Source: Rhodothermales bacterium (GTDB lineage Bacteria > Bacteroidota > Rhodothermia > Rhodothermales > BA12). Taken from it: 64,000 nt of DNA. Numbering within the stretch: the first letter of the stretch is position 1; each line of letters begins with the position of its first letter. Shown one piece after another: positions 1-64,000 of this stretch. Both the position numbers and the translations under genes were made by a program. The stretch lies in the NCBI GenBank assembly GCA_963829705.1, contig CAWHJN010000003.1:381828-445827 (forward strand), in the 5' to 3' direction. The notes beneath the pieces were generated by a model. It worked only from the letters and a program-made list of their open reading frames with translations. It searched no databases and was not told the origin of the DNA.

Positions 1-3000
1 CCTTCTGGTACAACGACTACGAAGTGCCCGCGAGCGCCTTGCCGGCGGATTACAATGCCGAGGCATGGAACCACTGGGCCGTCACCGTGGACGGCTCGAC
101 GCGCCAGGTCTTCCTCAACGGCGTAGAACTGGCGGGCACGCCCTCGCCTGCTCCCGCTCCGTACGGCGGGCGCGGCCCGCTCCACATCGGCGCATCCGCC
201 TTCAACCCCAACGAAGGGCTGGCTGGCCTGGTCGACGAAGCGCGCCTGTGGAAGGGTGTGCGCACGGCTGAGCAGATCCGAGCAAACATGAACAGGACGC
301 TCAGCGGCGGCGAGAGTGATCTGGTGGCCTACTGGCCGCTGGAGCAGATCAGCGGCAGTGGTCGCACCCGACGTGACGGACGGACGCGCCCACCTGACGC
401 TCACGAACGGCGCGTTCTGGGGCGGCGGCTCGACGGGCCTCGAAGTCTGCGCCACCACCGACGACGACGGCAGCTACACCCACGACGGCCTGCGCTACGG
501 CGAGGGGGCCAAATTCCAGGTGCGCCCCCGCGCCGCGAACCGCGCGTTTCTACCGGCCACGCAGAGCGTCAACCTGACGCCCGAGAGCCAGGTCGAGAAC
601 CAGCTCAACTTCACCGACACGTCGGTCTTCACCTTCGAAGGCCAGGTCACACTCGGCGCAGGCGCGGGTGCGTGCCCCGCCGATTCGGTGGACATCCTCG
701 TGGACGGCCTCTTCAAGACGACCACCAAAGCCGACGGCACATACACGCTCTCTGTCAATCCCACGAGCCCCGACGACCCCGAGAACCGCTCGCGGACGCT
801 CACGGCACAGCGCAAGGGCAGCGACGGCAACACGCTGCTCTTCGCCTTCGCCCCGTCGATGATCGACACGACGGCCACGAAGAACCTCGACGGGCTCAAC
901 TTCGCCGTCACGACCGAGCGTACGCTGAGCGGGTTCGTGGGCGGCTCGTGCAATACCGAACTGGGCACCGTCACGCTGCGCGTCTACACCGAGGACGGCT
1001 GCTTTGACCGGACGGTGCAGGCCAGTCCCAACTACCAGCTCACGCTGCCGCCGCAGAAGTACCTCGTGGACGTGGTGGACGTGCAACTCGCCCAGAACTC
1101 GCCACTCAGCCGGGCAACGGTGCTCGCCTTCTACGACGCGCTCGGCACGCAGATCGTGGACCTGACAGGGGCCGACGCGACGCTCGACCTGCTCTACCGC
1201 GCCCCCGTCGAGGTCATCATCGCCGGGCTGCCCGATCCGCTCCAGCAGTGCACCGCCGGCATCACGGCCGACGGCCGCACACTCGACAACGTGCCGGTGA
1301 TACCGGAATACGACCGCCTGCTGCTCACGATCACCGTGCAGGAGAACTACGGCGGCGGCAACGTGTGCGCCGTGCCGGACGCCGAAGTGCGCATCTTCGA
1401 CGGCATTGCCGACAAGGCGGATCAAGCTCAGGTAGACACGACGGATGCGACGGGTAAGGTGCGCTACCGCACGTTCGCTCGCTCCCCCGAGATCACGTCT
1501 GGGGCCGTCGTGGACGGCGTCGACCGCTCGTACCAGAAATCGCTCTCGGCCGCTGTCAGCGTGCCGGGGCGCGGCACGACGACGGAAACCGTGTGGGCGA
1601 TCGTGGAGGGCTACCGGGAGCGCGAGAGCGAGTTCGTCTCGGCTACGACGGCGGCCTTGCCGCTCATGGTGCTGCACGATCCGCCGGGCTCGAACTCGTA
1701 CGCCTACATCGAAGAGGGCACCACGTCGTGCTCGCGCATCAGCAAGTTCCAGATGACGGGTGGCGGCGCAGGGCCGCTGATCGACACGTCGATCGGCTTC
1801 AAGAACGCCGCCGGCATCTTCATCACCATCGAAAACGGCGCGGCCCTGCTGCTACAGACCAAGACCATCTTCGGGCGCAACGACCAGCGCCTCGACGGGG
1901 GCCCGGACAGCAACATCGAGATCTGCGCGACGACGACCAAGCGTATCAGCACGTCGAGCGACGCCGGCTGGGTGGGCGAAGACCTCATGATGGGCACCGC
2001 GCTCAACCTCAAGTTCGCCCTCGCCGACGATCTCAAGGTCAACCAGTGCCGCATCGACTTCACCGAGAAGCTCGCCACCGACCTCGACGAGGCGCAGCCC
2101 TTTGCGACGACATATGTCTACGGCACCACCCACATCAAGCACTCGCTCATCCCCTCGCTCAAGAACCTCGTCGGGCTCAACGACGCGACGATTGAGGGCG
2201 ACGAGCGTGAGGACGACTTGGGTGATCTCGAAAGGATCAAGCTCTCCGACGCGCTGGCGAACTGGCACCGCTACCTCGCGCTGAACGACAGTACCTCAGA
2301 GGCCTCCTTCACGGGCCGCGCACCTTACGAAAACCGTTCGTTCAGCGGCGCTTCCGAGTTCGAGTGGAGCCGCACGGTCGATACGACGCGCACCCTGCGG
2401 GCGGATGTGACGCAGATCTACATCGACAGCGACAACGCCATCGGAGCCGTCGCCACGATCGTGGGCTACGATTCGAAGTTTGCCGCCGCCTTCGAGGTCA
2501 ATCAGGAGTGGACGACCGAGCGCGACTCGACGCAGCAGAACACCAAAACGGTTGGCTACGTGCTCGCCGACGGCGACGCGGGCGACTTCATGAGCGTCGA
2601 CGTGGGCACCGACCCGACCTACGGCACGCCCACCTTCCGCACCGTCAGCGGACGCACCTCCAACCCCTGGGAGAGCAGCACGCAGCGGCGCGACTGGCCC
2701 GAGATCGCCATCAGTTCGCCCGTGCAGGCGCGGCGTGGCCGCCAACGGCGCGGCCTCCTTCGACGTGACGCTCAAAAACAGCAGCGAGAGCAAGGAGCGC
2801 CGCCAGTACATCCTCGGCCTCGTGGGTGAAGAAAACCGGGGCAACCTCGGCGTGAGGGTCAACGGCGACCTGCTGGGAAGCACCAAGGTGCAGCGCTACA
2901 CGCTCGACCCCGACGAGTCGGTGACGATCAAGATGGAGGCCCTCCGCGCGCCGGGCAACGTCTACGACTACGACGACGTGGCGCTGATTTTCTACCCGCA

Positions 3001-5806
3001 GTGGGAGTACGACTACTGGCTCGGCGACACGCGCTTCCCGGCCACGATGATCGACACGGCACGCTTCAGCGTGTCCTTCACGCCACCGTGCAGCCCCATC
3101 ACGCTGCTCCGTCCTGAAACGGGCTGGGCGCTCAACGCGGACGGCACGGGAACCCTCGAACTCTTCGCGCACGAGTTCGCCATCGCCGCGACGCCGGACA
3201 ACCGCGTGGGCTTCGAGTACCGCCGAGATGGCGGCCCGTGGCAACTGGCGCAGGCACGGACGGGCACCCAACTCGCCGGGGCAACGGAGTACGCCTACAC
3301 CTGGACGCCGCCGGGCGAGGGCACCTATCAGGTGCGCGCTTTCGCGCAGTGCAAGCTCACCAGCGGCGAAATGGCTCGCACCGAAACCGTCCCGGTGGAA
3401 GGCACCGTCAGCCAGACGATGCCGCAGGTGGCCGCTGCGCCGCAGCCCGCCGACGGCGCGCTCAACCTCGGCGACGACGTGGCCATCCGCTTCACGCGGG
3501 CCGTCGACTGCTCGACCGCGAAGACCGACGATGTGGGCGGCTACCGCGCCCTCGGCCTCCGCACCGCCGACAGCACGTTCGTACCGACCGACGCTGTCTG
3601 TGAGGGCAGCGCGATCACGCTCGTGCCGAAGAGCGCGACGTTCTGGGCCGATCACGAAGGGGAAGCCTTCACCGCCTTCGTCTCGCCGCCGCGCCGAAGC
3701 ACGGTGCAGGGCGAGAACAACCGCGTGCTCGCGGGCCTGACGGACGCCGCAGGCAACCCGGTTGCCGAAGCAAGTGGCGACGAGATCACGTCCGAAATCG
3801 CGTGGGACTTCGTCGTGCAGCGCAGCGCGGTGGCCTGGACGCCGTCGAACGTCATGGCGACCGTCACGCCGGACGTGGCCACCACGCTCACGGCGACGCT
3901 CGCCAACGGGCGCGCCACCCCCATCGACTTCACCCTCGACGGGCCGCTCAAACTGGCGAAGCTCGATGCCAGCGGCGTCTCGACGGGCGATTCCGTGGCG
4001 GTTACACCATCGGTCACCGAAGGGGAGATCGTGTCCGGCGGCACACGGCAGGTGAACTTCGCGTGGCCGGGCGCGCTGGATCTGGGTCGCTACCGCGCCA
4101 CCGTGCTCGCCGCGATGCGCGAGGGCACGCAGGCGCTCGGCAGCACACCGCTCGAACTGACCGTCGATGTCTCGTGTGCTCCCCCGCCGTCGTGGTCGTT
4201 GGCGCCGCAGTCGTACGAGTTCTCGATGACGGCCATGATGCAGCTCATGCTGGGCGGCACGGCCTCCACCGACGAGAACGACCGCGTCGCCGCCTTCGTC
4301 GACGGCGAACTGCGCGGCAGTGGGCGCCTGACGCGCTTCGACAACGGGGGGGGTGGGCAGGCCTATTTCGCGCCGCTCTCCATCCACAGCAACCGCGAGG
4401 CCGGCGAGGCCGTCACGATCCAGGTCTGGGACGACTCCGCCTGCCGCCTCTACACCGAGACGAGCGCCGCCTTCGTCTTCGTCGCCGACGCCGAGCGCGG
4501 CACGCCCGCACGGCCCTACACCATCTACGCGCCGATGGGGCCGGGCGGGGCGGCGCTGGTGAACCTGCTGGCCGGGTGGACGTGGCTTTCGACCAACCGC
4601 ACGCCCCCGGATCCGGCCGTGAACGGGGTACTGGAGGATCTCTTCGTGGCCAACGGCGACCTCATCAAGAGCCAGACGCAGTTCGCGCTCTTCGACGAGG
4701 CGGCCGGATGGGCAGGCTCGCTCACGCAGATCGTGCCCGGCCCCGGCTACCTGGCGCACCTGACGGCCTCGAACACGCTCCTGCTCGCGGGCACGCCCGT
4801 CGACGTGGCCGCTACGCCGGTCGCGCTCTCGGCGGGATGGACGTGGGTGGGCTTTCTGCCGCAGGCCTCGTATCCGCTGGATCACGCCTTGCAGAACGTG
4901 ACGGCACAGACGGACGACCTCATCAAGGGGCAGTTCGGCTTCGCGCAGTACCTGGCGGGCTACGGATGGGTGGGGTCGCTCGAAGAGATGCGCCCGGGCG
5001 AGGGCTACATGATGAAGATGCAGCAGCCGGCGACGCTGACCTACCCGAGTAGCCCGCCTGCACCCAGCGTCGCCGCCCGCGCGACCGCCACGGCTCCGGG
5101 CGGCGAGGCGATGAAGGCCGAGCACACCGAAGGCAATGCCATCACGGCGGACGCGCCGGCGTGGACGGTCGATGCGTCGCACTACGAGCACTCGATGTCG
5201 ATCACCGCCACGCTCTCGGTCGAGGGCACCGCCGTGAGCGCGCCCGGCTCGATGGTGGCCGCCTTCGCCGACGGCGCGACCGGCGAGCGCGAAGTACGCG
5301 GCGTGGCCCAGGTGCAGTACGTCGAGGCGCTGCAGCGTCACCTGGTGTTCCTGACGGCCTACAGCAACACCGCCGAGGGCGACAAGCTGACCTTCACGCT
5401 CTACGACGCCGCCAGCGACGAGACGCAAGAGGCGGGCCTGGCGCTCTCGTTCGAGGCCAACGGGGTGGCCGGTACTCTCACGCAGCCCGTGACGCTCGAC
5501 CCGTCGCGCACCACAGACGTGGAGACGGATCTCGGCATTCCGGCGGACTACGTGCTCTCGCCCAGCCAGCCCAACCCGTTCGCCGACAAGGCGGTGCTGC
5601 GCTACGGCGTGCCGCAGAGCGGGCACGTACGGCTCGTCGTCTATGATCTGCTCGGGCGCGAGGTGCGCCGCGTGGTAGATCGGGAGCAGGGGGCTGGCTA
5701 CCACCGGGTGACCTTCGAGGGGAGCGATCTCGCCAGCGGTGTCTACGTGCTGCGTCTGGAGGCAGGCGGGCGCACCGAGACGCAGCGCATGGTCCTCGTC
5801 CGGTGA
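1..5806 (+). CDS. Giant T9SS-sorted cell-surface protein, paralog copy 1. The 5' end is truncated by the window edge and the reading frame breaks at about 355 and about 2730. The C-terminal about 1000 aa is collinear with the gene at 6543..17396.
   Basis: The frame-3 ORF from position 3 (LamG-like motif ..LVAYWPLEQ) continues in frame 1 (316..2829) and then in frame 2 (2735..5806). All three pieces align collinearly with residues about 1700-3617 of the downstream paralog. The C-terminus IPADYVLSPSQPNPF..VYVLRLEAGGRTETQRMVLVR is a T9SS type-A C-terminal sorting domain. Confidence 0.75.
5536..5806 (+). other. T9SS C-terminal sorting domain (CTD) of paralog copy 1
   Basis: About 85 aa C-terminal beta-sandwich motif (PNPF...LRYG...VYD.LGREV...GVY..RLEAGG), typical of Por-secretion substrates. 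Confidence 0.7.
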
Positions 5807-6542
5807 GTGCACGTATGTCCTTGCTGCGAGGCCCTCCTCCGGCGCGGGCGCCGGGCAGCGGTGTTGTGGTGGCACCGTAGCCCGGCGCTCACGCCGGTTC
5901 GTTTTCACGTCTGCTCGCGTGATGCGCCACTTCCGCTTTTTCTCGACGTCTGGCTGTCTGTGCGCGCTGCTGTTCGTGGCCGGAGAGGCCGCCGCGCAGA
6001 CCCCGCGCTCTTCAACGACCCCGTGAGCGGCGAGGCGCACTTCTTGATCGAGTTGACCCTCACCCCCGCGCTCGACTTCGACCGGTGACGACGGCCTCCT
6101 CACCCTCGGACTCCCCTGAACCAGGGCCACGCAACAGGGCCTCCCCGCGTTCGAGAAGCCGCCTCAGAAATCAAAATGGTGTGCGTGCTATGCCGAAGAC
6201 GCTCCACACAGCCCAAGAAACCGATCGGTACAGGTTGATGGGCCTTTCTCGAAACCAGGAAAAACATCTGCATCCTTGCAGCGGAAAGGGTACCCTGTTC
6301 CCGTGCGGTTCTCACCTCTTCCTCGTGAACCCGCATTGCCTTCGCACCGGCCGTTGGCCGCTCTCGCCGCCTTCTCGTGCTGGAGGGCGGATACGATGCG
6401 CGCCTGCCTCGGGGTGCTGCACCCGCGCCGGTGCCCGAGTACGCCCGGCCGCAGCATCCTCTACAGGCTGATCCCGGTTGGATGCACGCCGGCTCCTGCT
6501 TGATGTCGTTCCAGTGCCAACGCTCCCCTATCCCCAACGACC

Positions 6543-9500
6543 ATGCAGACTCTCCCGCGCCACGCTCTACTGGACCGGACGCCTTCGTTGTGCGCGCTCC
6601 TGGTGTTCACGCTCGCCGGATTGACAACCGCCGCACCGGCTTCCGCACAGCGGCTCGATGCGAGCGATGGGCGGTTCCTGCACCGGATCGAACTCGCGTG
6701 GCCGGACTTCGCGCCAGGCGACGCCTACGTGGTTACGCGTGACGGCCATGCGCTTGGATCCGTAGCGAGCGGCACGACGCGCTTCGCCGACTCCGCCCCT
6801 GTCGCCGGGGTGATACACACCTACTGCGTGACGGCAGATGTGCCGGCCCCTGCGCCCCAGCTGTGTGACGACGGTAGCCTGGGCACCGTCACCGCAACGG
6901 ACGGCCTGCTCGAAGACCGCGTCGAGATTCGGTGGCCGGGACCGGATTCTGAGGAGACTATTTTCCGCGTCTACCGCGCCTCTGAGGGGCAGGCGGTGGA
7001 TCGGGCGACGGATCTGATCGGACTGGGGGCGAGCAACGAAACCCTGTTCACCGACCGCGCCGGCGATCCCGGCGTTCTGTACACGTACTGCGTCACGGCC
7101 AGCCTCAACGGCGACCTCGTCTGCGATACGGGACGTCGCATCCTGTTCGCGCCGACGGGCTTCCGCGCCTCGGACGCCACCTACGAAAACCGCATCGCCC
7201 TCACCTGGGCCGACCGCTCCGGCATCGAGGACGGCTACCGGCTCGCGCGTGCGGCGCAGGGCGTGCTCGCCTTCGACGGCGCGAGCGACCACCTGACGAC
7301 GCAGGTAGCCGTCGATCTCTCCGGCTCGTTCACGTTCACTTTCCGCGTGCGCCGCACCCGCACCGGCGCGGAAACCGTGCTGAGTCAGGGCGGCGGCCCC
7401 GCCAGCGGACTCACGATCGGCTTCGACGCCAGCGACCGGGTGCGCGTCGGCTTCGGCGCGAACATGTTGCTCTCCGCCACCCCTCTGACCGACACCGACT
7501 GGCATCATATCGCCGTCACCCACGACGCGGCCACGGGAGACCGCGCCCTGTACGTCGACGGCGTGCTGGCGGGCAGCGACGTCGCCGGAGGTCCCTACAC
7601 CGGACTGGGACCCCTCGTCTTCGGGACACGAGCCTGGGATGCTGGAGAATCTTTCGGCGGTGAACTCGACGAGGTGCGGCAGTGGAAGCGGGCGCTACCG
7701 GCCTCCGAGGCGATCCCCAACACGCTCCTCTCCGGCCAAGAAACCGGGCTGGTCAGCTACTGGCCGTTCGACACAGGCACCGGCACGACAGCCCTGGACG
7801 TCACGGGCGGCAACGACGCAGTCTTCGAGGGCGGCATGGACACCTCGGCGTGGCAGGCGGCACCGGCCTTCGACCTCATCGCGCTGCTCCCCGCCAACGC
7901 CTCCACCTTCCAGGACCAGACGACCGTCGCGGGCCTCCCGTACACGTACCGCGTCGAAGCCTTCGAGTACGCCGCGGGCAGCAGCACCGACTACTTCGTG
8001 TCCGTCGGCGCGACGGTGGCAGGCACGCGGGGCTTCGTGCTCCCCCCGCGCCTCTTCGCCGCCACCGACGGGCAGTACCCGGACCGCGTCGTGCTGACGT
8101 GGATCGACCAGACAGACGCCGAGACAGGCTACCGCATCACGCGCGACGGCGTAGTGATCCTCCCCGACGCGCAGACGGAAACCTTCGCGCGAAACACCAC
8201 CGTCCGGTTCGAGGACACCGGCGCTACGCCCGGCGTGGCGCACACCTACTGCGCCACCACGCTGTCGCTGCTGGGCGACTCGCCCGCGGTCTGCGATACC
8301 GGCGGCATCGGCATTCTCCCGGCTCCGACCACCGTTGCCGCGTCGGACGACACGTTCGACGACCTCGTAGAGATTACCTGGGTGGACGACTCGACGACCG
8401 AAGACGGTTTCCGGGTCTACCGCGACGGCACGCTCGTCACCACCACGACGGCCAACGCCACCTCGTACCGCGACCGCACCGGCTTCGCCGGCGTGCCCTA
8501 CACCTACTGCGTCGCCGCGTTGAGCACCGTCAGCGGGGGCGAGATCGAATCGGCGCAGGTGTGCGACACCGGCCGCCGCATTCCCGTGCTGGCCCCGACA
8601 AACGTGATCGCCAGCGACGGCGCGCACGAAGACCACGTCGAAATCGCCTGGGGCAACCCGTCGCAGGTAGGCACGCTGTTCGTGGTCGAGCGCAGCACCG
8701 GCGGCGGCGCGGCTTCGCCCATCAAGAGCCTGCCCGCCAACCAGCGCCTCTACTTCGACGCCGAGATCGCCTCGGAGACGGTCTACACCTACTGCGTCCT
8801 CACGATGGCCGTGATCGCGGCACCGAGCGCGAGCAGCGCGCCGAACCGGGCGTCGGACGCGGCCCTCGAAGCCTTTCCCGCTGACGAGGCGCTGCTCGCC
8901 GAGATGCGCGCGGCCGTGCTGGAGAGCCCACCTCCCGCCTTCCAGGCGCTTTCGGAGGACGAGCGCGCCCTGCGCGTGAGCGCCCTGACGATGGCCGATT
9001 TCGCACAGTCAGACCGCACCTGCGACACCGGCTTCCGCACCCTGCTCCCTCCCACCGACGTCGCGGCGACGTTCGAGGACAAAGAGGATTACGTCGAGAT
9101 CACGTGGGAGATCGCCTCCAGCGTGGCAGACGGGCACAACGTCTACCGCGACGGCGTGCTGGTGGGCCAGGTGGATGGCGACCGCACCGCACTCCGCGAT
9201 ACCGCCGGAACGCCGGGCCAGACGTTCACCTACACCGTCCGGGCCTTCGATGACAAGGGCGAGTCGGCACCGAGCGCGGGCAAGACGGGCAAGCGCACCC
9301 TTCTCGCTCCCATCGACCTCGCGGCGAGCGACGGTGCGTTCGAGGACCGAGTGACGCTGACGTGGACGGACGAATCGCGCGTGGAGCGCGGCTACCGCGT
9401 CTACCGCGAACACGCCGACGGTACGGGCCGCGTGCTGCTGGGCACGGCGCCCGCGCGCGCACAGACGTACATCGACTCGACGGCCTCGCTGGTGTCCGGC

Positions 9501-12500
9501 ACCGTCTACACCTACCGCGTCGCCGCCTTCGATGGTGCGGGCGAATCCGCCGCCGCCACCGACGCGGGCAGCACCGCCCTGCTCCAGGCGCTCTCCGTCA
9601 GCGCCTCGACGACCTACTTCGACCGCATCACGGTGACCTGGGTGGATGTGTCGGCCACCGAGAGCGGCTACGAAGTGACGCGGCGACGGCGGAGCGCGTC
9701 TACCATCGACAAGACGGAGACGCTGGCGGCAGGCAGCACCCAATTCATCGACACCGACGCCGCGCTCCTGCTCGATGCCGACTACGTGTACTGCGTGCGG
9801 AGCTTCACCACCGACGGGGGTGCGAGGGCCTACGGAGCCAACGTGTGCAGCACGGGCCGCCGCGACAGCAGCGCCGAGCCCATCGGCGAAGTGACCAACC
9901 CGCCACAGGTCGTCACCGTCGCCGGTACCCGCTTCCTGGGCGAAGCCGTCGCCGCGAGCGGGGCGGACGACATTCTGGCGACCGGAGGCGGCAATGCCGC
10001 CCGGTTCTTCAGCAAAAACAACGTGGGTACCTGGACGCTGGCACAGGCCGTGCTGCCCACCGACTTCCTCAGCGGAGTCGGGCTGGCGAGTGTAGGCGTC
10101 GGCATCGAGGGCGACTGTGCAGCGGTGGGCGCGCCGACCTACGAGGACGGCGCGGTGGCGTTCTACCGCCGCACCAACGGCACGTGGGTGTATCGTGATT
10201 TCGCCGAACCGGGTGATGGGGCCTTCGAGCGTGAAGCGTCGTGGGGCGCTGCCGTGGCGCTCGGAGGCGGGCGTGGCATCATGGGCGCACCCGACTACAA
10301 CGACAACGACAACGACCGGGGGCGCGCGGGCGCCGCGCAGTTCGGCCTCCGCAACGCGGATTGCAGCTTCAGCGGACCCGTATGGGATGCGAGAGACGAC
10401 GTCCTGGAACTCACCGAAAACGACTTCTTCGGGACTGCCGTGGACCTCGACGCCACCTATGCCGTCGTCGGCGCGCCGAGTGCGCGCAACGGGCTGGGCG
10501 ATGCCTACATCTTCAACGGCAACACGCTGGAGGCGAAGGACATGCTGCCGTTCAACTTCACCGGCACGACAGGCTCCTTCGGCCGGGCGGTGGGCCTCCA
10601 GGGCGGCTACGCGGCCATCGGCGCCTCCAACGCCGTCTTCCTCTTCCGCCGCAACGACGACGGCACGTGGGTGCAGGTGGCGCGGCTCGTGCCGCCGGTG
10701 CTCACTGCTGGGGACGACTTCGGCGCGTCGCTGGCATTCGTAGACAACCACCTCATCATCGGTGCGCCCGGCTACAACAACGGGGAAGGCGCGGCCTACG
10801 TGTGGCAGCGCGACACCGACCTCGACGCGTGGTTTTACAGCCACCTCCTCACCGTGGACGGCGCGGGCATCGCGGTGCAGGGCAACGCGGGCGACCGCTT
10901 CGGCGCATCCGTCGCCATCGCCGAGGGCTGGTTCGTCGTGGGCGCGCCCAACGACGACGACGCGGGAGCCGACGCCGGGGCTCTCTTCACCTTCCCGTTC
11001 ACCTTTATCCCGCCACCACCGCCGTCGTCTATCGTCCCGCCGGGCACCCTGACGGCGTCCGACGGGCTGGCGCAGGATGCCATCCAGCTCCGGTGGAACG
11101 ACACCTCGACCGACGAGACGGGCTTCAACATCTACCGCAGCGACCAGGGCGGCTCCATCGCCACGGTCGAGCCCAACCAGGAGGCATACCGCGACTTCAC
11201 CGCCGTGCCCGGCCGGGCGTACCGCTACTGCATCGAGGTGCAGACGCCGGGGGGCGTCTCGGAGCAGGTGTGCGACGTGGGGCGACGGCCCAGCAACGGC
11301 ACCATCAGCGGGCGCATCGTTGCGCGCAGCGGGTCGGGCGTGGGCGGCTCCGAGGTGTGCATCGCCCCCAGCCCCAACGACGCGCTCTTGCTCGACGGCG
11401 TCGGCGGGTTCGTGGAGATCCCCAACCGCCCCGCGTTCAACTTCGACACCGCGGACGATTTCACCATCGAGGTGTGGCTCAAGTACAGCGGCACCGCGGG
11501 CCCCTCCGGACCTGCACAGGCCAGCATCCTGGAGATGGGCGACAACCGCGGGACGGCCATCCCCTTCGCGCTCCGCACGGGTCTCCGCTCTGATCCTGGT
11601 AAACTGGTGCTGCTGCGCGAGGGCGGCGGGATCATCCGCAGCGTCGGCTCGACGCGCAACGACCTCAACGACAACACGTGGCACCACGTCGCCGTCGTCC
11701 ACGACGGCGCGGCGAAGTCTTTCACGATGTACATCGACGGCGCCCAGGATGCCACAGCGACCTACACGACGCTCGGCAGTACGAAAAATGCGTATCCGCT
11801 GTACTTCGGGCGGCGCGGCAACCTGGCCACCAGCTGGTACGGTGGACAGATGGACGAGGTACGCATCTGGAACGAGGCCCGCACCGCCGCCGACATCCAG
11901 GCCACGATGCGCATGCCCCTGGCCGGATCGGAAGACGGACTCGTCGGCTACTGGCCGCTCGAACTGCGTAGCGGCGACCTCATCGTGGACCTGACCCCGA
12001 ACGCGAGCTACGGCACGCGCAAGGGCGGCGCGTTCTCCAGCGCCGACGGCGCGCCCCTCGACACCTGCGCCCCCACCGACGAAGAGGGCAACTACACCCT
12101 CAACCGGATCAGCTACGGGGTTTCCACCGACTTTCAGGTGACGCCCATGCAGCAAGACCGGGCGTTCGAGCCGGTCTTCAAGAGCATCACGCTGAGCACG
12201 GAAAACGCCGTGCAGAACGAGGTCATCTTCACCGACATCACCGCCGTCACACTCGCGGGCACGGTCGTCTACCCGTCGCCCTTCGACGCCTCGACGTGCC
12301 CTGTGCCGGACGTGGCGCTCTACGTCGGCAAGCCCGGCGAGGAGCGGCTGCCGCGCACGTCGACCGAGCAGGACGGGGCCTTCAGCCTCAACCTCGACCT
12401 GGGGCAGTACGTCGCCGAGCCCCGCTACGGCGAGGGGGCCGCGGAGCACACGTTCAGCCCCGCGTCGGCAACGGTCAACCTGTCCGGCGACGTGACGCTC

Positions 12501-15500
12501 GCGCCGTTCGAGGACCGCACGGTGCGGACGCTCAGTGGCTTCTTCGGCGGGAGTTGCGACACGCAGGTAGGCACCGCGGCGCTCCGCATCTTCACCGAGG
12601 ACGGCTGCTTCGACCACGAGGTGCCGCTCGCTGGAGCCTTTACCGTCGATCTGCCCGCGCAGCAATACCTCCTCCAGGTCAAGAAGGTGAATCCGACGAA
12701 CGACGACCTGCGCGTGGACATCCTGAACTTTTTCGAAGACTACGGCACCCGCGCCGTCGACCTACGCACCGACGACCAGTCCATCGACTTCATCTACCGC
12801 GCGCCGTTGCAGGTCGCCATCGAGGGCCTGGCGGGCGATCTGTGCCCGGCCAACGTCATCACCGAAGTAGACGAGGACGGCACGCCGCTGCGTACGCTCC
12901 CGAAGGTGCCTCTCATCCCTCCCGACGCCGTCCGCCCACTCACCATCCGGGTGACGGAAGACTACGGCGTGGCCGGCACGTGCCCGGTGGATACGGGCTC
13001 GGTAACCATCTACGACGGCCTCGCCGACCGGGCCGAGGAGCCCGTCACGCTCGCCATCACAGGCGGCACTGTGTCCTACGAGACGCGGGCCGGACAGCCC
13101 GACTTCTCCACGGGCCGCGTGATCGACGGCGTGGACCGGTCGTACCAGAAGTCCCTTACCGTCATCGCCCGGGTGGAGGGGCGGACGCCCACGACCGAAA
13201 CGCAATGGGCCGTCGTGGAAGGCCTGAAAGCACGGCAGAGCACGTTCGTCTCGGCGACGACGGAGGAATTCCCCGTCCTCATCCTGCGCGATCCGCCGGG
13301 CAGCAACTCGTACAGCTACCTCGAAGGCGGCACGACGCATTGCCAGAGCTGGTCGAACACGCAACTCAGGGGGGGTGGAGCAGGGGCCGACATCGACCTG
13401 CGGCTGGGCTTCATCACCAACACGGGCGTGGGCTTCGGCGTCTTTACGATCCTCGCAGCCGGTGCGGGCGTCTCCTTCAAAACCCGGATCGTCGGCGGCC
13501 AGGATGTGACGCGCCTCCGGCCGGGCGAGCGGAATCTCGAAATCTGCGCCACCACCACGGAGCGCTGGTCTACCCCGAGCGACCCGACGTGGGTGGGCGA
13601 AGACCTGTTCGCGGGCATCGCGCTCAACCTCATCTTCGCCCTGGCCGACGAGATCTCGTCGGATGCACAATCGTGCAGCATCCAGGCGAAGGAAGTGCTC
13701 GCGATGGACCTGGACGAAACGGAGCCGTTCGAGACGACCTACGTCTTCGGCAAGAGCCATATCACCTATTCGCTGATCCCGGCCTTGGAGCAGCTCATTG
13801 CGTTGAGCGGTGCGGAGGCGTCGTTCGGCGATACGGACGCCGTGACGCTCGGCCACGCGCGGGACAACTGGAAGGGCCATCTCGCCCTGAACGACTCGCT
13901 GGTGGCGGAAGCCCTCCAGAATCCGGTGCAGAACCGTTCGTTCAGCGCGGGTGCCGACTACGAGTACAGCATGACGGCAGACACCACGACCGTCACGAAC
14001 GCCACGACCACGCGCGTCTACCTCGACTCCCAGGGCGGGATCGGGGTGCTCCAGAACATCTTCGGCTTCGATTCCTGGAACGGCCTCGTGTACGAGGCGC
14101 GGTCGGAGCGGGTCACGGAAGAGAAGGCCTCGGAGGACACGACGAACGTGATGGGCTACGTGCTCTCCGACGGCGACACAGGCGACTTCTTCAGCGTGGA
14201 CATCGGGACGGATCCGCTCTACAGCACGCCCGTCTTCCGCACCGTCAGCGGGCGCAGCTCGAACCCGTGGGAAAGCGGCACGCAGCAGCGCGACAAGCCG
14301 CGCGTCGAGATCAACCCGCCGCAGATCTTCGGGGCCGATCCCGACGCGGGGGCTTCCTTTGCCCTGACCATCACCAACGACAGCGAGAGCGCCGAACGAC
14401 GCGAGTACAAAATCCGCGTGCCCGGCGAAGTCAACGCCAAGAACCTGGGCGTGACGATCACAGGCGACCTGCTGGGCGGCGACCGCCTGGAAACCGTCGT
14501 CCTCAATGCCGGGGCGTCGGTCACGCTGAACATGGACGTCTACCCCGCCCCGTCGGCGTTTACCTACGAAGACGTCGGCATCATGGTGTATCCCGACAAC
14601 GAGTTCGAAATCTGGCGGGCCGATCCACGGCAGCCTTTCGCGCTGTCGGACACGGCGTTTTTCAGCGTGTCATTCACCGCGCCGTGCAGCGAAATCAACG
14701 TGCGCGAACCTGGAGATCACTGGACGCTCAACGCGGCTACTTTCCCCGGCGGCCTGCTGGTGAGCCTCGACGAGTTCGGACTCGACGTGTCGCCCGACGA
14801 GCGCGTCGACCGGCTGGGCCTCGAATACCGCCGCGCCGGCACCGACGATCCGTGGGCAGAGGCCTTCTCGGTGGGAGCCGATGACCTCCCCACCGAGGAC
14901 GCCACGTTCTACACGCAAACGTGGGACGTGGCACGGGCCGGGCTGACGGGCGGGGCGTACGAGCTGCGCGGCTACACCGAATGCCCGGTGGGCGGCAGGG
15001 TCTACTCCCCGGCGATCTCGGGCGTCGTGGATACCGTCGCGCCCGTCGTCTTCCGAGCCGACCCCGCCGACGAAGTGCTCAGCCTCGGCGACGACATCGC
15101 GCTGACGTTCAACGAGCCCATCGACTGCCCCGCCGTGCTCGGCAAGGTCGGCTCGACGCCGACGAACCAGACCGTCTTCCTCTACCACGACGACGGCCCC
15201 GCCGCCGGAACGGAGATCGCCTCGCAGGCCCTCTGCAACGGCTCGACGGTGCTCGTCCAACTCGCCGACGTGACGAAGTGGCCGAGCCTCGAAGGCCGCC
15301 GCCTGCGCGCCGAGGTTCGCAGTCTTACCGACGCAGCAGGCAACCCGATGATGGCGACGGAGAACCTGCCCGACGGCACACCCCACGCGTGGACGTTCAC
15401 GGTGCAGCGCTCTGCCGTGGCGTGGACGCCCTCGAACGCCGAGGCCAACGTGCCACCCGCGCAGGCGGCGGCGCTCACGGCGACACTCGCCAACGGGCGC

Positions 15501-17396
15501 GCCCAGGCCATCGACTTCACGCTCGAGGGCCCGTTCAAGCTGGCGAAGCTGGATGCGGGTGGCGTCTCGACCGGCGATTCGGTCGCCGTCACGCCGTCGC
15601 TCGTCGAGGGGCGGATCGTCCCCGGCGGGCAACAGCGCATCGACTTCGGCTGGCCCGGTGCCGCCGATCTCGGCACCTACCGCGCTACGCTCGCCACGGC
15701 CACGAAGGAAGGCACACGCGAGCTGGGCACCGTCCCGCTCGACCTGACGGTCAACGTCACGTGTGCCCCGCCGCTGTGGACGCTCCGGCCCGAGACGTTC
15801 GAGTTCAACATGACGGCGATGGCGCGCCTGATGATCGACGGCGTGGCCTCGCAGGACGAGAACGACCGCGTAGCCGCCTTCGTCGATGGCCACCTGCGCG
15901 GCCTCGGTAGCGTGACCGCCTTCCCGGGCGCGGGAGGCACCTCGGACTACCTCGCGCCGCTGCTGATCTACAGCAACCAGGAGGCCGGCGAGGCCGTCAC
16001 GATCCAGGTCTGGGACGACTCCGCCTGCCGGCTCTACACCGAGACGAGCGCCGCCTTCGTCTTCGTCGCCGACGCCGAGCGCGGCACGCCTGCGCGTCCG
16101 TTCACGGTCTTCGCCCCCGACAACGGCAGTGGCCCCGGACAGGTCAACCTGCTGGCGGGCTGGACGTGGATCTCGACCAACCGCACGCCTGCCGACACGA
16201 GCTTGAATGCGGTGCTCGACGGGCTGTTTGTCTCCAACGGCGACCTCGTCAAGAACCAGACCTCCTTTGCCCTCTACGACGAGAATGCCGGGTGGGTGGG
16301 TTCGCTGGAGGGGATCGTGCCCGGCCCGGCGTACCTGACACGGCTCACAGCGAGCAACACGCTCGTGCTCGCGGGCACGCCCGTCGACGTGGCCGCCACG
16401 CCGATCCGGCTCAACGCGGGCTGGACGTGGGTGGGCTACCTGCCGCAGACGGCCTATCCGCTGGACTACGCGCTGCAAAACGTGACGACGCAGACGGACG
16501 ACCTCATCAAAGGGCAGTTCGGCTTCGCGCAGTACCTCGACGGCACCGGCTGGATCGGCTCGCTCGCGGAGTTGCGCCCGGATGCGGGGTACATGATGAA
16601 GATGCAGGCCCCGACGACGTTCACGTATCCGAGCGTGGACCCGCCTGCGAGCGCGAGCGCTACGGCCCGCGCGTCGGTGCCAGCAGGAGACGCCGTGACG
16701 GCAGAGACCTCTGGCAGCGAAAGCGCAGCCCAGCAAGCCGATGTGCCCGACTGGACCGTTGACGCGGCGCAGTACGAGCACTCGATGTCGATCACGGCCA
16801 CCCTCTCGGTCGACGGCGTGCCCGTGATCACGCCGGGGTCGATGGCGGCGGCCTTCGTGCCCGGCGAACAAGGCGGAGCCGAGGTGCGCGGCGTGGGTTC
16901 GGTGCAGTACGTGGCTGCGCTCGACGAGTGGCTCGTCTTCCTGACGGCCTACAGCAACGCTGCCGAGGGCGAGGCGCTTTCGTTCAAACTCTACGACGCC
17001 GCCAGCGATGCCACTCGTGAAGCGGCCCTGGCGCTCTCGTTCGTGGCCAACGGCGTGGTGGGTACGCTCACCAACCCCATCGTCTTCGACCCCTCGCGCG
17101 CGACAGCGGTGGAAGCGGGCATGGGCATCCCGGCGGACTACGTGATCCTGCCCAACCTGCCCAATCCGTTCGCCTCCTCGACGGTGCTCCGCTACGGCTT
17201 GCCCGAGGCCACGCGCGTGCGGCTCGTCGTCTACGACGTGCTCGGGCGCGAAGTGCGCCGCGTGGTGGATCGGGAGCAGGCTCCGGGTTACCACCGGGTG
17301 GGCCTCGAGGCGGAAGATCTGGCCAGCGGCGTCTACTTCGTGCGGCTCGAAGCGGGCGGGCGCACCGAGACGCAGCGCGTGGTGGTGCTCAAATGA
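6543..17396 (+). CDS. Giant (3617 aa) secreted multidomain surface protein, adhesin-like, with a T9SS C-terminal sorting domain
   Basis: N-terminal signal peptide (MQTLPRHALLDRTPSLCALLVFTLAGLTTAAPASAQ). About 12 FN3-like repeats, each ending in a YTYCV....CDTGRR motif. A LamG lectin-like insertion at 7261..7860. An FG-GAP beta-propeller (FG.(A/S)V.....GAP repeats). A second LamG domain. A carboxypeptidase-regulatory-like stretch. A large unassigned conserved core. A T9SS CTD at the C-terminus. The frame is intact. Confidence 0.9.
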   Translation: MQTLPRHALLDRTPSLCALLVFTLAGLTTAAPASAQRLDASDGRFLHRIELAWPDFAPGDAYVVTRDGHALGSVASGTTRFADSAPVAGVIHTYCVTADVPAPAPQLCDDGSLGTVTATDGLLEDRVEIRWPGPDSEETIFRVYRASEGQAVDRATDLIGLGASNETLFTDRAGDPGVLYTYCVTASLNGDLVCDTGRRILFAPTGFRASDATYENRIALTWADRSGIEDGYRLARAAQGVLAFDGASDHLTTQVAVDLSGSFTFTFRVRRTRTGAETVLSQGGGPASGLTIGFDASDRVRVGFGANMLLSATPLTDTDWHHIAVTHDAATGDRALYVDGVLAGSDVAGGPYTGLGPLVFGTRAWDAGESFGGELDEVRQWKRALPASEAIPNTLLSGQETGLVSYWPFDTGTGTTALDVTGGNDAVFEGGMDTSAWQAAPAFDLIALLPANASTFQDQTTVAGLPYTYRVEAFEYAAGSSTDYFVSVGATVAGTRGFVLPPRLFAATDGQYPDRVVLTWIDQTDAETGYRITRDGVVILPDAQTETFARNTTVRFEDTGATPGVAHTYCATTLSLLGDSPAVCDTGGIGILPAPTTVAASDDTFDDLVEITWVDDSTTEDGFRVYRDGTLVTTTTANATSYRDRTGFAGVPYTYCVAALSTVSGGEIESAQVCDTGRRIPVLAPTNVIASDGAHEDHVEIAWGNPSQVGTLFVVERSTGGGAASPIKSLPANQRLYFDAEIASETVYTYCVLTMAVIAAPSASSAPNRASDAALEAFPADEALLAEMRAAVLESPPPAFQALSEDERALRVSALTMADFAQSDRTCDTGFRTLLPPTDVAATFEDKEDYVEITWEIASSVADGHNVYRDGVLVGQVDGDRTALRDTAGTPGQTFTYTVRAFDDKGESAPSAGKTGKRTLLAPIDLAASDGAFEDRVTLTWTDESRVERGYRVYREHADGTGRVLLGTAPARAQTYIDSTASLVSGTVYTYRVAAFDGAGESAAATDAGSTALLQALSVSASTTYFDRITVTWVDVSATESGYEVTRRRRSASTIDKTETLAAGSTQFIDTDAALLLDADYVYCVRSFTTDGGARAYGANVCSTGRRDSSAEPIGEVTNPPQVVTVAGTRFLGEAVAASGADDILATGGGNAARFFSKNNVGTWTLAQAVLPTDFLSGVGLASVGVGIEGDCAAVGAPTYEDGAVAFYRRTNGTWVYRDFAEPGDGAFEREASWGAAVALGGGRGIMGAPDYNDNDNDRGRAGAAQFGLRNADCSFSGPVWDARDDVLELTENDFFGTAVDLDATYAVVGAPSARNGLGDAYIFNGNTLEAKDMLPFNFTGTTGSFGRAVGLQGGYAAIGASNAVFLFRRNDDGTWVQVARLVPPVLTAGDDFGASLAFVDNHLIIGAPGYNNGEGAAYVWQRDTDLDAWFYSHLLTVDGAGIAVQGNAGDRFGASVAIAEGWFVVGAPNDDDAGADAGALFTFPFTFIPPPPPSSIVPPGTLTASDGLAQDAIQLRWNDTSTDETGFNIYRSDQGGSIATVEPNQEAYRDFTAVPGRAYRYCIEVQTPGGVSEQVCDVGRRPSNGTISGRIVARSGSGVGGSEVCIAPSPNDALLLDGVGGFVEIPNRPAFNFDTADDFTIEVWLKYSGTAGPSGPAQASILEMGDNRGTAIPFALRTGLRSDPGKLVLLREGGGIIRSVGSTRNDLNDNTWHHVAVVHDGAAKSFTMYIDGAQDATATYTTLGSTKNAYPLYFGRRGNLATSWYGGQMDEVRIWNEARTAADIQATMRMPLAGSEDGLVGYWPLELRSGDLIVDLTPNASYGTRKGGAFSSADGAPLDTCAPTDEEGNYTLNRISYGVSTDFQVTPMQQDRAFEPVFKSITLSTENAVQNEVIFTDITAVTLAGTVVYPSPFDASTCPVPDVALYVGKPGEERLPRTSTEQDGAFSLNLDLGQYVAEPRYGEGAAEHTFSPASATVNLSGDVTLAPFEDRTVRTLSGFFGGSCDTQVGTAALRIFTEDGCFDHEVPLAGAFTVDLPAQQYLLQVKKVNPTNDDLRVDILNFFEDYGTRAVDLRTDDQSIDFIYRAPLQVAIEGLAGDLCPANVITEVDEDGTPLRTLPKVPLIPPDAVRPLTIRVTEDYGVAGTCPVDTGSVTIYDGLADRAEEPVTLAITGGTVSYETRAGQPDFSTGRVIDGVDRSYQKSLTVIARVEGRTPTTETQWAVVEGLKARQSTFVSATTEEFPVLILRDPPGSNSYSYLEGGTTHCQSWSNTQLRGGGAGADIDLRLGFITNTGVGFGVFTILAAGAGVSFKTRIVGGQDVTRLRPGERNLEICATTTERWSTPSDPTWVGEDLFAGIALNLIFALADEISSDAQSCSIQAKEVLAMDLDETEPFETTYVFGKSHITYSLIPALEQLIALSGAEASFGDTDAVTLGHARDNWKGHLALNDSLVAEALQNPVQNRSFSAGADYEYSMTADTTTVTNATTTRVYLDSQGGIGVLQNIFGFDSWNGLVYEARSERVTEEKASEDTTNVMGYVLSDGDTGDFFSVDIGTDPLYSTPVFRTVSGRSSNPWESGTQQRDKPRVEINPPQIFGADPDAGASFALTITNDSESAERREYKIRVPGEVNAKNLGVTITGDLLGGDRLETVVLNAGASVTLNMDVYPAPSAFTYEDVGIMVYPDNEFEIWRADPRQPFALSDTAFFSVSFTAPCSEINVREPGDHWTLNAATFPGGLLVSLDEFGLDVSPDERVDRLGLEYRRAGTDDPWAEAFSVGADDLPTEDATFYTQTWDVARAGLTGGAYELRGYTECPVGGRVYSPAISGVVDTVAPVVFRADPADEVLSLGDDIALTFNEPIDCPAVLGKVGSTPTNQTVFLYHDDGPAAGTEIASQALCNGSTVLVQLADVTKWPSLEGRRLRAEVRSLTDAAGNPMMATENLPDGTPHAWTFTVQRSAVAWTPSNAEANVPPAQAAALTATLANGRAQAIDFTLEGPFKLAKLDAGGVSTGDSVAVTPSLVEGRIVPGGQQRIDFGWPGAADLGTYRATLATATKEGTRELGTVPLDLTVNVTCAPPLWTLRPETFEFNMTAMARLMIDGVASQDENDRVAAFVDGHLRGLGSVTAFPGAGGTSDYLAPLLIYSNQEAGEAVTIQVWDDSACRLYTETSAAFVFVADAERGTPARPFTVFAPDNGSGPGQVNLLAGWTWISTNRTPADTSLNAVLDGLFVSNGDLVKNQTSFALYDENAGWVGSLEGIVPGPAYLTRLTASNTLVLAGTPVDVAATPIRLNAGWTWVGYLPQTAYPLDYALQNVTTQTDDLIKGQFGFAQYLDGTGWIGSLAELRPDAGYMMKMQAPTTFTYPSVDPPASASATARASVPAGDAVTAETSGSESAAQQADVPDWTVDAAQYEHSMSITATLSVDGVPVITPGSMAAAFVPGEQGGAEVRGVGSVQYVAALDEWLVFLTAYSNAAEGEALSFKLYDAASDATREAALALSFVANGVVGTLTNPIVFDPSRATAVEAGMGIPADYVILPNLPNPFASSTVLRYGLPEATRVRLVVYDVLGREVRRVVDREQAPGYHRVGLEAEDLASGVYFVRLEAGGRTETQRVVVLK
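6651..9870 (+). repeat. Array of about 12 FN3-like about 95-aa repeats inside the giant gene. The array is interrupted by a LamG domain at about 7261..7860.
   Basis: The motif RxxLxWxD....GYxVxRDG....YTYCVxA.....CDTGRR recurs about every 285 nt. Confidence 0.7.
9930..10995 (+). repeat. FG-GAP (integrin-alpha-type) beta-propeller repeats inside the giant gene
   Basis: At least 5 repeats of the type FG.AV.L...YAVVGAP....G.AYIF (FGTAVDLDATYAVVGAP, FGRAVGLQGGYAAIGAS, FGASLAFVDNHLIIGAP, FGASVAIAEGWFVVGAP). Confidence 0.65.
11380..11990 (+). other. Second LamG / concanavalin-A-like lectin domain of the giant gene
   Basis: ..WHHVAVVHDGAAKSFTMYIDG.....YFGRRGN....YGGQMDEVRIWN.ARTAADIQA......GLVGYWPLE matches the Laminin_G_3 pattern. 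This is the same domain seen at the very start of the window in copy 1. Confidence 0.6.
17119..17396 (+). other. T9SS C-terminal sorting domain of the giant gene
   Basis: IPADYVILPNLPNPFASSTVLRYGLPEATRVRLVVYDVLGREV....ASGVYFVRLEAGGRTETQRVVVLK. Confidence 0.75.
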
Positions 17397-17563
17397 TCGC
17401 GCGCCCATAACCGGCGAGGGCGCCGGGTAGCGGAGGTATGGTGGCCCCGCTGCCCGGTGCTCGCGTCGGCGTTCGCGCCGCGCCTATCCTGATTTATGCG
17501 CCTGCGTGATGTGCGCGGCAGCGCCGCACGCCCTCGATCCCGGCTTCTGGAAAAAGTAGCCCT

Positions 17564-17845
17564 TCACCAGATCACGTCGAAGCCGCCGAGGACTTCTTGC
17601 GGATCGCCCCACTCTTCGTCGATGCGATCGACGGACGCCGCGCCCGGCCCGAGGTGGAGCGCGTCGAGCCAGGATTCGAGGTCGGCGTGATCGCCCTCGG
17701 CGTGCGCGCGCACCGTGCCGTCGGGTTCGTTGCGGACCCAGCCGATGAGTTTGCGCGCCTTCGCCTCGCTCCGCACGTAATCGCGGTAGCCGACGCCCTG
17801 CACACGCCCCCGCACGATGATCTCGACGCGCTTCTTGCTGGTCAT
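17564..17845 (-). CDS. acyP: Acylphosphatase
   Basis: 93 aa. VQGVGYR....A..LGL.GWVRN..DGTV is the acylphosphatase signature. Confidence 0.85.
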   Translation of the reverse strand: MTSKKRVEIIVRGRVQGVGYRDYVRSEAKARKLIGWVRNEPDGTVRAHAEGDHADLESWLDALHLGPGAASVDRIDEEWGDPQEVLGGFDVIW

Positions 17846-17899
17846 GGAATCTTGGTCATTGGAGTTGAAAACGAAGGACGAACGACCAACGACGAATGG

Positions 17900-18718
17900 C
17901 TACCCCTCCAGCAAGCCCTGCGCGCGTGCCCAGTCGGTGAACTGCGCCACGAGGTGCTCGAACGATTCGAGCTCGAACAGCAAGGGCTGGAGGTGCCACA
18001 CGTCGTAATCCTGCTCGGCCACGATGGCCGGGTCGTAGGGCTTGACCTCCACGTCGCCCGACAGCGCGTGCGTGACTTCGTTGGGCGACGACAGGATGCC
18101 GGCTCCGAAGATGCGGCGGCCGGCATCCTCCTGCACCAGCCCGAACTCCACCGAGAACCAGTGCAGCCGTTCCATCTGGATGCGCTGGTAGCCCGTCGCG
18201 TTGAGCGCCGCCTTGCCGAAAAGCTGGTAGAAATCCGCGAAGGCAGGCTGCGCGAGCATCGGCATGTGGCCGAAGATGTCGTGGAAGAGGTCGGGCGCGG
18301 GTGTGTAGTCGAGTTCTTCGCGGCCCCGGATGTAATCCGTCGAGGGGAAGACGCGGGCGGCGAGCAGTTCGAAAAAGTTCTTCTCGTGCAACAGCCCCGG
18401 CACCCGCGCCACCGTCCAGCCCGTCGCGGCGCGCAGGCGGCGGCTGAGGTCTGCGAGCGGCGGGATGCGTTCGCCGCCCATCGTGAGCGTCTGCGCGCCG
18501 TCGAGGTACGCGCGGCACGCCCGGCCCGGCAGAAACGCCATCTGCCGTTTGTAGAGGATGCGCCACGTCTCCTGGTCGATCTCGGAGTAGCCGGGGTAGA
18601 GGATCTCGTCGCCCGTGGGCGGCGGGCCGTCGAGCGTCTGCGGCACACAGCGCGGGTCGAGGTCTTCGGCTCCGGCTTTTTCGTAGGCGGAAAGGAGCGA
18701 GTCGGCGGCGGTATTCAT
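17900..18718 (-). CDS. phhA: Phenylalanine-4-hydroxylase (biopterin-dependent aromatic amino acid hydroxylase)
   Basis: Strong similarity to bacterial PhhA (PDLFHDIFGHMPMLAQPAFADFYQ, GAGILSS). The start is taken at MNTAADSLL. The ORF could extend to 18763. Confidence 0.85.
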   Translation of the reverse strand: MNTAADSLLSAYEKAGAEDLDPRCVPQTLDGPPPTGDEILYPGYSEIDQETWRILYKRQMAFLPGRACRAYLDGAQTLTMGGERIPPLADLSRRLRAATGWTVARVPGLLHEKNFFELLAARVFPSTDYIRGREELDYTPAPDLFHDIFGHMPMLAQPAFADFYQLFGKAALNATGYQRIQMERLHWFSVEFGLVQEDAGRRIFGAGILSSPNEVTHALSGDVEVKPYDPAIVAEQDYDVWHLQPLLFELESFEHLVAQFTDWARAQGLLEG

Positions 18719-18791
18719 GACGGCGGGGAGGTGAGCGCAGCGCGTAAACGAAAGCGCTTCCAATACGTCTGCGCCCGGCGCGCGTTTCCCG

Positions 18792-18926
18792 TCAGAAGCG
18801 CGGCAAGACGAGCGTGACGAGCATCACGATGACGATGACGACGAGCACGACGGCGACGATGATGGAAGCATAGCTGCGCCCGCCAGTGGCATCGTTGTGC
18901 GGGTCTTCGGGCTGGAACGAGGTGGC
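18792..18926 (-). CDS. Candidate 44-aa single-pass membrane peptide upstream of phhA
   Basis: ATG..MATSFQPEDPHNDATGGRSYASIIVAVVLVVIVIVMLVTLVLPRF. Polar N-terminus plus one transmembrane helix. No homology is claimed. Confidence 0.3.
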   Translation of the reverse strand, partial: ATSFQPEDPHNDATGGRSYASIIVAVVLVVIVIVMLVTLVLPRF

Positions 18927-19101
18927 CATGACGCGAGGTGAGGTCGGTGAAGACCGTTCCCACCACCGGGCGCGGCAAGATGATTCCATGCACTCCTGCA
19001 AGCGGGCGCTCTTTCGGCATCGTTACGCCTCGAAACGCCCTTCACCGCTGTTGCCGTCGCCGCGAGGCCGGTGTATTCTCTGGCCGGTTCCACGCGCTTC
19101 C

Positions 19102-19701
19102 ATGCTCGACGCTCTGTTCGCCGCTCCGCTGCTGCCCTTCACCGTCCCGGCGCTGCTCGCGCTCGTGCTGTGGCTTGTGGCGTCGTTCGGGCTGGTCTCG
19201 TTCGATGGCGACGCGGACTTCGACCTCGACCTCGACGTCGAGGCAGACGCGCCGTTTCTGTCGTGGCTCGGGCTGGGGACGGTGCCGGCGTTTTTGCTGG
19301 TCACGCTGTTTTTGTTCGCCTTCGGCTGGAGCGGCATCGGGCTCCACGGGCTGCTGGGCGGGCTTTTTGGACTCGACGGCTGGGCGGCCACAGGTGCGAC
19401 GCTGCCCGTGGCGCTTCTGGCCGGGCTGGGTACGACGGGCGTGCTGAGCCGTCCACTCGGCAGGCTGTTCAAAACCGAGGAGGCTGCCAAGCGCAAAACG
19501 CTCGTCGGGCGCACCGCCACGGTGTCGAGCGGCACGCTCACCGACACGTTCGGCAGCGTCACGCTCCGCACGGCGTCGGGGCCGGTGGAAGTCAGCGCGC
19601 GGGTGGAGCCGGGTGTGTCACTTGCCTACGGACAGAAAGTGCTCGTCTACGAACACGATGAGGCGCTAAACCTCTATTTTGTCGCGCCCTACGCCGAGTA
19701 G
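19102..19701 (+). CDS. NfeD-like / YqiJ-family membrane protein (flotillin partner)
   Basis: Membrane N-terminal half with an acidic DGDADFDLDLDVEAD motif and a C-terminal OB-fold-like soluble part. It lies directly upstream of a flotillin gene. The start is at the internal MLDALF. Confidence 0.7.
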   Translation: MLDALFAAPLLPFTVPALLALVLWLVASFGLVSFDGDADFDLDLDVEADAPFLSWLGLGTVPAFLLVTLFLFAFGWSGIGLHGLLGGLFGLDGWAATGATLPVALLAGLGTTGVLSRPLGRLFKTEEAAKRKTLVGRTATVSSGTLTDTFGSVTLRTASGPVEVSARVEPGVSLAYGQKVLVYEHDEALNLYFVAPYAE

Positions 19702-19743
19702 CGACGGGCACCTCCGCTCCCTCCCCTCTCTCAAAAAACCGTC

Positions 19744-21558
19744 ATGGAACTCACCCCGCAGATGTACTGGGTGGTCGGGCTCGTCGTCGGCGCTGTGCTG
19801 CTCGTCGGGTTCGTCATCTCGCTCTTCAACAAGTTTCTCGTCAAGGCCGCGCCGGGGCAGGCGCTCGTCAAAACGGGCTTCGGGGCCGACGCGCCGCGCG
19901 TGTACCTGTCGAGCGCCTTCGTGGTGCCGCTTTTCAACCGTGTGGACACCATCGACCTGACGGTCAAAACCGTCCGCATCGTGCGGCGCAAGTACGAGAG
20001 CCTTTCGTGCGCCGACGGCATCCGGGCGGAGGTCGAGGTGGATTTCTACATCAAGATCAACTCCATCGGCGAAGACATCGGCCACGTCGCCACGACGATT
20101 GGCTGCGGCCGCGCGAGCGACACCGAGATCCTGCGCGAGCTGTTCGAGGCCAAGTTCGCCGACGCGCTCAAGACCGCCGGGGCCAAGCTCACCTTCGACC
20201 AGCTCTACCAGAACCGCCGCCTTTTCCGCGACGAGATCCTGAAAGCGCTGGGGCAGGAAGGCGAAGGGGAGGTCGTCCTCAACGGCTACAAGCTCGACGA
20301 TGTCGCCATCCAGTTTCTCGAACAGCTTCCGCTCGAGCAGCACAACGAGGACAACGTGCTCGACTCGCGGGGCCGCAAGGAGATCGCGCAGCGCACGTCG
20401 AGCGAGGTCGAGGCCGCCAACCAGCGGTTGCGGCAGAAAGAGGTGACGATTGCCGAGCAGAACCGCGAGGCGCGGCTGCGGCAGCTTCAGATCGAGCAGG
20501 ACATCAAGGAGAAAGAGGCGGCGCAGAAGCGCGAGATCCACGAGGCCGAGGCGCGCGAGGACGCCGCCACGCAGCGCACCGTGGCCGAGCAGGAGCGCAT
20601 GGCCGAGGAAGCGCGCATCCTCCGCGACAAGCAGGTGACGGTGGCGAACGAACTGAAGCAGCAGGAGGTGATGGCCGCCGAGATCGAGCGGCAGCGCGCC
20701 ATCGAACTGGCCGACGAGCAGAAGCGGCAGCAGGTGGAGCAGGCGCAGATCGCCCGCGAGCGCGCCATCAAGGTGGCCGAGCAGCAGAAGATTCAGGAGG
20801 TCGAGATCGCCCGCATCCAGCGCGAAGCCGCCGAGGCCGAGGCGCTGCGCGAGAAGCTGAAAATGCTCGAAGAAACGGCCCTCCAGGAAGCCGAGAAAAT
20901 CCGCGCCGAGGAAAAGGCGCAGACCGTGCGCGCGCTCGAAATCGCGCAGCGGCAGAAGTCCATCGAGGTCATCGAGGCCGAAAAGCGCGCGCAGGTGGAA
21001 AAAGCCATGCAGCAGGTCGAGGCCGACGTGTCGGCGTACGAGATCCGCAACCTGGCGCAGGCCCGGCTCGACGCCGCCGCGCTGGACTCGGAGGCTGCCG
21101 AGAAGCAAGCCCTCGCCATCGAGGTCGTCGGGCGGGCAGAGGCCGAGCGCGAGCGCCTGCGCCTCGACGCACAGAACGTCATCGGCGAACGGGCGCTGCT
21201 GGCGCAGACGCTTCAGCAACTCATCCCGCTGCTGCCGCAGCTCACAGCGGAACTGATGAAGCCCGCCGAGCACATCGATAGCATCAAGATCCTCAACGTG
21301 ACGGGCATGGGTGGGCAAGGCGACGGCGCGCCGCAGCCGCACCCGGTGGCGTCGGGCGTGCTGGGCACGATCTTGCAGACGGGCATGGCGTTGCCGGTGC
21401 TCAAGGAACTGCTGGGCGCGCTCCAGGGCCGCGACGGCGTGACGGACGTGGCGCACGCGCTGCGTAGCCTCCCCGGCGGCCCCGTGCTCGCCGACGCGCT
21501 GCAGCAAGGGCGCACCGCCACGCCCATCGGCGACGGAGCCGCGCCACCCGTCGCGTGA
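19744..21558 (+). CDS. Flotillin-family SPFH/band-7 protein (YqiK-like) with a long EA-rich coiled coil
   Basis: N-terminal transmembrane helix, SPFH domain (..LVKTGFGADAPRVYLSSAFVVPLFNRVDTIDL..), then about 250 aa of E/A/Q/R-rich coiled coil. Confidence 0.85.
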   Translation: MELTPQMYWVVGLVVGAVLLVGFVISLFNKFLVKAAPGQALVKTGFGADAPRVYLSSAFVVPLFNRVDTIDLTVKTVRIVRRKYESLSCADGIRAEVEVDFYIKINSIGEDIGHVATTIGCGRASDTEILRELFEAKFADALKTAGAKLTFDQLYQNRRLFRDEILKALGQEGEGEVVLNGYKLDDVAIQFLEQLPLEQHNEDNVLDSRGRKEIAQRTSSEVEAANQRLRQKEVTIAEQNREARLRQLQIEQDIKEKEAAQKREIHEAEAREDAATQRTVAEQERMAEEARILRDKQVTVANELKQQEVMAAEIERQRAIELADEQKRQQVEQAQIARERAIKVAEQQKIQEVEIARIQREAAEAEALREKLKMLEETALQEAEKIRAEEKAQTVRALEIAQRQKSIEVIEAEKRAQVEKAMQQVEADVSAYEIRNLAQARLDAAALDSEAAEKQALAIEVVGRAEAERERLRLDAQNVIGERALLAQTLQQLIPLLPQLTAELMKPAEHIDSIKILNVTGMGGQGDGAPQPHPVASGVLGTILQTGMALPVLKELLGALQGRDGVTDVAHALRSLPGGPVLADALQQGRTATPIGDGAAPPVA

Positions 21559-21590
21559 TCTCTTCGTTTGCCCCTCCCTCGACCCCGAGT

Positions 21591-22229
21591 ATGCCTTTCC
21601 GACTGCTTTCCCTCCTCGTGCTGCTGGCTGCCTGCGAGGCTCCGACACCGCCCGCTGTACCGGCTCCGCCCACGCCGTTACCCACCGAAACGACTGCGAT
21701 TTCCACCGACGACCGCGCCCTCGCCACAAAACCCGTCGCGCCGCTGCGGGTCGAGGGCGCGTGCCCGTTCGAGGGCTGCACGTACACGTCGTGGACGACG
21801 AGCGGCGAGACGGCGGTGTACGCGGTCGCGGGCGACACGTCGAGCACCGCGTTTATGCTTCCTGCGGGCACGCACATGGAGGCAGATCGCGGCTTCGTGC
21901 TGCTGACGCGCATCGGCGTGTACGTTGCCGACCGGCCCACCGAGGTATTCGTCACGGCGGACGAGACACACGCCGTGGCGGCGGGCGACACGCTGCTCGT
22001 GCTCGATTACGAGGGCGAAGGCAGCTACCGCGTCTGGCACGGCGGTGTGCTGGCGTTCTCGGGCGCAGGCGCCGACCTCCCCGTCCCCGGCCAAGGCACG
22101 CCCGCGCTGCGCCAGACCGTCGAACCCGCACAGCAGTGGTGGGCGCACGTCCACCTGGCCGACGGACGCGACGGCTGGCTGTGGATGGACGAGACGCCGC
22201 CTGTGGAGGGCGCCGATGCGTTTGGTTGA
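21591..22229 (+). CDS. Hypothetical lipoprotein
   Basis: Signal peptide with a lipobox (LLVLLAAC), start taken at MPFRLLSL. No recognised catalytic motif. Confidence 0.5.
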   Translation: MPFRLLSLLVLLAACEAPTPPAVPAPPTPLPTETTAISTDDRALATKPVAPLRVEGACPFEGCTYTSWTTSGETAVYAVAGDTSSTAFMLPAGTHMEADRGFVLLTRIGVYVADRPTEVFVTADETHAVAAGDTLLVLDYEGEGSYRVWHGGVLAFSGAGADLPVPGQGTPALRQTVEPAQQWWAHVHLADGRDGWLWMDETPPVEGADAFG

Positions 22230-22409
22230 ACGCCCGTCACCGTAGGGGTGTGGCGCGCTGCACCCCTACGGCACCGGCGTCTGGTTGGGGACACTTTCCG
22301 CAATTCGGATCCTGTTGGGGGCGCAAAAAAGCGCCCCTACATTGCCCTTCCGATCCGGGCGCAGCACGCTGCGTTCCTGCCCGTCACCCTTCACCCCTCT
22401 CCCTTCCCC

Positions 22410-22982
22410 ATGCGCGTTTTCCCTGTGCTCCTCGCCCTGCTCCTCGCCGCGTGCGCCTCACCGGACGCGCCGCCCGCCCCCACGCCACCGCCGCCCGCGG
22501 CCACGACGGTCTACCTCGTGCGGCACGCCGAAAAAGTGGACGACAGCGACGATCCTGTTTTGTCGGAGGCGGGCATGGCCCGTGCACGGGCGCTGGCGGA
22601 TTCGCTCGAAGGTGCGGACATCGACGCGATCTTCGTGACGCCGTTCCAGCGAACAGGCCTCACGGCGCAGCCGCTGGCCGAGCGGGTCGGGATCACGCCT
22701 GTCGTGGTGCCCGTCGAGGGTGGCACAGACAGCCTCACCATCCGCACGGCGCGGCAGATCCGGGCGTTGCCTCCGGGCAGCGCGGCGCTCGTCGTCGGGC
22801 ACAGCAACACCGTCGGGGCACTCGTCGAGGCGCTCGGCGGCCCGCCCACGGCCAACCTGCCGGACTGCGAGTACAACACGCTGTTCGAGGTGACGATGGC
22901 GGATTCCGTGCGCTTCGAAGCGTACACGTACGGCGCGGCGTCGGAGGGCGAGGAATGCGTGATGCCGCCGCTCGACCTGTGA
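22410..22982 (+). CDS. Histidine phosphatase superfamily (SixA / phosphoglycerate-mutase-like) lipoprotein
   Basis: Lipobox LLLAAC. The RHG catalytic motif is VYLVRHAEK, followed by SEAGM. Start at MRVFPVLL. Confidence 0.7.
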   Translation: MRVFPVLLALLLAACASPDAPPAPTPPPPAATTVYLVRHAEKVDDSDDPVLSEAGMARARALADSLEGADIDAIFVTPFQRTGLTAQPLAERVGITPVVVPVEGGTDSLTIRTARQIRALPPGSAALVVGHSNTVGALVEALGGPPTANLPDCEYNTLFEVTMADSVRFEAYTYGAASEGEECVMPPLDL

Positions 22983-23037
22983 GCGCGGATCGCGGGGCGC
23001 GCCCGTGTATCTTGGCGGTTTCCAAGCTTTTCCTGCC

Positions 23038-23307
23038 ATGACTTTAGGACGTGTCTCGGGCACCGTGTGGGCCACGCGCAAAGACGCGCAACTCGTCGGG
23101 ATGACGCTGCAGATCGTCGAGAACGTCGGGCTCGACGGCACGCCGACGGGTGGCTTCGTCGTGGCCGTCGACAGCGTGGGCGCGGGCGTCGGTGAACTCG
23201 TGCTCGTCGTGCAGGGCTCGAGCGCCCGGCTGACGGAGCAGACCAAAACGAAGCCCGTCGACGCCGTCATCGTCGCTATCGTGGACAACCTCGAAGTTAC
23301 AGGCTGA
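23038..23307 (+). CDS. EutN/CcmL/PduN-family bacterial microcompartment vertex (BMC-P) protein
   Basis: MTLGRVSGTVWATRKDAQLVGMTLQIVE...AVDSVGAGVGELVLVVQGSSAR...KPVDAVIVAIVDNLEV is nearly collinear with E. coli EutN (AIDNIGAGTGEWVLLVSGSSAR...PVDLCVIGIVDEVV). Confidence 0.8.
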   Translation: MTLGRVSGTVWATRKDAQLVGMTLQIVENVGLDGTPTGGFVVAVDSVGAGVGELVLVVQGSSARLTEQTKTKPVDAVIVAIVDNLEVTG

Positions 23308-23570
23308 TGCTGCTGGGAAAGGTCATCGGATGCGTGTGGGCCACGCGCAAACACGAGGCGCTCGCCGGGCAGCGGCTCTTGCTCGTGCAGGCCCTCGACG
23401 CCGATGGAAGTCCGCAGGGCACACCCTTCGCGGCGCTCGACACGATGGACGGCGGGCCGGGTGATACGGTCGTCTACGCCACGTCTGCCGAGGCAGGCAT
23501 TCCCTTCCGTCCACGCCTCGTACCCACGGACGCGACGGTGGTGGGCATCGTGGAAAAGGTGGATGGATGA
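23307..23570 (+). CDS. Second EutN/CcmL-family BMC-P paralog. Its start overlaps the upstream stop by 1 nt.
   Basis: MLLGKVIGCVWATRKHEALAGQRLLLVQALD....GDTVVYATSAEAG.....TDATVVGIVEKVD. Same fold family as the upstream gene. Confidence 0.75.
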   Translation: MLLGKVIGCVWATRKHEALAGQRLLLVQALDADGSPQGTPFAALDTMDGGPGDTVVYATSAEAGIPFRPRLVPTDATVVGIVEKVDG

Positions 23571-23746
23571 CTGGGGACTGGAAGAGGCCCTCGTTTTCGA
23601 GCGAAGACCAGCAGCACGCCTCGGTGACGTGGGCGCTGGTGGCAACAGACCCTTCGACTTTAGCCTACGGCCTCCGCTCAGGGTGACGCTTCCGGGAGGA
23701 TGCTGGGCAAGGAGAACTGGACTTTATCCCCGCTCGCACCTCGCAC

Positions 23747-23793
23747 CAAAAACAAACCGGCCCCCGCGCCAGAGCACGAGAGCCGGTCTTTTT
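23747..23793. terminator. Bidirectional stem-loop terminator (A-run, stem ACCGGCC..GGCCGGT, T-run)
   Basis: aaaaacaaaccggcccccgcgccagagcacgagagccggtcttttt lies between two convergent genes. Confidence 0.6.
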
Positions 23794-23814
23794 GGTCAGC
23801 CGTTGGCCCGGAAA

Positions 23815-24873
23815 TCAGGTGACGGCAGCTTTGGCTTTGTGGTAGCCGTGGCGGACGGCGTCCTTCACGTCGTCCCACGCACTGTCGTTGTCCTTGCCGT
23901 ACCGGCTGTCGTAGTCGGTGCGAAGGTCGCGCTCGACATCGGTGTAGTCGCGGTCGCGGTACGTGTTACCTGCCGCGTAGCCATATTCGTAGGCCGGGCG
24001 GTAGTAATCGTAATCGCGTCCGGCGGTGGCATAGGCCGTGTCGTAGTGCTGGCGGAAGCCGGTTTCCATGCCGCGCAGTTCGGCCGTGTCGAGTTTTTCG
24101 ACCTCGATGCGCGTGCGGCGCACGTCGCCACCGACGGTTTCCTGGTGCGTCTCGACGTTTTTGCCAACAGTGACTTCGCCTGTCACGCGCGTCTCTTTCT
24201 CGACGATGGCTTCCTCGGCGCGTTCGACGAGTTCGATGGTCTTCTCCTCGAAGGCATCGTCCACCTCGCCCGGAGCCACCACGCGGTCCACACGCCTGCG
24301 GTCCACGTCTACGTGCTCCTCACGCAGTTGCAGCGTCTCCTCGACGCGCTCGGTATCCACATACTTGTGGACGCGCACGCCGCCGCGGACGACTTCGCGC
24401 TTGCCGATCTTGAGGTTTTCCTCGATCTCCTGCAACCGCTGCTGCCGCTGGTCGGCGAAGCGCTCGCGCTCCTCGAGGCGTTGTTTGTCGGTGTAGGCAT
24501 CTGCCGAGTGGTCGTAGTCGGTGAAGCCTTCCTGCTTGTAGGCGTTCATACGGTCTTCGTAGCGCACCGGGTTGCCGCGCGCCATGATGTCTACCGCCTT
24601 GTCGGCGTCGTTGTCGTGCGCCCTCGTGATGACGAGCGTGCCGCCGCGGCGGACGGCCTCGGCGTAAAAGTGTGATTCGTTGTCGTCTACCTCGAAGCGC
24701 GAGAGCGTGTCGAGGAGCGAGTTGGGGTCGTCCATCTCGTAGCCGGTGCGGTTGGCGGTGTCGTGCGTGGCCACCTGGAGGTGGGCGTCGCCGAAGCCGG
24801 CGTCTTCGAGGTTTTTCACCACCGCTCGTGCAGTGCTGAGGTCGTCATAAAGTCCTACGATGGTCTTTGCCAT
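23815..24873 (-). CDS. General stress protein with YflT-like N-terminal and YsnF/DUF2382 C-terminal domains
   Basis: N-terminus MAKTIVGLYDDLSTARAVVKNLEDAGF.. plus repeated charged blocks and a DUF2382-type C-terminal half. Tyr/Asp/Arg-rich tail. Confidence 0.65.
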   Translation of the reverse strand: MAKTIVGLYDDLSTARAVVKNLEDAGFGDAHLQVATHDTANRTGYEMDDPNSLLDTLSRFEVDDNESHFYAEAVRRGGTLVITRAHDNDADKAVDIMARGNPVRYEDRMNAYKQEGFTDYDHSADAYTDKQRLEERERFADQRQQRLQEIEENLKIGKREVVRGGVRVHKYVDTERVEETLQLREEHVDVDRRRVDRVVAPGEVDDAFEEKTIELVERAEEAIVEKETRVTGEVTVGKNVETHQETVGGDVRRTRIEVEKLDTAELRGMETGFRQHYDTAYATAGRDYDYYRPAYEYGYAAGNTYRDRDYTDVERDLRTDYDSRYGKDNDSAWDDVKDAVRHGYHKAKAAVT

Positions 24874-24928
24874 GGTACTGGTTTGTTTTTGTTGGGTTTA
24901 ACGAATAGAGTTGGACAGGGGGCTGTCC

Positions 24929-25486
24929 TTACGGGGTGGGCGGAAGCGGCGTGCGCTCGACTTCCACGTGCGTCCGGCGCAGCGTGACTTCTTGCGGATC
25001 GCGCGTTTCTTCGCGCCGCCGGACGATGCGGACCTCCTCCCGTAACAGGAGGCGCTTTTCGACGACGAGCACTTCTTCGTACACCGGGACGACGATCGTA
25101 TCGCCTTCGTGGCGCACCGGAAGGCGCTCGTCCACGTACGTGCCGATGGGCACGCGGTCGATCTCGATGGTGTCGCGCGAGAGCGGCTCGTCTACAATCT
25201 GGGTTTCTTCCTCGACACGCGTGCTCACGCGCACCCGGGCGGTGTCGCGGGTTTCGGTACGTACACGGAGATGCTCCTCGGCCTCGGTGAGCATGGCTCG
25301 CCGTAGTTCGTCGAACGAGAGGTCGGCTCGGTAGCATTCGCCGTCCTCCCGGACGAGGGCAGTAGGCACGTCAATGCGCGTCCCGTCGTCGAGGCGCAGC
25401 GCGTGGGAGGCTGTCTGCGCCGGAGGGTCCTGGGAAAATGCGGCACGCTGGCCGTCGCGGTCGATGACAGGGCGGGAGGTGTTCAC
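24929..25486 (-). CDS. DUF2382 (YsnF/AvaK) domain stress protein
   Basis: Paralogous to the C-terminal half of the downstream gene (..VRVRTETRDT..VEEE..VVEKR..REEVRI..). Confidence 0.55.
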   Translation of the reverse strand: MNTSRPVIDRDGQRAAFSQDPPAQTASHALRLDDGTRIDVPTALVREDGECYRADLSFDELRRAMLTEAEEHLRVRTETRDTARVRVSTRVEEETQIVDEPLSRDTIEIDRVPIGTYVDERLPVRHEGDTIVVPVYEEVLVVEKRLLLREEVRIVRRREETRDPQEVTLRRTHVEVERTPLPPTP

Positions 25487-26046
25487 GCGCGTGTCTGGCC
25501 ATAGGTGTACCCGTATTCGACAGCGGCGCGATCATCGTCGTACGTGCGATCGGGGTAGCGCGTGGCGTAGTCACGCTGCAAGTCCGTCTGCGCGTCGGCG
25601 TAGGAGCGGTCGCGGAAGGTTTCGTGCTGGCCGCGTTCGTAGCCGTAGGTATAGGCGGGCGCGTAGCGGTCGTAGTCATCGCCGCCGTAAGTGGTGGCGT
25701 AATGCTCACGGAAGGCGTCGGCGTAGGCGTCGGAGTCGAGTTCGCCGACATGCTCACGCCGGACGACGTGGCCGTGCTCGAACACCGTCACGGACGCGCC
25801 CGCTTCCTCGTCGGCGGGTGCCGTGAGGTAGACGACGCCGTCGCCAATGGACAGGTCACGGGCAGGATACTCGGTCCCATCCTCGAGCGTGACGGCGTCC
25901 ACACGCTCTTCGTCGGTGTCCACGATCATGTCAGAGACGCGCCCCACCTCGTTGCCGTCGGCGTCGAGGGCTGTGAAGCCACGCACGTCTTGCTCGTCGA
26001 ACTTAAGTTGCCAATCGTCGGTGGTGCTGAGGGGAATGCGGGACAT
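25483..26046 (-). CDS. PRC-barrel domain protein with a Tyr/Asp-rich tail
   Basis: PRC-barrel-like N-terminal segment (DVRGFTALDADGNEVGRVSDMIVDTDEERVDAVTLEDG). Its stop overlaps the start of the next gene. Start at MSRIPLS. Confidence 0.55.
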   Translation of the reverse strand: MSRIPLSTTDDWQLKFDEQDVRGFTALDADGNEVGRVSDMIVDTDEERVDAVTLEDGTEYPARDLSIGDGVVYLTAPADEEAGASVTVFEHGHVVRREHVGELDSDAYADAFREHYATTYGGDDYDRYAPAYTYGYERGQHETFRDRSYADAQTDLQRDYATRYPDRTYDDDRAAVEYGYTYGQTRA

Positions 26047-26258
26047 GGGGGAATCTGGGATGGGTGAACAGAAATGGAAGCACCAGGCGAGCGGTGCGGG
26101 TAGGATTCCGGTGCGTGGTACCCAATGTCCGACCGGCGACCCAAAGGGGTTGATCCGACCGAATCTGACCGATCCGGCAAGAATGGCGAACAGAACCACA
26201 GCGTAACACAACCTTCTGTCTTGCAACGGCTTAACGGTCCAACCATCCCCCCGCACCG

Positions 26259-27146
26259 ATGATCGAATCCGATCCTTTCGTGCTCTCCCTGCGCGGTCGC
26301 GTGCTCGACTGCCGCCCTTTCGCCGGGCCGCTCGCCTCGGCGGGCGCGCACGTGATGGGCATCCTCAACATCACCCCGGATTCGTTCTCGGACGGGGGCC
26401 GGCTGGCGACGGTGGATGCCGCGCTGCGGCAGGCCGAGGCGATGCTCCGCGAAGGCGCGCTGCTGCTCGACGTGGGCGGGGAGAGCACCCGCCCCGGCGC
26501 GCCTGCCGTGGACGAGGACGAGGAAAAGCGGCGCGTGCTGCCCGTCGTCGAGGCGCTGGCGGCGCGCTTCCCCGACGCGCTGCTGTCCATCGACACGTAC
26601 AAGCCGGGTGTCGCCGAGGCCACGCTGGAACGCGGCGCGCACCTGATCAACGACGTGACGGGCCTGCGCGTACACCCTGAGATGGCGGGCGTAGCGGCGC
26701 GCTTCGGAGCCGGGATCGTGGTGATGCACGCGCTCGGGCGCACGGGCGGCCCGGCAGGACCGTCGGAGTACGGCGAGGTCGTCGAGGACGTCGCCGCGTC
26801 GCTCGGCGCGTCGGTGGCGGTTGCCGCAGCGGCGGGCGTGGCGAGCATCGTGGTGGACGCGGGCTTCGGATTCGGAAAATCGCCCGCGCAGAACATGGCA
26901 CTCGTCGGCGCGACGGGCGTGCTGCGCGAGCGCCTGCGCCGCCCCGTGCTGCTCGGCGTCTCGCGCAAAAGCACCATCGGCGCGTTGCTGGGCCAGCCCG
27001 GCATTCCCGCACCCGTCCACGAGCGCCTCTACGGCACGCTCGGCGCGACGGCCCTCGGCGTGCTGCGCGGCGCCACGCTCGTCCGTACCCACGACGTGCG
27101 CCCGACGGTGGAGATGCTGCGGGTGCTGGCTTCGGGGGTGGGGTAG
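26259..27146 (+). CDS. folP: Dihydropteroate synthase
   Basis: VMGILNITPDSFSDGG...DVGGESTRPGA...DTYKPGVA. Classic FolP. Confidence 0.9.
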   Translation: MIESDPFVLSLRGRVLDCRPFAGPLASAGAHVMGILNITPDSFSDGGRLATVDAALRQAEAMLREGALLLDVGGESTRPGAPAVDEDEEKRRVLPVVEALAARFPDALLSIDTYKPGVAEATLERGAHLINDVTGLRVHPEMAGVAARFGAGIVVMHALGRTGGPAGPSEYGEVVEDVAASLGASVAVAAAAGVASIVVDAGFGFGKSPAQNMALVGATGVLRERLRRPVLLGVSRKSTIGALLGQPGIPAPVHERLYGTLGATALGVLRGATLVRTHDVRPTVEMLRVLASGVG

Positions 27147-27269
27147 CGCAGAATGGAAGCAGGTACAGGGTACTTCGAACCCCATGCCTCAGCATACCAG
27201 TCAACAGCGAACGCAGTGAGCCCCTCCTTCCCCGTCGTACTTTGGCGCTGATCTTCAGCCCTGCCGCCC

Positions 27270-28076
27270 GTGACTCTGTTCGAATGGCTTTTCGACATCA
27301 TCCGCCCGGTGGATGTGCTGGAGATCGCGCTGGTGGCGTTTATCCTGTACCGCCTCTACCGCCTCATGCGCGGCACGATTGCGGTTCAGATCGCGCTCGG
27401 GCTGCTGGCGCTCTTCGTGGTGCAGGTGGTCGTGGCCGCGCTCGACATGACGATCCTGACGGCGTTCTTCTCGTCGCTTTCGGGCGTGTTCGTCATCGCC
27501 ATCATCGTGCTGTTCCAGCCCGAACTGAGGCGGCTGCTGCTGTTGCTCGGCCAGAATCCCCTCATCCGCAACCTCATGCGCCCACAGGCCGCCTACGACG
27601 TGCTCGACGAGGTCGTGGCGGCGGCGGTCGAGATGAGCGCGCTGCACATGGGCGCGCTCATCGCCTTCGAGCGCACCACGGGCCTGCGCTCCTACGCCGA
27701 GACGGGCACGCTGCTACGTGCCAACCTCGACCACGAACTGCTCGTCACCATTTTCTATGGCAAGAACCCCCTCCACGACGGCGCGGTGATCGTGCGGAAC
27801 GGCCTCATCGAAGCCGCCCGGTGCATCCTGCCCGTCACGCAGCGCATCGACCTCGACGCCCAGCTCGGCCTGCGCCACCGGGCCGCCATCGGCCTGTCGG
27901 AGCAGACGGACGCCTTCGTGATCGTGGTGTCGGAGGAGACGGGGCAGATCTCGGTGGCGTGGAACGGCGAGCTGTTGCGCAACCTCACGGGCGAATCGCT
28001 GGGCGCGTATCTTAGCGAAGCCCTCGGCATCGAGCGTGCCGACGACCGGCCGGAACTGGTGAGCGAGAACGTGTGA
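27270..28076 (+). CDS. cdaA: Diadenylate cyclase (c-di-AMP synthase) CdaA
   Basis: Three N-terminal transmembrane helices plus a DisA_N (DAC) domain (DGAVIV....RHRAAIGLSEQTDAFVIVVSEETGQIS). Confidence 0.9.
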   Translation: MTLFEWLFDIIRPVDVLEIALVAFILYRLYRLMRGTIAVQIALGLLALFVVQVVVAALDMTILTAFFSSLSGVFVIAIIVLFQPELRRLLLLLGQNPLIRNLMRPQAAYDVLDEVVAAAVEMSALHMGALIAFERTTGLRSYAETGTLLRANLDHELLVTIFYGKNPLHDGAVIVRNGLIEAARCILPVTQRIDLDAQLGLRHRAAIGLSEQTDAFVIVVSEETGQISVAWNGELLRNLTGESLGAYLSEALGIERADDRPELVSENV

Positions 28077-28158
28077 CGAGGCGCGCGCCGTTGGCTGAGG
28101 GTTGGTTTGTTGATGGTGGACCAACCCTGCCAACCAACACACCCAACTCCCCCGGTCC

Positions 28159-28803
28159 ATGCAGGACGAGGATCTGTATTACACCCGGCGGCGCAAAGCG
28201 CTGCTGAACGAACTCCGCAAAAAGGGCATCGAGAACGAGCACGTGCTCGCCGCGCTGGCCCGCGTGCCGCGCCACCGCTTCGTGGACACCGCGCTGCGCC
28301 ACCGCGCCTACCGCGACGAGGCCCTGCCCATCGGCCTCAACCAGACCATCTCGCAGCCCTACACCGTCGCCTACCAGACGTCGCTGCTCAAGGTGCAGCC
28401 GGGCGACCGGGTGCTGGAGGTCGGCACGGGCAGCGGCTTTCAAGCCGCCGTGCTCGCCGAGATGGGCACGCGCGTGTTCTCCATCGAGCGCCACGAAAAG
28501 CTCTACGTGCAGACGACGGCGCTGCTCGAAAAGATGGGCTACCGCATCGAGACGCGCTGCGGCGACGGCACGCTGGGCTGGCCCGAGAAGGCTCCCTTCG
28601 ACGCCATCCTGGTGACGGCGGGCGGCCAGCACGTGCCGCAACCGCTGCTCGACCAGCTCCGGCAGCCGGGCGGCAGGCTCGTCATCCCCGTCGGTTCCGC
28701 CGAGCAGCAGACGATGCTCCGCATCACCCGCACCGGGCCGGACACGTTCGAGCAGGAAGCCCTCGACGCCTGCCGCTTCGTGCCGCTCATCGGCGAGGGA
28801 TGA
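28159..28803 (+). CDS. pcm: Protein-L-isoaspartate O-methyltransferase
   Basis: QTISQPY...VLEVGTGSGFQAAVLA. Canonical PIMT. Confidence 0.9.
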   Translation: MQDEDLYYTRRRKALLNELRKKGIENEHVLAALARVPRHRFVDTALRHRAYRDEALPIGLNQTISQPYTVAYQTSLLKVQPGDRVLEVGTGSGFQAAVLAEMGTRVFSIERHEKLYVQTTALLEKMGYRIETRCGDGTLGWPEKAPFDAILVTAGGQHVPQPLLDQLRQPGGRLVIPVGSAEQQTMLRITRTGPDTFEQEALDACRFVPLIGEG

Positions 28804-28829
28804 GCAAGGCGCGCCAAAGTACACCCGAG

Positions 28830-29560
28830 ATTGGCAGTAATTTCACGAATATGCAGATGCCTTGGCGCCACCACCGAAGGTCTCGAATCATCACAAACAA
28901 ACTTCACGAGCCATGAAGACCCTATCTGTCCTCCTTGCGCTGCTGCTACCCTTATTCTTGGATGTGGCACATCAACCCCGCCCATAATTGAGATGACGCT
29001 ACCAAGATTGCTTTTATCTCAGAATATTTCAGCAGCGTGAACGATCTCACAAAATCGACTCGTCTCTCAATGCATTATTAGGTACAGACTTCATCTTTTT
29101 AATCAGTGGCGCAATACTTACTCTTCCAACCCGGATATGACACCTTTAATAGGCAAAAATTCTTCACTTGTCACCAATTCAGAATATGCCAACGTTTCGT
29201 CTCGAAAATCTAAACGGGTTTCTGAATCTCCTTTTCCATATTATATAAGTAGATGGGATAGCACATCCGATTCCTGTCAAGGCCAACGTGAGGCGGATGT
29301 AAGACTGAAAAGCACACTGTCCACGCGCCGCGTCACGGTGTATCCGGTGCTGACGTGCAAAGCCGAGATTCAATGGAGTCCATTCGTCCGCAACGCCGTG
29401 GTGGAATGGGATCTGACACTGACAAGTAAGCAGGCGACAGAAGTCGCTATCAAGTCGGGCGAGCGTTTGTCTACCGCCAGTTCACCCATGACACTGCTGG
29501 ACACAACGAGTTGGTACAGCGCGACAGGTGCGGATTCCCTCTATTTCTTTCTACAGCGCC
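28830..29560. other. Lower-GC island (about 45% against about 67% background) with no credible gene
   Basis: Composition drops sharply after the pcm stop. The only ORFs (29137..29574 +, 29179..29373 -) have no protein-like features. A 24-codon ORF at 28913..28987 (MKTLSVLLALLLPLFLDVAHQPRP) is the only peptide-like reading. Confidence 0.5.
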
Positions 29561-29760
29561 TGCACGTCCTCTGAAAACGGGTGTTTTCGCCGCCGTCGCG
29601 AAAGCGAGCGCTCACTTCCAGATGGCCACGGAATCCGGCGAGGGGTCGAGCGCTGAGTTTGGGGTCTTCCAATCTGACAGCGACATCTCATCCGACTGGA
29701 TCGCGTGCGCGGTGGACCGCTGACCTGTTCTGCTGACTTCTGCTGTTCTACTTTGCTCTT

Positions 29761-30336
29761 ATGAACACGCTTTACTGGGTGGCCCTGCTCGTCGGCGGCT
29801 TTTTCGTGCTGCTATCGCTTTTCGGCGGTGATGCCGACGCCGACGTGGACGCGGACGTGGAGGTTGATGCCGACCTCCACGGGCCGGGAGCCGGGGCCGG
29901 GCTCATCGACCTGATTTCGCTCCGGACGATCTTTCTGTTCGCCGCGTTTTTCGGGCTTACGGGCGTGCTGTTCGCGTGGCAGGACGCGGGCGAGCCGTTC
30001 ACGGCTATCGTCGCCTCGGCGATGGGACTCGTGGCCGGGCTGGGCGGCTCGTACGTCATCAAGCGCGTCGCGCACGCGGACGTGTCGAGCACCGTCACGA
30101 CGGACGATTTGCGGGGCAAGACGGCGCGGGTGCAACTGCCCTTCGAGCCGGGCGAGCGCGGCACGGTCACCGTTGTCGCGCGCGGCACCCGGATGAAGCT
30201 CATCGCCCGCCCGTTCGACGCGTCCGAGGGCGCGTTTGCGCCGGGCGAGGAGGTCGTGATCGTGCGGATGGACGGGCGCGTGGCCGAGGTCGTCCGCCCC
30301 GGCGGTGCGCTGCCATCGCTGCCTGAAATAGAATGA
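29761..30336 (+). CDS. NfeD-like / YqiJ-family membrane protein (second copy)
   Basis: Same architecture as 19102..19701, including the acidic DADADVDADVEVDAD motif, transmembrane segments and a C-terminal OB-like part. Confidence 0.7.
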   Translation: MNTLYWVALLVGGFFVLLSLFGGDADADVDADVEVDADLHGPGAGAGLIDLISLRTIFLFAAFFGLTGVLFAWQDAGEPFTAIVASAMGLVAGLGGSYVIKRVAHADVSSTVTTDDLRGKTARVQLPFEPGERGTVTVVARGTRMKLIARPFDASEGAFAPGEEVVIVRMDGRVAEVVRPGGALPSLPEIE

Positions 30337-31244
30337 GCGCCGAGGCAGAAGCTCCCGCCTGCCCGTCGTGCGGTACGGCGTTTCGAGGCGCCTACTGCCA
30401 CGACTGCGGCGAGAAAAAGCTGGACGAAGGCGACCGCACGTTCCGCCATTTTCTGGGCGACGCCTTCGGCACGCTCACCAACATCGACGGGACGCTGTGG
30501 CGCTCGTTTCGGTTGCTGCTCGTGAAGCCCGGTGCCCTTACGCTGGCCTACATCCAGGGCGAGCGCAAGCCGCACCTGACGCCCTTCCGTGTTTTCCTCT
30601 TGTGCAACCTGGTCTACTTTTTCGCGCAGCCATTCACGGGCTACAGCGGCTTCAACACCACGCTGGAATCGCAGCGCACGCGGCAGTTTTACAGCCAGTT
30701 CGCACACATCGACGCGCGCGTGCGGCACCGGATCGGCGCGGAGAAACTGGGCGAGGCGGCGTACGCGGCACGCTACGAATCGTACAAAGAACGCTTCGAC
30801 GCGCGCAGCAGCGCGTACGCCCGCACACTGATTTTCCTGCTCATCCCGCTCTACGCGCTCGCGCTCAAGGCCGTGCTGCCGCGCCGCCTCTACGCCGATC
30901 ACGTCGTGCTAGCCGCGCATTTTCTGGCGTGGCAACTGCTGGTCGTGATGTCGGCGTTTCTGTTTTTCTACCAGTTCGCGCTGTACGACGTGGTGGAACG
31001 GTTGCCTCCCTTCGTGGCCCATCATATCCACGAGCACATCGCATCCCTGCTGCTGGCGGTGTACCTGTACCTGATGCTGCGACGTGCGTTCGGGTTGCCG
31101 AGTAAAGCGGCGCTGTGGCGCACCGTCGTGCTGCAAGGCATGTCGCTTCTGCTGCTGCCCGCGCTGTTCGTACTCGCCACGCTCGCCTACCGCTTTCTGT
31201 TGTTCTGGGTCGCGTTTGCGACGACGCCGGTGCCGGGCGGCTGA
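30333..31244 (+). CDS. DUF3667-like protein: N-terminal zinc ribbon plus polytopic membrane domain
   Basis: CPSCG..AYCHDCGEK zinc ribbon followed by a YIQGERKPHLTPFRVFLL segment and at least 4 transmembrane helices. Its start overlaps the NfeD stop (ATGA). Confidence 0.55.
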   Translation: MSAEAEAPACPSCGTAFRGAYCHDCGEKKLDEGDRTFRHFLGDAFGTLTNIDGTLWRSFRLLLVKPGALTLAYIQGERKPHLTPFRVFLLCNLVYFFAQPFTGYSGFNTTLESQRTRQFYSQFAHIDARVRHRIGAEKLGEAAYAARYESYKERFDARSSAYARTLIFLLIPLYALALKAVLPRRLYADHVVLAAHFLAWQLLVVMSAFLFFYQFALYDVVERLPPFVAHHIHEHIASLLLAVYLYLMLRRAFGLPSKAALWRTVVLQGMSLLLLPALFVLATLAYRFLLFWVAFATTPVPGG

Positions 31245-31369
31245 AAGCGCGCAACTGCGCGCGAGTCCTGCCGTTGACGAATGTGTTACGTCGTTCCGGT
31301 TTCCGCGCAGACGTGCCACGGTACGCTCCTACTTCCGCGTTCCGACTCTCCACCTCCGACCTTCCCCTC

Positions 31370-32632
31370 ATGGACATCCTCACCATCGCCGGCATCCTCA
31401 TCGTTCTGATTCTGGTGCTCGCGCTCTTCATCAAGGCCAACCTCAAAATCTGCCAGCCCAACGAGGTGCTGATTTTCTCGGGCCGTCAGCGCACGTTGCC
31501 CGACGGCTCGTCGGTGGGCTACCGGGTCATCAAAGGCGGGCGCGGCTTCCGGATTCCCGTGTTCGAGGAGGTGGACCGGTTGCGGCTCAACACCATTCCC
31601 ATCGACCTGTCGGTGACGAATGCGTACTCGAAGGGCGGCATCCCGCTCCAAGTGCGCGCCATCGCCAACGTCAAAATCGCCTCGTCCGAGCCTGAACTGA
31701 ACAACGCCGTCGAGCGCCTGCTGGGCAAAAACCAGGACGAGGTGATGATGATCGCCAAGGAGACGCTGGAAGGCAACCTGCGCGGCGTGCTCGCCACGCT
31801 GACGCCCGAGGAGGTCAACGAGGACCGGCTGAAGTTCGCCAAAGAACTGTTGGACGAAGCCGACAACGACCTCTCTGCCCTCGGCCTGCACCTCGACACG
31901 CTCAAGATCCAGTCGGTGGACGACGACCGGGGCTACCTCAACGCCATCGGGCGGCAGCAGACGGCGCACATCATCGCGGCTGCCGAGGTCGTGGAGGCGC
32001 AGCGCATGGAGCAGGCGCGCGTGGCCGAGGCGAGCGCCAACAAAAACATCGCCGAGGCCGAGAACGAAGTCCGCATCGTGCGGGCGCAGCTGGCGGCGCA
32101 GTCCGAGGCCGAGGAGGCGCGCGTGGGGGTGGCGGCGAGCTTGGCGAAGGCGATTGCCGAGCAGGAGTTGGCCGAGCAGGAGGTGCTGCTGGCCGAAAAG
32201 CGGCAGCGTGCCGAAATCGTCGTGCGGGCCGAGGCCGAGCGGCGGGCGAAAGAGGAGAATGCCATCGGCGATGCCGCCCGCATTCTCGAAAGCGGCAAGG
32301 CCGAGGTCGAAATCCTCACCCGGAAACTCGAACTGTGGAAAAACGCCGGATCAGACGCCGAGCAACTCTTCCTCATCCAGATGCTGCCAGACATCATGAA
32401 GGAAGTCCTCAAAACCGTCGATCACCTCAAAATCGACAAGCTCACCGTCGTCGACAGCGGCAACGGCACGGGCGTACCGAACGTGATGCACCAGATCGCC
32501 GGCGCCACGCCCGCGCTCCTCGAAAGCCTCAAAGCCACGACGGGCGTGGACATCGCCGGGATGCTGAGCCGGGCAGGCGACGCGGCGGGCAATAGGCGCA
32601 AACCCATCGGTGACGGCGACGGCGAGGGATAG
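31370..32632 (+). CDS. Flotillin-family SPFH protein (second copy)
   Basis: N-terminal transmembrane helix (MDILTIAGILIVLILVLALF) plus an SPFH/flotillin domain. Paralogous to 19744..21558. Confidence 0.85.
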   Translation: MDILTIAGILIVLILVLALFIKANLKICQPNEVLIFSGRQRTLPDGSSVGYRVIKGGRGFRIPVFEEVDRLRLNTIPIDLSVTNAYSKGGIPLQVRAIANVKIASSEPELNNAVERLLGKNQDEVMMIAKETLEGNLRGVLATLTPEEVNEDRLKFAKELLDEADNDLSALGLHLDTLKIQSVDDDRGYLNAIGRQQTAHIIAAAEVVEAQRMEQARVAEASANKNIAEAENEVRIVRAQLAAQSEAEEARVGVAASLAKAIAEQELAEQEVLLAEKRQRAEIVVRAEAERRAKEENAIGDAARILESGKAEVEILTRKLELWKNAGSDAEQLFLIQMLPDIMKEVLKTVDHLKIDKLTVVDSGNGTGVPNVMHQIAGATPALLESLKATTGVDIAGMLSRAGDAAGNRRKPIGDGDGEG

Positions 32633-32661
32633 CCTTTCACCACAAATAGTCCACGACAGCG

Positions 32662-33084
32662 ATGAACATCCGCGCGCAGGTCGTAAACGAGAAGGGCATC
32701 CACCGGGTGACGCTGGCGACAGACGAAAGCGCCCATGCCCTCGACATCCCGCCTAAAGCGAGCGGCTTCGGTTCGAGCGCCAACGGGGGCGAACTGCTCT
32801 TTCTGGCGCTGGCGACATGCTACTGCAACGACGTGTACCGCGAAGCCGCCCGGCAAAGCATCACCGTCGAAAAGGTCGAAGTGGAGGTCGAAGGTGCGTT
32901 TGGCGGCGTGGGCGAACCGGCCACCCACGTCACCTATCGCGCGCGTGTCGTAGCGCGGGGAAGCACCGAGGACGAGGTGCGGGCGCTGCTCCACCACACC
33001 GACAGCGTAGCAGAGATTCAGAACACCTTGCGCCAGGGCGTCGCAGTTCGGCTGTCGGGCGTAGACGTGGAGATCGTGCGCTGA
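32662..33084 (+). CDS. OsmC/Ohr-family peroxiredoxin-like protein
   Basis: 140 aa, OsmC fold pattern (..GGELLFLALATCYCNDV..). Confidence 0.7.
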   Translation: MNIRAQVVNEKGIHRVTLATDESAHALDIPPKASGFGSSANGGELLFLALATCYCNDVYREAARQSITVEKVEVEVEGAFGGVGEPATHVTYRARVVARGSTEDEVRALLHHTDSVAEIQNTLRQGVAVRLSGVDVEIVR

Positions 33085-33110
33085 CCCACGACGGCGCGAA
33101 GCTCATGCGC

Positions 33111-34506
33111 TCACCTTGGCGTCATTGCATGGAGCACACCGCCGGTGACAGTCAGCGCCGCGCCAACGACGAGGGCGTAGCCGAGGTCAGGCTGCGCGTC
33201 GAGCATGAGGTTGATCGGCGTGTCGAACACCAGCGGGATGCCGATGACGAGCCCCGCCGAGACGCCCACGTCCCACCCGAGCTTCGCCCACGTCTTGCCG
33301 CCTCGTGGCACGCCGAGTGGCCGCCCCGCACCGTTCCACCGGTACGCCGATCTCCCGGCTCCGTAGGCGGACAACAGCAGACCCGCCAGCGCCCCCAGCC
33401 GCCACCAGACCTCTGCCGGTCGGGCCACCACGGGCGTGCCGCCTTCGAGCCACGTCAGCGCGCCGCTCGCGAGTTGGCGGTTGCCCGCGAACGTGTTGGC
33501 GTCCGCCACGACGGCGATGCCGTAGCCCCACGCGGGCACGTAGAGCATGGCGCTGCTGTACGTGCCGATCAGCCCGGTGTGCTGCACGACGTCGATGCCG
33601 TTCCACCGCGCCCGCCGCCAGCCCATCGCCGTACCCCAGCGTATCGCCGTTCCACGGCGTGCGCGACGCTTCGAGGAGGGCTGGCGAAATGCCCAGCCGC
33701 GCTTTCACGTTTGCTGTGTCGAGGTGCGCCGACAGAAACCGCCCCAGATCCATAGCACTCGACGCGATAAAGCCCGCTGGTATCGCAGCCTCGCGGTACG
33801 TCTCGTCGCCCGGCAGTGCCGGCCCGTACCAGAACCGGTGCCCCTGCGCCAGTTCGCCCCCGAATGCGCCCCGCGTGGCCGACGTGTGCGCCATCCCCAG
33901 CGGCACGGCGATGCGCTGTTCCACGTAGTCGGGCGAACGGCAGGCCCGACATTTCTTCGATCACCAGGCCGAGGATCGTGTAGTTGAGGTTCGAATAATC
34001 GAACTGCGTGCCAGGTGTGGATTGGAGGTGCACGCGCTCGAACGGTGCGGTGTCCCACGAAAACGGCTCCGGCAGCCTGAGAAATCCGTCTTTCTCCGCG
34101 ATGCCGCTCGTGTGGTTGAGCAGGTGCCGGATGGTGATGCCGCGCCCTGCGTCACCTGCGAACCGCAAGCGCGGCAGGTATTCCGTGACAGGCGCGTCGA
34201 GGCCGAGCGCGCCCTGTTCGACGAGTTGCAGGACGGCCAGCGCGGTGAACGACTTGCTCATCGACCCGATCAGAAACGGCGTCTCGGGCGCGAGCGCGCG
34301 CCCCCTTTCGTTTGCCCGCCGAAGGCTTCCGCAAACACGACCGAGTCACCCTGCACTACGACGACCGCCGCGCCGGGGATGTTGGACTTATCGAGTTGCG
34401 CCCGAACGAACCGCGACAGCGCCGCGGCGTCGCCCGGTGCGGGCTGGGCGCGGAGCGAGGCGACCAGCAGGCCCGCGAGTGCGGCCCCGAGAAGAACGCG
34501 TTTCAT
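33111..34506 (-). pseudogene. Serine beta-lactamase / PBP-like hydrolase (class C-like) with a C-terminal membrane extension. At least three frameshifts interrupt it.
   Basis: The pieces lie in four frames in order. Signal peptide (MKRVLLGAALAGLLVASLRA). SxxK active-site segment (MSKSFTA). YxN-region segment (PLGM.HTSA). HTG box (VVQHTGLIGTYSS). Shifts at about 34265, about 33925 and about 33622. Confidence 0.7.
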
Positions 34507-35048
34507 GCGGAAAGGCGGTCGAGTTCGGTGAGGGTTTCGTCGGCCCACGCCACCGTGGCGCGGAGCACGAGGATGCCCTGGCGAGCGGTCATCTTCCAGT
34601 ACGGCGCATCAGGGTGCAGGCGGTCTTCGATGCCTGCGACGGCGGCTTCGAGGTGCGCGAGGTGCACAGCATTCCGGGTTCGGTACTCCTCGACCTGCGC
34701 GCGCAGGACGCCCGGCGGCGCGTGCGGCGCAAAAAAGAGCTTCAGCAGCATCTCCTGTCGGGGCGGCTGCGGAGCGATGGCCTCCCCGAACCACCCCGAC
34801 AGTGCCGCGCGCCCCGCGTCGGTGATGGCGTAGCGGATGCGCGGGCGCTTGCCCGTCGCCTCGGGCGGCAGCGCCTCCACGAGCCCCTCCCCCGCCATGC
34901 GTTTGAGCGCCGGGTACACCTGCCCGAACGACTCCGACCAGAAGTGCCGGATGCTGTTCTGGATGGTGTCGCGCAGTTCGGCACCGCTCATCGGGTGGGC
35001 GGCGAGCAGGCCCAGGAGGGCGTAATCGGTACGGGGTCGGTCTTTCAT
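34503..35048 (-). CDS. PadR-family transcriptional regulator
   Basis: Winged-helix PadR pattern (YALLGLL...PMSGAEL.....W.....GQVYPALKRMAGEGLV). Confidence 0.75.
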   Translation of the reverse strand: MKDRPRTDYALLGLLAAHPMSGAELRDTIQNSIRHFWSESFGQVYPALKRMAGEGLVEALPPEATGKRPRIRYAITDAGRAALSGWFGEAIAPQPPRQEMLLKLFFAPHAPPGVLRAQVEEYRTRNAVHLAHLEAAVAGIEDRLHPDAPYWKMTARQGILVLRATVAWADETLTELDRLSA

Positions 35049-35185
35049 ATCTGTCAGATACAATACGAGCCTTTTGAGGTTGGTTGCGTGGGAGGTCGAA
35101 AAAACGGGCGTGGCTTTTTCGCACGCCTCGCATCCTCAGCCTGAGGAGCCTGCTCTGCGCGAAGCCAGAGGCCGCAGTCGAAAAA

Positions 35186-36343
35186 TCACGCCAGCGCGTG
35201 TTCGAGATCGGCAATCAGATCCGCCTCGTCCTCGACGCCGACCGAGAGGCGGATGAGCGAGTCGAAAAAGCCATTTTTGACGCGCTCCTCGACGGGGATC
35301 GAGCCGTGCGTCATCGAGGCCGGGTGCTCGATGAGGCTCTCGACGCCGCCCAGGCTCTCGGCAAGCTGGAAGATTCGGGTTTTCGTGATGACCTCTGTAG
35401 CGGCGTCCACGGTGTCGGTTTTGAGCGTGAACGACATCATGCCGCCGAAATCACGCATCTGGCGTGTGGCGACGTCGTGGCCAGGATCGCTCTCCAATCC
35501 GGGCCAGAACACGCGCGCAACCTTCGGGTGACGGTCGAGGAAACGGGCGACAGCGCGGCCGTTGGCGCAGTGCCGCTCCATGCGGAGGTGGAGCGTTTTG
35601 GTGCCGCGCAGCACGAGAAAGCAGTCCATCGGGCCAGGGACGGCGCCGGTGCTCTTGATCTGAAAGCGCAGCGACTCGTGCCAGTCGTCGCGCGAGGTCA
35701 TGATGCAGCCCAGAATCACGTCGGAGTGGCCGCCGAGGTATTTGGTGGCACTGTGCATCACCAGGTCCGCGCCGAGGGCGAGGGGCTGCTGGAGGTACGG
35801 CGTGGCGAAGGTGTTGTCCACGGCCACGTCGGCCCCGCAGGCGTGGGCGACGTCGCAGACCGCCGCGATGTCGATCACGCGCATCAGCGGGTTGGTGGGC
35901 GTCTCGACCCAGACGAGCTTCGTCTGTGGCGTCATGGCCTTCTCGACGGCGTCCAGATTCGTCATGTCGACAAACGAGAACGTGAGGCCGAAGCGGGCGA
36001 ACGTCTGCGTGAAGAGCCGGTAGCTGCCGCCGTAGAGGTCGTTCGTGGCCACGACGTGGTCGCCAGGGTTGAGCCCTTTCAGGATGGCATCCATCGCGCC
36101 GACGCCCGACGAGAACGCCATGCCGTACGTCGCGCCTTCGAGCGAGGCGAGGTTGCCTTCGAGCGCGACACGCGTGGGATTGTTGACGCGCGAGTAGTCG
36201 AACCCCTGGTTGACGCCCGGCCCCTCCTGCACGTAGGTGGAGGTCTGGAAGATGGGCGTCATGATGGCCCCGGTGGCGGGGTCGGGCACCTGCCCGGCGT
36301 GGATGCACCGCGTGCCGAAGCCGAATGAGGAAGCGTCGCGCAT
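35186..36343 (-). CDS. Cys/Met-metabolism PLP enzyme (cystathionine gamma-synthase / beta-lyase family)
   Basis: CGS/CBL family. PLP lysine motif HSATKYLGGHSD. NPT..ALE...LE.G. Confidence 0.85.
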   Translation of the reverse strand: MRDASSFGFGTRCIHAGQVPDPATGAIMTPIFQTSTYVQEGPGVNQGFDYSRVNNPTRVALEGNLASLEGATYGMAFSSGVGAMDAILKGLNPGDHVVATNDLYGGSYRLFTQTFARFGLTFSFVDMTNLDAVEKAMTPQTKLVWVETPTNPLMRVIDIAAVCDVAHACGADVAVDNTFATPYLQQPLALGADLVMHSATKYLGGHSDVILGCIMTSRDDWHESLRFQIKSTGAVPGPMDCFLVLRGTKTLHLRMERHCANGRAVARFLDRHPKVARVFWPGLESDPGHDVATRQMRDFGGMMSFTLKTDTVDAATEVITKTRIFQLAESLGGVESLIEHPASMTHGSIPVEERVKNGFFDSLIRLSVGVEDEADLIADLEHALA

Positions 36344-36505
36344 GGAAGAAACGGGTTGGATGAGGAAGGCAAGATAAAAGCCTCCGAGGCCATACAGGCC
36401 CCGGAGGCTTTTGAAGGTCGAAAGCGGAAAGTCGGAGGTGAAAAGCGAAGGCGACCGGAGCGCCTCTCGCTCAGCCAACCCGACTGTCAGCCAACCTGCC
36501 CGGCG

Positions 36506-37714
36506 TCAGTTGGTGTCGCCGTAGCCGGCGCACTCGGCGACGGCCTGCGCCTTTTCGGTCATGCGGGCGTTGGTGTACGCCTGGAAGAGCGCCTTGCAAG
36601 CCTCAGTGGCGGGCTCGCCGCTGAGGTCGGCCAGTTCGCGGGCTTTTTCGAGCGACGGGATAGCCAGGGAGAACAGCTCCGTGCGGCGGTCGACGAGACG
36701 GTCGAGTTCGGCCTCGCGCGTGCGGATCTCGTCTGCCGAGAGCGACGCGCGTTCTTCGCGCAGCTTGTCGTCTTTCTCGCGCACCTGGTCGTTGACGCTC
36801 ACGGCCTGGTTGATGTAGGCCGCGCCGAGGTTGTACTGCGCGTTGGCATTCTCCGGGTTGAGGCGAGTCGCCTGCGAGAGCTGCTCGACGGCCTCCTCAT
36901 AGTCTTCGGTCTGCAAGAGCAGCGAGCCGAAGTTGTAGCGGTAGAGCGCGTTGTCGGGTTCACGCTCGACGGCCTCGCGGTAGTAGTCCACGGCGCGGTC
37001 GGTCTGGTTGGCGGCGACGTAGGCGGCGAGCAGTTGCTGCTGCACGTCGGGGTTGTCGGGCATGACGTCGCGTGCGCGTTCGAGCAGCGTTACCGCTTCG
37101 TCGGTGCGCTGGCCCTCGGTGTAGAGCGAGGCGAGGTAGAGGTACGTCTCGGGCTGCTGGTCGCCTTTCTCGACGGCCATTTCGAGCGCCTCGATGGCCT
37201 CGGGCGAGCGCTGGGCGCTCACGAGCGAGTACGCCTTGTTGACGTACGCACCGGCGGAGTCGGGCTGGATCATGGCGGCATTGCCGAAATAGCCCGCCGC
37301 CGTGCCAAACTCGGCGTCGTTGGTCTGGCCGCGGTTGTAGGCTTTTACCCCCCGGTCGAACTCCTGGAGGTAGGCGTTCCGCAGGTTCATGTTGACGGTT
37401 TCGGCCATCTCCGGGTCGACCTCGGCGGCGCGGTTGAAGGCCGCTACCATGTCGCGGATGATTTGCGCGTGCGCCTCAGGGTCGGTGACTTCATCGGCCT
37501 GCGCCATCAGGATGCGGCCTTTGAGTTCGAGGGCAGCAGCGTTGTTGGCGTCTTTTTCGAGAGCGGTATTGACGTTTTCGAGGGCGCGGGCGTAGTCCTT
37601 GTTGCGAAGGTCGAGCTTGGCACCTTCGACATTCGGGTCGCTCGCGCAGCCGTCGGCGGCCACCAGCAGCAGCATGGTGAACACGCACGCGACGAGCGTG
37701 GATAGGCGTTTCAT
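36506..37714 (-). CDS. TPR-repeat lipoprotein
   Basis: Lipoprotein signal (LLLVAADGCAS) plus multiple TPR-like helical repeats. Confidence 0.65.
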   Translation of the reverse strand: MKRLSTLVACVFTMLLLVAADGCASDPNVEGAKLDLRNKDYARALENVNTALEKDANNAAALELKGRILMAQADEVTDPEAHAQIIRDMVAAFNRAAEVDPEMAETVNMNLRNAYLQEFDRGVKAYNRGQTNDAEFGTAAGYFGNAAMIQPDSAGAYVNKAYSLVSAQRSPEAIEALEMAVEKGDQQPETYLYLASLYTEGQRTDEAVTLLERARDVMPDNPDVQQQLLAAYVAANQTDRAVDYYREAVEREPDNALYRYNFGSLLLQTEDYEEAVEQLSQATRLNPENANAQYNLGAAYINQAVSVNDQVREKDDKLREERASLSADEIRTREAELDRLVDRRTELFSLAIPSLEKARELADLSGEPATEACKALFQAYTNARMTEKAQAVAECAGYGDTN

Positions 37715-37889
37715 GACAGGTAGATGGGTAGTGAAAGAGCGGTGGAACGGGCAGGGGCATCCCCCCACAACAGAGTAAAATACACCCTGCCGGATGTTTG
37801 GTTTACCCCCTCGCACCAAGTTCTACCATCGTTACGGACGGAACTGAGGCCGCTGAAAGCGCTTTGCCGCCCTTTTCGCTCTGCCTTCC

Positions 37890-38855
37890 ATGCCCGCTCC
37901 ACCCGCCGAAAACGCCTCCGCCCGCCACGCGCTGCTGCACGACCTCATCGATTACGCCGGGCTGTTTCCACCCGCCGGGCTGCCGCTCGAAAAAGCTTTC
38001 CCGCTCTTCGAGCAGCACCGCGCCCGGCCTGAAGCGTGGATGCTGGCGCGCTTCGTGATCCCCGCCGCCCGGCTGAGCGACCTCGCGGCGCTCGGCTCCA
38101 CGCAGCCCGCCATCCCGCACCGCCTCGCCGTGCTGGGAACAGGTGGCGTCACGGGAGCAGCCTTCCTGCGCGCCACGGCGGACGACCTCGAAGCCGCCCG
38201 GCGCTTCGAGGACAAGTATGCCGACCTGGCCACGCTGGACGCCTTCGAGGTGCCCCTGCCCACGTCGGTGCAGACCAAGGGCGGAGCCGCCGACCTGCTG
38301 GCCGTGCTGGCAGATGCCTTCCGGCAGGCGCGCTACGAAAAAGCATCCATCTTCCTCGAAATCCCCTTCTCGCCCGATGGACTCGCGGTGCGCCCGCACG
38401 CGCTGGCGGCGATGCGTGCTCACAACGACGCCGGAGGCGGCCCGCGCATGGGACTAAAGCTGCGTACCGGAGGCGTCACCGCCGACCTCTTCCCCTCGCC
38501 CGACGCGCTCGCCGAGGCGCTCGTGGAGGCGCGCCGGGCGGGCGTCCCCTTCAAGGCCACGGCGGGCCTGCACCACCCCGTGCGCCAGTACCGCGACGAA
38601 GTGGAAGCGCCCATGCATGGCTTCCTCAACGTCTTCGGCGGAGCCGTCCTGCTCCACACGCACGACCTCGACGCGGAAACGCTGACGCGTCTGCTCGAAG
38701 ACGAGGACGCCAGCGCCTTCACCCTCACCGACGAGGCCTTCGCCTACCGTGACCTGCGAGCCACGGCAGCGCAGGTTCAGGCCGCCCGCGACGCTTTCGC
38801 CACCTCGTTCGGCTCCTGCTCGTTCGACGAACCGGTAGAGGAATTGGGATTGTGA
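37890..38855 (+). CDS. Hypothetical protein
   Basis: Intact 321-aa ORF with protein-like composition. No family recognised. Confidence 0.45.
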   Translation: MPAPPAENASARHALLHDLIDYAGLFPPAGLPLEKAFPLFEQHRARPEAWMLARFVIPAARLSDLAALGSTQPAIPHRLAVLGTGGVTGAAFLRATADDLEAARRFEDKYADLATLDAFEVPLPTSVQTKGGAADLLAVLADAFRQARYEKASIFLEIPFSPDGLAVRPHALAAMRAHNDAGGGPRMGLKLRTGGVTADLFPSPDALAEALVEARRAGVPFKATAGLHHPVRQYRDEVEAPMHGFLNVFGGAVLLHTHDLDAETLTRLLEDEDASAFTLTDEAFAYRDLRATAAQVQAARDAFATSFGSCSFDEPVEELGL

Positions 38856-38942
38856 GGTAGCGGGGCGGCGGGGCGTGCCGCAGGCGTCTCTTCTTCCGTC
38901 TCCATCTCCATCCTCCCCACCGCACGCACGCCCCCGGCCACC

Positions 38943-41552
<2,610 letters not shown>

Positions 41553-41680
41553 CGAATTCAGAGTGGGTTAATGGGATACGCCGGAAAAAGCGCTGGAAGC
41601 GATCAGGGAAGCCTGCTGCATCGCTGGTGGAGGGATGGCCGGTTTGCTACCCGGCTCGATAACCAGCCATTCCAACAAAC

Positions 41681-42238
41681 TCAGCCAACCTCCCTCGCCA
41701 GCCACGCCCGCGCCAGCCGCCAGTCGCGGCGGACGGTGGGCACGGACACGCCCAGCACGCCCGCGATTTCCTCGTGCGTGAGGCCGCCAAAAAAGTGGTA
41801 CGTCACGACGCGGCTCTGCCGCTCGTTGAGGAGCGCCAGCTTTTCGAGGGCTTCGTCGAGGGCGATGAGCGCCTCGGGCGGCGTCTCGTCCGGGTGGATC
41901 TCGTCGACGAACGTCACCGGGTGCTGCCCACCGCCGCGCTTGGCGGCGTTGCGTTTGTGCGCGTAGTTGATAAGGATGCGCCGCATGGCCACCGACGCCA
42001 GCGCATAGAAATGCGCCCGGTTCTGCCAGCTGTTCTCCTGCTGGACGAGCTTCAGATACGCCTCGTGGACGAGCGCCGAGGTATCGAGCGTGTGGCCGGA
42101 GCGCTCGCGCCTGAGCTGCTGCCGTGCGATGCCCCGGAGCGCGTCGTAGATCTGCGGCAGGAGCTGGTCGGCGGCGTCGCGGTTGCCGTCGGCGAGGCGA
42201 CCGAGGAGGACGGTGATGTCGTCGGAGTCGTCGGGCAT
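41681..42238 (-). CDS. ECF-type sigma-70 factor, directly upstream of the Ser/Thr kinase
   Basis: Sigma2 and sigma4 regions (..ALVHEAYLKL... and ..LTHEEIAGVLGVSVPTVRRDW). Start at MPDDSDD. Confidence 0.8.
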   Translation of the reverse strand: MPDDSDDITVLLGRLADGNRDAADQLLPQIYDALRGIARQQLRRERSGHTLDTSALVHEAYLKLVQQENSWQNRAHFYALASVAMRRILINYAHKRNAAKRGGGQHPVTFVDEIHPDETPPEALIALDEALEKLALLNERQSRVVTYHFFGGLTHEEIAGVLGVSVPTVRRDWRLARAWLAREVG

Positions 42239-42408
42239 GGCGCGTCGTGGCCGGTGGAGAGAGCCCGGAAGTACGACAGGGGCGCGACGCAAAGATAACA
42301 GGATGGCGCAAACCTGCCCGTTCTGACAAAAAAACGACGGCCCCGTTATCACTTTCGTCCGGCAGTGCGGCGTGAAGGAGTAGAGACCTCACCCAACCGC
42401 CCGCTGCC

Positions 42409-55580: not shown

Positions 55581-56197
55581 AGTTCTGAGGCAGCGTCTGG
55601 ATGAAATCGTCGACGAGGGCGCGCTGGGCCTGGGCGTCGAGGTTTTTCTGGATGATCTTCTCCGCTGCCGCCACGGCGAGGTCGGCGACTTCGGAGCGCA
55701 GCTCTTCGATGGCTCCCTGCTTCTGCCGCTCGATGTCGGCCTGGGCCTGCGCCTGAAGCTGGGCGATCTGCGCGCGCGTCTTCTCGATGTCGTCGGCGCG
55801 GATTTTTTCGGCGGCCTCGCGGGCGTCGCGCAACACGCGCTGCGCCTCCGCCTCCGACTCGCGGCGGGCGCGGTCGTTGTCGGCCTGGATGCGCGCGGCT
55901 TCAGCAAGCGCGGCCTCGGCGCGTTGCAGCGAAGAGCTGATGTTGGTTTCACGCGCTTCCATCGCTTGCGCGATGGGCTTCCACGCGAACTTGGCCAGCA
56001 GCAGCGCCACGATGATGAAGACTGACGAGCGTGAAGATGGGCAAGCCCAGGCCGGGCTGCAACAGCGACGGCGTCGGCTTGGCCGGGTGCTCGGTACCGG
56101 CCTGTACCTCGGCTCCCTCAGCGGGGTTTTCGGCGACGCTTTGCAGGGCCGGATCCGCCTCCGCGTGCTGCGGAAAACGATAGAGGAGTGCAGACAT
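55579..56197 (-). CDS. atpF: ATP synthase F0 subunit b. The reading frame is broken by an apparent 1-nt indel near 56025.
   Basis: The C-terminal 143 aa (..ALLLAKFAWKPIAQAMEARE...) are in one frame. The transmembrane start (..SLLQPGLGLPIFTLV) is in another frame just upstream. The true start may be an internal TTG near 56078 rather than the ATG at 56197. Confidence 0.6.
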
Positions 56198-56273
56198 GGC
56201 AGAGAGAAAAAGAGAGGGCCGCCCGCCCGCGCTCAAGGCGGCGAGCGGGCGGCACAGGTCTACCGCGTCACGC

Positions 56274-56507
56274 TTAACGGGCGACGAAGAAGAATACGAG
56301 GGCGAACACTTCGGCGATGATCGCGACGCCTTCGATAAAGGCGGCGAGGATGATGGCCGTGCCGCGCACGTCGTTGGCCGCTTCGGGCTGGCGCGCGATG
56401 CCGTCGAGGGCGGCGGAGGCGAGTTTGCCGATGCCGAGTCCAGCGCCGAGGGTAGCACCGAGGAGGCCGATACCGGCGGCGAGGTAAGCAAGAGCGAGGT
56501 TCGTCAT
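56274..56507 (-). CDS. atpE: ATP synthase F0 subunit c
   Basis: 77-aa hairpin proteolipid with a conserved Glu in helix 2 (AFIEGVAI). Confidence 0.9.
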   Translation of the reverse strand: MTNLALAYLAAGIGLLGATLGAGLGIGKLASAALDGIARQPEAANDVRGTAIILAAFIEGVAIIAEVFALVFFFVAR

Positions 56508-56589
56508 CTCAAAAGGGAGTGGTTAGGAGAGGTTGAGCGAGTAAAAATGCCCGAAATGGGCGGTGGTACGAGGGAAAATCTTGAGGCCG

Positions 56590-57828
56590 TCAGGCCAGCG
56601 CGGGCTGGCTCGGCGTGGGCGAGAGGTAGTCGCCGAGGTGGTGTTCGCCCTGCGGGAGTTCGTCGCCGCCGTGCGGCACGCGGTTGTGAATGCCGCCGAC
56701 GTGCTCCTCCTCATGGTGATGTTCGTGCTCCTCGGCGGCCATGCCGATGAACACCGCCGAGAGAATGGTGAAGATGTACGCCTGCACAAAACACACCATC
56801 AGCTTGAGGCCGAAGATGAAGATCGTCAAGGGAATGCTCACGAAGATCATCCCGATGCCGACACCCGTGCCGAGCTGCGCGGCGAAGATGAAGATGAGCC
56901 CGAGGATGCTCACGATGACGAGGTGGCCCGACACCATGTTGCCGAACAGACGGAAGGCAAGCGCGAGCGGCTTGGTGAACAGCCCGATGACCTCGACGGG
57001 GATCAGGATGAATTTGATCGGCACGGGCACGTTGGGCGGCCAGAAGATGTGCCGCCAGTAGTCCTTGGTGCCCGCGAACTGCGTCACCGCGAACGTGCAG
57101 AACGCCATCGTGGCCGTCACCATGATGCTCGACGTGGCCGTCACGCCCCACGGCACGAGCCCGAAGAGGTTGCCGATGAGGATGAAGAAAAACGCCGACA
57201 GCAGGTACGGCAGGTACTTTTTGTACTTCTTGCCGATGGCCGGCTTGGCCACGTCGTCGCGGATGAAGACGATGATCGTCTCCATCATATTCTGCCAGAC
57301 GCCCTTCGGCGCCACGTCGCGCCCGATGCCCTTACGGTACTTCGCGCCCAGCCGCAGCCCAATGATGAGCAGCACGATGGCCGAGATGAAGACGAATAAC
57401 AGCTGCCGCGTGATCGAGAAATCCACCACGATGTGCCCGCCCGGCTGGGCGTAGACGACGGGGAAGTACAGATGCTGGTGGTTTGCGAGCGCCCATTCCA
57501 CCTGCTCCGTCACGAGCGACGCCGTAGATGCCTCGGCGGTGTTGGTACCCTCGACGGCCGTGCCGAAGTCGAGCGTGTAGCGCGGGTCTTCGAGCGCGCT
57601 GTGGGTCGTCAGGAAGGCATCGAAGCCGTACGAACCATCGGGCCGCTGCACGAGAAACAGGCGCGGCAACTCCACTTTGGGGCCGGGCGACAGGTCCCAG
57701 TAGTACCCGTCCGCCGAGTGGCCGATGGCGTCGGGGTCGCCGCCCTCACTGTCGGCGGCGAACGCGGGCAGCGCGGGCGCGCAGGCACCGATCAGAAGGA
57801 TCAACGCGAGAAGCCGTCTGGCGATCAT
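56590..57828 (-). CDS. atpB: ATP synthase F0 subunit a, with a long N-terminal signal/periplasmic extension and a His/Glu-rich C-terminal tail
   Basis: Conserved a-subunit core (..LAFRLFGNMVSGH..). N-terminal signal peptide MIARRLLALILLIGACAPALPAFAA. Tail AAEEHEHHHEEEHVGGIHNRVPHGGDE. Confidence 0.85.
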   Translation of the reverse strand: MIARRLLALILLIGACAPALPAFAADSEGGDPDAIGHSADGYYWDLSPGPKVELPRLFLVQRPDGSYGFDAFLTTHSALEDPRYTLDFGTAVEGTNTAEASTASLVTEQVEWALANHQHLYFPVVYAQPGGHIVVDFSITRQLLFVFISAIVLLIIGLRLGAKYRKGIGRDVAPKGVWQNMMETIIVFIRDDVAKPAIGKKYKKYLPYLLSAFFFILIGNLFGLVPWGVTATSSIMVTATMAFCTFAVTQFAGTKDYWRHIFWPPNVPVPIKFILIPVEVIGLFTKPLALAFRLFGNMVSGHLVIVSILGLIFIFAAQLGTGVGIGMIFVSIPLTIFIFGLKLMVCFVQAYIFTILSAVFIGMAAEEHEHHHEEEHVGGIHNRVPHGGDELPQGEHHLGDYLSPTPSQPALA

Positions 57829-57861
57829 AGCGTCCGTTGAAACAGGAGAGGGCAAAAAAAA

Positions 57862-58161
57862 TCAGGCGGCGTCGGCGCGTACACGGCGGAGCGCGAAAGC
57901 GGTCTCCGCAACCAGCACGATCAGCACCGACACGCCCAGCGCGATGGCAAAAGGAAATGGCTCGATGGGCGCGAACAGCAGCACGAGCGTCGTCAGCACG
58001 AGCACCAGCACCAGCCGCCCCAGCATCCCGCCGACGAACGTGGCCGCAAACCGCTGGCCGGTCTGCTTGAACGCGATCTTCAACGAGAGAAACGCCACTA
58101 GGCCGTATGCCATTCCGACGCCGACCCCGACCGCAACGCTCAACCAGAACGGACTCGTCAT
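57862..58161 (-). CDS. AtpI-like small membrane protein of the atp operon
   Basis: 99 aa, hydrophobic throughout, immediately upstream of atpB. Confidence 0.5.
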   Translation of the reverse strand: MTSPFWLSVAVGVGVGMAYGLVAFLSLKIAFKQTGQRFAATFVGGMLGRLVLVLVLTTLVLLFAPIEPFPFAIALGVSVLIVLVAETAFALRRVRADAA

Positions 58162-58290
58162 AGCAGGCGGGAGGACACGGGTGGCGAAGGGAAAAGCGGG
58201 CGCGGCCCGGCAGGTTGAACCGGGACGAAAGGTACGCCGGAGCCTCCTCGCCAACCCCCTCTGAGGGGGTGAATTAAGGGTGAACGGGCG

Positions 58291-58578
58291 TTATGGGCCG
58301 TTTTCGCCCTCTCGCACAGTCGGCTTCACACCAGCTTTGCGACGCGGCGCGCGGCTCATCTCGGCATTGACGCGGAAGAGCAGGGCAAAGACGCTCGCGA
58401 TGCCCACGAGCGCGCCCACGACGGTCAGCCACGGCATCGTTTCCAGCCACAAGTCCAGCCCCACGCCCCCACCGACGAACATCACCAGCGTGCCGGCGAT
58501 CTGCCAGCCCAGGCCCGCGTAGCTGCTCGACGTGCGGACGCTGCTCAACCAGTGTTCGTCCTCGGGGCTTTCGGACAT
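58291..58578 (-). CDS. AtpZ-like small membrane protein, possible first gene of the atp operon
   Basis: 95 aa with two transmembrane helices, directly upstream of the AtpI-like gene. Start at MSESPEDEHW. Confidence 0.45.
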   Translation of the reverse strand: MSESPEDEHWLSSVRTSSSYAGLGWQIAGTLVMFVGGGVGLDLWLETMPWLTVVGALVGIASVFALLFRVNAEMSRAPRRKAGVKPTVREGENGP

Positions 58579-58583
58579 CGCGG

Positions 58584-59024
58584 CTACTCGTCGTCCTCGT
58601 CGTTGGCCAGCGGCACGGGGCGCAGGTCGTTCGAGGAAACGGGCGCGAGGTTTCCCATCTGGCACTCGCCGTTGAAGACAGCCCCTTCCTCGATCACCAG
58701 CCGCCCCGTCCGCAGCGTTGCCTCGACGCGGGCGGTGCCTTTGAGCACGAGGCGTTCTTCCACATCCGCCATGCCGTGGATCTGCCCGGCGATGTCTGCC
58801 GACGAAGCCGACAGGTCGCCTTCGATGACGCCTTCCTGCGACACGATGGCCTTGCCGCGCACGAAGAGCTTGCCAACGAGCCGCCCGCTGATGCGGATAT
58901 CGCCCTCCGACCGAATGGTGCCTTCGATCACCGTGCCTTCGCCGATCATGTTGAGCTGGGCGGGAGTGCCTCCGGGAGAAGGCCGTGCCGCGCGCGTGTC
59001 TGTGTCCTGTCCGAAGAGTGCCAT
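58584..59024 (-). CDS. Bactofilin (CcmA-like polymer-forming cytoskeletal protein)
   Basis: DUF583 beta-helix repeats (GTVIEGTIRSEGDIRISGRLVGKL..GKAIVSQEGVIEGDL). Confidence 0.8.
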   Translation of the reverse strand: MALFGQDTDTRAARPSPGGTPAQLNMIGEGTVIEGTIRSEGDIRISGRLVGKLFVRGKAIVSQEGVIEGDLSASSADIAGQIHGMADVEERLVLKGTARVEATLRTGRLVIEEGAVFNGECQMGNLAPVSSNDLRPVPLANDEDDE

Positions 59025-59097
59025 GGGTTCGCAGACGGTAGGGGGAAGTATGGAAAAGAAGGTAGCGCGTGGCGTCCCTCCATGCTACCCCACGCGC

Positions 59098-59970
59098 TCA
59101 CCATCCCACGACAAACGCACGCGGATCCTGCGGAAGGCCATCGCGCCAGAGTTCGAAGTGCAGGTGCGGTCCGGTCGAGATTTCGCCCGTGTTGCCGCTC
59201 ACGGCCACGGCGTCGCGCGCACGCACCCGTTCGCCGAGGCGATGCAGCAGCTTCTCGTTGTGTTTGTAGACGGACACGTAGCCATCGGCGTGCTGCACGG
59301 CCAGTGTGTTGCCCCCCTCGTACGTCCAGTCGGCAAAGATGACGAAGCCGTCGCCGACGGAACGCACCACTGACCCGACGCCTGTAGCAATGTCCACTCC
59401 GAGATGACCAGTGCGGCCGTCGAACTCGCGGGTGACGAAGCCCTGCACGGGCGCGGGCGCGGGTAGCGGCAGCCCGCCTGCCTCGCCGACGGCCAGGCGC
59501 CGCGCGGGCGCACCCGACCAGACCGCCGCCACGGCCGTTGCCTCGCGCGAACGCGCTGCGGGGCGTGGGGCAGCGCGAGGTACCTCCCGGTCGCCTGCCT
59601 CGGCCTCCACGACGGGCGTTGCCGCTTCTCCTACTGGCCGCTCGCTCGAGAGCAAGCGGCGAAACCGGTCGATGTATTCCTGCTGCAGCCTCAGCGAGTC
59701 TTCCAACGCCAGCAGCCGCTCTGCCTGTCCACGTACCGCCTCAGGATCTCCCTGCGCTCCAGATCCAAATACCACACGGCGCACTGGAGGCGTCAACGCC
59801 ACCAGACCTCCCAGCAGCATCAGCGCCGCGCCCAGGGACAGGCCAGCCCCCAATAGGCGCCGAGGCTCTACCGTGTGCTGCTGCGGCGGGCCCGTGTGCT
59901 CGCGGTCCACCACCACTACCGTCAGGGGCTCACGCGACAGGGTGAGGAATTGGGAGAGGAAAGACCACAT
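59098..59970 (-). CDS. M23-family (LytM-like) peptidoglycan peptidase, membrane-anchored
   Basis: HLGVDIA....V.....G.V......GN.....H.DGYVSVYKH........G........GNTG.STGPHLHFE. Confidence 0.85.
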   Translation of the reverse strand: MWSFLSQFLTLSREPLTVVVVDREHTGPPQQHTVEPRRLLGAGLSLGAALMLLGGLVALTPPVRRVVFGSGAQGDPEAVRGQAERLLALEDSLRLQQEYIDRFRRLLSSERPVGEAATPVVEAEAGDREVPRAAPRPAARSREATAVAAVWSGAPARRLAVGEAGGLPLPAPAPVQGFVTREFDGRTGHLGVDIATGVGSVVRSVGDGFVIFADWTYEGGNTLAVQHADGYVSVYKHNEKLLHRLGERVRARDAVAVSGNTGEISTGPHLHFELWRDGLPQDPRAFVVGW

Positions 59971-60147
59971 TGCGCATTGTAACAGAAACCGCTCGAAACG
60001 TGGCCCCGGAGAGGGCTGTTCCAGCGCCTCCCACGTGCTTTCGGTGTGAAGCCTGCGGCTCCGCGTTGACGCGCGCCGAGGTGCCGCCCTACTTTGCGCG
60101 GCTCATCAGCATCGTCCGACAGTTTTCTTCAGCTTTACCGTATAGCC

Positions 60148-60399
60148 ATGCCACAGCACAAGTCCGCCGAGAAGCGGGTTCGCCAGGCCGAAAAGCGCCG
60201 CGCGCGCAACCGCATCCACCGCAGCCGGATGCGTACCATGATCAAGAAGCTCCAGACGGAGACGGACCGCGAGCAGGCCACGCAGCTTCTCAACGACGTC
60301 AAGGCCTACCTGGATCGCCTCGCCACAAAGGGGATCATCCACCCCAACAAGGCGGCCAACTATAAAAGTGCACTCGAAAAAGGCGTGGCCGCGGCATAA
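60148..60399 (+). CDS. rpsT: 30S ribosomal protein S20
   Basis: MPQHKSAEKRVRQAEKRRARN... Confidence 0.9.
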   Translation: MPQHKSAEKRVRQAEKRRARNRIHRSRMRTMIKKLQTETDREQATQLLNDVKAYLDRLATKGIIHPNKAANYKSALEKGVAAA

Positions 60400-60427
60400 C
60401 CGCCCCCCACCCCCGCATCTGCACGGC

Positions 60428-60460
60428 GAGCCGGTCCTCCTCGGACGGCTCGCTTTTTTT
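60428..60460 (+). terminator. Rho-independent terminator after rpsT
   Basis: gagccggtcctcctcggacggctcg + ttttttt. Confidence 0.7.
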
Positions 60461-60874
60461 GTCAGCCTGTGCGCGGACACGCTTCCAGATCGTATAGTTA
60501 CGTTGAACTTGCCGACAGCACCCAATGAAGATACAGGAAGGTAGCATTTCGCTAAGTCCTTCATTTCCAAAGCGTGCGAAACATCCATATCGGCTCACAG
60601 CACTGGATATCCTCTATCCGATCCAACAGCCACGGATAAAGGGCTTGACATTCAACACGGTAAACTCCGAAAATTGCGGTGGCATCGTGCCCCGATGCAT
60701 ATGCGCGGATAGTACCCAAAGCATGGGTTCAGAATCTGGCTAAACAGCCATTGAGAGGGTCGTAACACGATTCTCTTAAACCTTTTTCAGCCCTCGGGTT
60801 AGCTTTCGCTACCTGAGTACCTAATTCACCCGAGTTCAACTCACCTTTTCCCCTTGAACCCCACGGAGGCAATA

Positions 60875-62422
60875 ATGACCCTCAAACTACTTCGAACCTC
60901 GGTTCTGCTCGCGATGGCTGCCCTCTTCATGGTCGGCCAGTCGTTCGCGCAGAATCCCCGTCCCGGCAAGACGCTCTACATCATGCCGCGCGTCGGTTTC
61001 TCCAACTACATCGGCGACTTTGACCAAGGCGTCTTCGATTTTGACGAGTGGAGCGTCGACGGCAAGATCCCGTACGCTGCCGCATTGGAACTGGGTTACC
61101 AGTTCACGCCCAACTTCGCGTTCGCGCTGGGCTACAACATCTCGGATTACCCGATGCTGGCTAACCAGCCTGTGACGGCCTTTCCAGGCGCGGGCAACTA
61201 CACAGGCGACTACTCGCGCCGCCACATGGCGACGGCACTGTTCCGCCTGACGGCCAAGTCCAAGATCGCGCCGTACCTCGAAATCGGTGGTGCGGGCATC
61301 GCAGGCCTGTCAGATCCTGCGGGTGACGAAGTCTACGCCTTTGGCCCGCTCGGCGGCATCGGTCTCGACATCGTGCTCAACGACCGCACCTCGCTGCTCA
61401 TCGGCGGCCAGGGCGTGCTCACGTTCCCCGACGAGAAGGTGGACGGTGCCGGTAACAACGGCTACATCCGCGACAACACCGGTGCACTGGTCAACCGTCA
61501 GGGCGAGTTCGACATTCTGAGCAACCTGACCTTCGGCCTGAAGATCAACTTCAAGTCGGCCTTCACACCTGTTGACGTGCTGGCCATCAACGGCCCCGCA
61601 GCGCTGGAGACGGGCGCGAGCGGTACCTTCGAGGCTACCGTAGCCGAAGGCGCGACGATGCCGGTGGAGTACCGCTGGGACTTCGGTGACGGCGAGATGG
61701 GCACGGGCCTCGTGGCCAGCCACAGCTACGGCCGCGCCGGTACCTACACGGTCACCTTCACCGCTTCCAACAGCGGCAGCATGGACAGCGAGTCGATGAC
61801 GGTCGTCGTCACCAACCCGCCGGTCGCCGCCGCCATCGTGTCGATCAACGCGACGCCGAACCCGGCGATGGTGGGTGATCAGGTGCGCTTCTCCTCGAAC
61901 GTCCGTGGCGACACGCCGCTGACCTACTCGTGGAACTTCGGTGACGGCTCGACGGGCACGGGTGCCAACCCGACCCACGCTTACGCCGCACCGGGCAGCT
62001 ACACCGCCACGCTGACCGTCCAGAACAACGTCGGCAGCGACACGCGCTCGGTGACCGTCACGGTCAACGAACCCGTGGATGCGTGTGCAGACATCACCGA
62101 GCTCAACTCGGCCTTCTTCGCCCGCAACTCGAGCGTCCTCAGCGACGAGGCCAAGGCGCAGCTGATGGAGAACATCGAAGTGCTCCGCGACTGCCCCGAA
62201 CTGCGCGTCCGCATTGAGGGCTTCGCTGCCCCGGGCGAGCGCAACCCGCAGCGCCTGTCGGAAGACCGCGCCCGTGCCGTGATGGAGTTCTACACGGCCA
62301 ACGGCATCTCGGCCAATAACCTGATGATGGAAGGCCGTGGCCGCGTCGGCGAGACGACGAGCAAGAAGGACGACACGAGCCAGTTCCGCCGCGTGGACTC
62401 GATCCCCGTGCATGACATGTAA
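60875..62422 (+). CDS. Outer-membrane protein: N-terminal beta-barrel, two PKD domains, C-terminal OmpA peptidoglycan-binding domain
   Basis: Signal peptide. Porin-like beta-strand alternation. Two WDFGDG / WNFGDG...THxY PKD repeats. OmpA_C (..NSAFFARNSSVLSDEAKAQL......RVRIEGFAAPGE...LSEDRARAV). GGAGG lies 7 nt upstream of the ATG. Confidence 0.8.
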   Translation: MTLKLLRTSVLLAMAALFMVGQSFAQNPRPGKTLYIMPRVGFSNYIGDFDQGVFDFDEWSVDGKIPYAAALELGYQFTPNFAFALGYNISDYPMLANQPVTAFPGAGNYTGDYSRRHMATALFRLTAKSKIAPYLEIGGAGIAGLSDPAGDEVYAFGPLGGIGLDIVLNDRTSLLIGGQGVLTFPDEKVDGAGNNGYIRDNTGALVNRQGEFDILSNLTFGLKINFKSAFTPVDVLAINGPAALETGASGTFEATVAEGATMPVEYRWDFGDGEMGTGLVASHSYGRAGTYTVTFTASNSGSMDSESMTVVVTNPPVAAAIVSINATPNPAMVGDQVRFSSNVRGDTPLTYSWNFGDGSTGTGANPTHAYAAPGSYTATLTVQNNVGSDTRSVTVTVNEPVDACADITELNSAFFARNSSVLSDEAKAQLMENIEVLRDCPELRVRIEGFAAPGERNPQRLSEDRARAVMEFYTANGISANNLMMEGRGRVGETTSKKDDTSQFRRVDSIPVHDM

Positions 62423-62452
62423 GGCTCACGTCTGATTTCTCAGACCGCGAGA

Positions 62453-62487
62453 GGGCGGGCTTGCCAATGGGCAGGCCCGCCCTTTTG
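62453..62487 (+). terminator. Rho-independent terminator after the OmpA/PKD gene
   Basis: gggcgggcttgccaatgggcaggcccgccc + tttt. Confidence 0.7.
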
Positions 62488-62551
62488 GTTTGTTGAGTTG
62501 GTGGGCTTTTGCTTCCAGCAACCCCGCGCGTGCAGCGTGCGTACCTGCTCC

Positions 62552-63532
62552 ATGCCTCTTTTCGACGATGCAGCCCGGGAGCGCCTCACGCACGCGCTCA
62601 AAGCCGAAGCTCGCCGCCTCGGCTTCGATGCCTGCGGTGTGTCGGAGGCTCTCCGGCTCGACGACGAGGCGCGCCGTCTCGAACGGTGGCTCCTCGAAGA
62701 CCGGCACGCCACGATGGGGTGGATGGCCAACCACTTCGAGAAGCGCGTAGACCCGCGCCGACTCGTCGAGGGCGCGCGCTCCGTCGTGTCGCTGCTGTGC
62801 TCGTATTACCAGCCACGCCCACAGCCCAATGATCCTCATGCGGGCCGCATCAGCCGGTACGCTTGGGGCGACGATTACCACGAGGTGCTCAGGGAAAAGC
62901 TCTACCTGCTCTTCGAGTGGCTCGACGCGCAGACCGGCGGCGTGGGGGGGCGCGTGTTCACGGATTCCGCCCCTGTGCTCGACAAGGCGTGGGCCGTCAG
63001 GAGCGGGCTGGGCTGGCAGGGCAAGCACTCGAACCTCATCAACCGATCGATGGGCTCGTATTTCTTCATCGCCGAGATGATCGTGGACGTGCCGCTCACG
63101 CCGGATGCAGGGCCCGTGCCCGACTACTGCGGCTCATGCACGCGCTGCATCGACGCCTGCCCGACGGATGCCATCTACCAGCCCTATGCCGTCGATGCGA
63201 ACCGTTGCATCTCGTACCTGACCATCGAGAATCGCGAGGCCACGATCCCCGACGCGCTCGCGCCGCTGGTGGGCAACTGGATCTTCGGCTGCGACATCTG
63301 CCAGGATGTGTGCCCGTGGAATAAGTTCAAGAAGCCCACCACCGAGTTGCGCTTTGCCCCGCGCGACGGCGTGCCAGACACCGACCTCGACACGTGGGCC
63401 GAACTCGACCTCGACGCCTTCCGCGAGGTCTTTCGCAAGAGCCCCGTCAAACGCGCCAAGCTCGAAGGCTTCCTCCGTAACGTACGCGTGGCGCAGGCCA
63501 ACGCGCGGCGGTCAGGCGTGGACGGCAGGTAG
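62552..63532 (+). CDS. queG: Epoxyqueuosine reductase
   Basis: CGSCTRCIDACPT and CDICQDVCPWN 4Fe-4S motifs and QueG N-terminal homology. Confidence 0.85.
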   Translation: MPLFDDAARERLTHALKAEARRLGFDACGVSEALRLDDEARRLERWLLEDRHATMGWMANHFEKRVDPRRLVEGARSVVSLLCSYYQPRPQPNDPHAGRISRYAWGDDYHEVLREKLYLLFEWLDAQTGGVGGRVFTDSAPVLDKAWAVRSGLGWQGKHSNLINRSMGSYFFIAEMIVDVPLTPDAGPVPDYCGSCTRCIDACPTDAIYQPYAVDANRCISYLTIENREATIPDALAPLVGNWIFGCDICQDVCPWNKFKKPTTELRFAPRDGVPDTDLDTWAELDLDAFREVFRKSPVKRAKLEGFLRNVRVAQANARRSGVDGR

Positions 63533-64000
63533 CGACACGCGGAACGTAGTGCCACCGCCCTTGCGGCTCGCCACGGCGATGCGGCCGCCGAGCAGATCCA
63601 CGAGCCGCTTGACGAGCGAGAGGCCCAGCCCGATGCCGTCGAAATCCCGGTTGAGGCGCTGATCTTCCTGGAGAAACGGCGTGAACAGCCTCTCCTGAAA
63701 CGCCTCGCTCATGCCCACGCCGCTGTCGAGCACTTCGATGTCGACCGATTCCTCCTCTTTCCGCGTCCGCAGCGTCACACGGCCTTCGGAGGTGAATTTG
63801 ACGGCGTTCGAGAGCAGGTTGTCGACGATCTGCCGGAGCCGCTGCCCGTCGGCGTCGACGCGCGGGTTGGCAGAGTCGAGGTCGAGGTGCAGCGCCACGC
63901 CCTTCTCGGACAGCACAGGCGCGTAGCGGCTGGCGACTTCGGTGACGAGGTCGTTGACGACGATCTCGGCGTGCTCCACACGCACGCCTCCTGCCTCCAG
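63512..64000 (-). CDS. Sensor histidine kinase, C-terminal HATPase_c part. The gene continues past the window end.
   Basis: N, G1 and G2 boxes (..QIVDNLLSNAVKF.., DSGVGM, GIGLGL). Confidence 0.75.
   Translation of the reverse strand: MEAGGVRVEHAEIVVNDLVTEVASRYAPVLSEKGVALHLDLDSANPRVDADGQRLRQIVDNLLSNAVKFTSEGRVTLRTRKEEESVDIEVLDSGVGMSEAFQERLFTPFLQEDQRLNRDFDGIGLGLSLVKRLVDLLGGRIAVASRKGGGTTFRVSLPAVHA

Follow-up and report, generated by a model that had tools for sequence, protein, structure and literature searches.

A coupled pair of BMC-P vertex-protein genes in a Rhodothermales genome, probably a FRAG1-type satellite of a fragmented microcompartment

The gene pair and its surroundings

The window, by which is meant the whole 64-kb stretch of DNA analysed here, carries two adjoining genes for microcompartment vertex proteins of the EutN/CcmL family (BMC-P). 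The first gene, P1 (23038–23307, + strand), starts with ATG and encodes a protein of 89 aa, or of 100 aa if translation begins at an in-frame GTG at position 23005. The second gene, its paralogue P2 (23307–23570, + strand), likewise starts with ATG and encodes 87 aa, and both products match PF03319. At the junction the sequence reads TGATG (23305–23309, +), the stop codon of P1 (TGA, 23305–23307) and the start codon of P2 (ATG, 23307–23309) having one base in common. The coordinates and lengths of the reading frames in an earlier note on this DNA, as well as its description of the pair as translationally coupled, are thereby confirmed. P1/P2 overlaps of 1 or 4 nt recur in 28 of 66 related pairs. 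A scan for promoters of the sigma-70 type, which does not extend to Bacteroidota-type promoters, gave no match upstream of P1. Between P2 and the convergent DUF2382 genes downstream lies a terminator-like, GC-rich hairpin of 16 pairs with a T-run (23754–23789, − strand); a TTTT is also present 3' of the stem on the + strand, and the hairpin is likely the end of transcription units arriving from both sides.

The assignment of both proteins to the EutN/CcmL family, proposed in the same note, agrees with whole-domain matches to PF03319 (EutN_CcmL) of 102.4 bits (E 2e-29) for P1 and 82.3 bits (E 3.6e-23) for P2, both exceeding the curated cut-off of 25 bits. The best scores against the NCBIfam equivalogs were 80.9 for CcmL (cut-off 125), 61.5 for EutN (cut-off 118) and 40.8 for CsoS4 (cut-off 120). 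Because all of these fall well below the cut-offs, P1 and P2 are BMC-P proteins yet neither carboxysome nor Eut pentamers. P1 has retained the canonical motif of the family (AVDSVGAGVGE...GSSAR...PVDAVIVAIVD), whereas that of P2 has diverged (ALDTMDGGPGD...SAEAG...PTDATVVGIVE) with loss of the canonical GSSAR. An AlphaFold2 model of P2 has a mean pLDDT of 83.7, with loop 63–67 as the only stretch of low confidence; compared with solved BMC-P structures (GrpN 4I7A, EutN, CcmL and the HO shell pentamer 5V74) it reaches TM scores of 0.75–0.85, and the top Foldseek matches are all BMC-P pentamers. P2 is thus predicted to adopt the five-stranded β-barrel fold of BMC-P, and the same fold is assigned to P1 by its similarity to 5V74 (E 9e-25). 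This structure, a pentamer of the intact Haliangium ochraceum shell, is the best solved relative of P2 as well (E 1.3e-13).

Within the family, P1 is 57–63% identical to the BMC-P that adjoins the shell hexamer gene (BMC-H) in complete HO/SPU-like loci, and by this resemblance it is classed as the 'main-locus/green-clade' type of BMC-P. P2 shares 40% identity with the first of two neighbouring accessory BMC-P genes in complete loci (L065 protein) and is classed accordingly as the accessory type 'P3a', which would place it in the grey or orange clade of the BMC-P triplet. The third BMC-P type, P3b, carries the distinctive motif EGNxARQLLGT..DPFHSVI and has no counterpart in the 64-kb window nor in any of the 64 pair-bearing loci described below. 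In comparison with the closest relative, from which synonymous sites have diverged to saturation, dN/dS amounts to 0.055 (P1) and 0.14 (P2). Given these low ratios, both genes are under purifying selection and therefore functional.

The neighbours of the pair are, by Pfam scan, a His_Phos_1 protein, two DUF2382 proteins and a PRC-barrel protein, in agreement with the histidine-phosphatase lipoprotein and the PRC-barrel/DUF2382 cluster described in the earlier note. The His_Phos_1 protein is predicted to be exported, because it contains a signal peptide and a lipobox (LLAAC). It was rejected as a stand-in for the phosphopentomutase DeoB on account of this predicted export and of the DUF2382 block that separates it from P1 in the closest relative. 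The DUF2382/DUF2382/PRC-barrel genes are on the opposite strand and convergent with P2, with the terminator-like hairpin in between. In the closest relative, in which P1 is 92% identical (loci L086/L087), this block lies upstream of P1 (3525–5808 in L086), and an 11-nt overlap joins P2 to folP, after which come cdaA and pcm. In the window, the block (23815–26256) is instead found between P2 and folP, which indicates a recent local rearrangement around the pair and unties the stress genes from it. In another Rhodothermales-like genome the pair is flanked by an SDR gene and lepA, and the neighbours differ again in more than 60 other genomes. The connection to stress genes raised in the earlier note thus finds no support.

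Other genes identified by Pfam in the window include flotillin, folP, cdaA, pcm, ATP synthase, PLP enzymes and a giant secreted protein; the GC content of 66.8% and the presence of T9SS sorting domains are consistent with Rhodothermales. A single ORF of 3617 aa (6543–17396, +) contains Laminin_G_3, fn3, FG-GAP and RGI-lyase-like domains and a T9SS C-terminal sorting domain, and the 1023-aa ORF before it (2735–5806) also ends in Por_Secre_tail. The flotillin gene is followed, with a 4-nt overlap, by an ORF of 224 aa (21555–22229, +) with a coding-like GC3 of 0.82 and a hydrophobic N-terminus, for which no Pfam match was found. Further downstream, a 555-aa homologue of the thiol-activated (cholesterol-dependent) cytolysins (42409–44076, +; PF01289 E 4e-75) adjoins a divergently oriented ECF sigma factor gene (41681–42352, −) and a gene for a Ser/Thr kinase that contains a long TPR array (38943–41552, −). 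The F1Fo ATP synthase genes are split, with atpD-atpC (44107–46319, +) about 6 kb away from atpG-atpA-atpH-atpF...atpB (52283–57855, −) and with NFACT-like, AsnC-type regulator, PLP-enzyme and beta-CASP genes in between.

Shell and enzyme genes in the window and in related genomes

No PF00936 shell hexamer was detected anywhere in the 64 kb. The window gave no tblastn match to approximate probe sequences of PduA, EutM, CcmK2 and CsoS1A. With proteins taken from complete loci, P1 and P2 were the only matches: BMC-H (HO-type), PduT-type BMC-T, CsoS1D-like, AldDh and PduS probes gave none in the window, and neither did DeoC aldolase, class II aldolase or deoB. Searching all six-frame segments of the window with an HMM of about 115 BMC-H sequences retrieved nothing at E<=10, and phmmer searches with 150 diverse PF00936 representatives returned only artefacts of chimeric representatives. 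Pfam scans of about 45 ORFs of the window revealed no aldehyde dehydrogenase, DeoC, PduS, PduL or Pta. These searches bear out the earlier statement that the 64 kb hold no shell hexamer and no signature enzyme.

The artefacts have a common source, as many of the long 'BMC-H' representatives at 50% identity are frameshift or read-through chimeras (P0257, P0266, P0290, P0298, P0302, P0320, P0339, P0344 and P0375), in which BMC-H is fused to out-of-frame Arg-rich tails, to a downstream BMC-P or to a histidine-kinase ATPase. Such representatives yield spurious PF00936-labelled matches to unrelated genes. The match at 63515–64000 was rejected for this reason, since the chimeric representative behind it includes a fused histidine-kinase ATPase. 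Likewise, candidates among the 50%-identity representatives for a FRAG1-specific, extended BMC-H of about 229 aa were discarded, since the long single-domain matches are frameshift or read-through chimeras. A BMC-H on a long contig (P0146) was dismissed as an isolated FRAG gene because it sits in a complete locus. In a database of 5.8 billion proteins, the best 120 matches to an HO/SPU-type BMC-H consensus were all at least 83% identical and came from other lineages, with none on the contigs of the loci examined. A profile of the third BMC-P type found only canonical-locus proteins in the same database, and L078 itself was its one match among the loci examined.

The closest homologues of P1 are annotated as Rhodothermales, Bacteroidota and Chloroherpetonaceae. 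A survey of homologues in which one genome per species was scanned yielded 80 loci, and in 64 of the fetched loci P1 is directly followed by a P2-type gene. These 64 loci belong to Rhodothermales, Ignavibacteria/Melioribacteraceae, Kryptonia-like Bacteroidota, Chloroherpetonaceae, Calditrichota, LCP-89 and Delongbacteria. PF00936, AldDh, DeoC and PduS/T are absent within 10 kb of the pair in all 64. Ten loci contain P1 without P2, seven of them from Gemmatimonadota. The Melioribacter loci in the survey carry the P1–P2 pair. Two loci of the same Ignavibacteria MAG, L038 (MNVA01000099.1) and L058 (MNVA01000193.1), each contain P1–P2 followed by sigma-70 and NlpC/P60 genes, a doubling explained either by duplication of the region or by the binning of two strains into one MAG.

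Ten further loci are complete; they run BMC-H, P1-type, AldDh, PduS (present in four), PduT-type BMC-T, P3a and P3b, and in nine a DeoC aldolase flanks the BMC-H...P3b block on one of its two sides. They span less than 8 kb, and BMC-H is located immediately 5' of P1. P1 and P2 of the window correspond to P1 and P3a of these loci. Just upstream of complete HO/SPU-like loci, L084/L085 (7665–8705, −) contain a gene for an adenosine/AMP deaminase, another nucleoside-catabolism gene beside HO/SPU-like compartments.

When ORFs within 6 kb of P1 were clustered across the 75 loci without BMC-H, 58 of these loci proved to have, directly before P1 and in the same orientation, a gene for a protein of about 390 aa. 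This protein is the phosphopentomutase DeoB, as it scores 460–534 bits against the NCBIfam equivalog NF003766 (cut-off 256) and also exceeds the cut-off of TIGR01696; it has no terminal extension. A co-oriented deoB gene is present less than 1 kb upstream of P1 in 37 of 38 Ignavibacteria loci, in all loci of Gemmatimonadota (7/7), Calditrichota (2/2) and Delongbacteria (1/1), and in 5 of 11 Rhodothermales loci, with two more in which it is farther away; among complete BMC loci the count is 0/10. The linkage in fragmented-type genomes thus spans at least five phyla. Examples are L004, L007, L012, L015, L016, L035, L042, L066–L083 and most Ignavibacteria loci, with deoB at about 8.2–10.0 kb in each locus. 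In about 19 Ignavibacteria/Melioribacteraceae loci (L018, L020, L022, L028, L031, L032, L034, L036 and others; about 9.6–10.0 kb), a co-oriented PIN-domain gene of about 129 aa separates deoB from P1. The remaining neighbours that are conserved in Ignavibacteria, S4-rpoA-L17-engB-GGDEF on the upstream side and sigma-70, NlpC/P60 and fumC on the downstream side, are a matter of lineage synteny.

A literature search found no paper linking phosphopentomutase to BMC-P genes. The description of the SPU type does name deoB as a step that feeds the SPU substrate (PMC11585597). SPU compartments, which contain DERA, presumably act on the product of deoB, (deoxy)ribose 5-phosphate. The position of deoB upstream of P1 in relatives hints at a sugar-phosphate (SPU-like) role. 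As the pair in the window has no adjoining deoB, this functional hint is borrowed from its relatives.

Interpretation and competing explanations

In the FRAG types of microcompartment, shell genes occur at up to six genomic places and nearby enzymes are mostly absent (Sutter et al. 2021, Nat Commun 12:3809, PMC8217296). FRAG1 comprises 57 loci of a 'shell protein only locus type', with Ignavibacteria as the most prominent group (PMC8217296, Supplementary Data 2), and occurs also in Kryptonia, Bacteroidetes, Chlorobi and Rhodothermaeota (PMC8217296). It is defined by a BMC-P triplet (green, grey and orange clades), two BMC-H in the same genomes and an optional PduS/T pair (PMC8217296). In the BMC-P tree of the same study, a 99-aa protein of the Rhodothermaeota member Rubricoccus SG-29 (BSZ36_14635) is labelled 'FRAG1 (sat)' and placed in the green clade viridian3 'mixed-spu' (PMC8217296). 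Our literature search on the FRAG types found nothing beyond this catalogue description.

P1 and P2 are probably two of the three BMC-P paralogues of a FRAG1-type fragmented microcompartment, with a role at the shell vertices. The pair is filed as a FRAG1-type satellite because its taxa, its shell-only context and its kinship to SPU/HO pentamers match the catalogue, the assignment being based on module identity, distribution and the published catalogue, with partner genes forming no part of that basis. The earlier note had offered satellite pentamers with a main locus elsewhere as one explanation. The match to FRAG1 favours the satellite half of this proposal. A main locus, by contrast, is probably absent from this lineage, all FRAG1 shell genes being dispersed.

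Under the FRAG1 reading, P1 would be the counterpart of the vertex-capping pentamer of HO/SPU-like compartments, and P2 that of one of the accessory pentamers, two of which are invariably found with the P1-type. Both would be made together from one transcript by coupled translation. We infer that BMC-H and the third BMC-P are encoded elsewhere in the genome, the remaining shell genes being expected at other unlinked sites as a third BMC-P, a standard BMC-H and a BMC-H with a long C-terminal extension, sometimes with a PduS/PduT pair among them. The products of P1 and P2 would assemble into pentamers that close the vertices of an icosahedral shell made of hexamers. As for the enclosed chemistry, a deoxyribose/ribose-phosphate (SPU-like) metabolosome is the best guess, because deoB lies upstream of P1 in most relatives and P1 is close to the pentamers of DeoC-containing loci. 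Points that weaken the FRAG1 reading are the absence from the window of its defining partners, BMC-H and the third BMC-P, the missing deoB neighbour, and, in P2, the lost GSSAR motif and the poorly modelled loop 63–67.

Several other explanations compete with the FRAG1 assignment. The proposal that P1 and P2 are the edge genes of a conventional BMC operon just beyond the window draws on nothing except that BMC loci are, a priori, often clustered. The pair is flanked by unrelated genes on both sides and is 23 kb away from the left end of the window and 40 kb from the right one, complete loci are shorter than 8 kb and have BMC-H as the gene just before P1, and BMC-H occurs within 10 kb of the pair in 0/64 P1–P2 loci; by these distances the edge-gene reading is effectively refuted. 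A decaying, non-functional remnant of a lost BMC would account for the components missing from the window and for the loss here of the deoB linkage seen in relatives. Such decay is nevertheless very improbable, as both ORFs are intact and keep the family-conserved motifs, the start/stop overlap is preserved, dN/dS is low at saturated synonymous sites (0.055 and 0.14) and the module is retained across several phyla. That the pair belongs to one stress regulon with the DUF2382/PRC-barrel/YflT-like genes beside it, as this physical adjacency in the window would suggest, deserves equally little credence: the latter genes are convergent on the opposite strand behind a terminator-like hairpin, the closest relative has the block upstream of P1 and P2 overlapping folP, and the block is absent from all other pair loci.

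A less remote, though still unlikely, alternative is that the pair works without a hexameric shell, for instance as a small oligomeric scaffold or a channel-like cap with cytosolic enzymes such as phosphopentomutase. It accords with the lack of BMC-H, both in the 23 kb and 40 kb of the window that flank the pair and in the 10 kb around it in 64 related loci, and with the housekeeping contexts in which the pair is found (folP-cdaA-pcm, lepA, rpoA-L17...sigma-70). In addition, neither encapsulation peptides nor enzymes were found for the FRAG types by Sutter et al., the FRAG genomes having yielded none of these peptides (PMC8217296). Against it, P1 is still 57–63% identical to the pentamers of complete shell loci and has kept all canonical motifs, and genomes of the FRAG1 type have, by its published definition, two BMC-H as well (PMC8217296). 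A role outside a BMC was the other explanation offered in the earlier note, and none of the present results speaks positively for it. In its full form, this alternative would have P1–P2 maintained by strong selection within housekeeping operons of Rhodothermales, in a genome without any hexameric shell protein, for a compartment-independent job that possibly concerns pentose phosphates via deoB; a milder version would take the deoB–P1 linkage across phyla as a sign that the substrate class of FRAG1/FRAG8 is nucleoside-derived sugar phosphates. We regard this proposal as a long shot. No BMC-P protein is known to work outside a shell, which also weighs against it. If a complete pair-bearing genome without BMC-H were found, the view that shell vertices are the sole form in which BMC-P proteins exist would be overturned.

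FRAG-type microcompartments are widespread in bacteria of soil, sediment and hot springs, and cargo, substrate or an assembled particle has been shown for none of them. Assembled FRAG compartments are themselves still hypothetical, and the locus in the window alone leaves this picture unchanged. A usable lead is nonetheless provided by the green-clade pentamer gene directly 3' of phosphopentomutase in most fragmented-type genomes, from at least five phyla, which points to deoxyribose and ribose phosphates.

Comparison with known microcompartment systems

Two adjoining BMC-P paralogues that always occur together are also known from α-carboxysomes as CsoS4A and CsoS4B. However, these are encoded within the carboxysome operon, beside shell hexamers and RuBisCO, and they are only distant kin of the present pair (E 5e-4 for P1 against 8WXB/CsoS4A; TIGR02703 far under its cut-off). 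The HO and SPU systems are closer. Of the solved structures, the HO shell pentamer comes closest to P1 (E 9e-25), P2 equals P3a of complete loci, and HO type I keeps two BMC-P in a satellite locus. The window differs from them in that P1 is paired with P3a instead of BMC-H, and in that P3b, the aldolase, AldDh and all PF00936 proteins are missing from the locus. The SPU locus furthermore includes a DeoC-family aldolase (DERA), an RpiB-family protein and AldDh, none of which is found in the window or in the pair loci. The function of the pair may resemble that of a component of an SPU-type BMC, though the locus is not an SPU locus.

Dispersed pentamer genes are a feature of further systems. [quoted passage not shown] 2014, PMC4207490). 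FRAG8 of Gemmatimonadetes and FRAG3 of Calditrichaeota and LCP-89 resemble the pair in having a P1-type gene apart from BMC-H, with deoB directly upstream (7/7 Gemmatimonadota and 2/2 Calditrichota loci). The Gemmatimonadota loci differ in containing P1 alone without P2, and for FRAG3 a DeoC aldolase is reported beside a BMC-P.

The nearest match is FRAG1. Compared with its published definition, the window shows two of the three BMC-P types and has neither BMC-H nor the PduS/T pair, and the published description lacks the deoB neighbour that is seen in most relatives. The likeness extends to the satellite character of a shell-protein-only locus with no enzymes nearby (across the 64-kb window and 10 kb around the 64 orthologous loci), to the taxa from which the closest homologues and orthologous loci come (Rhodothermaeota, Ignavibacteria, Kryptonia, Bacteroidetes and Chlorobi), and to the combination of a green-clade 'viridian3 mixed-spu' BMC-P with a grey- or orange-type paralogue beside it. 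The configuration was thus already catalogued as FRAG1 in 2021, and the window adds another example from Rhodothermales.
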